From an uncultured Verrucomicrobiae bacterium (GTDB lineage: Bacteria; Verrucomicrobiota; Verrucomicrobiia; Chthoniobacterales; JAFAMB01), in contig CAWBYX010000028.1 of the NCBI GenBank assembly GCA_963793135.1, positions 119,886-183,885 on the forward strand: DNA of 64,000 bases. Reading direction: 5' to 3'. Positions 1 through 64,000 of the stretch are shown piece by piece; positions within the stretch are counted from its first letter, which is position 1; every line of letters starts with the position of its first letter. The position numbers were made by a program, and so were the translations under genes. The notes under the pieces are model-generated. The model saw nothing but the letters and a program-made list of their open reading frames with translations. It had not been told where the DNA came from and searched no databases.

Positions 1-510
1 CAACCACGGGTCGATTTCGTGGCGTGAGACGGGACCGTTGTGGTGCGTGGTGCGGCGCAGCAACCGGGCGATGAACTCAATCGCCAATGGGTGATTCTGT
101 TTCATCGCCCTTTGGAAAGCGTTGCCATCGAGTGTCCCGACATTGGCGAGCACAAGTTCTTTGAGTTCCTGTCCAAAGTTCATAGCATTCGCGCTCACCT
201 GCCAAGCGCCGGCCTCGATGGTGTCTGGCGTGACGGAAGTTGGGTTGGTCGTGTCGCGGCCTTCGTTCCAGTTCCACGAGGATTCAAAGCCGGCGAGCAC
301 GCGCAGCACTTCCAGCATGACAGCGCGTCGATGGGGGACGCCCTCCCAGGGCCCGAGCGTATCAATCACGCTGGAATAAATGTCGTTGAACGGATCGGGC
401 GCGAATATCTCGTCAGGTGAGCGCCTTCCCCATATAACGAGCTGATCTAGAAAGTCGTCGGGTGCAACGCCTCTATTTGCGACGTGTTGTTTGGTGGCGA
501 TAAAGTGCAT
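1..510 (-). CDS. Hypothetical protein, N-terminal 170 codons only (gene runs off the window start). Possibly a lysozyme/SLT-like fold.
   Basis: My own translation of the minus strand from the ATG at 510-508 gives MHFIATKQHVANRGVAPDDFLDQLVIWGRRSPDEIF...LAGFESSWNWNEGRDTTNP...IEAGAWQVSANAMNFGQELKELV...HEIDPWL. There are 170 codons with no stop down to position 1. It is missing from the ORF track because no stop lies inside the window. The + ORF 40..420 is its antisense shadow. The ES ... GAWQ spacing weakly recalls the SLT ES / GLMQ motifs. Confidence 0.5.
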   Translation of the reverse strand, partial: MHFIATKQHVANRGVAPDDFLDQLVIWGRRSPDEIFAPDPFNDIYSSVIDTLGPWEGVPHRRAVMLEVLRVLAGFESSWNWNEGRDTTNPTSVTPDTIEAGAWQVSANAMNFGQELKELVLANVGTLDGNAFQRAMKQNHPLAIEFIARLLRRTTHHNGPVSRHEIDPWL

Positions 511-1119
511 AGGTAGTTGGTAGTTATAATGATTTTGCTTCTGCCGCTGATTACGGCGACGACGTTAGTTACTAGTAGTTAGCTGCGTCCCGGCTTCGGT
601 TAGCAAAGTTTCCTCTCTTTCCCATGTATTGCATTCCCGATCGGTGCTTACTGATTTCAACGAAGAAAGCTGTCCGATCCCTCAGAAAAATTTTCTGATG
701 TGCAAAAACGCATCTTTTCCAAGAAAAGCCTGCGGGCGTGACAAATCTTCATCCAAACGGACTTTGGCGAGATTTCGAGTGATTTTTGCGGGCCAGGCTC
801 CTGAAGACGCCACAATCCGCACCGGTGTGAACTAAAAAATAGCCGAACCTGCGCGCGCAAAGTTTATTGATCGCACTACGATCCTTATTTAGTGGGAGGC
901 ATACCGCCGTCGGCTGCGAATAAAGCCCTCGGCAAGATCAGCCGGCAGCGAAGCTTAGCTCCCCGGATAGCCTTGGAGAAAGTCTTTTCTCTCTGATTCT
1001 AGATTAGCACGGTTGTTCCACTCTATTGGAGTAAGGATCCGTCTGCAGCGCGGTGGCCATTTTCAACTTGTCACGGAGAGTTAAGCTATGCAGAACAGTC
1101 CCTAACATCTGCGCGTTGT

Positions 1120-4100
1120 ATGTTGTGTGAATTCGATGATGCCTCTTGGAATGATCTTTTAACTCGGATTGCCGAGGGCGAGGTTATACCTGTGGTCGGA
1201 CGGGGCGCGGTTACCTTTGGGTCAAGCGATGAGCTTTTATATCCTCGGCTCGCGCGTCGCCTGCCTGCCGAACTTGATCCGCCCTTGACGTTCGAGAAGC
1301 CGCCGATCGATCTGCAGGAAGTCGTCGATGCCCACCGGGCGAACGGGCGGCCCATTGAGCGTATTTACAAGCGTCTCTACAGGATGGTGGAAAACCCCGA
1401 TCTGCGTCCCGGGGTCACGCTTGCTGCGCTTGCCGCCATCGAAGGATTCCAGCTCTTCATCAGCACAACGTTCGATCCCCTGTTGGCACGAGCGGTCGAG
1501 AGCGCCTCGCCTGGCGGGAATCCCGAAGAACGCCGCGGCGCAAGTTCCTTGCGTGACGCCTGTCCCGATCTGCCGTTAGAGCTCTCAAAGATGCAGAACT
1601 CGGACCAACGCTTCGTCTATCAGATCCTCGGCCAGGCCAAAGCCTACCGCGACTTTGTCGTCTGGGATGATGACATGTTTCGCTTCCTCCTGCGCCTCGA
1701 CCAGCAACTCCCTCTGCTTCCAAAGCTCTCTGAAGCTCTCCAGAAGAGCCACTTCCTCGTCCTGGGCCTCAGTTTTACCGACTGGCTTTTGCGCTTCTTT
1801 GTCCAGGTCATCAAACATCAGCCCCTGTCAGAACTCGCCAGCAGCGAACTATACGTTTTCGAAAAGCTCGATTCCGCCGAGCGCGACAAGGTCGTTGTCT
1901 ACTTTAGCCGGCTCAGCAAACAAATCCGCGTCTTCCCTACCGACCCCATTGACTTCATATCCGAACTGCATACTCGCTGGCGTAAGAAGCACCCTGCGCC
2001 GGTGGGAGATCCGTACCTTATGAACAAAGCAAATCGTCAAAAGCAAGGCGCCCGCGGCTGCATCTTTGTCAGCTATGCGTCGCCGGACTTGGAAATCGCG
2101 CGTTTCCTCGTCAGCCAACTTCAGAAGGCCGGTTGTTTGGTCTGGTTCGACAAAGAGCAAATCCAGCCAGGCGAAAATTGGGAGGATGAATTGCACAAAG
2201 CCGTCGAGGAGCGTTGCGGTCTTTTCTTGAGCATTATTTCCACACCACAGCGCAGTCCGGCTCGAAGGCTACAACATTCTCGAACGTAAGCTCGCGGCCA
2301 AACGGCGCGAAAAGCTTGCTGACAATGCCATCTTCTATCTGCCGCTGCGCATTGATGACGGCGACCCGCTCATCCCGGAGAATGAGCCGCGTGGCACCGG
2401 TAAAATCCAAGGCGTTCGCAAGTCCGGGCGGTCATCTCGATGAAGACTTCATCGGCTACCTGCGCGAGAAACAGCGTGAAAACTGCGCAGCCCTCGGCTA
2501 CCCTTGCCGCCAGAATCTCCCGTAGACAATGCCGCTGCCCGATTCAGACGACGGGGTTGCCGTCGCAGTGGTGCTTCTCTTGGCGAGCAAGCTTCCAGCG
2601 CGGCACCTCGCCCTGTGGCCGATCTCGAGCACCCGTGGCTTGGGCTGGAAAGTTTTCGGGAGGAAACCCGCGCCTACTTCTTCGGACGAGACACCGAAAC
2701 CGCCGAAATACATCTTCGCTTGCGCAGCCAACCGCTGCTGGTCCTCTATGGCCGCAGTGGCTTTGGGAAAGACGAGCATCCTCAGTGCCGGTCGTGATCC
2801 CGCGGCTGCGCAGAGAGGGCTATCGCGCCTCAATCCATCGGCTTAGATACGAGCAAGAGGATCCTGGCCCGCACGATCAACTCTTATTCCATTTGGGTGT
2901 GCGGGATGTCAACCGCGCTATTCCATTTCCATTGCCCAATGACGCGGCTAGCCGCCTGTGGCTGCATATGCACCGAAAGCTTCCGTGGTCCGGCGTCACC
3001 CACCTCATTCTCGATCAATTCGAAGAAGTTTTCATTGTTGAAACGCAGCGACCGGAGACCGTGGAAGAGGTTCGCGAAGCTCTCGGAATTCTCATCCAGG
3101 GGATCGTTCCTGCGTCAGTAGCCAGACTGTCTCGCTGAGGAAGAGACTTTCTTTGACTACTTCGACCCCGACTCCCAGCCTGTGCGGGTCATTCTCGCCT
3201 TACGCGACGACTACATTTATGCGCTGAACCGCTGGCGACGTCACCTTCCTCAGCTTGGCCAAAACTACTTCGAGCTGCACGCCCTTCGCGGTCCCGCTGC
3301 GTTCGATGCTGTCTTTGAGCCCGCGTCGGCTACGCGCTCACAAGCGTGAAGAAAACGGCACTCTCGTCGACGCCGACACAGGGCTGCCACCGATTGTCTC
3401 CGAGGCCACTGCTAGACGCATCGTTCGTTTCATTGCCGAGAAGAAAGAAGACGTGCCGCTTGAGGAGATAGAAGCCGTCCCACCAATCCTCTCGCTGTTA
3501 TGCCGTGAGCTAAATGAACGCCGCTACCCGCAGCCGCCCGGTGCCTTTGGACCCGCCGATGGCCGAGATAGTGTTTGATGAACGAGATGACAATGTCGAA
3601 ACCATTCTGCGAGACCTTCTACGAGCGCTGTGTGGCAGGTCGTCCGGAAGCTGTGCGCGTCTTCATCGAAGAAGACCTGGTGAGCCACAGCGGTATCCGC
3701 CTGCAAAACGACGAGCACAGCATTGTCGATATCTTCGCCAACGGCTGCGAAGTCCCGGGCGACGAAATGGGTCGATACGCTGCTGGGTATGGCGACCGCG
3801 ACGCTGCAACCGACTGTTTGCGTGAGCTCGTGGTGGCTAGCGGGTGGTAACGGCCTCAGGGATAATATGGCGCGAATCTGGGATGGGCGATCCCAACGCA
3901 TGAGGAACCGTGCGGCTGACGGCTGGGTTTATTCAGCGCCTTCGGTGCGGATGGCCAACGGTGTGACGGCCTCAAGGTAAGACGGCGCGAGTATGGGTGC
4001 GGCGACCGGGAAGCATCGGGGAACCGATGCGGCTGAGGGCGGTTCTTTCAGCGCAGTTCAGCGCGGTGGCCGACGGTGGTGACAGCTTCAGAGGATAAGA

Positions 4101-4705
4101 CGGCGCGAGTATGGGATGCGGCGACCGGGAAAGCATCGGGGAACCGATGCGGCATGAGGAGGCGGTTCTTTCAGTGCAGTTCACTACGGATGGCCAACGG
4201 GTGGTAACAGCTTCAGAGGATAAGACGGCCCGAATCTGGGATGCGGCGACCGGTAAAGCATCGGGGAACCGATGCGGCATAACGGCTGGGTTTACAGCTC
4301 AATTCAGTGCCGATGGCCAACGGGCGGTGACGGCGTCAGAAGATACGACGGCGCGAGTTTGGGATGTGGTGACCGGGAAAGCATCGGGGAACCGATGCGG
4401 CATGAGGACGCAGTCATTTCAGCGCGGTTCAGTGCGGACGGCCAACGGGTGGTGACAGCCTCAGAGGATAAGACGGCGCAAGTCTGGGATGCGCCGACCG
4501 GTAAAGCAATCGGAGAACCAATGCGGCATGACGGTCGGTTAATGCCGCGCAGTTCAGTGCGGATGGCCAACGGGTGGTGACAGCCTCAGAGGATAAGACG
4601 GCCCGAGTCTGGGATGCGTCGACCGGTAACGCAATCGGGGAACCGATGCGGCACGAGGACGCGGTTCGTTCGGCGCAGTTCAGTGCGGATGGCCAGCGGG
4701 TGTGA
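1120..4705 (+). pseudogene. SIR2-like / TIR / STAND (nSTAND- or NACHT-like) P-loop NTPase / WD40 x7 conflict-system protein, disrupted by at least 10 frameshifts.
   Basis: SIR2_2-like motifs: VIPVVGRGA, LFISTTFDPLLARAVE, FLVLGLSFTDWLLRF. TIR: GCIFVSYASPDLEIARFLVSQLQKAGCLVWFDKEQIQPGENWEDEL, continuing in another frame as RLEGYNILERKLAAKRREKLADNAIFYLPLRIDDGDP. NTPase: HPWLGLESFREETRAYFFGRDTETAEIHLRL..PLLVLYGRSGFGK / TSILSAG / VIPRLRREGY (a Walker A motif spread over three frames), Walker B HLILDQFEEVF, then VRVILALRDDYIYAL. This is followed by seven ~126-nt WD40 units. The reading frame moves 1>2>0>(1)>2>0>1>2>0>1>2>0 between about 2242 and 3850. Confidence 0.8.
3850..4705 (+). repeat. Seven tandem ~126-bp WD40-encoding units. 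The consensus is [42 protein letters not shown].
   Basis: WD dipeptide codons (tgggat) recur near 3880, 3990 (degenerate), 4112, 4238, 4362, 4488 and 4612. The units are highly similar at nucleotide level and carry indels relative to one another. Confidence 0.8.
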
Positions 4706-4756
4706 CCGCCTCATGGGAAAGAGGGCGACCGGATGCGGCAGACCGGAACGAACGGG

Positions 4757-4780
4757 GAACGAGAGGACGAGGACGCGATT
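4757..4780. repeat. Isolated copy of the ACGAG(G/C)ACGAG hexamer-periodic motif (gaacgagaggacgaggacgcgatt).
   Basis: The same motif class occurs at 35851-35896, 36167-36215, 36575-36626, 36969-37009 and throughout 52404-52826. Confidence 0.5.
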
Positions 4781-4798
4781 AATTAAACCCAGTTAACC

Positions 4799-5275
4799 CT
4801 AAAAAGGTATATCGTCCGGCTCGGTGTCCAGGTCCGGGTCGCGCGGTTCGGGCCGGGCAGGGGGAGCGGACGTGGTGGGAGTGCGGCGAGGTGCGGAAGC
4901 CGAGAACGAGCCGGAAGCGGGGGAGCCGCCCTCAGCATCTTGCCGGCTGCCCAGCAGTTGTAGATTTTCGGCGACCACCCGAAGCCGGGAACGTTTTTGG
5001 CCAGTTTGCTTGTCGTCCCAGCTGTCCAATTGGAGACGACCCTCGATAAAGACCGGGCGGCCTTTTTTCAGATACTGCCCGGCAACCTCCGCCTGTCGTG
5101 CCCAAAGCGTGACGTCGACAAATGTCACTTCCTCCTTCTTTTCACCGTCTTCTCCTGAGTAGACCCGGTTGACTGCAAGACCAATCTCCGTGACCGCAGT
5201 GCCCTTGGGTGTGTAGCGCACCTCAGGATCGCGAGTGAGATTGCCGATTAAGAGGACGCGGTTGAGATTTGCCAT
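4799..5275 (-). CDS. ssb: Single-stranded DNA-binding protein.
   Basis: MANLNRVLLIGNLTRDPEVRYTPKGTAVTEIGLAVNR..., an OB fold, a Gly/Pro-rich linker and the canonical acidic C-terminal tip DDIPF. Confidence 0.95.
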   Translation of the reverse strand: MANLNRVLLIGNLTRDPEVRYTPKGTAVTEIGLAVNRVYSGEDGEKKEEVTFVDVTLWARQAEVAGQYLKKGRPVFIEGRLQLDSWDDKQTGQKRSRLRVVAENLQLLGSRQDAEGGSPASGSFSASAPRRTPTTSAPPARPEPRDPDLDTEPDDIPF

Positions 5276-5284
5276 AAGCGATGT

Positions 5285-5602
5285 CTAGGCTTTCGAAGTT
5301 CGGGCAGGTACCTTAAGCGGTAACCTCTGATAATGCTGGAGAAAAATGATGGGATCGAGCTTAAATTTGCCGCGCAGCTTGGTGATCAAAGTTGGATCTG
5401 CTTCGAAAATAAAATTGACGTAATAGGCGGAGTCAAGGTGACGGGGGCTGTACGCCAGAGGGCGTTTATCCATTTTTTGGACTTGTTCCACCTCGGCGCC
5501 CTCTTTCGCAAAGTCCGATTCCAGACGTTCGATGATCTCTTTCACGCTGTCTTCCTGGCCATGAGTATCAACGGCCAGCAAGCATTCATAACGATTGTTC
5601 AT
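5285..5602 (-). CDS. rpsF: 30S ribosomal protein S6.
   Basis: 105 aa, sitting immediately upstream of ssb (the conserved rpsF-ssb pairing). S6-like sequence: YECLLAVD...KRPLAY...YYVNFIFEADP. Confidence 0.85.
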   Translation of the reverse strand: MNNRYECLLAVDTHGQEDSVKEIIERLESDFAKEGAEVEQVQKMDKRPLAYSPRHLDSAYYVNFIFEADPTLITKLRGKFKLDPIIFLQHYQRLPLKVPARTSKA

Positions 5603-5614
5603 AATGTTTCAATA

Positions 5615-6175
5615 TTATTCTGCTCTGTTGTAACTGTTCATCGCCGAGGCGATCCCTTGCTCCGCGACATGCTCAATGGCCTCTGCCGCACGCTCGATTG
5701 CCCTCTCCATGGTTGGCTTTTCCAACCGGTCGAATTCACCCAGGACATGGTCGCTCAAGGCTTCCGCACTCGAACCGCCAATCCCAACCCTCAAGCGCAT
5801 AAAGTTCTCGCCCAGATTGACGATCATCGATTTCAACCCGTTGTGGCCGCCGTCGCTTCCAGTTGGCCGCAGCCGGAGCCGGCCAAGCGGCAGAGCCACA
5901 TCATCGACCACGACCAGGATCTCTTCCGGCTGAACCTTAAAGTAACGCGAGAATTTGCCAATGACATCTCCCGTTCGGTTCATATAGGTCAGTGGCTTGA
6001 TCAAAAGGATGTCGCCCCATTTTCCCAATTCTGAGCTCCAAGCCGCCGATCTTGAAAAAGTCACCCTGTTTTTTCCCGCCAAACAATCGAGCACCATGAA
6101 GCCAACGTTATGCCGCGTGCCGCTATACTGGAGCCCAGGATTTCCCAGGCCAGCTACGAGACGCAGACTAGCCAT
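5615..6175 (-). CDS. pth: Peptidyl-tRNA hydrolase.
   Basis: LVAGLGNPGLQYSGTRHNVGFMVLD...GHNGLKS motifs, 186 aa. Confidence 0.93.
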   Translation of the reverse strand: MASLRLVAGLGNPGLQYSGTRHNVGFMVLDCLAGKNRVTFSRSAAWSSELGKWGDILLIKPLTYMNRTGDVIGKFSRYFKVQPEEILVVVDDVALPLGRLRLRPTGSDGGHNGLKSMIVNLGENFMRLRVGIGGSSAEALSDHVLGEFDRLEKPTMERAIERAAEAIEHVAEQGIASAMNSYNRAE

Positions 6176-6181
6176 GGACAG

Positions 6182-6850
6182 TTAAGGCTGAGGAGTCTCC
6201 TGTTTGGCTTCTCCCTTCTTCTCGGTGATGACCTCGGGAGCCGCCGGGGTTTCCGCGGTTTCTGTGACTTCTTCGCCCACCCGCGAAGCAACCACACTGA
6301 CAACGGTCAAATCTTCAGGGGTGAGTGATTCAACGCCTGAAGGAAGAGGAATATCGCGGACGTGAAGCGATTCGCCGATATTCAAGTTGGTCACATCGAT
6401 CCGAACGATTTCAGGCAGATCTTGCGGGAAACATTCGACTTCCAGCGTGCGTAAAGAATGTTCCAGCAGTCCACCGAAGGTTCTGACTCCCAAGGCGTCA
6501 CCGACGGCTTCAATCGGAACTTCGGAGGTGATCTTCTCGGTTGCGGAAACGGCATGAAAATCGACATGGAGCAATTCCGGCCGTAAAGGGTGATGCTGCA
6601 CTTCCTGAATCAGGGCCAGTCGATTGGTGCTTTGGCTGCCGTCCGCGATCTCCAGTTCCACTAAAACGTGTTCGCTCAAGGCGTGTGCAAGCACGTTGGT
6701 CAGGGCACGGCCTTCCACTTGAAGGGCTATTGGCTCCCCCTGCGAGCCATAAATGACGCCGGGAACCAATCCTTGTGCTTTGATCTTCTTTATAGCGTTC
6801 CGACCGACTACGGTCCGTTTTTCCGCTTTCAGCTTAACTTGTTGAGCCAT
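6182..6850 (-). CDS. rplY: 50S ribosomal protein L25 / general stress protein Ctc.
   Basis: 222 aa with an L25/Ctc-like N-terminus (LKAEKRTVVGRNAIKKIKAQGLVPGVIYG), an acidic C-terminal tail and the prs-ctc-pth gene order. Confidence 0.88.
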   Translation of the reverse strand: MAQQVKLKAEKRTVVGRNAIKKIKAQGLVPGVIYGSQGEPIALQVEGRALTNVLAHALSEHVLVELEIADGSQSTNRLALIQEVQHHPLRPELLHVDFHAVSATEKITSEVPIEAVGDALGVRTFGGLLEHSLRTLEVECFPQDLPEIVRIDVTNLNIGESLHVRDIPLPSGVESLTPEDLTVVSVVASRVGEEVTETAETPAAPEVITEKKGEAKQETPQP

Positions 6851-6856
6851 GATTCT

Positions 6857-7819
6857 TTAGATTTGTTTTGCGTTGATCTCGAAAAGTGAACTCACCGATT
6901 CGTTGGTGTAAATCCGGTGAATGCCTTCAGCGAGGATCTCAGCGATCGAAAGGACGGTGATGTGACATTGCGGGTGGAGTTTGACCGGAGTGCTATCGGT
7001 GGTGATTAGTTCCTTAATTTCCGATTTTATCAGTCTCTCGTGGGCGATCTCGGTAAAGACAGCGTGGGAAACTCCCGTGTAGATATCTTTGGCACCATAT
7101 TTTCTCAACAGGCTGGCTGCGTTGGTCAGGGTGCCGGCGGTTTCCGTCAGGTCATCCACCATGATGACGTTTTTGCCGTCCACCTCGCCAATTACCGTCA
7201 GGGCCTCTGTTTCGGTAGGACTGATCCGTCGTTTAGCAACGATTGCCAGTGTCGCTCCCAGAGCCTCGGCGTAGGCAGATGCCAATTTCAGTCCGCCGAC
7301 ATCTGGCGAGACGACGGCCAAGTTCTCGATCTTTTTCTGGCGGATATAGCGGATCAGGACCGGTGCAGCGTAAAGATGATCGACCGGGATGTCGAAAAAT
7401 CCCTGGATCTGTTGGGCATGCAAATCGAGTGTCAACACTCGGCTGGCGCCGGCGGCGACAAGTAAATTGGCGACCAGTTTGGCCGTGATGGGGACGCGCG
7501 GCTGATCTTTGCGGTCTTGGCGAGCATACCCAAAATAGGGAATGACCGCTGTGATGCGATAGGCGCTTGCGCGTCTGGCCGCATCGATCAGGATCAGGAG
7601 CTCCATCAAATTCTGGTTGGTGGGGGGGCAGGTTGGTTGAACGATGTAAATGTCGCGACCACGGATATTTTCGTTGATCTTAACCCGCGTCTCCCCGTCC
7701 GGAAAAGAGCTGACAACAGCGTCGCCGAGGGGGGCGCCGATTGCCTGACATATTCTCGTGGCCAGATCGCGATGCGCTGATCCAGAAAATATCTTCATTT
7801 CTCGGTTAAATGGTGTCAT
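6857..7819 (-). CDS. prs: Ribose-phosphate pyrophosphokinase.
   Basis: MKIFSGSAHRDLATRICQAIG...RQDRK...DLHAQQIQGFF...VVSPDVGG...MVDDLTETAGTL. The ORF-track start at 7969 lies in a repeat-derived leader. I prefer the Met at 7819 or 7798. Confidence 0.92.
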   Translation of the reverse strand: MTPFNREMKIFSGSAHRDLATRICQAIGAPLGDAVVSSFPDGETRVKINENIRGRDIYIVQPTCPPTNQNLMELLILIDAARRASAYRITAVIPYFGYARQDRKDQPRVPITAKLVANLLVAAGASRVLTLDLHAQQIQGFFDIPVDHLYAAPVLIRYIRQKKIENLAVVSPDVGGLKLASAYAEALGATLAIVAKRRISPTETEALTVIGEVDGKNVIMVDDLTETAGTLTNAASLLRKYGAKDIYTGVSHAVFTEIAHERLIKSEIKELITTDSTPVKLHPQCHITVLSIAEILAEGIHRIYTNESVSSLFEINAKQI

Positions 7820-7878
7820 AGCCAGGCGAAAGGAACACAGAGTGTAATACTGAAATCTGGTTTTGCAAGAGGGGACGG

Positions 7879-7903
7879 GGCGTTCGGCGTTGGGTTCAGC
7901 GTT
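7879..7903. repeat. GGCGTTCGGCGTT...TTCAGCGTT repeat-family copy (left arm).
   Basis: ggcgttcggcgttgggttcagcgtt. Its reverse complement recurs at 8042-8092. Related copies are at 35779-35798 and 60939-60974. Confidence 0.7.
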
Positions 7904-8041
7904 GCTTTCACGGCGTTTTTCGGCGGCGGTTGGGTACGACTCCGGCCGGGCTCCGGTCTTGTCGAACACGTCACCCCCTCAAGATTAGTCGTGTGGCCAG
8001 GCATACCGCGTGCGGACGAATTGCGGGTGCTCGAACGCATG

Positions 8042-8092
8042 AACGCTGAACGCCGGCTGAACGCTGAGCCTACGCTACCAACGCCGAACGCC
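8042..8092. repeat. GGCGTTCGGCGTT family, inverted and expanded copy.
   Basis: aacgctgaacgccggctgaacgctgagcctacgctaccaacgccgaacgcc, which is the inverted partner of 7879-7903 across the prs/dnaE intergenic region. Confidence 0.7.
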
Positions 8093-8098
8093 TCCTGT

Positions 8099-11000
8099 TC
8101 AGGACAGCAACTCGGTGAGTTTTGTCCGGAGGATTTCCTCATCTCGAACCGAGTAGCCTGGATCAGCCTTCAGGCGGACCTCGTGGCCGTCGAGCGAATG
8201 GAAACGCAGATAAAGCGGCTGTGCCCCTGGGAATTGGCAGACCAGGTCGCGGATGGCGATCAAACGTTCTTCATCGACCTTTTCCATAGAGATGTCGATT
8301 GTCAGGGCCTTGGTTGACTTTCGGCTGTTCAGTGGCCCGATTTCATTTGCCACGATCCGGATGTTTTCCTCCCGCTTGTCCAATTTCCCGGTGATCGCGA
8401 CAATTCTTCCTTTATCAATCTGTTTGGCTGCTTTCGCGTAGACCTCTCCCCAAACCATGACCTCGACGGATCCGGTAAAGTCTTCAACCGTCAGGATGGC
8501 AAACGGCTTTCCCTCTTTGCGGGTAAGCTTCTTGTCAAAGGCAGAGATCGAACCGGCAATTTTGGCTGTGCCCTTGTCCTCCTGTTCGGCTAGATCACTG
8601 ATTTTCGTATACCCTCCTCCCTCGATACTCTCTCGATAGGCGTCCAGCGGATGTCCGGTTACGTAGAAGCCCAAGAGGTCTCTTTCATGCCCTAGCTTTT
8701 CGGCGATCGACCAAGGCGTGAAATGGACTTTGTCACCGTTTGCTTTTGGAGTCGCCGCCATCTCCAGCTCGCCAAATAACGAAACCTGGCCGCTTCGTCT
8801 GTCCCTGTGCGCGGAGGCACCGGCGGACAAAGCTTGATCGATTCCCTCAAACAGTTCCGCACGATCTTTCCCGGTGAAATCGAAGGCTCCAGCCCGGATC
8901 AGATTTTCCAGGATCTTGCGGTTGACCGACTTGGAATCCAGGCGGCTGCAGTAATCCTCGACAGATTTGAACGGACCATTCTTTTGACGTTCGATGATCG
9001 CAGATTCCATGGCGGCTTCGCCGATATTTTTGATCGCGGCGAGACCGTATCGAATACCCCGCTGCTCGGCGTGCGTTTCAGGGACAAACTTTAAATGGCT
9101 CCGGTTGACGTCCGGGGCCAGAATCGATATCCCGAGTCTCTGGCATTCCGCGACAAAGACGGCAATTTTATCCGTGTTGTTAACTTCGTTGCTGAGTAGT
9201 CCGGCCATGAATTCAACCGGATAATTCGCTTTCAGATAAGCGGTTCGATAGCTGATCAACCCATAAGCGGCGCTGTGACTCTTATTGAAACCGTATCCGG
9301 CGAACTTTTCGAGGAGATCGAAAATGGCATTGGCTTTCTTTTCGTCGATGCCGTTTACCCGAGCGCATCCCGCGATAAAGTTGACGCGTTCCTTCGCCAT
9401 CTTCACCTTGTCCTTTTTCCCCATCGCTCGCCGGAGAAGATCGGCCTGACCAAGGGTGTATCCGGCCAGAACGTTCGCTGCACGCTGGACCTGTTCCTGG
9501 TAGATCATGATCCCGTACGTATTGGCGCAGACCTCTTTCAGCAGCGGATGCTCATATTTGATTTTGGTCTGGCCCTTCTTGCGCTTGATGTAGTCGGGAA
9601 TCAGCTCCATGGGGCCGGGGCGATAGAGCGCGATCAGGGCGATGATATCGTCGATACTATTGACATCGAACTGTTTGCAGAGATTCACCATTCCCCCGGA
9701 TTCCAACTGAAACACGCCAATCGTTTCGCCGCGATTGAGCAGTTCAAACGTAGGTCGATCATCGAGTGGCAGCGCTTCGAGTGAAAAATCCGGGTGCCGA
9801 TCCCGAATCAGGGCCGTTGCATCCTGCAGAACCGTGAGTGTTTTAAGCCCAAGGAAATCCATCTTCAACATGCCCAGGTCCGTGAGCGGGCCCATCGCAT
9901 ACTGGGTCACGACTTCATCGTCGTTGCCGCGGCAAAGAGGAATGTAGTTGTCGAGCGGACGATCGCCGATCACCACGCCCGCAGCGTGAATACCGGTGTT
10001 CCGAGTCAGACCTTCCAGAACGGTCGCGTAGCTCCAAAGTTGCTGCGTGCTCTCTTCGGTTTCGACGGCTTGCTTCAATTCCGGGTTCTTCTCAAAAGCG
10101 CCTTTCAGCGTGATCCCGAGTTCGTTCGGGATCATCTTTGCGATGCGATCGCCATCCGAATAACTGAGGCCCATCACCCGGCCAACGTCTCGAACCACGC
10201 TCTTGGCCCCTAGCGTGCCAAAGGTGATAATCTGCGAGACTGCGCGCGCACCATACTTTCGCCGCACGTACTCAATCACTTCACCTCTTCGGTTCTGGCA
10301 GAAATCGACATCGATATCTGGCGGGCTCACACGTTCCGGATTGAGAAACCGCTCGAAAATCAGCTCAAATCGCAGCGGGTCAAGATCGGTGATCCCCAGG
10401 ACATAGGCTGCGAGCGATCCTGCCGCGGAGCCGCGTCCGGGCCCCACCGGGATGCCATGTTGTTTTGCGTAATGGATAAAATCCCAGACAATGAGGAAAT
10501 AGCTGACGAATCCGGCCTTCTCCAGGACCGATAGTTCATATCCTAAGCGTTGCCGAAGTTCCTGGTCGGTTTCGGCTCGGTCCCCGTATCGCTCTCGCAA
10601 ACCGCTCTCGCAAAGCTCGCGAAGGTATCCTTCACGCGTTTTCCCTTCCGGCGGCGCGTAATCCGGGTATTTCGAAACGCCAAACTCAAGTTTGAGATCG
10701 CAGGCTTCCGCGATGCGAAGCGTGTTGGTCAGGGCTTCTGGAAGGTCGCGAAAAATGGCCCGCATTTCCTCTGCAGATTTGAAATAGACTTCGGTCGGAT
10801 AATGCATCCGGCGTTCGTCGTGGACCATTGACCCGGTGCCGATACAGATCATGACGTCGTGCGCTTCATGATGGGATCGCTCCAGAAAGTGGACATCGTT
10901 TGCAGCCACCAAGGGGAGTTCCATTTTCTTGGAAATCTCCAGAAGCGCTCGGTTACAGAGGTGTTGCGCCTCCAGTCCGTGATCATGAAGTTCGAGATAA

Positions 11001-11521
11001 AAGTTTTCCGGTCCGAATATTTCGGCGAAATCGGCGGCGGATTTCTGTGCCTTACTCAGGTCGCCCGCCTGGATCGCCATATTGATTTCGCCTTTCAAGC
11101 AGGCGCTCATACCGATCAGTCCCTCGCTGTGCTTCGCGAGTAACTCTTTGTCGATCCGTGGCTTATAGTGGAAACCTTCGAGATGCGCGGCGGAGACGAG
11201 TTTCACCAGATTGTGATAACCGCGAAGGTTCTTTGCCAGCAGGGTGAAGTGGAAGGCGGCGTCGCGGGCAGATGAAGCGCTTTTGTCGATCATCGAGCCG
11301 GGTGCCATGTAGACTTCGCATCCGATAATGGGTTTTACGGCTGCCTTCTCGGCCGCCTGATAGAACTCGATCGCACCGTAAAGGTTGCCATGATCGGTCA
11401 TCGCCACAGCGGGCATCCCTAACTCGGCTGCCTTTTTCATCAGATCGGGTATCCGAATAGCGCCATCCAGGAGCGAGTATTCCGTATGAAGATGGAGGTG
11501 GACGAATGGGTCGGTCGACAT
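8099..11521 (-). CDS. dnaE: DNA polymerase III subunit alpha.
   Basis: 1140 aa. PHP domain at the N-terminus (FVHLHLHTEYSLLDGA), polymerase core (GLLKMDFLGLKTLT) and a C-terminal OB region. The reading frame is intact. Confidence 0.97.
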   Translation of the reverse strand: MSTDPFVHLHLHTEYSLLDGAIRIPDLMKKAAELGMPAVAMTDHGNLYGAIEFYQAAEKAAVKPIIGCEVYMAPGSMIDKSASSARDAAFHFTLLAKNLRGYHNLVKLVSAAHLEGFHYKPRIDKELLAKHSEGLIGMSACLKGEINMAIQAGDLSKAQKSAADFAEIFGPENFYLELHDHGLEAQHLCNRALLEISKKMELPLVAANDVHFLERSHHEAHDVMICIGTGSMVHDERRMHYPTEVYFKSAEEMRAIFRDLPEALTNTLRIAEACDLKLEFGVSKYPDYAPPEGKTREGYLRELCESGLRERYGDRAETDQELRQRLGYELSVLEKAGFVSYFLIVWDFIHYAKQHGIPVGPGRGSAAGSLAAYVLGITDLDPLRFELIFERFLNPERVSPPDIDVDFCQNRRGEVIEYVRRKYGARAVSQIITFGTLGAKSVVRDVGRVMGLSYSDGDRIAKMIPNELGITLKGAFEKNPELKQAVETEESTQQLWSYATVLEGLTRNTGIHAAGVVIGDRPLDNYIPLCRGNDDEVVTQYAMGPLTDLGMLKMDFLGLKTLTVLQDATALIRDRHPDFSLEALPLDDRPTFELLNRGETIGVFQLESGGMVNLCKQFDVNSIDDIIALIALYRPGPMELIPDYIKRKKGQTKIKYEHPLLKEVCANTYGIMIYQEQVQRAANVLAGYTLGQADLLRRAMGKKDKVKMAKERVNFIAGCARVNGIDEKKANAIFDLLEKFAGYGFNKSHSAAYGLISYRTAYLKANYPVEFMAGLLSNEVNNTDKIAVFVAECQRLGISILAPDVNRSHLKFVPETHAEQRGIRYGLAAIKNIGEAAMESAIIERQKNGPFKSVEDYCSRLDSKSVNRKILENLIRAGAFDFTGKDRAELFEGIDQALSAGASAHRDRRSGQVSLFGELEMAATPKANGDKVHFTPWSIAEKLGHERDLLGFYVTGHPLDAYRESIEGGGYTKISDLAEQEDKGTAKIAGSISAFDKKLTRKEGKPFAILTVEDFTGSVEVMVWGEVYAKAAKQIDKGRIVAITGKLDKREENIRIVANEIGPLNSRKSTKALTIDISMEKVDEERLIAIRDLVCQFPGAQPLYLRFHSLDGHEVRLKADPGYSVRDEEILRTKLTELLS

Positions 11522-11608
11522 TGGAACCTAACCTACCCGCTCCGGGCCTCTCCATCAACGGCGCGGGTTTGGCATTTCCGTATTTTGTGGCAGACTAGAG
11601 CCTCTCAA

Positions 11609-11690
11609 GCCGAGGTGGCGAAATTGGCAGACGCGCCAGACTTAGGATCTGGTGGAGCAATCCTTAGGGGTTCGAGTCCCCTCCTCGGTA
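11609..11690 (+). tRNA. tRNA-Leu, anticodon UAG.
   Basis: Hand-folded: acceptor gccgagg / cctcggt (G1-U72 wobble), anticodon stem ccaga/tctgg with loop cTTAGga, a long variable arm, T arm agggg-ttcgagt-cccct and discriminator A. No CCA is encoded. Confidence 0.85.
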
Positions 11691-11945
11691 AAGACTTACT
11701 CTGGAGAACTTCCTTCCTTGCCAGTTTACGGCAGCGGCAATTTTGCTATAACTAGACCGAATGGCATTTTGCTGGACTGGCTATTGCGGTTGCTGTTTAT
11801 ATTAAAAAGTGCGGATAATTTTGGAAATAACACTATTGAAGACGTCATCTCAAAAGGCGCAACTTAGGTTGGACCTTCACGAAGCCACGGCTAGAACTAT
11901 CTCGCCTTCAAACGGGGAAAGGTCTTTGATGCCGCAGGAGGCAAA

Positions 11946-12497
11946 ATGAAAATAGGACGGCACTTTGGAATTGCTCTTCTCGCCATCCTCGTGGTCGCCG
12001 GAGTTTCGTCTTGTTGTTCAATAAGAAGCTATCTGGCTTTTCGTGACATCGGGCCGGACGCAATATTCCAGCCAAAGGCTTCGTCGGTGTACGTGACGCT
12101 GATTTTGCGCAATATTTCGCCTTCTGCCGTTATCGATTGGAAAGTCGCGTCCGAACAAATGTGCACACATTCCACTGGCAGGATAAGAGGAGATATCGGG
12201 TCTTTTGAGCAGACCTGGGATATGGGCACTCCAGAACAGCGTATCTGGTTCTGGTGGGATACTTTGTGGGGCGAGGCTGACGCTACTGTCATGGTGAACA
12301 ACATCGTACTATTCCAAGGTCATTGCGTTAATTCTAGCTACGGCAAAGTCTCAATGATCGCGACGTGCATCGATCCTCAAGACTATAAGACGGGGGGTAC
12401 GGGACCTTTTCTCAAAGAGCCGATAGGCCTGAATGAAACCAATATCGTTTTCGCCACTTCGGGTCTGCCTCCGCGCTTCGGAACGATTGGCAACTAG
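11946..12497 (+). CDS. Hypothetical lipoprotein.
   Basis: Signal peptide plus Cys (MKIGRHFGIALLAILVVAGVSSCCS). I recognise no family. Confidence 0.5.
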   Translation: MKIGRHFGIALLAILVVAGVSSCCSIRSYLAFRDIGPDAIFQPKASSVYVTLILRNISPSAVIDWKVASEQMCTHSTGRIRGDIGSFEQTWDMGTPEQRIWFWWDTLWGEADATVMVNNIVLFQGHCVNSSYGKVSMIATCIDPQDYKTGGTGPFLKEPIGLNETNIVFATSGLPPRFGTIGN

Positions 12498-12640
12498 TGC
12501 TTAGTTGCCTGCTGACTAAGTAATGATCGAATAGCCGTTTCGAATGCGGGCGATACGGGGGCATGCCGATTTTCAGCGAAGCTTTTCATCTTGCCATCGC
12601 CGGTTTTTCCTGGTCAAAAGCGAAGACGCCCTTCAGCTCA

Positions 12641-13060
12641 ATGAACAGCAAGATCTTTCTTTTCCTCGTTTTATTTCTGATCGCAGGTTCCGGCTTTGCC
12701 GAAGATGCGATGAAATTCGTTTCGCCGGACAAGTCGACGACACTTGTGATAGACAAATCCGGCAAAAGAGACGTTGCCGAGTTGCAGTCCGGGAAGAGAG
12801 TGCATCGGCTCTTTTATGAGGATCTAGACTCCATTTTCAAGCCGAAGCTCGCGGAGGCGTTTGGCGCCTCTCTAGACAAAGTTGGGAAGATTGTGCTCCC
12901 GACATTTACCAGCGCGCGCTGGATCTCTGCAGACGAAGTGGAAATTAAAGGGGAATCAGTCGTGATCATTAACGACGGCGACGGTGATGAATTCACTTTT
13001 ACAGCGTCGGTTTCGAAGTCGGGCAACGTGAAACAGTTAACGGTGACTCCGAAGAAATAG
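12641..13060 (+). CDS. Hypothetical secreted protein.
   Basis: An internal Met gives a classical signal peptide (MNSKIFLFLVLFLIAGSGFAEDA). The ORF-track start at 12563 is probably too far upstream. Confidence 0.5.
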   Translation: MNSKIFLFLVLFLIAGSGFAEDAMKFVSPDKSTTLVIDKSGKRDVAELQSGKRVHRLFYEDLDSIFKPKLAEAFGASLDKVGKIVLPTFTSARWISADEVEIKGESVVIINDGDGDEFTFTASVSKSGNVKQLTVTPKK

Positions 13061-13160
13061 TGTCGGTGCCAGTGCCAGTGTCAGTGGGAATGGAAACGTG
13101 CCTGGAAAAGGCGCCTTTGCCCCTCATTTAAGGATCACTTTACCGCTGATCTCCGTGTTC

Positions 13161-13427
13161 TTACTCCAGATGATTTCTTTTTAAAATGCCTCTCAGCGTT
13201 TCGTTGAATTTCAATACGGCCTCGTCTTGCTCTTCGATCCGACTAAGACTCATAAAAAGGAGCTGCTCGCCGTGAGGTGAAGAGTTCACGAGATGCTTAA
13301 AAAGAGTCGCCAAATCTTTGACATCCGTTTCAAGTTGCCGAAGCCGCTCGCCGTAGTCGCCTGGCTCTTTTGGTTGCGATCCTTGGATCTGTTCCCAATC
13401 GTCCGATCGTTGCTTTTCTTCAGACAT
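13161..13427 (-). CDS. Hypothetical small protein (88 aa).
   Basis: An ORF with a balanced, charged composition. No family recognised. Confidence 0.3.
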   Translation of the reverse strand: MSEEKQRSDDWEQIQGSQPKEPGDYGERLRQLETDVKDLATLFKHLVNSSPHGEQLLFMSLSRIEEQDEAVLKFNETLRGILKRNHLE

Positions 13428-13512
13428 AGGCGCGAGTATGCCATTTCGGTAAGAGGTGGCAAAGCTGATTGGTGAGGTTTTATTGCGGAAAGCAGGTTAG
13501 AATCTTCGCCCG

Positions 13513-14017
13513 ATGAACCTGAACCGAGATCTTGAGATAATTGCAAAGCAGGAGCGGGAACTGGTGTTCCCTGAATTCGACGAAGAGACTGCCTGGAAGC
13601 TGGGATCGAGATTGCGCGAACTGGCGTTGGCCCGGCGGTTACCGGTAGCGATTGAGATAAAGCGAATTGGCCAACCGCTCTTCTACAGCGCCTATGGGCG
13701 GCAGCACTCCGGATAATGCGGAATGGGTAAGGCGCAAAGGTAACATCGTGGTGCGTTTCCACCGAAGTTCGTACGCGATCGGCTTAGAGCTGAAACGTAC
13801 CAACTCGACCCTGGCCGAAAAGTTCGAGCTCCCGTCGGCGGACTATGCCTCGCATGGTGGATCGTTCCCCTTGAAGGTGGCTGGAGCCGGGATAATCGGT
13901 TCCGTAACGGTATCCGGGCTCCCACAGCGGGCGGACCACGAGTTGGTGGTGGAAGTTCTTTGCGAACTGCTGGGGAGAGATGGCCTGGACTTTGCTTTAC
14001 CGAGCCAGGAAGAGTGA
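13513..14017 (+). CDS. UPF0303 / heme-degrading-domain (GlcG/HbpS-like) family protein, interrupted by one +1 frameshift near 13693.
   Basis: ORF 13513..13716 (..[44 protein letters not shown]) continues in the next frame as ..[55 protein letters not shown]. The 505-nt span equals 3n+1. Confidence 0.65.
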
Positions 14018-14034
14018 TGAGTGAGGAGTATGCT

Positions 14035-14176
14035 GGAGTTCAGGAGTTGCAGGAGTTCAGGACGATTCAGATCAGAAAAGATGAGTGGCAAATCAAGATT
14101 TTCTCGCAGGACATCCTCGACGGTACCGATCGCTCCCGATTCTGCAACTCCTGAACTCCTGCAACTCCTGAACTCC
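14035..14176. repeat. Perfect 28-nt inverted repeat with an 86-nt spacer: arms 14035-14062 and 14149-14176.
   Basis: The left arm is ggagttcaggagttgcaggagttcagga. The right arm, tcctgaactcctgcaactcctgaactcc, is its exact reverse complement. A third copy is at 60080-60109. Confidence 0.9.
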
Positions 14177-14183
14177 TGCTTTA

Positions 14184-14420
14184 TCACCCCGTCTGATTCT
14201 GAATCTCGGTGAATGTCACGGAGGTGACGTCGACGCCGGTGGTCTGATCCGGACTTAGAATCTCAATCCAGCCCGGAGCTATCTCTACGACCAATCGACT
14301 GTACGGGCTAACCCAAGCCTGCTCGCGGCTGACAATATGGATCGAATTGCCACCGGTGCGGTGGATCGTAAACGGGTGCCAATCTTTGGCCTTCAATAGG
14401 TCCCTGATCCGATCAATCAT
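14184..14420 (-). CDS. Hypothetical small protein (78 aa).
   Basis: ORF only. The composition is plausible for a protein. No family recognised. Confidence 0.3.
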   Translation of the reverse strand: MIDRIRDLLKAKDWHPFTIHRTGGNSIHIVSREQAWVSPYSRLVVEIAPGWIEILSPDQTTGVDVTSVTFTEIQNQTG

Positions 14421-14672
14421 GAGTTATGGCTAATCCTAAAAGCGTTTGGATACAAGCCTTGTACTGACCATTTTGGTCCTCGCCATTCTCTTTGGGTAAC
14501 TTGATTTGCCGGTCCATTTTGCGCGGCGCTCGGCTAGAAAAAAGAAGGCATCGCACAGAGGTTCACCAAGGACACAGAGGAGATCGAACAAATGGCGCTT
14601 CTCCTAAACGGGCCTTAAATGGCGGGACGCGTCCTGCAGCCGCCCGAAGACGAAAGTTCAACGGTTCAAAAT

Positions 14673-15836
14673 TCAGGAGACCAATCTCCTAGAGCCCGGG
14701 GCGTATCTGAAACCGCTCAATCGAGGTAACTCGTGGAGCCCTTTGGCGAGGAGCAAGAATTTGAAAGCCATACCCATGTTCCCAGGATGCATCAGCGTTC
14801 GGTACGGTCCGAGAAATGCCGTGTGAGCCGATGCCAATCCGCCGGTTTGGACCTCCTTTTCAAGCGCCAGGAGCCGCGACTCGCCTGCGCCGACCATAAA
14901 ATGGTGCTGGTCGAGATACCCGGCCACGCGGAGAGAAACTTTTTCAGCAGCTTCGGCAAGCGATGTAAAATCGACATGGGTCGTAATGTCGATTTCTCCC
15001 GGGCGCTCCAGCGGATTGTAAGACCGCCGGTGTCTCGAATAACAGGACAGCGTGCCCTCCGTGCGTTCCGGCTGATAGTATTCGTCACGCGAGAATCCGT
15101 AATCGACAATCAACACAAATCCCTGCTCGAGTCTGGTATTGACTGCCTGGATCCAACGGTTGGCTGCCAGGTTCACTTCGGTTCTGTACGGTGGCGTAAC
15201 AGGCACTGGAATTTTATCAATGGCCTGAACCAGTTCCGGCGCTTCGATCTTCGCGGGAACGAAGCAGAAATCTCTCTCGGAAATATCCACCCAAAGTTCT
15301 GACCATTCGCCGTCTCGGTAGAGGACTATGTGGACAGGCATGGCATCCACCAGTTCATTCGAGATGAAGGCACCGATGACGTTATCCAGATCGTGTAACC
15401 CGGTCAGCCATGTTACTTTCTCGAGAATGGTGGGTTCCATCCGTGCCCGTTGTTGAAGCTGCTTGTTGGGTATCGGCTCCAGGATGGTGTAGCGAATGCA
15501 GGCGGCGGCTTCGATGCATTCTTTTGTGATTGCGGACAAGATATCGACTGCCAGTTGGCCATCTTCGGCCCCTTCTTCGACGATGGTGAACCGTGGCGGG
15601 TTGCCAAGGAGCTTCCACATCTCGATGAGCTGAGAAGCCAATAACTCCCCGTAGAGCGGGCCGACACTGACATTGGTGTAGTAGTCTCCTTGCCGGCCGA
15701 TCCGGAGACGTGTCGACGCGTAATAGCCGTATTCCGGGTGGTACAACGCCTGCTCCATAAACCAGGGAAAAGGGACGGGGCCGTATCGACGGAGATGGTT
15801 CCGGATGAGGTTGACGAGCGGCGAAGATCCTGGCAT
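14673..15836 (-). CDS. SAM-dependent methyltransferase, MidA/NDUFAF7 (DUF185) family.
   Basis: FPWFMEQALYHPEYGYYAS...GDYYTNVSVGPLYGELLA...IVEEGAEDGQLAVDIL. The start is probably the Met at 15836. Confidence 0.75.
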   Translation of the reverse strand: MPGSSPLVNLIRNHLRRYGPVPFPWFMEQALYHPEYGYYASTRLRIGRQGDYYTNVSVGPLYGELLASQLIEMWKLLGNPPRFTIVEEGAEDGQLAVDILSAITKECIEAAACIRYTILEPIPNKQLQQRARMEPTILEKVTWLTGLHDLDNVIGAFISNELVDAMPVHIVLYRDGEWSELWVDISERDFCFVPAKIEAPELVQAIDKIPVPVTPPYRTEVNLAANRWIQAVNTRLEQGFVLIVDYGFSRDEYYQPERTEGTLSCYSRHRRSYNPLERPGEIDITTHVDFTSLAEAAEKVSLRVAGYLDQHHFMVGAGESRLLALEKEVQTGGLASAHTAFLGPYRTLMHPGNMGMAFKFLLLAKGLHELPRLSGFRYAPGSRRLVS

Positions 15837-16006
15837 CGGGCAGCGGAGCATTCGACAATGGAAAAATCGATCGGATAGTCAAACGAAAATCCTGGATAAA
15901 GCCGGACTGGTGTTTCTAAATTTTCCATTTGATCCGGGCGGCGGGTCGTGAAAGGGGTTGGTCCGCGCCTTTGTACATTCGACCGCGCCTTTATGATGAG
16001 TGAACC

Positions 16007-18487
16007 ATGAGTGAATTGGAGCGCCGCCGACCATTTTTTCTCCGACCGTTTTTTATCATCACGGTCGTGGTCCTATGTCTCTTAGGCGGGGCCGGGGCAT
16101 GGTTCGCGCTGGACTTTGTAGGCAAATACGAGAAGAAGGCTGCGGAATTCGATCTCGCAAAATTGGATGCAGTTGAGTCGGCGAGCGTGATCTACGACCG
16201 CTATGGACAGGTTTTCGGTAAGATTTTTATTCAAAATCGGGAACAAGTCCCGTTAGACCAGATTTCCCCGTACCTGGTCGATGCTGTGATCGCGGAGGAG
16301 GATAACCGCTTTTACGAACACAGCGGCGTTGACTTTTTCGGGATGTTTCGCGCGCTGCTCAAGAATACCCAGGCCGGCCGTATCCGGCAGGGTGCCAGCA
16401 CAGTCACCCAACAGCTGGCGAGGAACGTATTCGATCTTCGGGATCGCACTTACGATCGGAAAATACTCGAGGTTTTCCTCGCGATGCGGCTCGAACGGTT
16501 TGTGCCGAAGAAAAAGATCATGGAACTCTACCTCAACCGGGTCTACTTCGGAGGTGGCCTGTACGGGGCAGAGGCGGCGGCTAAGGGATACTTCGGAAAG
16601 CCCGCCAAAGAGCTTACGGTGGGAGAGGCAGCGATGCTGGCTGCTCTTTTGAAAAGTCCGAACAATCTGTCGCCGTGGCACAATTTAGAGGCCGCGACAC
16701 AGGAGCGGGATTTCGTTCTGGGCCGGATGGTCGAGGAGCATAAGATTTCTCAGCAAGTCGCCGATGCGGCAAGGCAACAGCCGCTCCAGGTACAGCCGAA
16801 GGGCAGCGTGGTGTCGCAGTCTTACGCGATCGATTTAATCCGGCAGCAGGTGCAGGGACAGATCGGGCTTGAGTCCATTGGAAGTCAGGGGTACCAAATC
16901 TACACCACCCTGGACCCCGTTCTTCAACGAACGGCTGAGGAATCACTTCAGCGTGAGTTGGAAAAGGTTGAGGAACAGCCCGAGTATCAGCATCAGAAAT
17001 ACGCTGACTACACGAGTTTTCTGAAGACGTGGAAAACCACGCATACGGCTCCCGCGACGCCTCCGCTCCCGGAATATCTGCAAGGATCTGTGGTGGCCGT
17101 GGACAATCGGACCGGAGGGATATTAGCGCTCGTCGGGGGACGCGATTTTTCCCAGAGCGAATACGATCGCGCGCTCCAGTCGAAGCGGCCGGCAGGAACT
17201 GCGTTTATTCCTTTGGTCTTCACAGCCGCGCTGGAAAAGGGGGTTTTTCCGGGTGCGTTGTTCGAAGACTCTCCTCTGGATAATCGTCAGGTGATGATCG
17301 GAGGCACCACTGGCATTCTGGGTGAGTGGGGGGTGGAACGGGCGGATAACCAGTACGAAGGGCCGCTGCCGATGCGCCGCATTTTTGCGATGTCGAAGAA
17401 CGCGGCGACGGTCCGAATCGGCGTGGAAGCGGGTCTCGATTCCGTGCTCAAGCTGGCGAAAAAAGCTGGGATTCAAGATGATCTGCGTCCTTATCCCGCA
17501 ACTTTTCTTGGGAGTAGCGATGTCACTCTGGCGGATCTGGTCACTTCTTACACCATGTTTCCTGGAAACGGTTCGCGCCCGGAGCGTTTGTTGCTGGTCA
17601 ATAAGATTGTAACACAAGATGGCCAGGAGATTTATCACTCGGAACCGCAACGGGTGAAAGTGATCGATCCGGGTGTCGCCTTCGAGATGCATTCCTTTTT
17701 AACGGAGGTCATGCAGACCGGGACGGCTTCGAATGCGCGCCAGCAATTCGGATTGAAGCAGTTTCCGGCTGCCGGAAAGACCGGCACAGCGTACAACTTT
17801 ACGGATGTCTGGTTTGTCGGGTACGATAGCGAGGTTACCTGCGGTGTGTGGGCTGGTTTCGATAAGCCTCAAACGATCATGCGCGGAGCATTTTCGAATC
17901 AAATAGCCTTGCCAGTTTGGACCGACATCATGAACGCTTCGCTGGCCAAGCAGCCTCCCAGAGAGCTGGGAAGACCGATCGATCTCAAGCGCGTTGAAGT
18001 CTGTCTTGATACCGGTCTGCCGGCCTCCCCGAAGTGTATGCTGACCTCGGTTGCGGATCCATGGTTGCCTCCGCGAAAAGGCACGTTTTTCGAGTTTTCG
18101 ACTGCCAAACAACTACCCAATGAAACTTGCTGGCTGCATGGAGATGATACCCGCTCCTTTGTGCGAAATCTTCGTTCGCAAGACGCTCCACGTGCCACAA
18201 ATGCGACCGACCCCGCTCAGACGGCTCCAGTGTTGGTTCGCGAAGCGACACTGCTGGGGGACGATCCCTATCAATCCGTAAAGCCGCGCCCCAAAGAACC
18301 GCCGCAGCTCGCCCAGGCGAAAGCTGATTGGACGCCAGCTCCTCGCGCTCTTCCTGTCGACAAACCCCCACCTGAAGTTCGCCGGGCGGAGCCAGCCGGC
18401 CCACTCGACCGCCAGCAGCAACCGCCACCAGTCGATTTACCGACGCCTCCGCCGGTGGACCTCAACGACGATCCGACGAATTTGTAG
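16007..18487 (+). CDS. Class A penicillin-binding protein (PBP1A-type transglycosylase/transpeptidase) with a Pro-rich C-terminal tail.
   Basis: GT51 motifs (AVIAEEDNRFYEHSGVD, GASTVTQQLARN, RKILEVFLAMRLE), a transpeptidase domain (KTGT..) and an N-terminal TM segment. Confidence 0.93.
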   Translation: MSELERRRPFFLRPFFIITVVVLCLLGGAGAWFALDFVGKYEKKAAEFDLAKLDAVESASVIYDRYGQVFGKIFIQNREQVPLDQISPYLVDAVIAEEDNRFYEHSGVDFFGMFRALLKNTQAGRIRQGASTVTQQLARNVFDLRDRTYDRKILEVFLAMRLERFVPKKKIMELYLNRVYFGGGLYGAEAAAKGYFGKPAKELTVGEAAMLAALLKSPNNLSPWHNLEAATQERDFVLGRMVEEHKISQQVADAARQQPLQVQPKGSVVSQSYAIDLIRQQVQGQIGLESIGSQGYQIYTTLDPVLQRTAEESLQRELEKVEEQPEYQHQKYADYTSFLKTWKTTHTAPATPPLPEYLQGSVVAVDNRTGGILALVGGRDFSQSEYDRALQSKRPAGTAFIPLVFTAALEKGVFPGALFEDSPLDNRQVMIGGTTGILGEWGVERADNQYEGPLPMRRIFAMSKNAATVRIGVEAGLDSVLKLAKKAGIQDDLRPYPATFLGSSDVTLADLVTSYTMFPGNGSRPERLLLVNKIVTQDGQEIYHSEPQRVKVIDPGVAFEMHSFLTEVMQTGTASNARQQFGLKQFPAAGKTGTAYNFTDVWFVGYDSEVTCGVWAGFDKPQTIMRGAFSNQIALPVWTDIMNASLAKQPPRELGRPIDLKRVEVCLDTGLPASPKCMLTSVADPWLPPRKGTFFEFSTAKQLPNETCWLHGDDTRSFVRNLRSQDAPRATNATDPAQTAPVLVREATLLGDDPYQSVKPRPKEPPQLAQAKADWTPAPRALPVDKPPPEVRRAEPAGPLDRQQQPPPVDLPTPPPVDLNDDPTNL

Positions 18488-18500
18488 TCGGCTTATACGA

Positions 18501-19425
18501 ATGACTAGAACATCCGGAATACGTAATGAATTCGAGATTTACGACGAGCGATTTCTTTATCTAACTCTTGGAAACGCCTGGGTCGAAAAGCTTCACACCG
18601 GCTCGCTTTGGGCTGAGGGCCCAGTTTATTTTGCAGATGGCGACTACCTGGTCTGGAGCGATATTCCAAACAATCGAATGCTGCGTTGGGCGGGCGGCCA
18701 AGTGAGCGTTTTTCGGGATTTTGCTAACAATAGCAACGGCAACACGCGTGACCGCCAGGGCCGTTTGGTCACCTGCGAGCACGGAGCCCGGCGGGTGACC
18801 CGAACGGAGCCGGATGGCACAGATCACGGTTTTAGTTGATCAATTCGAAGGCAAGAGGTTGAACTCTCCGAACGATGTCGTTGTCAAGTCGGACGGAACC
18901 ATCTGGTTCACTGATCCGCCTTACGGGATTTTATCCGACTATGAAGGGCATGTGGCCGAGAGCGAATATGGCGGTTGTTATGTTTTCCGTTTCGACCCGG
19001 TGACCGGAAATCTGGAGGCGGTGGTCAAGGATTTCAATAAGCCGAATGGGATTGCTTTTTCTCCTGATGAATCAAAGCTCTATATTGTTGATACCGGCGG
19101 TTCTCACTCGATGGACGGTGAACATCATATCCGGGCTTTCTCCGTCGACAATCAGGGCCGGCTAAGCGGAGGAGACCTCTTTGCCGAGGTATCGCCAGGT
19201 CTGGCAGACGGACTTCGCGTGGATCAGCAAGGTAATATCTGGACGAGCGCCGGAGATGGCGTGCACTGTTATTCCCCGGATGGGGTTCGGTTGGGAAAAA
19301 TCCTGGTACCGGAGCCGGTGGCAAATTTAACCTTTGGCGGTCCCAAAAGGAACCGGATCTTCATTACAGCCACCACTTCCTTGTACGCCGTCTATGTCGC
19401 GGCGACCGGAGCTCAACGTCCTTAG
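18501..19425 (+). CDS. SMP-30/gluconolactonase/LRE family protein, interrupted by one +1 frameshift near 18822.
   Basis: ORF 18501..18839 (..EGPVYFADGDYLVWSDIPNNRMLRW..GNTRDRQGRLVTCEHGARRVTRTEPDG) continues in the next frame as ITVLVDQFEGKRLNSPNDVVVKSDGTIWFTDPPYG. Confidence 0.85.
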
Positions 19426-19557
19426 GATATGCTTAACGGCGGTCGTACGGCCCGAATAGGTCACTTCTGGTGATTGCCCGAAGGGGCACGACGCCCCAAC
19501 GGGCACGGAACCCGAAGGATCGAATGATTGGCGCTAAACACTTAAGGCTTTAAAGAT

Positions 19558-21081
19558 ATGCTTACCCAGCAGGCAATCGCGATTCAGCTGAATCGATCGG
19601 ATGACGTATTAATCGCCTGCCAAGACGTTCCGGCCGGGACGCTGATCGACGAGTTCGGGCTAACCGTGCAAAACCCTGTTCCGGCTGGGCACAAGATCGC
19701 TGTTCGGAACATTGCTTCCGGCGAAGCCGTCCGAAGGTACAATCAGATCATTGGGTTCGCATCGAAACCAATCCTGGCCGGCGAACATGTCCATGTACAA
19801 AACCTCAAGGTCGAAACCTTCGATCGTGATTACGCCTTCTGTACAGACGCCAGGCCGACGATCTACGTTCAGCCGGGTGCGACGTTTAGTGGTTTCGTTC
19901 GTTCGGACGGGCGCGTCGCGACGCGGAATTATCTGGGAGTGCTGACTACGGTGAATTGCTCGGCCACGGTCGCCCGAAAGATCTCGGAAGCATTCACCGA
20001 TGAGGCACTGAGCGAGTACCCGAACGTTGATGGCGTCGTAGCGATCACCCATACCACGGGATGTGGGATGGATATCAACGGAGAGGGAATGCAGGTCTTG
20101 CGCCGCACCCTGTCTGGTTATGCACGACACGTCAACTTTTGCGGGATACTGATGATCGGGCTCGGTTGCGAGGTCAACCAGGCGGAAGACCTGTTTTCGA
20201 CTCAGAACCTCCCGACAGGTCCACTTTTATCCTCGATGACGATCCAGGAGTCGGGAGGTACGGTAAGCGCAATAAGGCGGGGCATCGAACGGATCCGGGA
20301 AATGTTGCCGGTGGCCAACCAATTTACCCGTCAGACTGTGCCGGCTGGCCACTTGACCGTCGGTCTCCAATGCGGGGGTTCGGACAGCTATTCAGGAATT
20401 ACGGCGAATCCGGCCCTCGGCGCCGCGGTTGACCTGTTGGTCAGCCACGGCGGTACCGCGATTTTGTCTGAAACACCTGAGATCTATGGCGCAGAACATT
20501 TGCTGACACGACGGGCAGCCTCTCCGGAAATCGGTGAAAAGCTGATTTCGAGAATTCGTTGGTGGGAAGCGTACACTGAGCGGGAGCGGGGGGAGATGAA
20601 TAATAATCCTTCGCCTGGTAACAAGGCCGGAGGACTCACGACCATCCTTGAGAAATCGCTCGGAGCGGTAGCGAAAGGAGGGACTACCAATCTGGTGGAC
20701 GTATTCGAATACGCTGAACCTATTGCCGCCAAGGGATTGGTTTTTATGGATACGCCCGGTTATGATCCTGTTTCTGCCACCGGACAGGTCGCAGGTGGCG
20801 CAAATTTGATTTGTTTTACCACCGGCCGGGGGTCGGTCTACGGATGCAAGCCCGCGCCCTCGCTGAAATTGGCAACCAGCTCGCGGCTGTACCGGCAAAT
20901 GGCGGACGACATGGACATCAATTGCGGGGAAATTCTGGACGGTGGGGCATCGATTCAGGAAGTGGGAGAGCGAATCTTTCAGCTGATTTTGGAAACCGCT
21001 TCGGGGCGGAAATCCCGCTCGGAGGCTCACGGGTTTGGCGCGGAAGAGTTCGTGCCCTGGATGCTTGGGGCGGTCATGTAG
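19558..21081 (+). CDS. UxaA-family sugar-acid dehydratase (altronate/galactarate dehydratase-like).
   Basis: N-terminal SAF domain (VPAGTLID..VPAGHKIAVRNIASGEAVRRYNQIIGFA) plus the UxaA C-terminal region (GLGCE..., FTTGRGS). 507 aa. Confidence 0.85.
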   Translation: MLTQQAIAIQLNRSDDVLIACQDVPAGTLIDEFGLTVQNPVPAGHKIAVRNIASGEAVRRYNQIIGFASKPILAGEHVHVQNLKVETFDRDYAFCTDARPTIYVQPGATFSGFVRSDGRVATRNYLGVLTTVNCSATVARKISEAFTDEALSEYPNVDGVVAITHTTGCGMDINGEGMQVLRRTLSGYARHVNFCGILMIGLGCEVNQAEDLFSTQNLPTGPLLSSMTIQESGGTVSAIRRGIERIREMLPVANQFTRQTVPAGHLTVGLQCGGSDSYSGITANPALGAAVDLLVSHGGTAILSETPEIYGAEHLLTRRAASPEIGEKLISRIRWWEAYTERERGEMNNNPSPGNKAGGLTTILEKSLGAVAKGGTTNLVDVFEYAEPIAAKGLVFMDTPGYDPVSATGQVAGGANLICFTTGRGSVYGCKPAPSLKLATSSRLYRQMADDMDINCGEILDGGASIQEVGERIFQLILETASGRKSRSEAHGFGAEEFVPWMLGAVM

Positions 21082-21324
21082 CTGAGCTTCTCGCGACATC
21101 TGCAATCCCGAAGGAGCAAAGCGGAAGTGGTTTGCGGATCGCATTTTGCGAGCCCTTGTTGCCCTCTTTTTCGCGTTCTGCCAGTGACGGACTTGGTTCC
21201 CATTCTGGAGGTTCAAAGTTTACTGCCTGAATTCCCTGAACCGAAGTCAACCGATAGTTCTGAAGGCCGCTGGGCACGGGAATAGCTCCTGTCGACCGGG
21301 AATGGACAGCCAGTAAAGATCCAC

Positions 21325-21840
21325 TTGGGCAAGTTCTCCACACCCTTTGACGAATTTGAAGATCCGGGCCGGGGCGCACCCGCCGCCCGGCGCGGAAGAA
21401 TCGTGTATTGCCTGCAAGCTGGATTGCGCGGATTGAGTGTCGGCGCGCTTTGGGTGGCGATTCTGACCGCGGGCTTCCTGATCGCGCGCCACGCTCTTCC
21501 GTTGATGACGGGATCACAAGCCCCGATTTCTTTTAAGTCCGCCGTCCCTTTGATCGCGATCGGAATTTCGTACCTCGTTCTCATCCTCTCCCTGCGCCGC
21601 ACGCTGGGTCAACGTTTAGTCGGGATTTCTGTGGGATTGGCCTTTGTGCTTTGGGGATTGGAACAGTTCCTGAGGGATCAGGCATGGATTTCTTTTATTG
21701 ACGACGTGGTGGTCTTTCTCTTTGTCGCCGATCTGAGCATTGTCATCCGGCACAATCTCAAGAGTTGTGTGGGTGAACGCCAGGTTTCCAAAGCCTGCAC
21801 GGATGAGCTTAGTGGTCACGACGACAATTCCTCCGGATAA
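21325..21840 (+). CDS. Hypothetical membrane protein.
   Basis: Several hydrophobic segments. No family recognised. The 3' end overlaps an IstB-like relic. Confidence 0.35.
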   Translation: MGKFSTPFDEFEDPGRGAPAARRGRIVYCLQAGLRGLSVGALWVAILTAGFLIARHALPLMTGSQAPISFKSAVPLIAIGISYLVLILSLRRTLGQRLVGISVGLAFVLWGLEQFLRDQAWISFIDDVVVFLFVADLSIVIRHNLKSCVGERQVSKACTDELSGHDDNSSG

Positions 21841-21979
21841 GTGGAGTGAGATTTTCAAGGATGAATCCGTTGCCGGGGCTGTCGCGCATCGGTTGCTCGA
21901 TCGCGGGCATTTGCTGGAGGCAACTGGAGCTCCCTATCCGCACCTATTTAACCGGCCGGTAATGTTAGGACTATCGTAG
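21806..21979 (+). pseudogene. C-terminal relic of an IstB/DnaC-like IS21-family helper ATPase.
   Basis: SLVVTTTIPPDKWSEIFKDESVAGAVAHRLLDRGHLLEATGAPY resembles the IstB C-terminus (compare IVLTSNKAFKQWATIFNGDSTITSAVLDRLLHHAETVLIEGSSY at 27314..). There is no upstream Walker region. Confidence 0.45.
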
Positions 21980-22154
21980 TTCACCTGAACGACTCCATCC
22001 TGCGGGTAGCCTGTATTGAGACCCGTATCGACACCGGGGTCACTGGGAATTTTTTTATTTTGAAACTCGTCTACTTGAAATCCCAAGTACTTAGTTGAGG
22101 GGAGATATCAATCGCCCTGAAACCAGATTTGAACATTGTTAGGGGGCTTCTCGA

Positions 22155-22844
22155 ATGATTAAACGTCTCGGAAATCTGATCACGGGGTTTCTGCACTTGT
22201 TGACTGCTGCTTTGGAGGAAAGAAACCCCGATGTTTTGCTCGCTTTAGAGCAGGAAAATTTGCGCAAACAGCTCGGAAATTACAACCGCGGGCTATCAAC
22301 GCATGCCAGCTTGTGCGAGCGTCTTAATACGCAGGTCAAACGATTGGAGAACGAAGAGCGATCACTGCGCGTGCAAACTACGGTGCTTGTGCGGGGCGGA
22401 AAACGTCAAAAGGCAGGGGGCTTCGCCCTTCGACTGCAGACCGTCGAGAGAGATCTTCGGGAAAGCCGAGCCCAGTTGGCGCGCGCAGAGGAAGTTTATC
22501 GGGAACTGAGTAGGGCTCGAGACCGGTCATTCAAAGGGGCTCAGAGCCAGATTCAGGCGCTGCGTTTCGACTTGGACGATCTTAAGATCAGGCGCGCGAC
22601 CGCAGAGCTGACAGAAGCGGCTTCGGGATTAATCACGCAGATCGGCGGATCTGGTGACACGCTGAAGCGGTTGCAAGAACTGGTCGAAAACGAACGTGAC
22701 AGGGCTGCAGGCAAGGCGCGTATCGCCGGTGACGCAATGGCTTCCACGAGTTTTCAACTGGATGAGGCGCAACAAGAAGTACTGGCCGAACAGGCGCTAA
22801 CTGATTTTGAGCGAAATAGAAATAGCTACGAACTCAGAGGGTGA
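22155..22844 (+). CDS. pspA: PspA/IM30 family protein (phage shock protein A-like).
   Basis: 229 aa, entirely coiled coil, with a PspA-like N-terminus (MIKRLGNLITGFLHLLTAALEERNPDVLLALEQENLRKQL). Confidence 0.85.
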   Translation: MIKRLGNLITGFLHLLTAALEERNPDVLLALEQENLRKQLGNYNRGLSTHASLCERLNTQVKRLENEERSLRVQTTVLVRGGKRQKAGGFALRLQTVERDLRESRAQLARAEEVYRELSRARDRSFKGAQSQIQALRFDLDDLKIRRATAELTEAASGLITQIGGSGDTLKRLQELVENERDRAAGKARIAGDAMASTSFQLDEAQQEVLAEQALTDFERNRNSYELRG

Positions 22845-23013
22845 GAAAGCGAAGGGGAGAATTGGCTGCCGATAGCGCCAAGCAATCTGGAAAGAAACTA
22901 GAGTATTCGCTGTAATGCTACCTGAGCCTAGGCGTTAAGGGGTCCATCCGTAGTGCTTGCGCGAATAGGCTTTAAGGTTTAACGATCTGTTAGCTAGAAA
23001 GAGAGAGTCCGGA

Positions 23014-24746
23014 TTGGATATTTACCTGTCGTGCTTGCTCGGAGGGCTGGTTGCACTGGCAGCCTTTGTTTTGTGCGGGGCGGGGTTTCATCATCCGGGA
23101 GTTCACCACGGTGAGGCTTCCCCGGGGTATAACGGTCATGTTTCGGGCCATCACCACTCTTTGGATCGCTCAAACGCTGCCTCCAATGGCTGGTCGTCCT
23201 TTTCGATCTTGACATGGCTAAGCTGCCTCTCGCCGCTCTATCTTTGCGGCGCTGTTATTGGTTTTGGCGTTACAGGCACTTTGGTGGGGCACTTATTCCA
23301 AGGCTGGCCTTGTTTTGCGCTCGCTCTTCTGGGGGCTTACCTCACACGCATTATCTGTATTCGACCGCTGATTTCCGGGATTCTAATGTGGGCGTCACGA
23401 CCGGCGAGAACCCTGGGCGACGCCGTGCTTGAGACTGGGATTGCGGCAACCAATTTTGATGCAAACGGCTACGGCATGGTCAGGCTTTCTCTCGATGGGC
23501 AGATTGTCCAATTGCTGGGTCTGCTGGTGCCTGAGGAGTCGACCGCGCTTCGCGTTAATGCCGGGGAGAGACTTTTCATTCGCTCTGTCGACTCGGTAAG
23601 ACAACGATGCCGGGTGAGCCGAACGGCTGCGTTTCCGCTCGAGCCTCTGCCCGATAGCGCGCAAGAATTAGACGCAAAACCGCGCCGCGTCTGTCCGACT
23701 TGTGGTCATGTCTTTTCTGGGAACATGCAAGGCTGTCCGGTATGCCTGCTCCGGAAGGCTCTCGACCCCGATGTGGAGTTGATTGAAGCAGCAAACGCTG
23801 CGGCCGGTCAACCCATACCCGGATATCCAACCCAAAAATTTGAACATTATGAGCTCGTACGTGGGGCCGACGGGAAGCCGCTGGAGTTGGGTCGGGGAGC
23901 GATGGGTGTGACTTACAAGGCGTTTGATACCAGATTGAGTTGTCCCGTGGCACTAAAGGTTATTGGCGAAAGGTGCTTGGGAGACAATGGTGCCCAGTTC
24001 GCTTCCTGCGCGAAGCTCGCGCGGCAGCCAGTGTTCGACATCCGAACGTAGCTTCGGTCTTCCACCTGGGCAAAAGTGATCGAAACCATTTTTACGCGAT
24101 GGAGTTTGTCGAAGGCGAGACTTTAGAACGGCTAGTGAAACACTCAGGCCGGCTTCCAGTCAAACTAGCGCTCGAAATAGCACGACAGGTGAGCGCCGGG
24201 TTGGCCGCTGTGCACAAACAGAAGCTAGTGCATCGGGACATCAAACCGAGCAACATTATGGTGAACTTGGACGCAGAAGGCTCGGTGGTCGCCAAAATTA
24301 TCGATTTGGGCTTGGCAAAAGCAATGTATGAAGCGGGTTCTCAGGCCGGAGTCTCTGCGGCCGGAGCTTTTGTTGGAACGCCTGAGTTTTCCAGTCCCGA
24401 ACAGTTCGCCGGAGTTGGGGTCGATATCCGCTCTGATGTGTACGCTCTAGGCGCCACAGTTTGGTATATGCTGAGCGGAAAACCGCCCTTTGGCGGCACT
24501 GCCGCAGAGTTGATGTATCAGCATTTACATGCCCCGTTGCCAATTGAACTGTTGGGCCAGATCCCCCAACCGGTCTCCATTCTCCTTGCGGTGTTGCTCG
24601 AGAAGGACCCCGCCCTGCGCGTTCAGAGCCCGACGCAATTTCTAACTGCGCTACCGACGGTTATGGAAGCTATAGACTCCGGCAATCCTCTGACCCGTAT
24701 GAACCTGGAGACTCCAGCGGTTTTGGCTATTAGCCGTCCTCCTTAA
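23014..24746 (+). CDS. Fusion protein: YqiJ/NfeD-like polytopic membrane anchor with OB domain, Zn ribbon, and Hanks-type Ser/Thr protein kinase. One -1 frameshift near 24006.
   Basis: N-terminus: TM segments flanking a His-rich loop (HHPGVHHGEASPGYNGHVSGHHH), then an NfeD-C-like segment (GDAVLETGIAATNFDANGYGMVRLSLDGQIVQLLG..GERLFIRSVD). Zn ribbon: CPTCGHVFSGNMQGCPVC. Kinase: LGRGAMGVTYKA..VALKVI, then in another frame RFLREARAAASVRHPNVA..HRDIKPSNIMV..DLGLAK..GTPEFSSPEQ. Confidence 0.8.
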
Positions 24747-24785
24747 ACGCGAATTTAATCTGAACCTGGGGAGATAAACAGAAAG

Positions 24786-26063
24786 GTGGGACGTATGCTT
24801 AATATCACAATAATAATCGGCTTGATCGTCTTAGTGGCGGTAGCCGTCCCGCTCACCATCACCGCTTTCCTAAAGGATGTTGAGGCCGGCTCCATCCGGT
24901 TGGTAACCTGGTGGCGCGGTAGTATGAAGATCTACCGTGGACCCGGCAAATGCTACGAGGTGCCATTGCTGACTAACGGAACGACTATCTCCAGCAAAGT
25001 GATCAACGTAGATCTCGATATCACTGATCAGACGGCGGACGTCGATTCCTCGGGGATTCCAAACCCCATCAAGGTCCGAGTCCTTGCCAGCGCCATTGTA
25101 TCGGTCGGCGACAGCGACGAGTTAATCAAGACTGCAGCAAACCGCTTTTTTGCCAAAAGTAATGATGAGCAAATGGCCGCCCTAACGGATTTACTCTCAT
25201 CGTCCGGACGTCGTGCCGTTAACCTTTTGACGCACGATCAATTATTTAGCGCCAAATCCAGCGTTGGTAAAACTCACTTGCCAGGTGGTTCAGAGGACCA
25301 TTCCTTATTGCGTGTTACGGTTGCCGCGGAAGAAGATGATGATCCCTTGGCGATTATAATTCGCAAAGCTGGCTCCCGCGAGCTTACAGATCTCGGCCTG
25401 GTCTTCAACTCCCTTAACATCAAAGTCGTCCAAAGCGAAGTGGCGGATGCACGGCGGCGTCAATCTGCAGCCGAAGCGACTGCCAATGCGGATATTGTTG
25501 CGGCCAATCAAACCCGGCGCGCCAAGGAGGCGCAACTGGACGCGGAGCGATCGATTTCTGATAAGCAAAGAGAACTGGAGCAGACCCGCTTGGGGAACGC
25601 AGTGTTAATTGCTGAAGCGGAGGCCAAGCTTCAAGATGCTTTGGCGCGACAGAAGGCGAGCGAATTAAAAGCAACTCAGATCGCGCAAGCCAACGCTGAC
25701 TCCGAAGCGGTCGAGATTGCAGCCGAAGCCCGGGCAGGACAGATTCGCAAGATAGCTCAGGCGATTAAGGAGGGGGGCGAGCAATTCCTGCGATACCGCC
25801 AGATTGAGATGCTGCCAGACATTGCTCCGGCAATTGCGCAGGCCTTGGCTCAGGCGAAGCTAATAACTGTACATAGTGGCGCTGAAGGTGGTGATGCCGC
25901 CTCCGCAACAACTGATTCGATTACCAGCGTTGTCCGCACCGTACTTGCAGCACAAATCATAGGTCGCAATGGACTATTCGAAACGTCCGAGGAAACCTCG
26001 TCGAAGCACGACGGTCTTGGCGTCACCTCGAATATTGGGGGCGAAAGGATTCTTCACTCCTAA
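24786..26063 (+). CDS. Flotillin-like SPFH/band-7 protein (YqiK/FloT-like).
   Basis: N-terminal TM segment, an SPFH region, and a long Ala/Glu-rich flotillin-type coiled coil (RRRQSAAEATANADIVAANQTRRAKEAQLDAER...AEAEAKLQDALARQKA...). GTG start at 24786 or ATG at 24795. Confidence 0.85.
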   Translation: MGRMLNITIIIGLIVLVAVAVPLTITAFLKDVEAGSIRLVTWWRGSMKIYRGPGKCYEVPLLTNGTTISSKVINVDLDITDQTADVDSSGIPNPIKVRVLASAIVSVGDSDELIKTAANRFFAKSNDEQMAALTDLLSSSGRRAVNLLTHDQLFSAKSSVGKTHLPGGSEDHSLLRVTVAAEEDDDPLAIIIRKAGSRELTDLGLVFNSLNIKVVQSEVADARRRQSAAEATANADIVAANQTRRAKEAQLDAERSISDKQRELEQTRLGNAVLIAEAEAKLQDALARQKASELKATQIAQANADSEAVEIAAEARAGQIRKIAQAIKEGGEQFLRYRQIEMLPDIAPAIAQALAQAKLITVHSGAEGGDAASATTDSITSVVRTVLAAQIIGRNGLFETSEETSSKHDGLGVTSNIGGERILHS

Positions 26064-26187
26064 ATTGGAGCACGGGGCTTGTGTCTCTCAGCTTGCCTTT
26101 TCGAGCGGCGATACGGCACAAGCTTTATACGGCTCCTCGTTCTGCAAATGCGAATGACAGGTTTTTTGGTTGTGTCGGTAATGCCCT

Positions 26188-26955
26188 ATGAACAGCGATG
26201 AAGACGCTCCTGCAGAACGAGAGGCCAGCTTTCAGCCCACGCACTGGACACTCGTTCTCAAGGCGGCTCAAAGCAACACGCCCGGTGCAGCCGGTGCCTT
26301 GGGCGAGTTGTGCCAACTTTACTGGTATCCGCTCTATGTATTTGCTCGCCGCAGGGGCCGGTCTCCCGATGACGCCAAAGATCTCACCCAAGGCTTTTTT
26401 CTTCTACTACTCGACAAACGGGTACTAACGGCAGTTGATCGGCAAAAGGGTAAATTCCGCTCGTTTTTGCTGACCACGTTTCAACATTACATTTCAGGGG
26501 AGTTGGACCGTGCCCGCGCTCTGAAGCGTGGAGGCGGTTGTGAGTTCGTCTCGCTTGACTTTCAGTGCGCAGAGGGCCGCTACAAGCAAGAGCCGGCGGA
26601 CAAAACGATCACGGCCGAGCAACTTTTTGATGCCAGGTGGGCTTTAACCTTGCTGAGCCGGGCGATGAATTTGCTGCGTCAGGAATACGTTGTTCAGGGC
26701 CGCGCGGAGACTTTTGAAATCTTGAAAATATTTCTTCAGAATGGCGACACCCCTCCCTCCTACGAAGCCGCCGCAGGTGCTCTGTGCCTTGGACTTGGAG
26801 CAACCAAAACGCTCATTCACCGCCTGCGTAAGCAATACACCACGATTTTGCGAAAAGAGATTGCCCGCACCGTGTCTGATCCAGAGGAGGTGGAAACGGA
26901 AATCCATGCATTGTGCGAAGCACTCATTGCTTCCAAAGGCCAGTTGGACCCGTGA
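26188..26955 (+). CDS. ECF-type sigma-70 family RNA polymerase sigma factor (long-linker type).
   Basis: Region 2-like sequence: LYWYPLYVFARRRGRSPDDAKDLTQGFFLLLLD. Region 4 HTH: SYEAAAGALCLGLGATKTLIHRLRKQY. Confidence 0.8.
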   Translation: MNSDEDAPAEREASFQPTHWTLVLKAAQSNTPGAAGALGELCQLYWYPLYVFARRRGRSPDDAKDLTQGFFLLLLDKRVLTAVDRQKGKFRSFLLTTFQHYISGELDRARALKRGGGCEFVSLDFQCAEGRYKQEPADKTITAEQLFDARWALTLLSRAMNLLRQEYVVQGRAETFEILKIFLQNGDTPPSYEAAAGALCLGLGATKTLIHRLRKQYTTILRKEIARTVSDPEEVETEIHALCEALIASKGQLDP

Positions 26956-27051
26956 CGAACCTATCGCTCGTCCACATCGTTCAGTTCTGTCGGCTGAACA
27001 TAGTTGTCAGTTCTCAGTGTCAGTTGCCACTGGAGACGGAGAGTCGAGAAA

Positions 27052-27203
27052 TCACCGTAGCTCCACTCCTGAGAGGCGTTTGCAAGTCTCGATCAGGCTT
27101 TCTTGCAGCTCTGCATCGGAGGTTTGTCGTTTCGGCGTGCGAAGCTGCATATGATAAAAATACTGGCCAGAAACCGCCGCGCGCGCCTCATCACTGACTG
27201 CCA
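27052..27203 (-). pseudogene. SDR-family oxidoreductase, C-terminal fragment (separated from its 5' part by the IS21-family insertion).
   Basis: ..AVSDEARAAVSGQYFYHMQLRTPKRQTSDAELQESLIETCKRLSGVELR*. It joins in frame to ..TQVWLAVS at 30665 across the 8-bp duplication. Confidence 0.85.
27196..27203. repeat. Target-site duplication, left copy (GACTGCCA).
   Basis: An identical octamer is at 30665-30672. Both copies lie inside the split SDR reading frame. Confidence 0.85.
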
Positions 27204-27313
27204 TGAGAGCGGTGGCGTCAAAATCGGATAAAACCAATGATTTTAAAATCGGATGGTGGATTGGGGTATGTAACGACAACGGTCGCTGTGGTTTCCGAAA
27301 AGGGGGGCGGTTG

Positions 27314-28066
27314 TCAGCTTTCGATGCGGTCTTTCATGCGGTAGCTGGAGCCTTCGATTAAAACGGTTTCGGCGTGGTGGAGGAGACGGTCGAGTACGGC
27401 GGAGGTGATAGTGCTATCACCGTTGAAGATGGTAGCCCACTGTTTGAAGGCTTTGTTGGAGGTAAGTACGATAGAACCGCGTTCATAGCGTTGGCTGATG
27501 ACCTGGAAGAGCAGATCGGCTCCGCGCTGGTCGATGGGAAGATAGCCGATCTCGTCGAGGAGCAGCAGCGCGGGTGAGAGATAGCGTTTGAGCTCGGATT
27601 TGAGCACGCCTTTAGTCTGGGCGGCACTCAAGGTGTTAATCACGTCGATAGCGTTGGCGAACAGGACGCTATAGCCGTGCTGGCACGCGGCATAGCCGAG
27701 TGCTGTGGCCAAGTGAGTTTTGCCGAGGCCAACCAGACCCAGGAAAATAACGTTGGCTTTCTCTTCGATAAAACTAAGCCGGAAGAGGTCCTGGATCTGG
27801 AGCCGATTGATTTTTTTGGGCCAGTCCCAACGGAAGCCTTCCAGGGTCTTGATGACTGGAAAACGGGCGGCTTTGATTCGCCGAGCAATCGTGCGCTGTT
27901 GACGTGCCGCGACTTCGCCCTGAAGGAGTCGACCCAGGTAGTCGAGATGGCTCCAGTGGTTGGCGGCGCTTTCGACAGCCAAGGGTTGGCAGTTTTCTTT
28001 GACACAAGTCAACTTGAGGTAATCAAGGTGCTCATTGAGCAAGAGGTCGGCAGGATTTCTAGTCAT
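27314..28066 (-). CDS. istB: IS21-family helper ATPase IstB.
   Basis: Walker A LGLVGLGKTHLATALG, Walker B LLLLDEIGYLP, C-terminal TSNKAFKQWATIF..LDRLLHHAE. The true start is the ATG at 28066 (MTRNPADLLL..), overlapping the istA stop by 8 nt. The ORF-track start at 28297 is an artefactual extension. Confidence 0.92.
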   Translation of the reverse strand: MTRNPADLLLNEHLDYLKLTCVKENCQPLAVESAANHWSHLDYLGRLLQGEVAARQQRTIARRIKAARFPVIKTLEGFRWDWPKKINRLQIQDLFRLSFIEEKANVIFLGLVGLGKTHLATALGYAACQHGYSVLFANAIDVINTLSAAQTKGVLKSELKRYLSPALLLLDEIGYLPIDQRGADLLFQVISQRYERGSIVLTSNKAFKQWATIFNGDSTITSAVLDRLLHHAETVLIEGSSYRMKDRIES

Positions 28067-29969
28067 GGTTTGGGCACGATGGGGATGGTGTCTGTGAGCC
28101 TTCGTAGACGGAGAGATCGGGCTGCTCGAGTTCGACCTCGAGCAGATCTTGGCGCCTGGTGAGGTGGAGCGGGCCGGGCTGAGGGCTGAAGCGCTCGCGT
28201 TGTTGGAGGATGTTAGCGATATAGTCGCTGCTGAAGGCCTGGAACTCGAAGGAGTCTTCGATGGCGCGAGCGATTTTGTCGCAGCCATGAACCTCACTTA
28301 AAGCCATGATCTTGGCAATGTGTTGACGGGGGTTAAGGCGGTGGATCTTAAGCTGGAGGTAATACTCTTCGGCACGGGGACAGAGGCCAAAGAAGCGCAG
28401 CAGCAGTTTGGCGTCGCGTGCTGCACGGCGCTGATCGAGCAGTTCCTTGCCGTGCTCGGGATCTTCGAAGTCCTGGTGCCGGTCGTAGCTGCGGGTGTGG
28501 GTGGCGATCAGCTTCTCGCCGTGGTAGATGCAGAGCCGATCGGCAAAGGTTTTGAGTAGCAAAGGCTGGGAAGCATAAAGGCTGGGAACCGAATAGCGGT
28601 TGGTATCCAAGACCACACGGAAGCGGCTGCTGGTCGGTACAGTCCGGATGACTCCGGTGTCGGCGGGAAGCGGCGGCAACGCGTTCAAATGCGGCTTTTC
28701 CAGTGCGAAGAGTTCGATCGGTTGTTTGTGCGTTTCCCCGTGAATGCGGACATTGGCAACCGTATCCATCCAGTGGCGTGCAGCAGTGTTCAGTGCGTTC
28801 AAGCCGGGAGGCAGTTGCAGGCCGTCGAGGAAATTTTTCTTTACGTACCCGACACCGGATTCCACACGGCCTTTTTCGTTTGGCCTTCGCACGTTACAAG
28901 CACGCGGCTCGAAGCCGTAGTGTGCTGCAAAGTCCAGGTAGCGCGGATGAAAGAGCGGCCGTTCTCCAGCAGGATGCTTGAGCACAGCGGTCTTAGGATT
29001 GTCGATGAGAATTTTGGTCGGAACGCCGCCGAAAAACTCCAAAGCGTTCTGGTGAGCGGCCAGGAAGTGCTCCGTCGCTTCGCCCAGGGTAAACTCGACA
29101 TAGCACAATCGGCTGTAGCAAAGCACCATGACAAAGAAGGAGAGCCGTCGGCGAGTTGAGCCAATTGCCATCGAGCCGGCGCAGCCCCAATCGACTTGCG
29201 CGCATTCGCCCGGAGCGAACACCAGGGTCAGGAAAGCTGGCGCGCGCACGGGCCGCACTCGACGCACATAGTCTGTGAGGATGGAGATTCCGCCGGTATA
29301 AGCCTGCTCGGCACGCAGTCGTTGGAAGATTTGCGCGGCGCTATACGGATGCTGCTCCAACCAGCGCTGAATGATTGGCTTGTAAGGATCGAGCTTGCTC
29401 TTTCGCCGGGCTCTGAGGTGCTGGCAGTAGGTCTTCTGGCGCGCCCACTTTGCTACCGTCTCTTCATCGAGGTTCAACTCACGGCCGATCTGGGCAAAGC
29501 TTAAACCACGCTCCTTGTAGTAGAGCTGGATTTGACAATAAAGCTCGTAAGAGATCACGGCGAGCGGCTGCTGCTGCGCTCCTCCGGTCTCCAACATCTG
29601 GCGCAAAATCGCGCTGATGGGAAGCGTCTGGCCGGAGCGCGCAACGGGTGGTTCACTGGTCGAGGTCGGTTCCAGGCTCAAGACTTGGTAGAGCGGAGAT
29701 TCGTAAGCAATCAGACCCGCTGCCAGCAAACTGCACCGAGCCTCGCGCAACTGGGCTTCATTGAGCGAGAGCAACCGTGCCGCGGTCTTATCGGAGTAGT
29801 AACTTAAACCCTGCGCATCGGCCACCGTGACCAAGAGCAGGTAAAGCGCCAGCGCTTGAGGACCACACCGGGCGATGTGGCCATCGCGCACCAGCCGTTG
29901 ATCGATCCAACTAAAGCGGTGCGGCACATGGCGCAGCCGTTCCGGACAGAGTACCCGTTTGGTTATCAT
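28059..29969 (-). CDS. istA: IS21-family transposase IstA with a ~125-aa N-terminal winged-helix-like extension.
   Basis: HTH ERGLSFAQIGRELNLDEETVAKWARQ, and a DDE integrase core (..ECAQVDWG..., VLCYSRLCYVEF, ..LIDNPKTAVL.., RRPNEKGRVESGVGYVKKNF). The N-terminal 125 aa (HRFSWIDQRLVRDG..ALALYLLLVTVADAQGLSYYSDKTAARLLSL..GLIAYESPLYQVLSL) are in frame with no stop. Confidence 0.9.
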   Translation of the reverse strand: MITKRVLCPERLRHVPHRFSWIDQRLVRDGHIARCGPQALALYLLLVTVADAQGLSYYSDKTAARLLSLNEAQLREARCSLLAAGLIAYESPLYQVLSLEPTSTSEPPVARSGQTLPISAILRQMLETGGAQQQPLAVISYELYCQIQLYYKERGLSFAQIGRELNLDEETVAKWARQKTYCQHLRARRKSKLDPYKPIIQRWLEQHPYSAAQIFQRLRAEQAYTGGISILTDYVRRVRPVRAPAFLTLVFAPGECAQVDWGCAGSMAIGSTRRRLSFFVMVLCYSRLCYVEFTLGEATEHFLAAHQNALEFFGGVPTKILIDNPKTAVLKHPAGERPLFHPRYLDFAAHYGFEPRACNVRRPNEKGRVESGVGYVKKNFLDGLQLPPGLNALNTAARHWMDTVANVRIHGETHKQPIELFALEKPHLNALPPLPADTGVIRTVPTSSRFRVVLDTNRYSVPSLYASQPLLLKTFADRLCIYHGEKLIATHTRSYDRHQDFEDPEHGKELLDQRRAARDAKLLLRFFGLCPRAEEYYLQLKIHRLNPRQHIAKIMALSEVHGCDKIARAIEDSFEFQAFSSDYIANILQQRERFSPQPGPLHLTRRQDLLEVELEQPDLSVYEGSQTPSPSCPNHD

Positions 29970-30475
29970 CGTGAGAATGCGTCGTTGTGACTCCAGAGCC
30001 TCCTGCCGAGGATGTCCTGGCCTTTGCTTAGCAGCGCCCGGGTGGTCGCCGCGATGTCCTCTTGTAACGCACTACCAGTCATCATGGAGATAAGTCCCAC
30101 CATCACAGCAGGTTGCATCACCAAGACATCTTGTAACGCATCGGAGATCTCTATTCTTTTAACTTCCTCATCCTGAGCTACTTGAGTCGCACAGAGATCT
30201 TGTAACGGTTCTCGGGGTAGAGGGCTCTTTTTGCGCCAGTACCCGGGATTGCGTTTTCGCCACTCTTTGACACGCTGGCTATTTTGCGGCCCGCTGAAGT
30301 AGTTTTGGTTGTCCGGTTTTTGTGCCCAGCGGCGCTGACTTTCCGCTTTGCTCTGTCTGCGACAGGCAGGTTCTGCGCAGTAGCGCTGATGATGCAAATT
30401 GCGTCGATCCGGCAGATAGAACTCCTTGCAATGCTGGCACTTCCGCCGCGCAGAACACTTCATCGGCAAACTCAA
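29966..30475 (-). CDS. IS-associated Cys-rich (putative zinc-ribbon) protein, 169 aa.
   Basis: MSLPMKCSARRKCQHCKEFYLPDRRNLHHQRYCAEPACRR... (C-x4-C-x2-C ... C-x4-C). Its stop overlaps the istA start by 4 nt, and it lies inside the TSD-bounded element. Confidence 0.65.
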   Translation of the reverse strand: MSLPMKCSARRKCQHCKEFYLPDRRNLHHQRYCAEPACRRQSKAESQRRWAQKPDNQNYFSGPQNSQRVKEWRKRNPGYWRKKSPLPREPLQDLCATQVAQDEEVKRIEISDALQDVLVMQPAVMVGLISMMTGSALQEDIAATTRALLSKGQDILGRRLWSHNDAFSR

Positions 30476-30664
30476 GAGTTTGAGTTGCCGCTACTTCAAG
30501 CTCCCTGCCCAAGATCGAAGAAAATTAGCGCCGCGACGGAAGAAAACGGAACAAGACAGAACAAAATGAAGAAAAGTTCTTGCTTGAACCTTTGAAGAAA
30601 ATCCTGCCTTCCCGTATCCGGTTCTTAAACCGGTGAGTTTACCGGACTATTAAATCGGCGCTGA

Positions 30665-30672
30665 GACTGCCA
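30665..30672. repeat. Target-site duplication, right copy (GACTGCCA).
   Basis: Identical to 27196-27203. Confidence 0.85.
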
Positions 30673-31291
30673 GCCATACCTGAGTTCGGTGGGCAGCATC
30701 CAAGTCGTCAGGAGCTCCGGGGCCACCCATTTTTGTCGGTACCCAACCTGGCTCAAGCGCGTTGGAAAAAACGTCAGGCCAGCGACGTGCGACAGCAAAG
30801 GCCAGCAGCACATCGTGGAGTTTGCTATCCGCATAAGCCTGTTGGCCTTGCCATGGTCGCCGCTCCCAAAGGAGGTCCTTCAGACTTGCATCGCCACTCT
30901 GGTGCAGGCCGGAACTCAAATAAACGAGGCGCTTTGGTCTTCGAATGAGCGCGGTCAGAATGTATGGCGCGAGGGTATTGATAGCGAACACGTGAGGTAT
31001 TCCGTCCTTCGACGCGATGCGCCGGGGTTCGCGGTATCCGACGGCCGCATTGTGAATGACCGCGTCAAATGATCCGAGGCGATTAACCTGATCGGCCACG
31101 CTCCGTGTTTCGGCAATCGTCGTCAGATCACCGATCACGACATCCTCTGCCTCGGGCACACTGGAGAGCGCCTCTTTCCCTCGTTGTTCATTTCTAGCAT
31201 GCAGGACCACGCCGTGCCCTTGTTCGACAAGTAGCTGGGCCGCCATTCGGCCGAGCCCATCGGAAGAACCTGTGATGAAAACGCGTGCCAT
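30665..31291 (-). pseudogene. SDR-family oxidoreductase, N-terminal fragment (interrupted by the IS21-family element).
   Basis: MARVFITGSSDGLGRMAAQLL (TGxxxGxG), ..NAAV.., YADSKLHDVLL (YxxxK). The reading frame runs into the IS after ..TQVWLAVS and then hits an IS-encoded stop (SAPI*). Confidence 0.88.
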
Positions 31292-31389
31292 ACTTCGCTC
31301 GGATTTTTCGTTAGGATTTGTCTATGCATCGCGTCCAATCCGTCATTGCGGACGCTGCGCAAAGCCCCAAATTAGCTTAGATCATCCAT

Positions 31390-31819
31390 ATGAACATTAT
31401 TATATAGTACCGAAGTCTCGGCAACCGGTGGCCGTCATGGCCAGATCCGCAGCGAGGACGGGCTTCTTGACATGAAATTGGCCATGCCCCGTCAACTCAG
31501 CGGCAAGGGAGATGCAACGAATCCAGAGACGCTTTTCGCCGGCGGCTATGCCGCCTGCTTCGAGAACGCGCTCCTTCGCGTCAGCCGTGAGGCAGGGCTG
31601 AGATTGGCGGACGAAGACGTCGAAGTCGTTGCTGAAATTGGTCTCAGCCGCAACGAGTCGGGTGGCTTCGTCCTATCCGCCGCGCTCGAGGTCACCGTCA
31701 AAGGAGTGGACCAAAAGAAGGCCGAAGAGCTGGTTGGGTCTGCACACAAAATCTGCCCCTATTCCAATGCCATTCGTGGCAACGTCGACGTTGGCATCAC
31801 CGTTTTGGCCCATCAATAG
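31390..31819 (+). CDS. ohr: Ohr/OsmC-family peroxiredoxin (organic hydroperoxide resistance), with a +1 frameshift after codon 4 (about 31400-31402).
   Basis: The ATG at 31390 gives MNII, then one extra base. The next frame reads YSTEVSATGGRHGQIRSEDGLLDMKLAMPRQLSGKGDATNPETLFAGGYAACFENAL...ICPYSNAIRGN. The in-frame ORF lacks any start codon upstream of the internal M at 31472. Confidence 0.8.
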
Positions 31820-31976
31820 AAAGGCTTATAAACGCAAATCATCAGAAGCATGACATAGTTCTGAATACCGGCGCGAGGGCCTCTTGGTGAAAAGTGGCAC
31901 GGGACGATCGGAAATTTCATCGGAACGTTGCCGGTCCGTATTGACTCCGATTGTCAAGAATCTTACCCTCCGGTTC

Positions 31977-32093
31977 ATGGGTGACAAATCTCCGAAGGCC
32001 ACGCACAAACAGGCGGCGCAGAAACAGAAGGCTAGCGCTGCAAAAAAGAAAACCAACGCTCCCAGCTCAAAGCCGGTTCCAAAGCCCAAGTAG
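31977..32093 (+). CDS. Possible small basic protein (38 aa).
   Basis: MGDKSPKATHKQAAQKQKASAAKKKTNAPSSKPVPKPK. It resembles a class of tiny Lys-rich proteins starting MGDKSPK, which I recall from other bacteria. This is not verified. Confidence 0.3.
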   Translation: MGDKSPKATHKQAAQKQKASAAKKKTNAPSSKPVPKPK

Positions 32094-32254
32094 TCGCGCA
32101 GCAGGGTTTCGCTGTCGAAGTGTGGGCCACCTCCTGTGGGCCTGAGCGAGGAGTCTTTCTCCGGCGAGAGTGTGACTTAGCGATGCGGAGAGGGCGACAG
32201 ACGCTTCGCGCATCCTGAAAGGGCGATCTCGGCGCTATGAAGGGATCATAGCAT

Positions 32255-33799
32255 TCATGCTTTGGCGTTCTCCAACCTTGGAAGGATTGGGGTTGGTTTC
32301 CCAAGCACATGTCCAGACGGCAAGCCGCCCCACTGCAGGGTTCGTAAATGCCCAGCTTGCAGCTGCTGAAGGATTTTCTCACTCGCTGTCGGAATGACCG
32401 GACTGACCATGAGCGCCAGCAGTCTGACGGTCTCTGCCAACGTGTAGAGTACCGCGTCCAATAACTCCGAATGTGCCGGTTCTTTAGCTAGCTTCCAGGG
32501 CGCTTTTTGTTCTACCAAAGAGTTGGCTCTGGTCACCATCTCCCAGGCAGTTTCAAGCGCCACATTCACCTCGAACCGTTCGAAGGCGGCACGGTAACGG
32601 CCGATGACGGAGTGGCCCAGATCGCGCATTGCTTTCAGATCCGGATCGTTTAGCTCGCATGACTCGACACGGCCGTTGCGATAGCGCTGGCTCATACTGA
32701 TGGTTCGATTAACCAGGTTCCCCAGGTCATTGGCCAGATCGCTGTTGTTGCGCTGCACGAGATTCTCTTCGCTAAAATCGGAATCCTGTCCGACGATGTT
32801 ATCCCTCATCAAATAGTAGCGAAGGACATCGGCTCCGTATCTGTCGGCCAAAATAGACGGATCAACGGTGTTTCCGAGGCTCTTGCTCATCTTGGCGCCC
32901 GCCACATTCCACCACCCGTGGACGATCAATCTCGGCATTTGCTCGTCCGAAAAACCCATCGCGTGGAGCATGATCGGCCAATAGATACCGTGGGCTGGAA
33001 CTAGGATGTCTTTTCCTATGACATGCGCCTGGCAGGGCCAGAGCTCGTTGAAATTGGGTAGGCTTGGATCGTTATCGGAAAGATAACCAGCAAAGGAAAT
33101 ATAGTTCAAAAGCGCGTCGAACCAGACAAAGGTGACATAATTCGGGTCGAACGGAAATTCTATGCCCCAGGAAAGCCGCTCCTTTGGCCGTGAGACGCAT
33201 AGATCACCTGAAAGGCGCTCAATCGCGTTGAGCAATTCGGTTCGGCGCCACTGCGGGACTACGAAATCGGGGTGTGTTTCAACGAAGTTTCTGAGCCAGC
33301 CCTTGTGTTTTACGAGAGGGAAATACCAGTTCTCTTCCTCCAGAAGAACGACCTCTCCCCACTCGGATCCAAATTCACCCGCCTCGTTTCTTTCTTTGTC
33401 AGTCAGAAATTGTTCTTGTCGGACGCTGTAATACCCGGAGTACTTTGCCTTAGTCAACTCGCCCTTTTCATGAAGGGACTGCAGAACTCGCTGAACGGTC
33501 CTTTGATGTCTCGGATCAGTTGTTGCTGCCCAGCCGTCGTTTTGAATGCCGAGCTTGTCCCAGAGGGCGAGAAACTTCTCCGTGACCTCTTGCGCAAACT
33601 TCATGGGCTCGATCCCACGCTTTTGAGCCGCCTGCTGAACCTTTTGCCCATGTTGATCGACCCCGGTCAAAAAGAAAGTCGGTCCGTCAAAAGCTCGATG
33701 GTACCTGGCGATAACGTCGGTCAGGATCTTCTCGTAGGCGTGCCCGATGTGCGGCTCGCCGTTTGTATAGTCAATTGCAGTTGTAATGAAGTACTTCAC
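32255..33799 (-). CDS. metG: Methionine--tRNA ligase (short form).
   Basis: Start is the GTG at 33799, giving (M)KYFITTAIDYTNGEPHIGHAYEKILTDV (HIGH motif). KMSKS motif present (GAKMSKSLGN). The ORF-track start at 33919 overlaps the upstream TPR gene. Confidence 0.93.
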   Translation of the reverse strand: MKYFITTAIDYTNGEPHIGHAYEKILTDVIARYHRAFDGPTFFLTGVDQHGQKVQQAAQKRGIEPMKFAQEVTEKFLALWDKLGIQNDGWAATTDPRHQRTVQRVLQSLHEKGELTKAKYSGYYSVRQEQFLTDKERNEAGEFGSEWGEVVLLEEENWYFPLVKHKGWLRNFVETHPDFVVPQWRRTELLNAIERLSGDLCVSRPKERLSWGIEFPFDPNYVTFVWFDALLNYISFAGYLSDNDPSLPNFNELWPCQAHVIGKDILVPAHGIYWPIMLHAMGFSDEQMPRLIVHGWWNVAGAKMSKSLGNTVDPSILADRYGADVLRYYLMRDNIVGQDSDFSEENLVQRNNSDLANDLGNLVNRTISMSQRYRNGRVESCELNDPDLKAMRDLGHSVIGRYRAAFERFEVNVALETAWEMVTRANSLVEQKAPWKLAKEPAHSELLDAVLYTLAETVRLLALMVSPVIPTASEKILQQLQAGHLRTLQWGGLPSGHVLGKPTPILPRLENAKA

Positions 33800-33803
33800 T
33801 CGG

Positions 33804-34181
33804 TCAGTCGCGCACGATTTTGCCACCCCAGGATAAGATGCGAGCCTTTGCTCCCGCTGCCTCTGCCTCTTTGATCTGGCTATTGCGAACGTAGAAGAGC
33901 GAAAGGCTGGACCAGGCAAGTTGGTCGTTTGGCCGAAGCTCGACCGCCTTCTTACCGGCCTCGATTGCCTCGGGGTAGTTCCCGTTTTTCATCAATGTCA
34001 TCCCAAGCGCATGCCATCCGTCGAAGAAGGCCGGAAATTGACCGACGCATTGGCGATATTTTTCGATCGCAGCTGGCAGTTCGCCAATCGCCAGTTCTCC
34101 GTTAGCGTCGTCAAAGAGCTCTTCAATTTCTGCGGGAATGTCGTCCATTCGTTCCTTGTGCGCGAAAATCTCACGGGCCAA
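33804..34181 (-). CDS. TPR-repeat protein (125 aa).
   Basis: TPR-like helices: AIEKYRQCVGQFPAFFDGWHALGMTLMKNGNYPEAIEAGKKAVELRPNDQLAWSSLSLFY. Confidence 0.65.
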   Translation of the reverse strand: MAREIFAHKERMDDIPAEIEELFDDANGELAIGELPAAIEKYRQCVGQFPAFFDGWHALGMTLMKNGNYPEAIEAGKKAVELRPNDQLAWSSLSLFYVRNSQIKEAEAAGAKARILSWGGKIVRD

Positions 34182-34212
34182 AGCACTCGTAAGATTTTCG
34201 CGCTAGATGCTC

Positions 34213-35763
34213 TTATCCGGTTGCTCCATGCCCGAAAAAAGGCGGGCGTCCAGCCTTTTGGAGCTCCACTCTTAGCCACTCCCGGAGGGCAATTTTTTCG
34301 TATTGGCTGTTTTGCTGCACATATTCGGCCTTTTTGAACTCAGCGTATTTTTGTTCGTCGATCGGATCTTTTTTGATCATGTGAATAATCACCGCCGAGC
34401 TCTGATCTTGCAGCAGCTTCGAAGTCTCGTTCGGATTGAGTTCGACTGCGTTCATGGCCATGAACCGGGCGAGATCCTCGCTTTTTCCGGGATCGATCAG
34501 GGCAAACGGTTCTGGAGTCTCAGCCTTGTAGCCCGCGTTCGCGGCCGCTTGCACGAAACTGACTCCTTTTTGCATCTCAGCAGCGATCTTCGCGCTAACT
34601 TCCTTCGCTTTCGCCTGAATGGCCGCTTCAGCTCTTTCTTCTTTAATAGCGGCAATGATCTGGTCTTTTGCTTCCGCCAGCGCAAGCGGTCGACTCGGCA
34701 CGATGTCCGTCAGTTTCATGACATAAAATCCGTCCGTTCCCTCGACGACATCGCTGATCGGACTGTCTTTGGTGAGATTGAACGCCGCTCGCGGCAACGC
34801 CGGAGTCTGAGATAAAGCTTTGTCCGGTTGTTCCAGCGTAAATGGGTCAGTCTCAATCACTGGGAATCCCTTTTCTTTAGCGCTCTCGAAGGTCGACGGA
34901 TTCTGCAATGCGGCTTGCGCGAATGTATCTGCCGCATCCGCCAGTGGTTTCTTGGCCGCCATCTTCTGTTCGTCCGACAGTTTCTTTTGATCGTCGGTCA
35001 GGAGAAACGAGACCAGTTCAATCTTTCTCTTTTCCGGCGACAGGAGGGTATCCTTATGCTGGTCGTAGTACTTCTGTATTTCGGCGTCGGTGACTTGAAC
35101 CGAAGCCTCAAAATCCGAACGATTGAATCGAATGAGTGCCAAAGACATTTTTTGGTTCAGCACCTCGTATTGCTGCTTGAACATGGATTCTGGCAGAGGG
35201 GAACTGTCCTCGACCAACCGGCTGACCCCGGTATATCGCAAATTATCGGCCACCAGGTCATCGAGATCAGCAGCCGTAAACCCGTTCGGCTTCAGCGCTG
35301 CATCGACGAACTGTTGATACTTGGCCGGGTCAAACTGATTATTGGTTTGGAATTGGGGTAATGCCTTCTCGGTATTCCGGATCTGATCGGCGCTGGGTAC
35401 GATCTGGAGGCGTTTGGCTTCGTCACGAAGCAAAAGTAAATTCCACGCGAAGCTCAGAGATTGATCATCGCGAGTCCGGCCTTCCGTCGCCAAGTCTTCC
35501 ACAAAGCCCTGCATACCCAGAGAGAAAACCAATTGCATTGATCGTTCGATTTTCTGAATATCGCCGACGGTGATGGTTCGGCCATTCAGTTTGCCAATGG
35601 CTCCGCCCGGGCCTTCACCGCGGCGCATCGAAGCCGGATTGTAAAACCAGGCAAAGGCGACGATAACGACGATGGTGATGATCGTGAGCAATGTCCGCTG
35701 TCTCTTCCGAATCGCATCCAACATAGGGAGGAGAAAAGTGGATGCGACCCGGCGGATTTTCAA
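34213..35763 (-). CDS. PpiD/SurA-like periplasmic chaperone / peptidyl-prolyl isomerase family protein.
   Basis: N-terminal membrane anchor (MLDAIRKRQRTLLTIITIVVIVAFAWF) and a SurA_N-like region. 516 aa. The start is possibly the Met at 35724. Confidence 0.7.
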   Translation of the reverse strand: MKIRRVASTFLLPMLDAIRKRQRTLLTIITIVVIVAFAWFYNPASMRRGEGPGGAIGKLNGRTITVGDIQKIERSMQLVFSLGMQGFVEDLATEGRTRDDQSLSFAWNLLLLRDEAKRLQIVPSADQIRNTEKALPQFQTNNQFDPAKYQQFVDAALKPNGFTAADLDDLVADNLRYTGVSRLVEDSSPLPESMFKQQYEVLNQKMSLALIRFNRSDFEASVQVTDAEIQKYYDQHKDTLLSPEKRKIELVSFLLTDDQKKLSDEQKMAAKKPLADAADTFAQAALQNPSTFESAKEKGFPVIETDPFTLEQPDKALSQTPALPRAAFNLTKDSPISDVVEGTDGFYVMKLTDIVPSRPLALAEAKDQIIAAIKEERAEAAIQAKAKEVSAKIAAEMQKGVSFVQAAANAGYKAETPEPFALIDPGKSEDLARFMAMNAVELNPNETSKLLQDQSSAVIIHMIKKDPIDEQKYAEFKKAEYVQQNSQYEKIALREWLRVELQKAGRPPFFGHGATG

Positions 35764-35778
35764 TGAGAAAGAGTGGGC

Positions 35779-37043
35779 GGCGTTCGGCGTTCAGCGTTAA
35801 CCCGACGCGGAACTCGCCCTACCTGCCACCCGATGTTCACCGGAGACCATCAAAGATCGATAACGATAACGAGCACGAGGACGAGGACGATTGGGGAAGA
35901 AAGAGGGGCTTAGGTAGGGTGAGGCTCCGTCCGAACCGGGGCTTCCTGGTTGCCCTGCCCTAGGACTTAAGCCCCTCTAAGTCAGCCGCCCTGAGCGAAT
36001 CGGCACGCCTATACCAATTGTCGGTGTCAAGCGCTGCATACACCCGATCGAAGAGCGTCATGTGGGTTAACGTCATAAGGCGGGTAGACGCGGGAAGCCC
36101 CGGTTCGGGCGGAGCCTCACCCTACCTAAACGTCGCGTATCTTCCACCCGAGTTCTGACCGGCGACGATCAAAGATCGATAACGATAACGAGCACGAGCA
36201 CGAGGACGATTGGGGAAGAGAGAGGGGTTTAGGTAGGGTGAGGCTCCGTCCGAACCGGGGCTTCCCGGGTTGCCTTGCCCTACGACTTCGCCCCCTGTAA
36301 GTCAGCCGCCGGAGCGAATCGAAGAATCGGAGCGCCTAATTGCTGAAAGAACCGATGCCGGACGAACGGCCCACGTTGCTGTAGGCAAGTTGCAGCAGGT
36401 ACCAAAATCATCTGACCTGTCCCCAATACCACATGTCCCCAATACGACATACGACGGATCGAAAAGCGTCGTGGGGGTTCACGTCATAAGGCAGGTAGAA
36501 GCGGGAAGCCCCGGTTCGGGCGGAGCCTCACCCTACCTAAACGTCGCGTATCTTCCACCCGGCTTCTGCCCGGGGACGATCAAAGATCGAGAACGATAAC
36601 GAGCACGAGCACGAGGACGATTGGGAAGAGAGAGGGGCTTAGGTAGGGTGAGGCTCCGTCCGAACCGGGGCTTCCCGGGTTGCCCTGCCCTATGACTTCA
36701 CCCCCTATAAGTCAGCCGCCTGAGCGAATCGGAGAATTGGAGCGCCAAATTGTCGAAAGAACCGATGCCAGACGAACGGCCGACGTTGCTGTAGGCAAGT
36801 TGCAGCAGGTACCAAAATCATCTGACCTGCCCTCAATGCGACATACGGCCCGATCGAGAAGCTCGTGTGGGTTCACGTCATGAGGCAGGTAAACGCGGGA
36901 AGCCCCGGTTCGGACGGAGCCTCACCCTACCTAAGCGTCACCTAGCTTCCACCCGGCTTCTGCCCGGCGACGATTAAAGAGCGAGAACGAGGACGAGCAC
37001 GATTGGGGAACAGAGCGAAGGGCGGCGAGCGTCGCACCCTACC
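35779..37043. repeat. Complex ~1.27-kb repeat array of three hairpin-type units, each being a hexamer-periodic motif, a 35-nt arm, a 150-240-nt loop and the inverted arm. Partial units lie at both edges.
   Basis: Forward arms (taggtagggtgaggctccgtccgaaccggggcttcc) are at 35911-35945, 36230-36264 and 36650-36684. Inverted arms (ggaagccccggttcgg[g/a]cggagcctcaccctaccta) are at 36093-36128, 36504-36539 and 36898-36933. The loops of units 2 and 3 are about 90% identical. Confidence 0.9.
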
Positions 37044-38481
37044 GAGGCAAGAGACCAACCGCGACCTGCGGAAAAATGCCCAAAACAAAGATAAGTCCCA
37101 CCATGATCCACATGGCGACGAGAGAGAGTCGGCTGACCGGAATCGCGGTGGCGTCTACCGGTACGGGCTGCCAATACATCGCCCTGACCACCTTCAGATA
37201 GAAGTAGAAGCCGCAACCGACCGTCAGGATGCCGAGAGCGATCAGGAAAAAGTGGCCGGTTTCAAAGGCCACCTTGAAGACGAGAAACTTCCCGAGAAAC
37301 CCGGCGGTCAACGGAACACCGGCGAGCGACATCATGGCGACTAGAAGACCAAAAGCCAGGAACGGAGAACGTTTTCCTAGACCATTAAAATGAACGATGT
37401 CGTCGCCGTCGGCATGATTACTGACGATCACCAGGATCAGAAACGAGAGGAGTGTCATCAAGAGATAAGCGGCAAGATAGACGACCACGGCCAGTCCGGA
37501 ATCCATTGCACCGATTGCCGCCACTGCAATTAGCAGATAACCGGCATGACCGATACTGGAATAGGCCAGAAGGCGCTTGAAGTTCGTCTGAGGCAATGCC
37601 GCGAGATTGCCGTAAAGCAGGGTGGCCGCGGCCAAGAGTGTAATCGCGGTGATCAACTTGTTTCCGACAGACGGGAGAGTTTGAAAGGCTAGGACGACTC
37701 GCAGCAGCACGATAAATCCGACCGATTTAGAACCGACGGAGAGAAAGGCGGTGATCGGAGTTGGTGCACCCTGGTAAACATCGGGAACCCAGAACTGAAA
37801 TGGCGCAGCCGCTATCTTGAATCCGAGACCGACCAGGACCAGGAGAGCGCCAAAAAGAAGGCCAGGCTGATTATCGAGGGGAATGGAAGAAAGGACCTGC
37901 TTTATCTGCGTGAGATTGGTCTGCCGCGTGACGCCGTAGATCCAGGTAATCCCGTAAACGGTGAAACCGGTAGAAAGGGCGCTCAGGATCAGATATTTAA
38001 CACCCGCTTCCAGCGAAGCGGCGTTCCTGCGCATGAAAGGCACCAGGACATAGAAAGAAATGGTGACCAGCTCCAGGGAGACGAAAATCAGGATAAAGTC
38101 GATCGCCGATGCCATCCACATCATCCCTGCGCAGGTGAGTACCGGGAGAGCGAAAAATTCGCCCAGACCGGATTGAGGGGAACCGCCGGGCAAATAGCGT
38201 TTGATCGTGTCGGCGTAATCAATCGACATGATGAGCACAACAATCGTCGTCACGACGGCGACTTTCTTGAAGAAAATCGCCGGCCAATCGATCGTGTAAG
38301 AGAGCATCCCGCTTTCGCCAGGGACAGTTACCTGGAGAAACAAGAAGACGACGGCTAATCCGACGATTCCGATAATCGCAAAGATTTTCCGGTCCTGCTT
38401 TTCGGCAAACGATTCCAGCACCAGAATCACGATTCCCAGCGCGAGCACGAATAATTCTAGTAAAACGGGAGGGATTGTCAT
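37039..38481 (-). CDS. nuoN: NADH-quinone oxidoreductase subunit N.
   Basis: 480 aa, polytopic, last gene of the nuo run. Overlaps the nuoM stop by 4 nt. Confidence 0.88.
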   Translation of the reverse strand: MTIPPVLLELFVLALGIVILVLESFAEKQDRKIFAIIGIVGLAVVFLFLQVTVPGESGMLSYTIDWPAIFFKKVAVVTTIVVLIMSIDYADTIKRYLPGGSPQSGLGEFFALPVLTCAGMMWMASAIDFILIFVSLELVTISFYVLVPFMRRNAASLEAGVKYLILSALSTGFTVYGITWIYGVTRQTNLTQIKQVLSSIPLDNQPGLLFGALLVLVGLGFKIAAAPFQFWVPDVYQGAPTPITAFLSVGSKSVGFIVLLRVVLAFQTLPSVGNKLITAITLLAAATLLYGNLAALPQTNFKRLLAYSSIGHAGYLLIAVAAIGAMDSGLAVVVYLAAYLLMTLLSFLILVIVSNHADGDDIVHFNGLGKRSPFLAFGLLVAMMSLAGVPLTAGFLGKFLVFKVAFETGHFFLIALGILTVGCGFYFYLKVVRAMYWQPVPVDATAIPVSRLSLVAMWIMVGLIFVLGIFPQVAVGLLPR

Positions 38482-39956
38482 TTAGCGAAGAGCCGGATTC
38501 CAGGTTCAACAGCATCCAAAACCGTTCTGGGTAGCAGACCGACCACCAGAAGCGCGGCAACCAGCAAAACGACGGCCCAACCGACGTTCATCGGCATATC
38601 TTTGACCGCCTGCCAGCGAGGTAGAGGTTCTCCCATAAAGATGGCTCGATACGCGCGCAGCATATAGACCGCAGAGATAACGACACCCCAGAGGGCAATC
38701 GTCCCGACAACTTGAAACTCGTTAAATCCCGCGCCTGGCGTTGAGTGTTTGAATGCGCCAAAGAAAACGAGGAGTTCAGAAGCGAAGTTCGCGAATCCCG
38801 GGAGCCCAATGGAAGCGAAAGTTGCCAATCCGAACACGAAGCAAAGGGTCGGCATACTGGTTCCTAAACCTCCCAGGTCGACGTAATTGAGTGTGCCGGT
38901 CTGTTTTCGAATTTCGCCGGACATTGCAAAGAGCGCCGCGATGGAGAGTCCGTGAGCCAACAAGAGCAGAGCAGCGCCATTCAACCCGATGATGTTATAG
39001 CTGGCGATGCCCAGAAAGACGTACCCCATGTGCATCACACTCGAATAGCCGAGGGTTAGATCCAGCTGCTTTTGCGAGATGGTGGCCAGGCCCACATAGA
39101 GGATATTTCCCGCCAGAAGAATCAGAAGGAAAGGGGCCCAATGCCGCGCCGCTTCCGGCATCAACGGCAGAGCCAGCCGGAGAAGTCCGTAAAGTCCAAA
39201 TTTTTTCAAGACACCGGCGTGCAACATAGCAACCGGCGGCGGTGCCGAGGCATAAGCTTGAGGAGCCCAGGTATGAAATGGAAAGAGCGAGACCAGAATC
39301 CCAAAGCCAATCAACAACAGGAAATAAACTGATCTGGATCCCGGTCTCGAGAATACCCCGCTCGAAACGAGTTGTTGGAGTTTGACGATGTCGAAGGTTC
39401 GGTGCTCGGGCGGTGGCAACAGATAGAGACCAATCAAGCCAACCAGCAGGATAATGCTGCCGATCGACAGATAAATAGTGATCTTCCAGGCAGCGCTTTG
39501 CCGATTGCCGGAGCCCCAAATGCCGATCATCAGAAAAGTTGGGATAAGGGCCAGCTCGTGAAACGCGTAAAAAAAGAATAGGTCAAGAGAAGCAAACGCT
39601 CCGGCGGCCCCGGCAGCGATCAAAAGGAGGCAGGCGTAATACCGATTTTCTCCGTAGTCAACTTTCGGCGCGAGCCAAACGGCGGCCAGCGCCACAATCG
39701 AGGTCAGTAGCAATAGCGTCGCGCTCAGACCATCGACGCCGACGAAAAACTTTAAATCCCAGCTGGCGATCAGCGGGAAGGCGCCCGCGAACTGAAAGCC
39801 AGCCTGTGCGCGATCGTAACCGAGAAAGACGATTAAAGCCGAGGCAAGCGCGACGAGCGTACCTATAACGGCAGTTCTCCGTGCCGGGAGCCCAAGAAGA
39901 ACGCAGACCGCCGCGACGATCGGCGCGAGATAAATCAGGTGAACCAGTAAACTCAT
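38478..39956 (-). CDS. nuoM: NADH-quinone oxidoreductase subunit M.
   Basis: 492 aa, antiporter-like subunit, positioned between nuoL and nuoN. Confidence 0.88.
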   Translation of the reverse strand: MSLLVHLIYLAPIVAAVCVLLGLPARRTAVIGTLVALASALIVFLGYDRAQAGFQFAGAFPLIASWDLKFFVGVDGLSATLLLLTSIVALAAVWLAPKVDYGENRYYACLLLIAAGAAGAFASLDLFFFYAFHELALIPTFLMIGIWGSGNRQSAAWKITIYLSIGSIILLVGLIGLYLLPPPEHRTFDIVKLQQLVSSGVFSRPGSRSVYFLLLIGFGILVSLFPFHTWAPQAYASAPPPVAMLHAGVLKKFGLYGLLRLALPLMPEAARHWAPFLLILLAGNILYVGLATISQKQLDLTLGYSSVMHMGYVFLGIASYNIIGLNGAALLLLAHGLSIAALFAMSGEIRKQTGTLNYVDLGGLGTSMPTLCFVFGLATFASIGLPGFANFASELLVFFGAFKHSTPGAGFNEFQVVGTIALWGVVISAVYMLRAYRAIFMGEPLPRWQAVKDMPMNVGWAVVLLVAALLVVGLLPRTVLDAVEPGIRLFAK

Positions 39957-41744
39957 TTTGTGCCGAACAGAATGAAGTAAAGAAGTAAGACTACCCCTGC
40001 TCCGAAGAGAAACGCGTAAGCCTGTAAATTGCCGATCTGAAGGAAACGCAGAGCGTATCCGAGACCCCAGGTGATTCCTCCGAGGCCTCGCACGACACCG
40101 CCGTCAATCACCCAGCGGTCGAAGAAGCCCGAAATATTGGCCAGCAGATCCTGAGTCCATTTGATCAGACTGCGGTAGAATTCGTCGAAGTAGAATTTGT
40201 GTTCGAAGAGAGGGATATCAATGCCGTCCTTGTTTTTGTCTTTGTAGAGGTAGAAACCTGAGGCGGCACCCGCTGCGAAAGCCAGGAGTGAAACCGCGAT
40301 CGCGCCCAGCGGGGACCCTTCATGTTCAGGTACTTGGATGAAAATGGAGGCGATAAATGGAAACCCGGCAATACAGGCCGGAATAGCGAGAAGGATCAAG
40401 GGAACGGTCATCACTCTGGGCGACTCCTCCGCATGCCTGGCGTGATCCGAGCGAGCTTCCCCAAGAAAAGCGACCACGAAAAGTCGAGACATGTAAAAAG
40501 CGGTTAAGAAGGTGACAGCTGCGATTGCCAGAAATGCGGGAATGATTCTGGCTGGCAGAGGCCAGGATGGCGTCTTTACTCCAAAATCCGGCAAAAGGCG
40601 GACAGGCGATCAAAGCCAGCGTGCCAATAAGAAAGGTCCAAAAGGTCACCGGCATTTTGTTTCGCAGACCACCCATCTGCCAAATATTCTGCTCATGATG
40701 CAGGCTGTAGATCACTGATCCCGCGCCGAGGAATAGAAGTGCTTTGAAGAAGGCATGAGTGAAGAGATGGAACATGCCTGCCTGGGGTACCCCGAGACCG
40801 ACCGCGGCGATCATTAGCCCGAGCTGGGAAAGAGTCGAATAGGCCAGAACGCGTTTGATGTCGTCCTGTTGGGTGGCCATGAGCGCCGCCATCAGGGAGG
40901 TGATCAAACCGATCCAGAGAACTACCGTGAGCGCCGCCGGTGCAGGCTGGAAGAGAAAGAAAGAACGGGTCAGCATGAAGACGCCGGCAGCCACCATCGT
41001 TGCGGCGTGGATTAAGGCGGAGACAGGTGTCGGGCCCTCCATGGCGTCCGGCAGCCAGACGTGGAGCGGGAACTGGGCAGATTTCCCGACCGCCCCGCAG
41101 AATATCAGCAGAGCCGTGGCAGTCATAAACCCATGACTTAAGCCGAGGGTAGACCAATGCTGACTCAATTCTTCGAAAGAGACCGTTCCAGACGCCGACC
41201 AAACCAGGAGGATGCCGAGCATGAATCCGAAATCGCCGATCCGATTGGCCAGAAAAGCCTTGTTGGCGGCATCGGGAGGGGCAGCGTGATAGAACCAGTG
41301 ACCGATCAAGAGATACGAACTGACTCCGACCAACTCCCAGAAGATGAACATCATGATGAAGTTGTTGGCCAGCACAATCCCGAGCATCGAAAAGGTGAAG
41401 AGCGACAACCCGCAAAAATAACGCGAACGCCCTGTGTCATCCGCCATGTAGCCGAGCGAGTAAATATGGATCAGAAGTCCGACGCCCGTGACCACCAGGA
41501 GCATCAGTTTGGTTAAGCCATTGATCAGGTAACCGATCTTCACCTGGAACACACCCAAATCGATCCAGTTGAAGCCGGCCGATCCATCCGGCCCAAAAAA
41601 GACCCCCAGGGCGAAAACAAAAGATATGGCAATCGCCGCGACCGAGATATGCGAACTGAGCTTCCTGGACCGCTCAGTGATCAGAGCAATGACCACCGCA
41701 GAGATAAACGGCGTAAAGAGGATGATCCATGGACTCGCGTTCAT
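39953..41744 (-). CDS. nuoL: NADH-quinone oxidoreductase subunit L, interrupted by one +1 frameshift near 40553.
   Basis: ORF 40326..41744 is NuoL-like up to ..PPFAGFWSKDAILASA. The protein continues in ORF 39953..40594 as ARIIPAFLAIAAVTFLTAFYMSRLFVVAFLGEA... Confidence 0.88.
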
Positions 41745-41747
41745 TCG

Positions 41748-42065
41748 TTAGAATTTCAAAGTGTTCATGTCCTCGACATGGGTAGTTTGTCGGGCCCGGA
41801 AAAGGGCGACGATGATGGCCAGCCCGACGGTCACTTCGGCGGCAGCGACGGTGATGATAAAAAACGCCAGCACCTGTCCGTTATAGTCCGGGAGGCCGTC
41901 ATGGACATTGTATCTTGAAAATCCAATCAGGGAGAGATTGGCTGCATTGAGCATCAGCTCCAGGGCCATGAAAATGATGATCACGTTCCGGCGGAGCAAT
42001 ACCCCGGCGAAGCCGATGGCAAATAAGAGGCCGCTGGCAATCAGATAGTCATTAAGCGTTACCAT
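41748..42065 (-). CDS. nuoK: NADH-quinone oxidoreductase subunit K.
   Basis: 105 aa with three TM segments, in the operon between nuoJ and nuoL. Confidence 0.88.
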
Positions 42066-42067
42066 GG

Positions 42068-42571
42068 TTATTTGAGCTCCCGTTTGCTAAGGATCACGAC
42101 GCCGATCGACGCGACCAGGATCAAGGTGCCGACCACTTGAAGCGGGATGTTATACTGCTGGAAAAGCACCATCCCGACATGCCAGACGTCCCCTTGCGGC
42201 CCTTGCGCGATCGGCTGGAATTTGGCGTGGCCGTTCTCAAATTTGTAACTAATGTCTAACAGAATCGTGACAAACAGGAATATCACGACGAACCCGCCGC
42301 AAATCGCCGGCAGATTGGTACGGCGGCGGACCTCCGCCTTAAGATCCAGCAGCATGATGATGAACAAAAAAAGCACCATTACCGCTCCCGCATACACCAG
42401 GACCTGGATTACCCCGATAAAATAGGCGTCCAGCGAGACAAAAAGAGCGGCCAGAGCTAGAAAGCAGACGACCAGGCTCAGCGCACTCGCGACGGGATTG
42501 CGGTTCAGCACCACCATCCCGCCGAAAAAGAGCATAATCGCCACGAAGATCCAAAAAAGTAACGGGGACAT
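42068..42571 (-). CDS. nuoJ: NADH-quinone oxidoreductase subunit J.
   Basis: 167 aa membrane protein in the nuoJ position. Confidence 0.85.
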
Positions 42572-42575
42572 TCGG

Positions 42576-43106
42576 CTATTTTTTGTCGTTCCACTTGTTC
42601 ACCAGGCCGGTCATGACACCGCCAAGCTCGTAAAGCTTCTCCTTGTCGTGCACCATCTCCTGCCTGGTTAAACCGGTGATGGCATAATCTTTGCGCAGAA
42701 AAATGGCTTGTTCTGGGCACACCTCCTCGCAAAGTCCGCAGTAAATGCAGCGGATCATGTCGATCTCGAACTCCCGCGGAAATTTCTCCACTTTCCGCCA
42801 TCGGTCTTGTTCCGGGATTTCTCCGGGATGGATGGTGATCGCGCGGGGTGGACAAATGAATTCGCAGAGCTGGCAGGCCACACAGCGCTCTCGCCCGTGT
42901 TCATCCCTCACCAGAGTGGGTGCACCGCGGTAGTAGGACGGCAATTGCTCGTCCCATTTCTCTTCCGGGTATTGCATGGTCACTTTCTTCCTCCCGGAAA
43001 GGATTTTGAAAAAGTGTCGAAAGGTAATCCCAAGACCGGTCAAGATCGCGGGTAGATAGACCTTCTCTGCGAAGTTCAGTTTTGGACGGGCTACGGTGTA
43101 CGCCAT
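42576..43106 (-). CDS. nuoI: NADH-quinone oxidoreductase subunit I.
   Basis: Two 4Fe-4S ferredoxin motifs: CVACQLCEFICP and CIYCGLCEEVCP. Confidence 0.93.
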   Translation of the reverse strand: MAYTVARPKLNFAEKVYLPAILTGLGITFRHFFKILSGRKKVTMQYPEEKWDEQLPSYYRGAPTLVRDEHGRERCVACQLCEFICPPRAITIHPGEIPEQDRWRKVEKFPREFEIDMIRCIYCGLCEEVCPEQAIFLRKDYAITGLTRQEMVHDKEKLYELGGVMTGLVNKWNDKK

Positions 43107-43118
43107 GGTTCTAACTCG

Positions 43119-44294
43119 CTATTTTTGCATGAAAGGCAGAATGACTGCGACGATGAAAACATTGACCAGAGCGATCTCGATGAAGAAATACCAGCCAAGT
43201 CTCATCAATTGATCGTATCGAAAGCGCGGCAACGTCCAACGCACCCAAATGAAAAAGAGCAGCAGTAGAGCCACCTTGATAAAGAATGCCGCGATGTGAA
43301 TGAGTCCGAGCAGGAGGCCCCAAATTGAATAGGGGTTGGCTAGCGTGGTCGGCAGGAATGGAACATGCCAGGCTCCAAAGTAGAGAGTCACGATGACCGC
43401 CGAGCCGGTAATCATCGCCGCGTATTCGCCCAGAAAAAAGAGGGCAAACTTCATCGATGAATACTCGGTGTGATATCCGCCGACCAGCTCGGTCTCCGCC
43501 TCCGGCAAGTCAAACGGCAAGCGATTGGTTTCGGCGAACATGGAGATGGTGAAGACAATGAAGGAAATGAAAAGCGGTATCCAGAGGATGATCTTCAGGA
43601 TGTCGATCGATTGGATGATCTCCTGAAAATTGATGCTCAGAGGGAAAAGGCTGATCCCTTTGATCCAGATCGGAGAAATCAGCCAACCGTGGGCGATTTG
43701 GTATTTGACGATTTCCGACAAGTTGAGAGTTCGGCAGATCATGAAGATCGGGATGACCGATAAGGCGAGCGAAAGCTCGTATGAAATCATCTGCGAACTG
43801 GATCGTATTCCGCCGAGGAACGGGTATTTCGAGTTTGAGGACCAGCCGGCTAATACGATGCCGTAGACGCCAAGGGAAGAAACGGCAAAAACCCAAAGCA
43901 CACCGATGTTGACGTTGGCGACGACCATCGGCTCGCCCCAAAGTTGGCTGCCAAAAGGGATCACCGCCAGAGCCATCATGGAGGGAGCCATGGCGCAGGC
44001 GGGCGCCAGCCAGTAATAAAACTTGTTGACGTGAGCCGGTGTAAAATCCTCCTTCAGCATCAGCTTCACCGCATCGGCTATTGGCTGGACGAGACCGTGG
44101 AGTGGTATGTCTTTCCCGAATCCGAATAAGGTCAGAGGAATGCCAACTCGGTTCGGGCCGACCCGGTCCTGGATCATGGCACTTACGCGCCGCTCTGCGT
44201 AAACCGTGTACGAAACCATCGGAAGAATGACCACGAAAATGAGTCCGAGGGTCTTAGCCAGTGAAACGAGGACCAGTATCAGTACCTCGATCAT
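43119..44294 (-). CDS. nuoH: NADH-quinone oxidoreductase subunit H.
   Basis: 391 aa, polytopic. NuoH-like sequence: AERRVSAMIQDRVGPNRVG...FDLPEAETELVGGYHTEYS. Confidence 0.92.
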   Translation of the reverse strand: MIEVLILVLVSLAKTLGLIFVVILPMVSYTVYAERRVSAMIQDRVGPNRVGIPLTLFGFGKDIPLHGLVQPIADAVKLMLKEDFTPAHVNKFYYWLAPACAMAPSMMALAVIPFGSQLWGEPMVVANVNIGVLWVFAVSSLGVYGIVLAGWSSNSKYPFLGGIRSSSQMISYELSLALSVIPIFMICRTLNLSEIVKYQIAHGWLISPIWIKGISLFPLSINFQEIIQSIDILKIILWIPLFISFIVFTISMFAETNRLPFDLPEAETELVGGYHTEYSSMKFALFFLGEYAAMITGSAVIVTLYFGAWHVPFLPTTLANPYSIWGLLLGLIHIAAFFIKVALLLLFFIWVRWTLPRFRYDQLMRLGWYFFIEIALVNVFIVAVILPFMQK

Positions 44295-45956
44295 ACCGTC
44301 TCGACCGCCTCCTCACTCTTTTCGACCAGCGGAACGCCTTGGTCCGTGATCCTGCTGAGCGATAGTGAATTCATATTAGGGATCGAGTCGGTGATTTGTT
44401 TGAAAACATCCTCGATCAGATAGATCCCATTCGATCCCGTCAACTGTTGGATTAAGTCACGAATAATTTCCCAGTCATCGCGTGCGGTTCCGGGCGGCTG
44501 CGTCGCTCGATTTAAACGTTGCAGCCGTCCTTTGACATTGATCATGGAGCCGCGTTTCTCAGAGAAAGCGGAAGAGGGAAGCAGAATCGATGCGCTGCGA
44601 GTCGTTTCGTTCGGCAGGATATCGACCACGATCAAGGCTGCCAATTTTTTCAAGTCTTCTGCAGTAATCCCAAGTTGGGTTAGATCCTCACCTAGTGCGA
44701 TCACAGCCTTGAGAGCGCCCGATTTGATCTTGTCGACAATCTCCTTCAGCCCGTCGCCAGGTTTGTCGCCGGTCACCCCTGTGAGCTGAGCGCCGCGGGT
44801 ATTGGGATTCCGGTCAGCGCTCATCAAGATCTGATCGGCTTCTGCAAATCTGGGAACGATATCGTGCAGAGAGGTGCCGATCGAATCGATCAATTTCTTT
44901 GTCAGCCACAGTTCTTCGTTCGTCATCCTCGCGGAAGCGACGACGGCGACTTCGTCCTTTTGAAATTGCTTTAACGTTTCTCCAGCCTTGACCAAGGCAT
45001 TGTTCCAGCTGGTGTCGACGAGTTCCTGAGCCTCCCGAAGCTGCGGCGTCTTAAGTCGATCGGGGGAATTGACGTAGTGAAAATTCAAGCCGGCCGTAGT
45101 CGCACATCCAGTCGGAATTCACCGCATTGTTCTCTCTGGGCGTTTGCCGGAAAATCTCGTTTTGCCGAGTGCCAATGATGGTGTTGCACCCGGTCGCGCA
45201 ACTGGTGCAGATACTCTTTGTTTCCTTGAGGAACCAGACACGCATTTTGAATCGAAAATCGCTGCTGGTCAGAGCTCCGACTGGACAGATATCGACCGTG
45301 TTTAACGAATAGTTGCTGTCCAGCAATCGGTCAGGATGCGCTGTGAGGTAGGTATGGCTTCCGCGGCTGACGAATCCTAAGACATCGTCATGAGCAACCT
45401 CCTTCATAAAACGTATGCAACGGGAACAAAGGATGCAGCGCTCATCATCCAGGGTAACTCGCGGACCGAGTTCAACCCGTTTCGGTTTTTTGACTTTCTC
45501 TTCGAGAAAACGTGACCCGGAGGTTCCAAACTCGACACTGTATTCCTGGAGATGGCACTCGCCGGCCTGGTCGCAAATCGGGCAATCGAGCGGATGATTG
45601 ATCAGGAGAAATTCCATGACCCCGTGCCGGCAGTCCTCGACCATCGGTGAATCGGTTCGAATTCCCATGCCTTCTGCAATGTCTTGAGCGCAAGAGATCT
45701 GTGGTCGCGGAATCCAATTGATCACCGGTTTGCCATCTGCACCCTTTTCGGGCTTACGGTCCGCACCGAGCTTCGGCATCCCCATTTCGATCAGGCACAT
45801 GCGGCAGTTGCCCGGTGAAGTGAGTTTTGGATGGTAACAGTAATGTGGGATAAACTTTCCCGCTTGAGCGCACGCCTCAATGACGCGGGTGCCCTTCTGG
45901 AACTGGTGCCAGACACCGTCAATCTGCACGTTAAGAAGTTCGGTTGGTGCGCTCAT
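44291..45956 (-). CDS. nuoG: NADH-quinone oxidoreductase subunit G (short form, ~555 aa), interrupted by one +1 frameshift near 45089.
   Basis: N-terminal 2Fe-2S and 4Fe-4S Cys clusters (CYHPKLTSPGNCRMCLIE, HPLDCPICDQAGECHLQ, CILCSRCIRF). ..DWMCDYGRL continues in the next frame as NFHYVNSPDRLKTPQLR... Confidence 0.88.
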
Positions 45957-45965
45957 GGTGAATTG

Positions 45966-47339
45966 TCAGTGGTTGGTCGATCCGTTCCCATTTGCTTTGG
46001 TCCCTGCAGTCGCCGCAAACTCGTCCTTGAACTTGGCGACGAAGCTTTGGGTCGGCCACGCGCAGGCTTCGCCAAAGGCACAAATCGTCCGACCGGCGAT
46101 ATTGTCGGCCACGCTTTTCAGCGTGTCGGTGTCTTCTCCAACGCCACCACCATGAAGCATTCGCTCGGTGATTTTTTTCATCCAAAGTGAGCCTTCCCGA
46201 CAAGGGGTGCATTGGCCGCAGCTCTCGTGCGCGTAGAACTCGTTGATATTGTTCAGTGCCCAAAGCATTTCCCGGGTGTCGTCCATCACGATGATGCCTC
46301 CAGATCCTGCCATCGAGCCGACAGCAGCTAAAGTATCGAAATCGAGCGCAACATCCTCGAGGCCGATTTCGCTTTCAACCATCGTGCCGTCCGCCTGTTT
46401 GGTTTTGATCTTATAGCGGTCTTTGGCGCTCAGCACTTTCGCAGAACTACCTCCCGGAATAACGGCTTTCAGCGTGCGGCCAGGCTTGAGGCCGCCGCAA
46501 ATATCGTAGATCAATTCACCCATGGTGATCCCGCCCACCTCGAATTCGTAATAGCCGGGCCGCTGGACATCTCCGCTGACGCAGAGGACGCGAGTCCCGG
46601 TGTTATTTGGTTTTCCGATCTTGGCGTACTCTGCGCCGCCGATCCGCATGATGTATTTTACGTTGCAGAGTGTTTCCACGTTGTTGACAATGGTCGGGCA
46701 CAAATACAATCCGAGCACCGCGGGAAAATAAGGTGGCTTGATGCGTGGATACGGGCGCTTTCCTTCCATCGATTCAATCAGGCCGGTTTCCTCTCCGCAA
46801 ATGTAGGCGCCAGCACCACGAAAAATATAGATCTCCAGATCGAATCCCGATCCCAGAATATTTTTCCCGAGAAACCCGTGCGCCCTGGCCTCAGCAAGTG
46901 CGCGTTCGAGAATCTTGGCGCCTTCAGGGAACTCCCCGCGGATGTAGATATAGGCGAGACGGGCATTGACGGCGAAACAGGAAATAATCATTCCCTCCAC
47001 CAGTTGATGAGGATCCTGATGAATAATGTACCGGTCTTTGAAGGTGCCGGGCTCTGATTCGTCCGCGTTGCAGATCAGATACGTCGGTTTGGGTCCGCCC
47101 GGCTTGATAAAGCCCCATTTTACTCCGCAGGGAAAACCTGCGCCTCCGCGTCCTCGCAGACCGGAGATCTTAACCTCGTTCACGATCTCTCCCGGCTGCA
47201 TCGAGAACGCTTTTTTCAGTTCTTCATAGCCGCCGTCCTGGAGATAGCAGTCGATATCATTCGTCCAGCCTGGCCGATCAATATTCTTGAAGATGATCCG
47301 GTTTTCGCGCGGGTGCGGAGTGCGAATAGTCGAGGCCAT
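45966..47339 (-). CDS. nuoF: NADH-quinone oxidoreductase subunit F.
   Basis: GLRGRGGAGFPCGVKWGF (FMN/NADH site) and ESCGQCTPCREG (4Fe-4S). Confidence 0.95.
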   Translation of the reverse strand: MASTIRTPHPRENRIIFKNIDRPGWTNDIDCYLQDGGYEELKKAFSMQPGEIVNEVKISGLRGRGGAGFPCGVKWGFIKPGGPKPTYLICNADESEPGTFKDRYIIHQDPHQLVEGMIISCFAVNARLAYIYIRGEFPEGAKILERALAEARAHGFLGKNILGSGFDLEIYIFRGAGAYICGEETGLIESMEGKRPYPRIKPPYFPAVLGLYLCPTIVNNVETLCNVKYIMRIGGAEYAKIGKPNNTGTRVLCVSGDVQRPGYYEFEVGGITMGELIYDICGGLKPGRTLKAVIPGGSSAKVLSAKDRYKIKTKQADGTMVESEIGLEDVALDFDTLAAVGSMAGSGGIIVMDDTREMLWALNNINEFYAHESCGQCTPCREGSLWMKKITERMLHGGGVGEDTDTLKSVADNIAGRTICAFGEACAWPTQSFVAKFKDEFAATAGTKANGNGSTNH

Positions 47340-47341
47340 GG

Positions 47342-47842
47342 TTAGAGATATTTTTCGAGTAATTGTGGAACTTCGTCTTGAGCCACCGCTTCGTAAAAAT
47401 CATCGTTGATCATGCAGACCGGCCCGAAGCCACAGCTGGCCAGGCATTCGACGAATTCGATGCTGTATTTCCCGTCCTTGCTTTTGAGCAAATGCGCGCC
47501 ATGGCCATTTCCCTGCCGGTCAATCGCGGCGTGTTTACAGAAGGTGTCCAGAAGTTCATATCCGCCCGCCATGGCACACGAGAGCGTACGGCAGACGCGG
47601 ATGTGATGCTTTCCGGCCGGTTCCCGGCGAAACATTGGATAGAAAGTCACCAACTCCAGAACGTTGATCGGCTCGAGTCCAAGTTTTGCCGCGATCCAGG
47701 TGATCGCTTCGTCTTCCAGATACCCATAGTGTTCCTGGATCAGGTGAAGTAACGGCAACGCGGCGCTGCGTTTGGAAACCGGGTATTGGGTGATCACTTC
47801 ATCAATCCTGGCTTCGAATTCGGCCGGTAGTTCCATCTTCAT
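47342..47842 (-). CDS. nuoE: NADH-quinone oxidoreductase subunit E.
   Basis: 2Fe-2S Cys motifs: IRVCRTLSCAMAG and ECLASCGFGPV. 166 aa. Confidence 0.92.
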   Translation of the reverse strand: MKMELPAEFEARIDEVITQYPVSKRSAALPLLHLIQEHYGYLEDEAITWIAAKLGLEPINVLELVTFYPMFRREPAGKHHIRVCRTLSCAMAGGYELLDTFCKHAAIDRQGNGHGAHLLKSKDGKYSIEFVECLASCGFGPVCMINDDFYEAVAQDEVPQLLEKYL

Positions 47843-48132
47843 TTCTCCTTCATTTGTTCAGGCTCATTGATTAGACGCCCATTCTGGAAGTGAAGGACAA
47901 CCGTCTCCCCATCGTGATTGTAGAAATATCGGGTGATGGCCATCGTCTTCTTCTGCGTCTCCAATTCCAGATCCACTTTCTCCGTCTTATCCGGATTTCC
48001 GAGGATTGATTCGACCTCCTTCTGGGTCATGTTGATCTTGACTTGCGCCAGATTCCGGTTGCCAAATTCTCTTTGGCAGCCGGTCATGATGAGAATTGCG
48101 ACTGCAACCAGAAGAAGCTCGTGCCATCGCAT
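47839..48132 (-). CDS. Small lipoprotein with a BamE/SmpA_OmlA-like motif, embedded in the nuo operon.
   Basis: Lipobox MRWHELLLVAVAILIMTGC. KINMTQKEVESILGNPDKTE resembles the SmpA/OmlA signature. Its start lies 3 nt after the nuoD stop, and its stop overlaps the nuoE start by 4 nt. Confidence 0.65.
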   Translation of the reverse strand: MRWHELLLVAVAILIMTGCQREFGNRNLAQVKINMTQKEVESILGNPDKTEKVDLELETQKKTMAITRYFYNHDGETVVLHFQNGRLINEPEQMKEK

Positions 48133-48134
48133 TT

Positions 48135-49413
48135 CTATCGGTCGGACTCGCCCATTACGAAATCCAAGCTGCCGAGGATCGCGACCACGTCACTCATCAT
48201 ATGGCCGGGAAGAATCTTCGGGAGAATGCTCAGATTCACGAACGATGGAGCCCGAATTTTTAACCGATGAGGCACTCCACCTCCCCGGCTGTTGATGTAA
48301 AACCCGAGCTCGCCCTTCGGGTTTTCCGCACCGAAATAAATTTCACCAGGCGGCGCGTGCACTCCTTCGGTGTGAATGATGAAATGATGGATCAATTCTT
48401 CCATCTTCATCAGGACTTTTGGTTTGTCCGGAGGCAGATTTTTTGGATCATGGACGGTGATCGGGCCTGAAGGCAATTTCTCGATCACTTGATGCAAGAG
48501 ATGAACGCTTTGACGCATTTCTTCGAAGCGGACGAGATAGCGGTCGTAGGCGTCCCCAACGGTGCCAACGGGAATATCGAAATCGTACTTCTCATAATCG
48601 AGATAGGGTCGGGCCTTTCGGACGTCGTAGTCAATTCCGCTTCCGCGGATGTTCGGACCAGTCAGGCCATAAGAAATGGCATCTTCCTTGGAGATCACAC
48701 CAAGATCCCTGGTGCGATCGACCCAGATCCGGTTTCGGGTCAAAAGCTTGTCGAGCTCATTCAATTGGGGGATGAATTCGTCCAGAAAGGTATTCAAGGC
48801 CGGAATGAATCCGTCCGGCAGATCGCGGGTCATACCGCCCACTCGGGTGTACGAAGTCGTGAACCGGGCGCCGGTCAGCAGTTCGATCAAATTGTAAAGT
48901 TTTTCACGCTCCGTGAAGGTATAAAGAAAGACAGTGGTCGCACCGACATCCATCGCGAAGGCCCCGAGGCCGAGAAGGTGAGCAGAGATCCGCGCAATTT
49001 CGCAGCAGATCACGCGGATCGCTTTTCCGCGCGGGGGAAGTTCCCAGCCCATCAATTTTTCGACGGCTAGAGTGTAAGCGACGTTATTGGCCAAAGGCGC
49101 CAGATAGTCCAGGCGGTCCGTGTAAGGAACAAACTGGTTGTACTGCATGTTCTCCGCGATCTTTTCATCCCCTCGATGGAGATAGCCGACGTCGGGATCA
49201 GCGCTAGTGATGATTTCTCCATCCAACTGGAGAATAATACGCAGATACCCCGTGGGTCGCCGGATGCGACGGTCCCATGTTAAGGGTGAGCTTTTCACCC
49301 AGCAGTTCGGAGTCGCTGATGGCTTCCAGCGATCTGGCCGCGCGTGCGAGAGTGTCAGGCGTTTCGGTAGCGCGAGTGGTAATTGCCATAGCTGAAAGCG
49401 ACCAAGTTGACAA
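48135..49413 (-). CDS. nuoD: NADH-quinone oxidoreductase subunit D, interrupted by one +1 frameshift near 49245.
   Basis: ORF 49204..49413 gives ..EKLTLNMGPSHPATHGV. The next frame continues LRIILQLDGEIITSADPDVGYLHRGDEKIAEN.... The start is the Met at 49413 or 49389. Confidence 0.9.
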
Positions 49414-49683
49414 AGATAGGGTTTTCTTATTTAGGGTCGCAAGGCGTAATTTGGGAAATGTTTGTCACGGTCCAACGGGCGAGTTTGCGATTTGAATATC
49501 GCCGACGGCCCCGGCCATCAGATCAGACCCATTCCCCTCCGGGGCCTCCGTGCAATGCTTTGCTCCAGAGAACTTGTCTGATCATTGGGAGTGAGAGAAT
49601 TTGTCGCTTTTTGTTTCCTTCAAGCGGCAAAGTTCTGTAGAAAACGACCGAGAATCAACCTCAAGATCGGGAGAACGAAATTA

Positions 49684-51003
49684 ATGGAAAGCTCCGCACC
49701 AAGTACGGGCAACAATCCGAAAGTCGTCATCATTGGCGGCGGCTTCGGAGGGTTGTATGCCGCCAGAATACTGGCCAACCAGCCGGTTGATGTCACATTA
49801 ATCGATCGCACCAATCATCACTTGTTTCAGCCTTTGCTGTACCAGGTGGCGACCGCCATGCTTTCCCCCGCGGACATCGCGCAACCCATCAGATCCATCT
49901 TGAGGGATGCGAAAAATATTCGCGTCGTGATGGGCCGGGTTGAAACAATCGATACCGCGGCAAAGATAGTTCACACCCACGGAACGCAATATCCATACCA
50001 CTACTTGATTCTGGCGGCTGGCGCGCGCCACTCCTATTTTGGCAATGATCATTGGGAGGCCTTTGCGCCGGGTTTGAAAAATCTCTCTGATGCCTTGGAG
50101 TTGCGCCGCCGCATCTTGAATTCGTTCGAAATAGCCGAAACCACGCAGGATCCGGAGATTCAAGAAGCCGCCATGACTTTTGTCGTCATCGGAGCCGGTC
50201 CAACAGGAGTCGAAATGGCAGGATCCATTTCGGAGCTCGCGAAGCGAACGATTGTGCATGATTTTCGGAAGATTCAGACCAAGAGGGCGCGAATTATTTT
50301 GCTCGATGCGGCGCCAAAGGTCTTGCCGATGTTCGATGATACTCTTTGCGGCTCGGCTCTTAAACAGCTTGAGATGCTGGATATTGAGGTGAGAGTCGGC
50401 ACCAAAGTGCTCGGTGTGACTTCCGAAGGCGTTCAACTCGAGAACGAATTTATCCGTGCCCGTACCGTGGTCTGGGCCGCTGGTAACGCAGCGTCGCCCT
50501 TGGCGAAGCAAGTAGGGGAAACGGATCGTCAAGGCCGGATCATTGTCAACCCAGACCTGAGTGTTCCGGGTCATCCCGAGATTTTTGCCATCGGTGACGT
50601 CGCTAATTTTTCGCACCAGGGCGGTAAACCTCTTCCCGGGATTGCCCCGTTTGCGATGCAGTCGGGAGAAGCGGCGGCTCGGAACATTATGGCCCAAGCC
50701 CTTGGGAGTCCGACGAAAACGTTTAAATACTGGGACAAAGGAAGCATGGCCACGATCGGTCGAAATAAAGCCATTGCTGATCTCAAGGTGGTCAAGTTGA
50801 GCGGATTTCTCGCCTGGCTGAGCTGGCTCCTGATCCACTTGCTTTTCATCGTGGAGCTCCGAAATCGGATCCTCATCTTCTTCCAGTGGGCCTGGGGTTA
50901 TATCACCTACAGCCACGGTGCACGCCTGAGCTATCGAGCATTTCGCCCGGCGGTACCTCCGAAAGAGGGTAGTGTGCGGTCGAATGCCGAAGAACTTTTG
51001 TGA
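49684..51003 (+). CDS. ndh: Type II NADH dehydrogenase (NDH-2).
   Basis: MESSAPSTGNNPKVVIIGGGFGGLYAA (dinucleotide fold 1), FVVIGAGPTGVEMAG (fold 2) and C-terminal membrane-associating helices. The ORF-track start at 49585 is upstream of the likely ATG at 49684. Confidence 0.9.
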   Translation: MESSAPSTGNNPKVVIIGGGFGGLYAARILANQPVDVTLIDRTNHHLFQPLLYQVATAMLSPADIAQPIRSILRDAKNIRVVMGRVETIDTAAKIVHTHGTQYPYHYLILAAGARHSYFGNDHWEAFAPGLKNLSDALELRRRILNSFEIAETTQDPEIQEAAMTFVVIGAGPTGVEMAGSISELAKRTIVHDFRKIQTKRARIILLDAAPKVLPMFDDTLCGSALKQLEMLDIEVRVGTKVLGVTSEGVQLENEFIRARTVVWAAGNAASPLAKQVGETDRQGRIIVNPDLSVPGHPEIFAIGDVANFSHQGGKPLPGIAPFAMQSGEAAARNIMAQALGSPTKTFKYWDKGSMATIGRNKAIADLKVVKLSGFLAWLSWLLIHLLFIVELRNRILIFFQWAWGYITYSHGARLSYRAFRPAVPPKEGSVRSNAEELL

Positions 51004-51021
51004 TCGCCGTGTGACGCGGAA

Positions 51022-51495
51022 ATGACAGAGTGGTCCTCGTGGCAACCGAGGGAACGGGCGACCTTGTGTTTCGTTCGAGACAATGAACGGGTCTTAATGA
51101 TCCGAAAGAAACGCGGCCTCGGAGCCGGGAAAATTAACGGAGTGGGCGGAAGGCTCGAGCTCGGTGAGATGCCATTTGCGGGCATCTTGCGCGAGGCGCA
51201 GGAAGAACTAGGGATTACATTGTTGGACCCTGTCAAGCGGGGCGAATTGCATTTTCAATTTCTGGACGGTTACAGTCTTTTTTGCACCGTGTTTGTGGCG
51301 TCCCGTTTCGATGGAACCCCGGTCGAAACGGAAGAGGCTGTGCCCCTCTGGTTTGATGTTCGGAAACTCCCGTTTCACGAGATGTGGGAGGATGATCAGC
51401 TCTGGCTTGGCAGAGCGCTCGAGGGAAAATCATTCCGCGGGTTCTTTGATTTCGACGGAGAGAAGATGCTAAGCCAACGAGTGGATTGGGAATAG
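51022..51495 (+). CDS. NUDIX hydrolase (MutT-like).
   Basis: NUDIX box: GVGGRLELGEMPFAGILREAQEELGI. Confidence 0.85.
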   Translation: MTEWSSWQPRERATLCFVRDNERVLMIRKKRGLGAGKINGVGGRLELGEMPFAGILREAQEELGITLLDPVKRGELHFQFLDGYSLFCTVFVASRFDGTPVETEEAVPLWFDVRKLPFHEMWEDDQLWLGRALEGKSFRGFFDFDGEKMLSQRVDWE

Positions 51496-51514
51496 TTCCA
51501 TCCTCATTGCAATC

Positions 51515-52390
51515 GTGCGGATTGGCAGCTATTCGTTTCTCGCGACCGTGTTCGATTACATCCAGCGGATCCTCAAATTCATTCGGTTTTCCCACACAGT
51601 TTTCGCGCTGCCATTCGCCGCAGGTTCGATGATTGTCGCAGCACACGGTTTTCCCAGGATGCGAATCGTTCTACTCATTCTTCTTGCCATGGTCTTCGCC
51701 AGGACGGCAGCCATGGCGTTCAACCGAGTGGCGGATTGGGAAATTGACAAGGAAAACCCCCGGACCGCCGGACGCCACAAGCTGGTCTCGAAGCGGGTGG
51801 GATGGTCGCTGGTCGTGTTTCCGTCCGCCGCATTTGTCCTGGTCAGTTGGCTTATCAACCCACTCTGTTTCGCGCTTTCGCCGGTCGCGCTGGCGATTGT
51901 CTTCTTCTATTCCTTGACCAAGCGTTTTACGTCGTTCACCCAATTTTTTCTTGGGCTGGCGCTGGCGGTTTCTCCGGTGGGCGCATGGTTGGCGGTCAAA
52001 GGCCAGTTCGCCTTGCCACCTCTTGTCTTGGCTCTCGGGGTCGTATTCTGGCTGATTGGATTTGACCTGATCTATGCGATCCAGGATTACGACTTCGATA
52101 AGCGCAAAGGGCTAGGTTCGATGGTCGTGCGGTTTGGGATCCCTGGCAGTCTGCGATTGGCCCAAGTCATGCACGGAATCTTGTTCATTTGCCTGATACT
52201 GTTCGGTTTGGTGAGCGGTCTGGGCGTGATTTATTATGCCGCGTTGGTCCTGGTTTTGGGTGCCTTGATTTACGAGCATCGGGCCGCGGCGCATCTGGAC
52301 ATTGCGGGCATCAATAAGGCATTCTTTCAGAGCAACGCCTTCGTGAGCCTGGTCTTTGTCCTGGCCGTGGCTGCGGATGTTTACGCGTAG
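51515..52390 (+). CDS. ubiA: UbiA-family 4-hydroxybenzoate polyprenyltransferase.
   Basis: Polytopic membrane protein. UbiA-like [15 protein letters not shown] and [13 protein letters not shown] Asp-rich motifs. GTG start. Confidence 0.85.
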
Positions 52391-52403
52391 GGTCCTGTCG
52401 CGC

Positions 52404-52826
52404 CGTCGTCACTCGTGCTCGTGCTCGTTGTCGTCGTCGATTGTTTTCCCCGCCGGGCGGAACGAGGACGAGGACGACCACGAGCACGAGCAGGAAAAAT
52501 CCCGGTCGCTTCTTTATCGTGCTCGTCCTCGTCGTCGTGCTCGATTGTTTTCCCCGCCGAGCAGAACGAGGACGAGGACGACCACGAGCACGATTAGGAA
52601 AAATCGCCGTCGCTTCTTTATCGTGCTCGTCCTGGTCGTCGTGCTCGGTTATTTTCCCCGCCGGGCGGAACGAGGACGAGGACGACCACGAGCACGAGCA
52701 GGAAAAATCGCCGTCGCTTCTTTATCGTGCTCGTCCTCGTCGTCGTACTCGATTGTTTTCCCCCGCCGGGCAGAACGAAGAGCTGACGACGAGGCGACGG
52801 ACGAGCACGAGCACGATTGAGCGTAA
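52404..52826. repeat. 104-bp tandem repeat, ~4 units, each with imperfect inverted arms built from ACGAG(G/C) hexamers.
   Basis: The unit anchor cgattgttttcc / cggttattttcc recurs at 52438, 52542, 52646 and 52750, an exact 104-nt period. The arms cgtgctcgtcctcgtcgtcgtgctcg and cgaggacgaggacgaccacgagcacg alternate. Confidence 0.9.
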
Positions 52827-52908
52827 TCACCTATCGATCCATCAAGATGGATCAATCTATTATTTGCGGTGTAGAACCCCCGATGCTAAGGTCCCAGTTC
52901 CATCGTCT

Positions 52909-55900
52909 ATGGCCAGCCACCTGCAAAAAGCCCCTTCTTTCGATATCGTTGAAGCTCTAGACCAGCGGATCCTCATCCTGGATGGAGCCATGGGAACCAT
53001 GGTTCAACAGTTCAAACTCCAGGAGGACGATTATCGAGGAACTTTATTCGCCAGCCATTCCACGTATCTGAAAAATAACAACGATGTGCTCTGCCTCACC
53101 CGGCCCGAGATCATCGGACAGATTCACCGCCAATATCTTGAAGCTGGCGCCGATATCATTGAGACGAATACTTTCAACGCGACGTCGATTTCGCAGCAGG
53201 ATTTTGGATTGGAACAGTATGTCCCTGAGATGAACCGTGTCGCGGCTCGCTTAGCCAGGGAAGCGGTTGAACAGGTGACGGCCAAGGATCCCACCCGGAA
53301 ACGATATGTGGCCGGGGCGATCGGGCCGTTGAATCGAACCTTATCTATTTCGCGCGATGTCAACGATCCCGGCAAACGCGAGGTGACTTGGGAACAGGTC
53401 AAGAATGCTTACCAGGAACAGGTTGCTGCTCTGATCGAAGGGGGTGTCGATTTGCTGCTGGTGGAAACGACTTTCGATACGTTGAATCTCAAGGCGGCTT
53501 TGTTCGCGATCGAGGAGCATTTCGAGAGTTTGGGATATCGTCTGCCAGTCATGGCCTCGGGAACGATCACGGACGCTAGCGGCCGAACCTTGACCGGCCA
53601 GACGACGGAGGCTTTTTGGATCTCGATTTCTCATGCGCCGCTGCTCAGCGTTGGCCTTAACTGCGCTCTCGGGCCGAAGGAGTTGCGGCCCTACATCGAG
53701 GAATTAGCGCGAATTGCGCCGATCTACGTTTCCTGCTATCCGAACGCCGGCTTGCCCGATCCTTTGTCTCCGACCGGTTTCCCCGAAACTCCGGAAACGT
53801 TGGCGCCTCAACTTCAGGAATGGGCTGAACTCGGATGGTTAAACATCGTCGGCGGTTGCTGCGGTACGACACCGGCACATATCGCGTTGCTGGCGGAAGT
53901 CGTCAAAAATCTCCCTCCGCGCAAGTTACCTGTTTTTCCGCGAACAACCCAATTCAGCGGCCTCGAACCCTACAAGCTGGGGCTGGGGTTCACGGTGATC
54001 GGTGAACGAACCAACATTACGGGGTCGCCTAAGTTTTCGAAATTGATTTTGGCCGGAGATTTCGACGGTGCCTTGGCCGTGGCTCGGCAACAGGTTGAAG
54101 GGGGAGCGAACCTGATCGACATCAACATGGACGAGGGGATGATCGATTCCGAGGCAGCGATGGTGAAGTTTCTTAATCTGATCGCTGCAGAACCTGATAT
54201 CTCCCGGGTTCCGGTCATGATCGACAGTTCCCGTGGGAGCGTGCTGGAAGCAGGTCTCCGATGTGTGCAGGGCAAAGGAATCGTGAACTCGATCAGCCTG
54301 AAAGAGGGCGAGGAGAAATTCAAAAGCTATGCTCGACTAGTCCGTCGTTACGGTGCGGCGGCGGTGGTCATGGCCTTCGACGAGCAAGGCCAGGCAGACA
54401 ATCTGGCCCGAAGAAAAGAGATTTGTGCCCGGGCTTATCGAATATTGACGGAAGAGATAGGGTTTCCTCCGGAGGATATCGTTTTTGATCCGAATATTCT
54501 GACCGTCGCGACGGGCATGGAGGAGCACAATAATTACGCGGTCGACTTCATCGCGGCGGTACGCTGGATTAAGGAAACCTTGCCGTTTGCGCGGGTCAGC
54601 GGAGGGATTAGCAATATTTCGTTTTCATTTCGAGGGAACAACGTGGTCCGGGAAGCGATGCACGCGGCGTTTCTCTATCATGCGATTAACGCAGGGCTGG
54701 ATATGGGGATCGTGAATGCCGGCCAGTTGGCGGTTTACGAAGAGATCCCAAAAGATCTGCTCGAATTGGTGGAGGATGTGCTGCTTAACCGGCGTCCGGA
54801 TGCGACTGAACGGCTGGTCGACTTCGCGGAAAAAGTTAAATCTTCGGCGAAAGTCCAAGTGAAAGACGAGGCTTGGCGAGGGGCTCCAGTAGAGGAACGG
54901 TTATCGCACGCGCTCGTGAAGGGGATCGTCGATTTCATCGAACAGGACACCGAAGAAGCTCGAGCTCAAATACGGCAGACCGTTGGCGGTGATTGAAGGG
55001 CCGCTAATGTCCGGGATGAGTATTGTGGGCGACTTGTTTGGGGCTGGTAAGATGTTTTTGCCCCAGGTCGTCAAGAGCGCACGGGTGATGAAGAAGTCGG
55101 TGGCCTTTCTGACCCCCTTCATGGAGGCGGAACGTGCCTCTCAGGTTAACCCGCGGGCCCAGGGCAAGATCCTGATGGCGACAGTCAAAGGCGATGTCCA
55201 CGACATCGGGAAGAACATCGTGGGGGTGGTTCTCGCTTGTAACAACTATGAGGTGATCGATCTGGGTGTGATGGTTCCAGCCGAGAAGATTCTGGAAGTC
55301 GCCAAGGCGGAGTCTGTCGATGTGATCGGGCTCAGCGGATTGATCACCCCTTCACTCGATGAGATGGTTCATATGGCTCAGGAGATGGAGCGGCTCGATT
55401 TTCATCGGCCGTTGCTGATCGGCGGAGCCACCACGAGCCGCGCCCATACCGCGGTGAAGATCGCGCCTCATTACAGTGGGCCGACCGTCCATGTCCTCGA
55501 TGCTTCACGCGCCGTAGGTGTCGTTAGTGCGTTGATCAGCGACGATCAGAAACCGGAATTCGTCGGGAAAAATAGTCATGATCAGCAGCGCTTGCGCGAA
55601 GAATACGCCAACCGGAACGCGGATAAGAAACTGATCTCGATCGGAGACGCACGGCAACGCCGAACTCCCATCGATTGGGCAACAACTCGAATCGACGCGC
55701 CCGAATTCCTGGGTCGCCGGGTGATCTGGACGCAGTCGCTCGACGAACTGGTCGATTATATCGATTGGTCTCCGTTCTTTCATACCTGGGAATTGCGAGG
55801 TCGCTACCCGAAGATTTTGCAGGATCCGGAAGTCGGAGAACAGGCCCGGCAACTGTTTGAGGACGCGCAGAAATTGCTTCAGGACATCGTGAAAGGGAAG

Positions 55901-56632
55901 TTATTTACCGCCAGGGGGGTTTACGGATTTTGGCCGGCTAACAGCATCGGAGACGATATCGAATTATACACCGACGAGTCGCGTTCCGAGGTGCTGACCA
56001 CTTTTCATATGCTGCGCCAGCAGATGGCCAAACCGGCTGATCAGTATAATCATTCGCTCGCGGATTACATCGCTCCGCGGGACTCCGGTCGCGCGGATTA
56101 TCTTGGAGCATTTGCGGTAACGGCCGGACATGGCGCCGACGAATTGGCCAAACAATTTGAAGCCGATCATGATGACTATAACAGCATCATGGCCAAAGCA
56201 TTGGCAGACCGGCTCGCAGAAGCGTTTGCCGAGTGTCTGCATAAGCGTGTGCGTTTGGAATGGGGATACGGGAAAGAGGAACACCTCTCGAAAGAGGATT
56301 TACTCCGTGAGGTTTATCGAGGTATCCGCCCGGCCGCCGGCTATCCCGCGTGTCCAGATCACACCGAAAAGCGGATTTTATTCGACCTGCTCGCGGCTGA
56401 AGAAAACGCCAAGATCCAATTGACGGAAAGTTTCGCGATGTGGCCTGGTGCATCCGTGAGTGGCCTCTATTTTGGGCATCCTGAGGCCAAGTATTTCGGC
56501 GTGGGAAAAATCGACAAAGATCAGGTGGTGGATTATCACCGGCGGAAAGAAATGTTATTGGAAGAAGTCGAACGTTGGCTGGGTCCGTACCTGGCCTACG
56601 AGCCGGCGGTAACAAAGTTAGAGAAGGTTTGA
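52909..56632 (+). CDS. metH: Cobalamin-dependent methionine synthase, interrupted by one +1 frameshift near 54964.
   Basis: Hcy domain ([13 protein letters not shown]), pterin domain, then ..[11 protein letters not shown]. The next frame continues (L)[42 protein letters not shown], followed by the B12 domain ([11 protein letters not shown]) and the AdoMet activation domain. The first 156 aa of the ORF-track 851-aa ORF are repeat-derived and not part of the gene. Confidence 0.93.
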
Positions 56633-56685
56633 AGGAAAATTGAACAGATAAAGAGAACGCCAAGCCCAAGTGTCCTGGCACTTCT

Positions 56686-58311
56686 CTACTCTGCAGCGAC
56701 GTGGGCGCCCTTTTCGGCGACGGACCGCTTCATCCCGAGCACCATAAACGCGAGAATGAGGCTGACCACGGCAAAAATCAGGAAACAATCAAAGTAGGAA
56801 AGCGCTAAGGCTTGCTGGTCGCGCAGGTCCGAGAGGGATTGCACGGCCATTTGTTGCGCGCCGACTGGATCACCTGTTTGCTGCAGATAAGCAGGATTGG
56901 CTTGTGTGAGATAGGAGTTTACGGCGGGGTTCAGGGGATCGAGATACTCGCCCAGTCGCAACGAATGAAATTGTTCGCGGCGTTCCGTGATCGTCTGGCC
57001 CAACGAAGTGCCGACGCTGCCGCCCTCATTGCGCAAGAGCGCCAGCAAACCCACTGCCGAGCCGCGCAATGAACGGGGGATATAGATGTAGGCGGCTACA
57101 TTCAACGGCGCGAAGACCAGGCCGAGGCCGCCCACCATCACGACACGAGGCCAGATCACCTGCGAGGGAGCAATGTCCAGGTTCATCTGTGACATCCAGA
57201 AGTTGCCGGCAGCGACAATCAACAGACCGCACCCGATCAGCCAGCGGGCGTCTACCCCGCGGCCGAGTAGAGCGCCCACGATGATAATCGCTATGATCGT
57301 GAAGATCCCTGCAGGAGACAAGACCAGCCCGGCATGGAAAGCGTCATAACCGAAGAGCGATTCCAGCATGGCGGGCAACAGAGTACTCGAGCCGTAGAGC
57401 ACTCCGAAGCAGCAGAAAATAATGAGGCAAGAGAGGGCAAAGTTGCGGTCTTTAAGGGGCCGAAAGTTTACGATCGGGTTGGTTTGACGCGTTTCCCAGA
57501 AGACCAACCCGCAACCGCCCAAGATGAGCAAAGTCACAAGGGTTTGCACTCGTCCAAAAGCGTCGCCGAGCCAGTCCCACTCTTGTCCTTTGCTCAGCAA
57601 CACTTCCCAGCAAACGAGAGTGATGACCAGCAGCCCCAGGCCGATCGAATCGAAGCGCACCGGATTTTCGCGCAGCGCTTTCCGCGCGTTGCGAAGATAG
57701 TCCGGGTCCTGGACGGTGGCCCAGCAAAGAAAGAAGGCCAGGGCACCCACCGGCAAATTGATGTAGAAAATCCAGCGCCAGGAAAATTGGTCGGTGATAT
57801 AGCCGCCCAGGGTCGGCCCCAGCACCGGAGCGATGAGGGCTGCGACGCCAAAAAGGGTCTGAGCGGCGCCCTGTTTCTCGGGCGGAAAAGTGTCGAGGAG
57901 GATGCCTTGGCTGGAGGGTTGGAGCCCGCCCCCGGCGAGCCCTTGCACCACTCGAAACAGGATCAACTGATTGAGACTCGTCGCCATGCCGCAAAAGACC
58001 GAACTGATGGTGAAAACGGCGATTGAAAGAAGGAAATACCGGCGTCGTCCGATATTCGCGGCTAGCCACCCAGAGATGGGCAGGATGATCGCATTGGCGG
58101 CCAGGTAACTGGTGACCACCCATTCGCTATCGGTGACCGCCGCGGAAAGACCGCCGGCAATGTAGCGAAGAGCCACATTGGCGATAGTGGTATCCAGCAC
58201 CTCCATGAAGGTCGGTACGACCACCGCGAGCGCGACAATCCAAGGGTTCAAAGTCGGCCGCCCAATTGTCCCGCCCGGCGAAATAGACGCTGCGGACACG
58301 CTGGCGCTCAT
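56686..58311 (-). CDS. emrB: MFS transporter, DHA2 (EmrB/QacA) family.
   Basis: 541 aa. MEVLDTTIANVALRYIAGGL and LFRVVQGLAGGGL motifs, about 14 TM segments. Confidence 0.88.
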   Translation of the reverse strand: MSASVSAASISPGGTIGRPTLNPWIVALAVVVPTFMEVLDTTIANVALRYIAGGLSAAVTDSEWVVTSYLAANAIILPISGWLAANIGRRRYFLLSIAVFTISSVFCGMATSLNQLILFRVVQGLAGGGLQPSSQGILLDTFPPEKQGAAQTLFGVAALIAPVLGPTLGGYITDQFSWRWIFYINLPVGALAFFLCWATVQDPDYLRNARKALRENPVRFDSIGLGLLVITLVCWEVLLSKGQEWDWLGDAFGRVQTLVTLLILGGCGLVFWETRQTNPIVNFRPLKDRNFALSCLIIFCCFGVLYGSSTLLPAMLESLFGYDAFHAGLVLSPAGIFTIIAIIIVGALLGRGVDARWLIGCGLLIVAAGNFWMSQMNLDIAPSQVIWPRVVMVGGLGLVFAPLNVAAYIYIPRSLRGSAVGLLALLRNEGGSVGTSLGQTITERREQFHSLRLGEYLDPLNPAVNSYLTQANPAYLQQTGDPVGAQQMAVQSLSDLRDQQALALSYFDCFLIFAVVSLILAFMVLGMKRSVAEKGAHVAAE

Positions 58312-59816
58312 TGCGTGGTCGGCTTGGGGCTGGCGGATGAATCAGCAGGCTGGACCTGACTCTGCAAAAAATTGCCGGCATTTGGACCGTTGGGCGCCGT
58401 TCTTAAATCGACCGTCGGTGTGACCGAGAGGCCGACGAACAACGGTGCCTTGTCAGGGTCATAGTTCAGCACATCAATTCGCACCGGCAGCCGCTGCACC
58501 ACTTTGACGAAATTGCCCGTCGCGTTCTGGGCCGGCAACAGCGAGAGAGTGGACCCGGTGCCGTTCGTGAAACCGGAAATGCGTCCCTCGAATGTCTGTT
58601 TGCCGCCGTACATATCGAGCTCCAGCTCCACGCGCTGGCCAATGCGCAAATTGCGGATTTGGGTCTCCTTGAAATTCGCGTCTATCCAGATGTCGCGCAG
58701 CGAGCGGATCGCCATCAAACTCTGACCCACCTGGACATTGTTGCCGGGGTTCACATTGCGCCGGGTTATGACGCCGTCGATCTCCGCCACAATCTTGGTG
58801 TAGCGCAAATCCAGATTCGCCTGATCTAGATCACGTTGGGACTGCAGCAAACTCGCTTCCGCTTTTTTTAAGTCGGGTGCGCTCTGAACAATCTCTGCGT
58901 AAATTTTATCGATGTCGCCGCCTGGGTCGCGCCGGTAAAATTCCTCGATGACCTGCTTGGGCGTGAGATTGTAGGAAGACGCGGCAACGCCGAGTTTGGC
59001 GGCGTTCTGGAGCAAATCTGCCAACGCCTGGCGGACGGACGAGAAGGTCTGGTCGAGATTGGCCGGGACATCCCCCAGGCTCGATCCAGCGGGCGGTTCG
59101 GCGGGCAAACCGAGCGCCACCCGTGCTTGATGGATATTCTCCAACGCTTGCTGGACTTGCGCTTTGGCCACGTCCAGGGCCTCGTGCCTTTGGTCATATT
59201 CTTCAACGCTCACCACCTTACTAGCCACCAGATGTGCCGCCCGGTCGAACTCGGCTTGGGCAAGCACCAGGGTCGCCTTGCTCTGTTCCCAGGTGGCCAC
59301 CCGCGCCCGGATGATTGCGACTTGATTGTCCACATCCTCGATCGCTCGAATCAACTTGAAACGCGCACTTCGCGTTTGCGCCACCGAACCCCGAGCAGAG
59401 GCCTGAGCCACCACAAGTTCCGCCTGGGCAGAGTCGACAGCCGCCTGTTTGATTTCGACTTGCACTCGAAAGGGCTCGGGATCCAGCTCTACGAGTACAT
59501 CCCCTTTTTTGACGCGATTGTTATCTTCGACGAGAACGCGCATCACCTGGCCCGCGACGCGCGGCGCCACAAAGGTGACGTAGCTGTTCACGTAGGCGTC
59601 ATCCGTGGAGACCGTGTTCAGGGCGTGCAGCACCTTCGGAATGCCCATGAAAAGCGCGATCGCCGCCACCACCACGATGAGAGGTAAGACCCATTTTTTG
59701 CGTCGCTTTCGCGGAGGGCCAGCCGCCGGTTTGGGTGTCTCGGGATTTGCCGGGGGGGCCGGCGGTGCTGGTTTCGGTTCTTCGGCAGGCATTTCTCTTC
59801 TCCTTCTCTGTGGCAA
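58308..59816 (-). CDS. emrA: HlyD/EmrA-family periplasmic adaptor (membrane fusion protein).
   Basis: N-terminal Pro-rich cytoplasmic tail plus a TM segment, then VSTDDAYVNSYVTFVAPRVAGQV.., a coiled-coil hairpin and a beta-barrel. Overlaps the emrB start by 4 nt. Confidence 0.85.
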   Translation of the reverse strand: MPQRRRREMPAEEPKPAPPAPPANPETPKPAAGPPRKRRKKWVLPLIVVVAAIALFMGIPKVLHALNTVSTDDAYVNSYVTFVAPRVAGQVMRVLVEDNNRVKKGDVLVELDPEPFRVQVEIKQAAVDSAQAELVVAQASARGSVAQTRSARFKLIRAIEDVDNQVAIIRARVATWEQSKATLVLAQAEFDRAAHLVASKVVSVEEYDQRHEALDVAKAQVQQALENIHQARVALGLPAEPPAGSSLGDVPANLDQTFSSVRQALADLLQNAAKLGVAASSYNLTPKQVIEEFYRRDPGGDIDKIYAEIVQSAPDLKKAEASLLQSQRDLDQANLDLRYTKIVAEIDGVITRRNVNPGNNVQVGQSLMAIRSLRDIWIDANFKETQIRNLRIGQRVELELDMYGGKQTFEGRISGFTNGTGSTLSLLPAQNATGNFVKVVQRLPVRIDVLNYDPDKAPLFVGLSVTPTVDLRTAPNGPNAGNFLQSQVQPADSSASPKPTTQ

Positions 59817-59900
59817 TCAGGCGAAAACCCCGCAGTTGGCAGACGCATGCCAACGGGTCGGTTCTATTCGATCAGAGGGAAAGTCGTCAAGAAAGTAGTC

Positions 59901-60012
59901 AGGAGTGCAGGAGTGCAGGAGTGATGGAGTGATGGAGTGGTGGAGTGATGGAGTGATGGAGTGATGGAGTGATGGAGTGATGGAGTGATGGAGTGATGGA
60001 GTGATGGAGTGA
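59901..60012. repeat. 8-nt microsatellite, 14 units (AGGAGTGC x2, then [A/T]GGAGTGA-type units x12, one variant TGGAGTGG).
   Basis: Counted directly: units start at 59901, 59909, 59917, 59925 ... 60005, and a partial unit follows. The array lies 85 nt upstream of the emrA start codon. Confidence 0.92.
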
Positions 60013-60079
60013 TGGAGACCTGGCCAGCGTTGGGGCTATCGAACCTTCTTTGGCATTCCGAGCTTTCGGGGATACTGAA

Positions 60080-60109
60080 TCCTGAACTCCTGCAACTCCT
60101 GAACTCCTG
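60080..60109. repeat. Third copy of the 28-nt GGAGTT element (tcctgaactcctgcaactcctgaactcctg).
   Basis: Identical to 14149-14176 over 28 nt. It faces the 8-nt microsatellite in inverted orientation. Confidence 0.9.
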
Positions 60110-60114
60110 TCTTC

Positions 60115-60910
60115 TCAATGTTGACAGACCGGGCACCAGGCTGTGGTGCGGCCGGCGATCGTTCCATGATCCAACAACGTACCGTCGCGTGGACAGCGAC
60201 CTCCTTTCTCCCAGCGATGATGGATCAGCCAATTTTTCGGCGTTTCGTTCAGGTCAAGACCGATTGTTTTCAAGGCCGTGCGGCAGATCGCGCGGCTGGT
60301 CCGCCAGAGATCCCGCTGTTGCGAGTCGTCCAAATCGCCAGCCAGCGTGGAGGGATGCAGCTTTATCTGCCACAGAATTTCATCGGCCATCCAGTTGCCG
60401 ACTCCCGGAAAAATGGCTCTGATCAAGCAGCGCGGCCTTGATCGGTGAACGACGCCCCCGGTGCAATTGTTCCCGCAATACGGCACGCGTAAAGCCGGGG
60501 GAAATCACCGAGGGCGGCAGATCTTTCCACCACTCCGGCTTTCCTTTGCCGAGCGCGAACCGGATACGTCCAAACATCCGGGGATCCGAAAAAACCAGGC
60601 TTCGCTTTTCCTGGAACAATACCAGGTGGTCGTGTTTACCGGGCAGAAATCCCTTGCCCTCGACCCGTAGCAGGCCGCTCATTCCGAGATGAATTCCGAG
60701 CGATGCTCCATGCGAAAAGCTGAAGAGCATCTGCTTCCCATGTCCCTCCGAACTGAGGAGTTTTGCGCCGATGAGCGCCTTTTCCAGCGCCCCGACCTCG
60801 GTGCCGCGAAATACGCGCTTTTGGGGATGCGTGGCGACCCCGGTTACCCGCGAGCCTAGGCCGGAATTCCATTGCCGGCGAAAATATTCAACTTCAGCGA
60901 GTTCAGGCAT
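60115..60910 (-). CDS. Fpg/Nei-family DNA glycosylase/AP lyase, interrupted by one +1 frameshift near 60435.
   Basis: N-terminal MPELAEVE. ..IKAALLDQS then continues in the next frame as IFPGVGNWMADEILWQIKLHP (H2TH). C-terminal zinc finger CPRDG...CPVCQ. Confidence 0.88.
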
Positions 60911-60938
60911 GGTGGGGGACGTAGGGGGGAAACGTATC

Positions 60939-60974
60939 GGCGTGTCGGCGTTGGGGCGTGTCGGCGTTCAGCGC
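60939..60974. repeat. GGCGT(G)TCGGCGTT repeat-family copy, directly upstream of the fpg-like gene.
   Basis: ggcgtgtcggcgttggggcgtgtcggcgttcagcgc. Related to 7879-7903 and 35779-35798. Confidence 0.6.
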
Positions 60975-61250
60975 TCGAGCCGCGTGCTGATATTTTGGCT
61001 CGGCGTGATAGGGCCGGCAAGCCCGAATGCGATCTGGTCAGATTCGTCGCTTTCGGCAGGGAGATGGGAGCACCTGCAGAATTCGCTTGCGGCGAGAGGC
61101 TAGACAGTCCAGATATTAAACCAGATGGTTAAACATTGGACCGTGACGAATTTGGCCATCAAGCTCGAAAAATATTTAGCACAGCTAGCGCAGAAAGTTT
61201 CTGCGCTCACCCACAACGAAGCAAACACCGGAAAAACCAAGACTACCTCT

Positions 61251-61646
61251 ATGGAACCCTCAGAAACAAAACATGGCCAGTTCAGCTGGAATGAACTAGT
61301 CACGAACGACCCAGTTGCGGCAACGAGTTTTTATAAGCAACTGTTCGGGTGGACGACGCAAGAATTCCCAATGCCCGATTTCACCTACACGGTTGTTAGT
61401 GCAGGCGGCGCAAATACTGGACAGGGCGGTATTATGCCGACACCACCGTCGGCGCAGGGCATGCCGCCGACCTGGATAAGCTACGTGACAGTGGATAGTG
61501 TCGATAACACGGCAAAGCAGGCGGAAAAGCTTGGCGGGAAAATTGTCCTGCCACCGCGTGATATCCCCGAAGTGGGCCGCTTCGCCGTGATCCATGACCC
61601 GCAAGGCGCTGCTCTTGCGATCATAACTTACGCGAAGAAACAATAG
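61251..61646 (+). CDS. VOC (glyoxalase/bleomycin-resistance) family protein.
   Basis: GQFSWNELVTNDPVAATSFYKQLFGW..GGIMP...YVTVDSVDNTAKQAEKLGGKIVLPPRDIPEVGRFAVIHDPQGAALAI. The likely start is the Met at 61251. Confidence 0.8.
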   Translation: MEPSETKHGQFSWNELVTNDPVAATSFYKQLFGWTTQEFPMPDFTYTVVSAGGANTGQGGIMPTPPSAQGMPPTWISYVTVDSVDNTAKQAEKLGGKIVLPPRDIPEVGRFAVIHDPQGAALAIITYAKKQ

Positions 61647-61851
61647 ATCAGATCGCCGTGGTCCAATCTTGAGTTCGACGAATGGAACGGCCAGAAGTTC
61701 CAGCTCGTCGACCTCGACTTCTCTACGTCGGGACCTGAAACGAACAATTGGTTATGGGATGAGTTGCGAGGCGATTGATGCGCCGCCGATCACCGATGCG
61801 AGGCGCTGATTCGCCGACACGCCGATCCGCCAATCCGTTACCCCTTCCCCC

Positions 61852-62604
61852 TCACACCGTCAGAGCCTCTTTCGCGGCCGCGATCGCATAGTCCCGATTC
61901 AAGCGTGCAATGAAGGTCGCGCTCACTTCGGCGGGGCAGATGGCTTCGCACTCGTAGTGATTTCTGCAATTCCCGAAACCGAGTTCATCCATTTGCCGAA
62001 CCATATGAAGAGCGCGGTTTTCGCGTTCTGCTTGACCTTGCGGGAGAAGACCGAGATGCGCGACTTTGGCCGAAACGAACAGCATCGCAGAGGAATTTGG
62101 GCATGCGGCCACGCAGGCGCCGCATCCAATGCAAGCGGCGGCTTCCATGGAGAGATCCGCGACATGCTTCGGGACCGGCAAAGCGTTGGCTTCGGGAGCG
62201 GAACCGGTTCGAACCACGATGTAACCGCCGGCTTCGATGATCCGATCAAATGCGCTGCGGTCGACCACCAGATCCTTGATCGGCGGGAAGGAGGTCGCGC
62301 GGAACGGTTCGATCCAGATCGTGTCTCCGTCGGCAAACTTCCGCATATAAAGCTGGCAGGTGGTACCTTTGCCAGGTCCGTGCGGGACACCATTGATGAC
62401 CAGTGAGCAGGTTCCGCAGATGCCTTCGCGGCAGTCCGAATCAAATGCAATCGGATCCTCGCCACCGTCGAGCAGGGTTTCATTAACGATGTCGAGCATC
62501 TCCAGAAACGAGGCTTCGGAAGGAATATCTTTCGCGTCGTAATCTTTGAAAGACCCGGGCGATGCCCCATCTTTTTGCCGCCAAACCTTCAGCTTGAAAT
62601 TCAT
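61852..62604 (-). CDS. sdhB: Succinate dehydrogenase / fumarate reductase iron-sulfur subunit.
   Basis: 2Fe-2[12 protein letters not shown], 4Fe-4[13 protein letters not shown] and 3Fe-4[13 protein letters not shown]. Starts at [10 protein letters not shown] (62604), overlapping the sdhA stop by 4 nt. Confidence 0.93.
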
Positions 62605-64000
62605 TTGTAGCTTCGCTGGGATAGTTTCACATATTCGAAACTGAGCGACTCCTTGATCAGGTTCGGCGGTGTATCCAGGCCGGTGTGCTCCCACGCTGCC
62701 ACGTGGCAGTAATGTTCATCATCTCGCAACGCTTCGCCCTCTTTGGTCTGGGACTCGAGACGAAAATGGCCTCCGCACGATTCCTTCCGTTCCAAGGCGT
62801 CCAGGCACATCAGTTCTGCGAACTCCAAAAAATCTGCGACGCGTCCGGCATGTTCGAGCGCTTGGTTAAACTCCGCGCCATCGCCCAGGACATTCACGTT
62901 TTCCCAGAACTCCGCGCGCATGGCCGGGATTTTCTGCAGCGCCTCCTGGAGTCCCTGGGCGTCTCGGGCCATGCCGCATTTGTCCCAAACCAGAAGTCCC
63001 AGCTCCCGATGAAACGTGGTGGTGGTTTTCTTTCCTTTGATCGAGAGGAGCCGGCTGATGCGGGCTCCGGACCTCGTTTTCGACCGCCTTGAATTCCGGC
63101 TGATCAGCGGAAACCTTCTTGCCCATTTGCGTTGCCAGATAGTTAGCGATGGTGCTGGGAATCACGAAATAACCGTCGGAGAGGCCCTGCATCAGAGCGC
63201 TGGCACCCAGCCGGTTGGCTCCATGATCGGAAAAGTTCGCCTCTCCCAAAACGTGAAGACCAGGAACATTGCTCATCAAATTGTAGTCCACCCAGAGTCC
63301 ACCCATCGTGTAATGGACTGCAGGGTAAATCCGCATTGGCGTTTTGTAGGCATTTTCGTTCGTGATATTCAGATACATGTCGAACAGGTTGCCGTACCGT
63401 TCCCGAATTTCGCTTTCCCCATGGCGCCGAATCGCCTCGGAGAAATCAAGATAGACTCCTAGCCCGCTGGGTCCGACGCCCCGGCCTTCATCGCACACTT
63501 CTTTGGCGTTGCGCGACGCAATATCGCGGGGAACGAGGTTTCCAAAGCTCGGATATTTCCGCTCCAGGTAATAATCTCGTTCTTCTTCAGGGATCTGGTC
63601 GGGCGATCGTGGATCCCCTTTCTTTTTTGGAACCCAAACGCGGCCGTCATTCCGCAAAGACTCTGACATCAAGGTGAGTTTGGCCTGATAAATGCCACCG
63701 ACCGGAATGCAGGTCGGGTGGATTTGAGTGAAACAGGGGTTAGCGAAGAGAGCGCCTCGTTTATGCGCGCGCCAGGTCGCCGTCACATTGCAACCCTTGG
63801 CATTGGTCGACAGGTAGAACACGTTACCGTAACCCCCAGTGGCCAGGACCACCGCATCGGCCGCGTGGGTGTTGATCTCGCCGCTGACCAGGTTTCGAAC
63901 CACGATGCCTTTGGCGTGCCCGTTGACCAGCACCAGATCAAGCATTTCGGTTCTGGGGTACATTTTCACCGAGCCCTCCGCGATCGCGTGTTCGAGAGCT
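62601..64000 (-). CDS. sdhA: Succinate dehydrogenase / fumarate reductase flavoprotein subunit. The 5' end lies outside the window. One +1 frameshift near 63063.
   Basis: ..[51 protein letters not shown]... ..AVENEVRS continues in the next frame as [38 protein letters not shown]...KESCGGHFR. The frame stays open to position 64000. Confidence 0.92.

Follow-up and report, generated by a model that had tools for sequence, protein, structure and literature searches.

The window, a 64,000-nucleotide stretch of a contig from an uncultured Verrucomicrobiae bacterium, carries on its + strand a two-gene TIR/NLR-like operon; this copy is damaged and at least in part wrongly sequenced. The first gene (gene A, remnant at 1120–2525) encodes a SIR2-like domain (approximately codons 1–290), a TIR domain (approximately codons 310–420) and a C-terminal helix (residues 441–458). 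The second (gene B) starts with an ATG at 2529; its 5' part, at 2529–3833 (+), encodes an nSTAND1 NTPase and contains several frame breaks, and is followed by the remnant of a WD40 array at 3834–4785 (+). No second copy of the operon was found elsewhere in the window. The first-pass annotation of this DNA had described an NLR-like conflict locus of SIR2-like, TIR, STAND NTPase and WD40 modules in a housekeeping neighbourhood, and both descriptions held. All the motifs it quoted lie on the + strand where it had placed them, and SIR2_2, TIR_2, nSTAND1, and WD40 each scored above the Pfam gathering scores on the indel-corrected translation. The operon is convergent with ssb-rpsF-pth-L25-prs, of which ssb (4799–5275, − strand) is mentioned for context only and lies outside the system.

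Domains of the two genes

The SIR2-like motifs VIPVVGRGA, ISTTFDPLL, and FLVLGLSFTDW of gene A are located at 1183–1209, 1459–1485, and 1753–1785, and the TIR motifs CIFVSYASPD and YNILERKLA at 2059–2088 and 2270–2296 (all +). As sequenced, the reading frame stops at 2289 (389 aa), 5' of the codon for the TIR catalytic glutamate in YNILERKLA, and this codon is 3' of the first frameshift. Removal of the inserted bases at 2243 and 2426 yields a gene of 467 codons that ends with the TAG at 2523–2525, and the gene A remnant is 99% identical to the 467-aa protein P0001. Pfam recognized only SIR2_2 (E = 3e-9 to 4e-9, over the cut-off; 3e-9 for the corrected window translation) and TIR_2 (1.1e-15 on the same translation) in gene A. 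In Foldseek searches with an AlphaFold model (pLDDT 81), the best matches of the SIR2-like domain were ThsA, Avs5, and DSR2, while the TIR domain matched the TIR domains of SPARTA and MyD88. ThsA was the best match of the SIR2-like domain by both sequence and structure (E = 4e-6 in a profile search).

N112 of ThsA corresponds to T117 of gene A, a position occupied by T, S, A, or G and never by N in all 181 distinct members, and H152 corresponds to L170, which is L, F, or M and never H in the same 181. The GxG glycine and D119 are kept. E77 of the SPARTA TIR-APAZ protein, the equivalent of SARM1 E642, corresponds to E388 of gene A, and this position is a glutamate in all 178 ungapped members. 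The loss of the catalytic Asn and His from the SIR2-like domain, together with the invariant TIR glutamate, therefore indicates one likely NADase rather than the two tandem NADase effectors proposed earlier. Judged by its conserved glutamate, the TIR domain is likely to be the NADase of gene A, while the SIR2-like domain would serve as a nucleotide-binding or oligomerization scaffold.

Three nucleotides separate the gene A stop from the start codon of gene B (TAG-ACA-ATG, 2523–2531). The sequence HPWLGLESF is located at 2630–2656, the Walker A motif GRSGFGK|TSILSAG at 2750–2792, and the Walker B motif LILDQFEE at 3004–3027 (+); GRSGFGKTS fits the pattern GxxGxGK[ST], and LILDQFEE fits hhhhD. 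The Pfam nSTAND1 model (PF20703) matched the corrected window sequence with E = 7e-28 and gene B proteins with E of ~1e-28 to 1e-34, the domain beginning at residue 36. In the closest intact relative, on contig L001, gene B encodes 1469 aa with 16 exact 42-aa WD40 units, near-identical save for 3–4 hypervariable positions, followed by a C-terminal domain of ~180 aa. On this contig, gene A occupies 5349–6752 and gene B 6756–11165. The window remnant comprises 7.3 units of a nominal 126 nt (42 aa), corresponding to L001 units ~8.5–15.5, and gave a Pfam WD40 E-value of 1.2e-53. The blades reported by the first reading were recovered, Tandem Repeats Finder detecting 7.3 units of ~125 nt at 3834–4727. 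We also observed that ~2.2 kb of gene B is absent from the window copy, which had been overlooked.

Of 32 gene B orthologues, 31 carry a hydrophobic stretch of 19–25 residues after the NTPase, a putative membrane helix. K and R are enriched on its NTPase side in 28 of the 31, and on the opposite side in none. This charge bias suggests that the repeat array probably lies outside the cytoplasmic membrane. The C-terminal part of gene B varies among relatives, consisting of WD40 repeats, TPR, DUF2610, or no recognized domain; the L002 operon is of the TPR type.

Frame breaks and deletions in the window copy

The frame breaks were confirmed by comparison with the intact, 96–97% identical contig L001, the reference for indels. 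Nine single-base indels lie between 2243 and 3610, consisting of +1 insertions at 2243, 2426, 2771, 2794, 3126, 3326, 3555, and 3610 and a −1 deletion at 2574. The first of them is an inserted C at 2243 (+), where the divergence from L001 rises from 0.9% to ~6%. Within 3834–4785, we counted 23 deletions of 1–6 nt and no insertions, which brings the small indels to ~32; the array ends (3834–4110 and 4715–4785) have 4–5 deletion events per 100 nt. Gene B also carries an in-frame 21-nt insertion at 3747–3767 relative to L001.

Three larger deletions accompany these changes. The internal one (junction at 3830–3840, +) lacks ~1,510 nt of L001 gene B (L001 8035–9545) and takes out the coiled-coil region, the single putative transmembrane (TM) helix, and WD40 units 1 to ~7.5. 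Its junction (3833/3834) shows TGG/GGT microhomology, and a C-to-T change has created a TAG just 3' of it. The 3' deletion (junction at 4785–4798, +) lacks ~737 nt of L001 (10533–11270), including the last WD40 unit, the C-terminal domain of ~180 aa, the stop codon, and the spacer, and is flanked by two near-identical 11-mers, GCGC[A/C]ATTCAC. Upstream (junction at 847–851), a 1,086-bp segment with a Phenol_MetA_deg gene is missing; this gene adjoins the operon in L001 and in L102–L109.

The locus had been called either dead or very badly assembled, and this verdict stands: the window copy is not readable as functional. We attribute the ~32 small indels mostly to consensus errors of an error-prone assembly, while the three larger deletions may be genuine. 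The alternative is a genuine decaying pseudogene pair, with all frameshifts and deletions present in the DNA of the organism and the defence operon lost by the strain. The larger deletions, with their microhomology or unique-sequence breakpoints and the removal of an upstream neighbour gene by one of them, resemble real erosion, which makes real small indels more plausible too. The one nonsense substitution, at the internal junction, the rapid turnover of defence genes, and the 21-nt insertion as a natural in-frame indel point in the same direction. Moreover, the indel density is ~25–100 times that of the nuo operon in the same window, so that a technical origin must assume a local cause, such as low coverage, strain mixture, or repeats; and the NTPase part is nearly insertions-only while the WD40 part is deletions-only, which would be odd for one error process.

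Against decay, the window lineage shows a dN/dS of 0.35 in gene A and 0.19 in the NTPase part of gene B, values like those of the intact lineages, and the first 900 corrected codons contain no nonsense substitution despite nine frameshifts. The ratio of indels to substitutions is ~1:10 to 1:2 (9:90 over the NTPase region; 23:52 over the WD40 region, whose cleanly aligned portion, 3834–4714, has 20:29), compared with 4:834 for the nuo genes; seven of the eight insertions do not duplicate a neighbouring base, and the deletion density at the array ends approaches raw-read noise. The same type of insertion recurs in the window: +1 insertions there split nuoL, nuoG, and nuoD of complex I, all of which are unbroken in a 93% identical relative, as two independent assemblies of it show, and other single-base indels occur at 31.3–34.2 kb, with one Ser/Thr kinase gene frameshifted. 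The internal deletion junction had no exact match in the metagenome collection, which also counts against decay, and the operon is intact in at least eight other metagenome samples. A protein-seeded metagenome scan yielded no independent copy of the window allele, because the best relative it found was only 85% identical. We regard decay throughout as unlikely, although it keeps real weight. Programmed ribosomal frameshifting, with the gene expressed as written, has nothing in its favour except the number of frame changes; 32 shifts of both signs without slippery motifs, an orthologue intact at every shift site, and indels of identical type in the nuo genes leave it a vanishingly small chance, and we consider it effectively refuted. 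Mutagenesis by a DGR was dismissed as the source of the changes, which are indels rather than A-to-N substitutions.

Distribution and gene arrangement of the family

The SIR2–TIR combination had been thought uncommon, but at least 554 loci were found among GTDB species representatives, in several phyla. Clusters (50% identity) scoring E ≤ 1e-30 number ~2,400, some of which match by a TIR or SIR2 domain alone. Over 100 homologues are stand-alone SIR2_2 + TIR_2 proteins of ~467 aa, and in 78 of 83 related loci, from at least five phyla, an nSTAND1 gene directly follows gene A. The usual junction between the genes in relatives is an ATGA overlap or a 3-nt spacer; the window, L001, L002, L003, and L102–L109 share the arrangement of stop, 3-nt spacer, and ATG.

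These data bear on the first-pass view that SIR2, TIR, STAND, and WD40 modules form a single giant polypeptide with two NADase effectors. Its apparently continuous architecture arose from crossing the boundary between the genes in a wrong but open frame, where the TAG at 2523–2525 and the ATG at 2529 separate two genes. The single-polypeptide model fails because related genomes carry its segments as distinct genes, each intact on its own, and it is already refuted for this lineage. Fused effector–STAND proteins are known, such as the SIR2-STAND protein Avs5, and two of the 83 loci (L015 and L043) do read as one frame across both modules. Both are MFD-series MAG contigs, however, and the loss of the conserved gene A tail ahead of the junction in L043 suggests a frame error. 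In none of the 150 best cluster representatives does gene A continue C-terminally into an NTPase. With the conserved stop, spacer, and ATG, the separate genes in 78 of 83 loci, and the missing SIR2 catalytic residues, a giant two-effector protein is very improbable.

The genomic contexts vary. L001 and the window copy are flanked by housekeeping genes. The contexts of L002 and L003 contain TraG/VirD4, RadC, an SNF2-NOV_C helicase, DUF1156, an extra TIR protein, and ADP-ribosylglycohydrolases, and resemble defence islands or mobile elements. When gene A and gene B proteins of three types were scanned with PADLOC, which has no model for this operon, only domain-level TIR and ThsA-SIR2 matches resulted and no system, NCBIfam has no model for the gene A or gene B protein, and our literature searches for SIR2-TIR proteins with STAND NTPases, or for TM-anchored STAND proteins with TIR, found no description of the operon.

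Proposed mechanism and comparison with known systems

We infer a defence role, NADase activity, an interaction between the two proteins, and a membrane topology. Gene A would be the effector, with a TIR domain that carries the catalytic glutamate after a SIR2-like domain that lacks the catalytic Asn and His, and gene B the switch and sensor, with an nSTAND1 P-loop NTPase, one TM helix, and an array of hypervariable repeats; in this lineage these are 16 WD40 units, in others TPR or other domains. Binding of a ligand by the array would lead to NTP-dependent oligomerization of the cytoplasmic NTPase, which would recruit and cluster the gene A protein and so assemble the TIR active sites. The resulting destruction of NAD+, or production of a signal, would cause growth arrest or abortive infection. 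The account as a whole, comprising the two-gene operon, this mechanism, and a mostly technical origin of the small indels, appears to us reasonably likely.

More tentatively, and with the odds somewhat against it, the intact family could be a transmembrane bacterial NLR, in which a cytoplasmic nSTAND1 domain, one helix, and an extracytoplasmic hypervariable WD40/TPR sensor work with a separately encoded TIR NADase and its inactive SIR2-like domain serves as the assembly scaffold. Such a system would be a prokaryotic counterpart to the logic of Toll-like receptors (TLRs) and would sense invaders or competitors at the envelope, not in the cytoplasm. Alternatively, the operon might serve transmembrane signalling or self/non-self recognition instead of anti-phage defence; its external repeats would then respond to a damaged envelope, to effectors of competitors, or to kin, and TIR would be the output. 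The predicted TM helix and its charge bias, which would put the sensor outside the cytoplasm where the characterized Avs/bNACHT sensors are cytoplasmic, and the housekeeping neighbours of the window and L001 copies would suit this proposal, and hypervariable WD40 arrays of this kind are a classic feature of fungal allorecognition NLRs. Yet the contexts of L002 and L003 look like defence islands or mobile elements, TIR with STAND is a signature of immune systems, and phage ejection proteins would be equally detectable by a periplasmic sensor, which makes such a device a rather poor prospect.

The window copy itself, broken and in large part mis-sequenced, has little value, but it points to a large, multi-phylum two-gene family that is widespread and unstudied. 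The family is unusual in encoding a TIR effector apart from its STAND switch without a recognizable adaptor domain, in conserving a SIR2-like domain minus its catalytic residues, and in a repeat sensor probably placed outside the cytoplasm by a membrane helix. If these features are confirmed, bacterial NLR-like immunity would widen from the cytosol to envelope surveillance, and the family would offer a natural example of a SIR2 pseudo-enzyme. The locus also advises caution: reads should be checked before dense frameshifts in a repeat-rich, strain-variable MAG defence locus are taken as biology.

Among the nearest described systems are the nSTAND1-centred conflict systems (Kaur, Burroughs, Iyer, Aravind, eLife 2021; PMC8195603), which likewise have an nSTAND1 NTPase, a separate adjacent effector gene, and a variable C-terminal sensor, and are spread over soil and "complex" bacteria. 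In those systems, the effector and the NTPase are coupled via shared EAD or Death-like adaptor domains. Pfam matched no EAD or Death-like domain in gene A, nor in the 35 N-terminal residues of gene B; a small adaptor unseen by Pfam, such as the gene A C-terminal helix, may be present. DGR-diversified nSTAND1 sensors have been described as well (PMC10907252), and the nSTAND1 DGR target is predicted to be cytoplasmic, unlike the present family with its conserved, predicted TM helix between NTPase and sensor.

Avs5 (AVAST type 5; 9jap, 9nc9) and Avs1–4, like the operon as proposed here, place an effector directed at NAD+ under the control of a STAND NTPase that has a repeat sensor, and the modelled N-terminal domain of gene A is structurally similar to the SIR2 domain of Avs5. 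Each Avs protein is one soluble chain with an active effector at its N-terminus, whereas here the effector has its own gene, the SIR2-like domain lacks the catalytic residues, the enzyme is probably the TIR domain, and membrane anchoring is predicted for the NTPase; PADLOC gave no Avs match for gene B. Thoeris (ThsA SIR2-SLOG with ThsB TIR) uses the same two folds, but the present family joins SIR2 and TIR in one chain, has a STAND NTPase as partner, and replaces N112 and H152. Gene A contains no SLOG, STALD, or Macro domain, which sets it outside Thoeris, and the PADLOC ThsA models match it weakly (1e-3) and in their SIR2 part only. The TIR-APAZ protein of SPARTA, a short pAgo system, provides the best TIR match (E = 2e-8) and the E77 counterpart of the invariant E388. 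Its TIR is activated by induced oligomerization, as proposed for gene A; unlike SPARTA, the operon has no APAZ or Argonaute, and the activator would be an NTPase instead of a guide–target duplex.

Near-identical WD40 units with few hypervariable positions are shared with the fungal HET-E/NWD-type and the actinobacterial and cyanobacterial NLRs, although the fungal proteins are cytosolic single chains, unlike this two-gene family. Sensor repeats outside the membrane, a TM helix, and TIR signalling in the cytosol would be analogous to the Toll-like receptor/MyD88 pathway; TLRs, in contrast, have no NTPase and carry the TIR domain on the receptor chain. The likeness to fungal NLRs and to TLRs is architectural and does not denote homologous membership.

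Gene organization of the locus

The motifs quoted in the first-pass annotation were all present at their stated positions on the + strand, from 1120 to ~4790. The first ORF (1120–2289, 389 aa) is unbroken to 2242, and the frame changes repeatedly downstream. For indel correction, the window was projected onto L001, its closest intact relative. This 11.5-kb JGI metagenome contig is 96–97% identical and syntenic and carries ssb downstream. The corrected translation was compared with Pfam, a check proposed in that annotation, and yielded SIR2_2 (3e-9), TIR_2 (1e-15), nSTAND1 (7e-28), and WD40 (1e-53), all four exceeding the curated cut-offs. Tandem Repeats Finder detected 7.3 units of ~125 nt at 3834–4727. 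These results indicated that the domains and the frameshifts are both real. This part of the earlier observation was confirmed; the joining of the domains into a single polypeptide was not, because related genomes encode the segments as separate genes, each intact on its own.

A search with the intact ORF returned >100 proteins of ~460–470 aa, each containing SIR2_2 and TIR_2 without other domains; the best match has 467 aa and is 99% identical. On contigs encoding homologues of this SIR2-like/TIR gene (gene A), an nSTAND1 NTPase gene (gene B) begins 3 nt past the gene A stop. The gene B product comprises nSTAND1 and 16 WD40 units in L001 (1469 aa), nSTAND1 and TPRs in L002 (1091 aa), and nSTAND1 in L003 (11408–13192, 594 aa). 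The boundary in the window matches those of the relatives (TAG 2523–2525, ACA, ATG 2529), with gene A at 1120–2525 (+). The apparent continuity across it was the product of reading an open but wrong frame.

We then compared 83 loci drawn from GTDB species representatives and metagenomes. A separate nSTAND1 gene lies directly 3′ of gene A in 78 loci, mostly overlapping gene A by ATGA or separated from it by 3 nt, and is absent downstream in three, one of these at a contig end. A single ORF runs through SIR2-TIR-nSTAND1 in two loci (L015, 7001–9961; L043, 7001–11548), both on MFD-series MAG contigs. The apparent fusion in L043 is likely a frame error, since just ahead of the junction its sequence no longer matches the conserved end of gene A. 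A gene A scan covered 1.84 billion cluster representatives; among the best 150 matches (all E<1e-104), nearly all have 440–500 aa, the few longer ones are extended at the N-terminus, and none carries an NTPase extension. Four proteins of the gene A family (P0144, P0148, P0184, and P0232; 878–1030 aa) have the SIR2-like/TIR module at the C-terminus, behind an N-terminal extension of 430–585 residues. The operon was also intact in eight more metagenome samples at 90% nucleotide identity (gene A, 467 aa; gene B, 1464 aa). The earlier description of the combination as uncommon was wrong.

Predicted functions of the two proteins

The AlphaFold model of the gene A protein (pLDDT 81) contains two domains and a C-terminal helix. 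Foldseek matched domain 1 with ThsA of Thoeris, Avs5 (SIR2-STAND), and DSR2, and domain 2 with the TIRs of SPARTA TIR-APAZ and MyD88. In profile alignments, the catalytic N112 of ThsA (TTNYD motif) corresponded to T117 (TTFD motif), and H152 (KMHG) to L170 (QILG motif). Across 181 distinct family members, the N112-equivalent position is T, S, A, or G, never N, and the H152-equivalent position is L, F, or M, never H. In the TIR domain, the residue aligned to E77, the catalytic glutamate of SPARTA TIR-APAZ, is invariably E (178/178 members). These residue patterns predict that the TIR is the family's one credible NADase and that the SIR2-like domain is a conserved pseudo-enzyme, which argues against the proposal of two NADases in tandem.

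Both Walker motifs of the gene B protein are canonical (A, GRSGFGKTS; B, LILDQFEE). Across five phyla, 31/32 orthologues have one strongly hydrophobic segment (19–25 residues) immediately after the NTPase module. Lys/Arg residues around this helix average 5.8 on the NTPase side vs 3.2 on the other; the NTPase side is the richer in 28/31 and the other side in 0/31. Based on the positive-inside rule, this bias predicts a probable cytoplasmic location for the NTPase, with the C-terminal repeats outside the membrane. The region past the helix differs among orthologues (WD40, TPR, DUF2610, or unrecognised). In L001 (8612–10610; gene B residues 621–1292), it consists of sixteen exact 42-aa WD40 units with 3–4 hypervariable positions, including 5, 9, and 25, a pattern that would be expected for a rapidly diversifying ligand-binding surface. 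Concerted evolution with hypervariable sites is known from the WD40 repeats of fungal NLRs, which the L001 array resembles in both respects. The gene B versions of L003 and L004 (8411–10243, 610 aa) end ~15–40 residues past the helix, without an external sensor domain, and a 335-aa ORF without a Pfam match follows in L003. These short versions may be decayed, or their sensor may be split.

Origin of the indels in the window copy

Relative to L001, the window showed 0.9% substitutions and no small indels at 1120–2242, and ~6% substitutions with eight +1 insertions and one −1 deletion at 2243–3746. One in-frame 21-nt insertion occupies 3747–3767. The segment 3834–4785 showed 2.7–4.7% substitutions (up to 4714), 23 deletions of 1–6 nt, and zero insertions. 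Deletion events in this WD40 part number 4–5 per 100 nt at both ends, and its final 70 nt have 12% gaps in a local alignment. Three larger segments are missing: L001 8035–9545 (coiled coil, TM helix, and first ~7.5 WD40 units; left breakpoint in unique sequence), L001 10533–11270 (last WD40 unit, C-terminal domain, and stop; between two near-identical 11-mers), and, at window 847, a 1,086-bp upstream segment (L001 3992–5078) with a Phenol_MetA_deg outer-membrane gene. The latter segment flanks the operon in L001 and in the related loci L102–L109 despite differing downstream contexts. At 3834–4785, single-base deletions are biased to A (9/14), and a GCAATCGG to GCATCGG change is repeated in three WD40 units (4135, 4260, and 4383); these features could stem from a systematic error in base calling or from gene conversion among units.

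The first-pass annotation had left the copy as either dead or misassembled, an alternative that stands. Using L002 as the outgroup, the window lineage had a dN/dS of 0.35 in gene A (6 synonymous, 7 non-synonymous changes) and 0.19 in the gene B NTPase (16 and 9), not above the values of intact lineages. Nonsense substitutions were absent from 900 indel-corrected codons, the sole stop sitting at a deletion junction, and 7/8 insertions were not copies of the adjacent base. For the NTPase part, the indel:substitution ratio was 9:90, and for the WD40 part 23:52 (20:29 within the cleanly aligned 3834–4714); the nuo operon of this window (37.0–49.5 kb, − strand) had 4:834 across 12.4 kb. This operon carries +1 insertions in nuoL (40543; ORFs of 472+213 aa here, 596 aa in relatives), nuoG (45090; 301+265 aa here, 554 aa in relatives), and nuoD (49244; N-terminus removed). 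None of these three genes is interrupted in a 93% identical relative, represented by two independent assemblies (L110 and L111), and dozens of 97–98% identical proteins are likewise intact. Simultaneous frameshifts in three otherwise strongly conserved complex I subunits are biologically implausible, and these insertions therefore show a background of single-base insertion errors in an error-prone assembly. A Ser/Thr protein kinase (~23,940–24,051, +) is frameshifted near 23,990, with the glycine loop and ALKVI lysine motif in one frame and the remainder (Pfam Pkinase from profile position 44) in another. About a dozen more single-base indels relative to L110 fall at 31,294–34,195 in the adh_short, OsmC, and methionyl-tRNA synthetase region, some as close compensating pairs (34180/34195).

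Taken together, the low dN/dS, the lack of nonsense changes, the non-duplicating insertions, the high indel:substitution ratio, and the housekeeping +1 insertions make it likely that the small indels of the operon copy are mostly technical. A purely technical origin, however, sits poorly with a local indel density 25–100 times the window background, with insertions only and then deletions only, which is odd for one error process, and with the resemblance of the three larger deletions to genuine microhomology-mediated events. We give these larger deletions an even chance of being real. Divergence from L001 rises exactly at the first indel (2243), which would fit a consensus that mixes strain haplotypes, the locus being hypervariable and repetitive. 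Whichever the origin of the indels, the deposited operon sequence cannot encode a working system, and the window copy is uninformative except as a pointer to the family.

Elsewhere in the window, an IS21-type element (27,314–30,490, −) contains istA (rve and Mu-transposase C-terminal domain, 636 aa) and istB (IstB_IS21, 327 aa), and a tRNA-Leu gene (11609–11690, +) adjoins dnaE (8099–11521, −).

Proposed mechanism and relation to known systems

In the proposed mechanism, a ligand would bind the external repeat array, and the cytoplasmic nSTAND1 module would undergo NTP-dependent oligomerisation. The module would then recruit and cluster the SIR2-like/TIR protein, and the assembled TIR active sites would consume NAD+ or make a signal, leading to cell arrest. 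For ThsA and Avs5, the SIR2 domains are known drivers of filament assembly (entries 8bto, 9jap, and 9nc9). Pfam detected no EAD or Death-type adaptor in the gene A protein or in the 35-residue N-terminus of the gene B protein; the C-terminal helix of the gene A protein (441–458) is a candidate docking element.

A role in defence is suggested by domain logic and by the surroundings of L002 and L003, which resemble mobile elements or defence islands. Neither PADLOC nor NCBIfam has a model for the two-gene system, and we found no paper describing the operon. The family belongs with those STAND/NLR-like conflict systems that use a TIR effector, the class already recognized in the first-pass annotation, as a variant distinguished by its split effector, a SIR2-like domain predicted to be dead, and a probable extracytoplasmic sensor.

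Follow-up and report, generated by a model that had tools for sequence, protein, structure and literature searches.

An NfeD-like membrane anchor fused to a Hanks-type kinase, encoded between PspA-like and flotillin-like genes beside an ECF-type sigma factor in uncultured soil Verrucomicrobia

The Question and the Locus

Could a membrane scaffold signal to transcription through a protein kinase that is fused to one of its parts? The question is raised by a locus of four genes in a 64,000-nucleotide stretch of DNA from an uncultured Verrucomicrobiae bacterium, here called the window. An earlier, sequence-only reading of this DNA had described four co-directional genes at positions 22155 to 26955, and the list of open reading frames bears this out: all four lie on the + strand at those coordinates. 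From 5' to 3', they encode a PspA/IM30-like protein, a fusion of an NfeD-like anchor, a Zn ribbon and a Hanks-type Ser/Thr kinase, a flotillin-like membrane protein, and a divergent ECF-type sigma factor. The intergenic gaps between them are 169, 39, and 124 bp long.

Linkage of PspA with SPFH and NfeD proteins is known in B. subtilis and other phyla (PMC8581546, PMC9239133, bioRxiv 10.64898/2026.02.06.704340). The pspA-ydjGHI (samGHI) operon of B. subtilis is sigmaW-dependent, and the complex it encodes has recently been proposed as a membrane stress sensor affecting transcription (PMC8581546; bioRxiv 10.64898/2026.02.06.704340). As in that operon, pspA is accompanied here by genes for a membrane anchor and for a flotillin-like protein with a putative SPFH region, and there is a tie to an ECF sigma factor.

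Integrity of the Fusion Gene

The fusion gene (23014..24746, + strand) has a TTG start and encodes 577 amino acids once one base is restored near position 23997. In the window it is split into two open reading frames, 23014-24051 and 23940-24746. The cause is a 1-nt deletion at 23996..23997 on the + strand, where a G has been lost, such that CAGGTT in relatives reads CAGTT; the kinase frame is split only here. Because seven related contigs carry an intact fusion gene of 577-583 amino acids, the frame break is probably an assembly error. The gene is intact, for instance, in L168 (from position 5220), L172 (called with 581 residues) and L175 (583 residues), and also across the contigs L168-L172. 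Other 1-nt indels turn up here and there in further genes, both in the window's assembly and in related ones, which is the pattern expected of assembly errors. The “corrected kinase” on which the sequence-only reading relied is therefore justified, since relatives have the extra G and an unbroken frame.

The fusion is intact and collinear in L168-L172 at 87-97% nucleotide identity. L175 is about 84% identical and has different flanking genes; the module is kept together even where the flanks differ. Comparing L168 with L172 (dS ~0.5), dN/dS is 0.17 for the whole fusion, with values of 0.15 for the NfeD part, 0.23 for the linker and Zn ribbon, and 0.17 for the kinase. The values for the flotillin-like and sigma factor genes are 0.08 and 0.13. 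The NfeD-like part is genuinely fused to the Hanks kinase; relatives carry the fusion intact, and it is subject to purifying selection. That selection has kept the fusion suggests that the NfeD partner and the kinase work together.

A different explanation is that the locus is the accident of a recent rearrangement, now decaying and without integrated function. The frameshift in the window kinase would fit such a history, as would the shortened 3' end of pspA and its frameshift in L172, a deletion variant in L002/L003, an IS21 element next door, and the restriction of the fusion to a narrow clade of uncultured soil Verrucomicrobia. However, all parts of the fusion show dN/dS of 0.15-0.23 at dS ~0.5, and seven contigs from at least three lineages carry the fusion intact, one of them in a different genomic context. 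The single-base indels, moreover, fall in different genes in each assembly, as expected of assembly errors. Decay is thus highly improbable as an account of the locus. The module is dispensable in some strains, because the window kinase is frameshifted, the IS21 element lies just downstream, and L002/L003, a related population, have an in-frame deletion that removes the kinase, the flotillin-like gene and half of the sigma factor gene.

The NfeD-like Anchor and its Flotillin-like Partner

Residues 1-205 of the fusion protein (23014..23628, + strand) consist of a first transmembrane helix (residues 3-22), a His-rich loop (25-56), two further transmembrane helices (60-91 and 98-128) and an OB beta-barrel (141-203). 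In an AF2 model with a mean pLDDT of 75.8, the barrel exceeds 90 and has five strands at 141-203. The best three Foldseek matches of the model in the PDB are all NfeD proteins, namely YbbJ in the QmcA-YbbJ structure 8z5g (E=2.7e-4), YuaF (2k14) and 1510-C of P. horikoshii (3wwv), the last with a TM-score of 0.76 on the target and an rmsd of 2.4 Å. The predicted structure therefore supports an NfeD-like domain of the short form, in which transmembrane helices are followed by a C-terminal OB fold.

An NfeD-like N-terminal half had been proposed from the sequence, and both the predicted fold and a conserved pairing with the flotillin-like gene uphold the proposal. The expected sequence match to PF01957 failed to appear: residues 1-226 match neither Pfam NfeD model (PF01957, PF25842) up to E=10, and five homologues of this part likewise lack a Pfam NfeD match. 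There is only a faint precomputed PF25842 match, on P0005 and P0007. The suggested likeness to YqiJ/DUF1449 also found no support in sequence: an hhalign comparison with E. coli YqiJ aligns just 27 columns of the OB region, at E=0.1 and 0.6% probability.

The partner gene (24786..26063, + strand) encodes a flotillin-like membrane protein of 425 amino acids from a GTG start; in relatives it is called from the ATG at 24795, giving 422. Its N-terminal transmembrane helix is followed by a putative, divergent SPFH region; a long coiled coil spans residues 207-341, and the C-terminal part has a motif of the flotillin type. Residues 208-385 match positions 290-455 of the 477 in the NCBIfam FloT profile (E=3.8e-11). 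All 37 family members examined match this profile (best E=7e-16), with all scores far under the equivalog cut-off. A PDB profile match to flotillin-2 (E=0.013-0.05) takes in the LPxIAxxIAxxL...SG motif, and JGI names these proteins “flotillin”. By these profile matches, the protein has the C-terminal coiled coil and terminal motif of flotillins; only its C-terminal half matches FloT or flotillin-2. Pfam Band_7 matches neither the window protein nor any of the 37 family members. The AF2 model has pLDDT below 50 over residues 31-209, where Foldseek matches are not meaningful, and an hhalign comparison with YqiK that brings the N-terminal transmembrane helix and the first 108 columns into register is weak (E=0.003, probability 10%). 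The original assignment as an SPFH/flotillin protein thus stands for the flotillin half, whereas the SPFH half is putative. The family is very conserved, spans at least three phyla, and is invisible to Pfam.

The two proteins form a strongly paired unit. Standalone NfeD-like homologues are about 218 residues long and have no Zn ribbon. In 83 of 85 loci from three phyla, the flotillin-like gene is directly preceded by the NfeD-like gene, and the family is found in 376 species genomes. A short NfeD protein directly upstream of an SPFH/flotillin-type gene is also the arrangement of E. coli YbbJ-QmcA and YqiJ-YqiK, B. subtilis YuaF-FloT, and Pyrococcus 1510-C/stomatin. Unlike these known pairs, the NfeD part described here has no Pfam NfeD or YqiJ sequence match, has a His-rich loop between TM1 and TM2, and is partnered by a separate, very conserved family without Band_7. 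In the present clade, the NfeD protein also carries a kinase.

The Zn Ribbon and Kinase

The anchor is followed by a four-Cys Zn ribbon, CPTCGH-X10-CPVC (residues 224-243; 23683..23742, + strand), and by a Hanks-type catalytic domain at residues ~291-553 (23884..24671, + strand; Pfam Pkinase E=7e-37). An NCBIfam PknB-type model matches residues 291-553. After the 1-nt correction, the Hanks motifs GRGAMG, ALKV, HRDIKPSN, DLG, and GTPEFSSPE are all present, so every motif quoted in the sequence-only reading, including CPTCGH..CPVC, was found. The kinase has no C-terminal sensor region.

That reading had counted the Zn ribbon as the equivalent of YdjG. The ribbon instead comes with the kinase, as it is the native N-terminus of a cassette-kinase family. 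It occurs directly N-terminal to the kinase, without NfeD, in 48 of 80 metagenome loci, and homology to the kinase family begins at window position 23665-23692. The nearest architecture is that of multidomain Hanks kinases of Planctomycetota, Verrucomicrobiota and Acidobacteriota with STAND tails, whose order is Zn ribbon, kinase, NACHT/AAA (STAND; NACHT/AAA_16) and WD40 or TPR repeats. Over the Zn ribbon and catalytic domain, identity with these kinases is 55-72%. Unlike them, the fusion protein lacks the whole STAND/repeat tail and has an N-terminal membrane NfeD module instead. No remnant of a NACHT/WD40/TPR tail was found in the window or its relatives.

The module might instead serve in anti-phage defence or abortive infection, with PspA and the flotillin-like protein detecting damage to the membrane and a defence-type kinase acting in response. 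The kinase domain does match the PD-T4-6 and MADS6 kinase models of PADLOC, and paralogous cassette kinases have NACHT STAND modules. The PADLOC matches, however, span only the generic Hanks catalytic domain, and PADLOC has no match for PspA, the flotillin-like protein or the sigma factor. The module is flanked by housekeeping genes (PBP1A, SGL, dehydratase) and not set in a defence island. A role in defence is therefore hardly credible.

The Sigma Factor and the Cassette

The last gene (26188..26955, + strand) encodes 255 amino acids with sigma2 and sigma4 domains joined by a long linker. The gene is separated from the flotillin-like gene by 124 bp and has no translational coupling to the kinase. 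Among 11 family members, Sigma70_r2 is matched by 11, Sigma70_r4_2 by nine and PF07638 (Sigma70_ECF) by two; the single window sequence is sub-threshold. PDB profiles match region 4 of SigW, SigE and SigH. The earlier assignment to the ECF type is thus confirmed at the family level: sigma2 and sigma4 are the only domains recognised, clearly for the family and weakly for the single sequence. The claim that no anti-sigma gene is present also holds, with no anti-sigma-like ORF around 26188-27300.

Relatives of this sigma factor are closely associated with relatives of the kinase. Practically all full-length sigma homologues have a related kinase downstream. Upstream sequence was available for 59 related kinases, of which 21 have a sigma homologue directly upstream, and the other 38 have no adjacent sigma gene. 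Judged by homology, the sigma factor and the Zn ribbon plus kinase both derive from a widespread cassette. Since the sigma family is tightly paired with this kinase family, a putative link from kinase to sigma factor is plausible.

In the described cases EcfP/PknT and EcfK/PknS, an ECF sigma factor is phosphorylated directly by the kinase encoded with it, and ECF59-62, 217, and 283 are predicted kinase-linked groups (PMC8999054, PMC7826278, PMC13147305). The locus resembles these groups, including ECF43 (EcfP/PknT of Vibrio parahaemolyticus, EcfK/PknS of Xanthomonas citri), in having a sigma factor without an anti-sigma gene and a genomically coupled Ser/Thr kinase, with related kinases following sigma homologues in the cassettes. 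Sigma2.2 of the ECF43 type, in which the acidic DAED is lost for a phosphorylatable Ser/Thr, was rejected: the window protein reads DAKD, most family members DAQD, and L175 DAED. Because DA(K/Q/E)D retains acidic residues, unlike ECF43, the EcfP mechanism may not apply to this sigma factor. In this respect it resembles the non-ECF43 kinase-linked groups as described in a review (PMC8999054).

In the cassette relatives, the kinase gene comes immediately after the sigma gene. The locus differs in its inverted order, with the flotillin-like gene between kinase and sigma factor, and in an input that consists of an NfeD anchor and not of a periplasmic or STAND/repeat domain. Signalling from a kinase to a sigma factor without an anti-sigma gene is already described for ECF43, ECF59-62, 217, and 283 (PMC8999054, PMC7826278), and what is new here is the input module of the kinase.

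A Model for the Origin of the Locus

On balance, the locus appears to consist of two known two-gene units that have been joined, in a combination specific to one clade. The first unit would be the NfeD-like membrane protein followed by the flotillin-like protein. The second would be the ECF-sigma/Ser-Thr-kinase cassette in its usual order, with the kinase immediately after the sigma gene. In a Chthoniobacterales-like lineage, a cassette kinase would have contributed its Zn ribbon and catalytic domain to the C-terminus of the NfeD-like protein, such that the kinase gained a membrane anchor in place of its own cytoplasmic sensor tail. The cognate sigma gene would have been placed after the flotillin-like gene, and pspA in front of the fusion gene. 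If so, the locus illustrates a modular exchange of input domains in the ECF/kinase class, a STAND/repeat tail for a membrane anchor.

A Possible Signalling Pathway

The gene content suggests that the fused kinase signals to the sigma factor. In the proposed mechanism, the NfeD part would dock the kinase onto an oligomeric flotillin-like scaffold on the cytoplasmic side of the membrane. If the assembly of the scaffold or the state of the membrane changed, the proximity of the kinase domains and their autophosphorylation would change too. The active kinase would then phosphorylate the sigma factor, for which the invariant Thr17/Thr18 in an N-terminal F-x-T-T-x-W motif are candidate sites, and the sigma factor would drive a membrane-stress regulon, possibly including pspA. 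A search for a promoter motif shared by the sigma factor and pspA found none. This counts against the mechanism, as do the dispensability of the module in some strains, the acidic residues kept in sigma2.2, the missing translational coupling of sigma gene and kinase, the merely putative SPFH region of the scaffold and the rarity of PspA beside the pair. That an NfeD/flotillin-like scaffold serves as the sensory input of a Hanks kinase directly phosphorylating a dedicated ECF-type sigma factor is proposed here only tentatively.

Alternatively, the kinase may act mainly locally. Tethered by NfeD to the scaffold, it would phosphorylate PspA, the flotillin-like protein or other raft clients and so control membrane repair, with the sigma factor a linked passenger or one substrate of several. 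The kinase is indeed fused to the scaffold partner and adjacent to pspA, and the 38 of 59 related kinases without a neighbouring sigma gene fit this idea. At 7 of the 85 loci, the NfeD/flotillin-like pair has an unrelated Hanks kinase as its co-directional neighbour, without this sigma factor and in three or more arrangements; elsewhere in the ±8 kb flanks no kinase was found. Set against this, the sigma family occurs almost only beside this kinase family, and the sigma gene is kept in every intact relative, including L175 with its different flanks, at dN/dS 0.13. Purely local action is accordingly rather unlikely.

Signalling from scaffold or membrane state through the kinase to the sigma factor is a testable hypothesis. 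The unrelated kinases that recur beside the NfeD/flotillin-like pair also speak for it, and it fits the recent proposal that the PspA-YdjGHI complex of B. subtilis senses membrane stress and affects transcription. If true, SPFH-NfeD complexes could sense the state of the membrane and be wired to transcription, and the kinases that recur next to the NfeD/flotillin-like pair in Gemmatimonadota and Verrucomicrobiota would be unfused versions of one pathway.

Several features set the locus apart from pspA-ydjGHI. No kinase is present in the B. subtilis system, whose sigma factor is encoded outside the operon and is controlled by an anti-sigma factor. The Zn ribbon here belongs to a kinase family and not to a YdjG-like gene, the flotillin-like protein has its own N-terminal transmembrane helix, and PspA is rarely linked to this NfeD/flotillin-like pair.

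PspA

The first gene (22155..22844, + strand) encodes 229 amino acids, of which residues 3-220 align with positions 4-216 of the 220 in PF04012 (E=1e-4). The score of 22.3 bits is under the Pfam cut-off of 33.9, yet the alignment is full-length. More than 100 homologues, 58-65% identical over 95% of the length, carry PF04012 and the NCBI name PspA/IM30, and through them membership in the PspA/IM30 family is supported. PspA is not the regular partner of the NfeD/flotillin-like pair that the sequence-only reading had implied, since a PspA HMM run over 87 loci gave matches only in this clade and L012. The nearest PspA paralogues adjoin an AAA ATPase.

The gene is frameshifted in L172. In the window, it lacks about 99 bp at the 3' end compared with relatives, which encode 273-289 amino acids. 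By sequence reading alone, the N-terminus of the protein, MIKRLGNLITGFLHLL, looks amphipathic.

Organization and conservation of the locus

The module consists of four genes on the + strand at 22155-26955, co-directional as the sequence-only reading had described. First comes PspA, a 229 aa coiled-coil protein (22155-22844). The kinase gene is next, in two ORFs that overlap (23014-24051 and 23940-24746); a flotillin-like protein of 425 aa (24786-26063) and a sigma factor of 255 aa (26188-26955) follow. The intergenic gaps are, in order, 169, 39 and 124 bp.

The kinase ORF is split by a single absent base at ~23997, where the window reads GCCCAGTTCGCTTC and its relatives read GCC CAG GTT CGC TTC (AQVRF). 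With this base restored, the corrected kinase is 577 aa long and contains all of the motifs quoted at first reading. The break may mark a strain-specific pseudogene, which is possible, or it may be an error of assembly. In the window, the gluconolactonase-like SGL gene (18501-19425) carries a 1-nt insertion at 18821 and is divided into ORFs of 112 aa and 203 aa; it is unbroken (307 aa) in L002, L168 and L171, three related contigs. This split suggests an error-prone assembly, and related assemblies have scattered 1-nt indels of their own in other genes. Because of the SGL insertion and these indels, an assembly error is the most economical explanation of the frameshift.

L168-L171 (93-97% nucleotide identity), L172 (87%) and L175 (~84%) carry all four genes in this order, with an unbroken fusion; these contigs were picked for their near-identical flotillin-like or PspA proteins. 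Their fusion genes start at a conserved TTG or GTG 'DIYLSCL' codon. The flanking genes of L175 are entirely different, which means that the module moves as one block. Between L168 and L172 (dS ~0.5), dN/dS is 0.15 for the NfeD part, 0.23 for the linker plus Zn ribbon, 0.17 for the kinase domain, 0.08 for the flotillin-like gene and 0.13 for the sigma gene. At the level of sequence, the NfeD-kinase fusion is real and maintained. The fusion locus is restricted to one narrow clade, placed by its best matches among uncultured soil Verrucomicrobia.

A deletion variant occurs in a related population, in L002 and L003 (10001-10642, corresponding to window 23241 joined to 26541). Here NfeD codons 1-76 are fused in frame to sigma codons 119-255, and kinase and flotillin-like gene are lost along with half of the sigma gene; the junction has a microhomology of only 1 nt. 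Because of this in-frame deletion, the four-gene module is evidently dispensable.

The NfeD-like part of the fusion

Residues 1-205 of the fusion have no Pfam match. Free-standing homologues of ~218 aa exist (36-58% identity) and stop just past the beta-rich segment. An AF2 model based on 21 sequences (pLDDT 75.8, and >90 in the beta domain) places helices at residues 3-22, 60-91 and 98-128 and a barrel of five strands at 141-203, with a His-rich loop at 25-56 being disordered. Compared with the PDB by Foldseek, the model has NfeD proteins as its three best matches: E. coli YbbJ, from its SPFH-NfeD complex with QmcA (8z5g), B. subtilis YuaF (2k14) and Pyrococcus horikoshii 1510-C, a stomatin operon partner (3wwv; TM-score 0.76, rmsd 2.4 A). 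Behind them rank generic OB folds, IF1 among them. The anchor had been called YqiJ/NfeD-like. The NfeD fold holds, but similarity to E. coli YqiJ is undetectable by sequence (hhalign, insignificant). The profile of the NfeD-like family has no matches among PDB sequences.

The His-rich loop (window 23086-23181) lies between TM1 and TM2 and is found, with variable length, in all NfeD-like partners in the family alignment. It may bind metal.

The flotillin-like protein and PspA

The third gene had been read as an SPFH/flotillin. Its C-terminal half supports this: it matches NCBIfam FloT (E=3.8e-11), as do all 37 family members, each far below the equivalog cut-off, and a weak PDB match to flotillin-2 spans the non-repetitive terminal LPxIAxxIA...SG motif. 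Band_7 (Pfam) has no match in the window protein or 36 relatives. In an AF2 model from the 37-sequence alignment, pLDDT is 57 overall and <50 at residues 31-209, the putative SPFH region; Foldseek matches of this model were discarded as meaningless for that reason. In an hhalign alignment with E. coli YqiK, the TM helix and ~100 N-terminal residues fall in register, but weakly (10% probability).

Searched exhaustively, 1.84 billion representative proteins yielded only 296 matches at E<=0.001. The 150 listed mostly look like fragments of the family itself, and none among them forms a bridge to canonical flotillins. Across Verrucomicrobiota, Gemmatimonadota and Abditibacteriota, family members keep >=60% identity. 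Judged by these searches, the family is isolated, extremely conserved and missed by Pfam models. The label 'flotillin-like' is accepted for the 425 aa protein, with a putative SPFH region.

The identity claimed for pspA is upheld. Its product matches PF04012 weakly (E=1e-4, 22 bits; cut-off 33.9), yet the alignment runs end to end. PF04012 and the NCBI name PspA/IM30 are both found on more than 100 homologues that share ~60% identity with it across 95% of its length, and assignment of the 229 aa protein to PspA by homology is safe. The window gene is ~99 bp shorter at its 3' end than those of relatives (273-289 aa). Single-sequence searches of the PDB gave nothing useful for PspA, the flotillin-like protein or the sigma factor.

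The nearest PspA paralogues (61% identity, Chthoniobacterales; L176-L178, 6001-8410) are directly followed by a 552 aa AAA ATPase, an order that resembles ESCRT-III with Vps4. Between a dehydratase gene and pspA, the window encodes a predicted multi-TM protein of 171 aa (21325-21840) without Pfam or NCBIfam match. It is kept in close relatives as a 148 aa ORF, and L172 has an IstB gene at that position.

The sigma-kinase cassette

The fusion has an ordinary Hanks-type catalytic domain (Pfam E=7e-37, with an NCBIfam match), and PADLOC returned generic kinase-domain matches only. The window sigma factor is sub-threshold when searched alone. Within its family of 11 members, Sigma70_r2 is found in 11, Sigma70_r4_2 in 9 and PF07638 Sigma70_ECF in 2, and the family profile matches region 4 of SigW, SigE and SigH (PDB). 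Profile evidence places the 255 aa protein among ECF-type sigma factors; its sigma2-sigma4 linker is long.

When metagenomes were scanned with the corrected kinase, 80 loci were found. The matches begin at ~residue 215 and cover the Zn ribbon and kinase with 38-72% identity. Since these kinases have no NfeD match and include the Zn ribbon, the ribbon came with the kinase. It is thus native to cassette kinases instead of being the YdjG-like part proposed earlier. Cassette kinases run to 950-1200 aa, with tails of NACHT/AAA_16 and WD40 or TPR; a search for remnants of this STAND tail in the fusion found no trace.

A sigma homologue (39-61% identity) lies directly upstream in 21 of the 59 cassette kinases with upstream sequence, often with overlapping stop and start codons. 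Conversely, essentially every full-length sigma homologue has such a kinase next downstream. The cassette is widespread and consists of an ECF-like sigma gene (~226-256 aa), then at once a kinase with the order Zn ribbon, Hanks kinase, NACHT/AAA_16, and WD40 or TPR (metagenome loci L090, L098, L103, L108, L109, L114, L117, L118, L120 and L135-L154). Some cassettes have two or three kinases in tandem. These pairs belong to a described class, in which ECF sigma factors are co-encoded with Ser/Thr kinases and have no anti-sigma: ECF43, ECF59-62, 217 and 283 (PMC7826278, PMC8999054). In the pairs EcfP/PknT and EcfK/PknS, phosphorylation has been shown (PMC8999054, PMC13147305).

Synteny of the kinase homologues was expected to extend to pspA and the flotillin-like gene. 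The module is kept in close relatives, but none of the 80 metagenome loci has an NfeD, flotillin-like or PspA gene. The scan missed the closest fusion-bearing contigs, which came from searches with the flotillin-like and PspA proteins.

A scan for promoters and terminators gave sites no more numerous than in shuffled sequence. Three cassettes (L098, L103 and L167) share CTTGAAATC-NN-TGATTTRAA-N11-CTGATA, a partly palindromic motif located ~30-75 nt before the sigma start codon that could be a promoter or operator. The motif is absent from the window locus and so lends no support to control of pspA by the sigma factor; no promoter evidence ties the two together.

The NfeD/flotillin-like pair

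When the flotillin-like alignment was run against one genome per species, 376 encoding stretches came up; the best 80 of these were examined together with five earlier loci. These 85 loci come from Chthoniobacterales, other Verrucomicrobiota, Gemmatimonadota, Abditibacteriaceae and Longimicrobium. The NfeD-like gene is immediately upstream of the flotillin-like gene in 83, and the two exceptions end at contig ends. None of these NfeD-like genes carries a kinase. PspA is not a regular partner: among loci of the pair, an HMM finds it only in the window's clade and in L012, where it is downstream of the flotillin-like gene.

In seven of the 85 loci (L004, L044, L060, L066, L073, L074 and L077), a co-directional Hanks kinase unrelated to that of the window (33-42% identity) lies no more than ~2.5 kb from the pair; there are three or more arrangements. 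Kinases are found nowhere else in the flanks of these pairs. A link between pair and kinase is suggested by these seven loci, which are not phylogenetically independent. The kinases are 577-1300 aa long, one with LRR and TPR domains. In L066 a YiiD_C thioesterase gene separates pair and kinase, and several of the loci have a ~160 aa ORF directly 3' of the flotillin-like gene.

A model for signalling

NfeD proteins bind SPFH partners; the QmcA-YbbJ structure (8z5g) is an example. SPFH proteins form large membrane-attached oligomers. The NfeD part would put the kinase into a flotillin-like assembly on the cytoplasmic face. Kinase activation would be governed by the state of the assembly or membrane, and the kinase would phosphorylate the sigma factor. 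Such scaffold-to-kinase-to-sigma signalling is plausible, and the reading first offered for the locus is borne out in part. An SPFH protein can recruit PspA through membrane anchors (PMC8581546), and kinase-linked ECF sigma groups are activated by phosphorylation (PMC8999054).

The charge-restoration mechanism of ECF43 is not implied, since sigma2.2 keeps DA(K/Q/E)D in the window sigma factor and its family. An F-x-T-T-x-W motif near the sigma N-terminus is invariant in the family; its Thr17/Thr18 are only candidate phosphorylation sites.

Neighbourhoods of PspA, SPFH and NfeD are already known (PMC8581546, PMC9239133), as are ECF/kinase pairs. The window locus differs from both in that a cassette kinase is grafted onto the NfeD partner and the sigma gene is relocated, and this combination is what is new here. 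No report of an NfeD-kinase fusion was found in the literature searched, whose coverage was incomplete.

Surrounding sequence

Just downstream of the sigma gene, an IS21-family element (istA 28059-29969 and istB 27314-28297, minus strand) and a 169 aa ORF, together 27314-30475, stand in for ~4.8 kb found in relatives. In L168 the replaced segment (9176-13997) carries a 232 aa gene and DoxX-like, Crp-family and VCPO-like genes.

A strongly positive AT skew (+0.15 to +0.28) coincides with a run of minus-strand genes at 36001-44000. By synteny, the genes probably correspond to membrane genes of Proton_antiporter_M type annotated in L002, and genes of this type would suggest an effect of codon composition.
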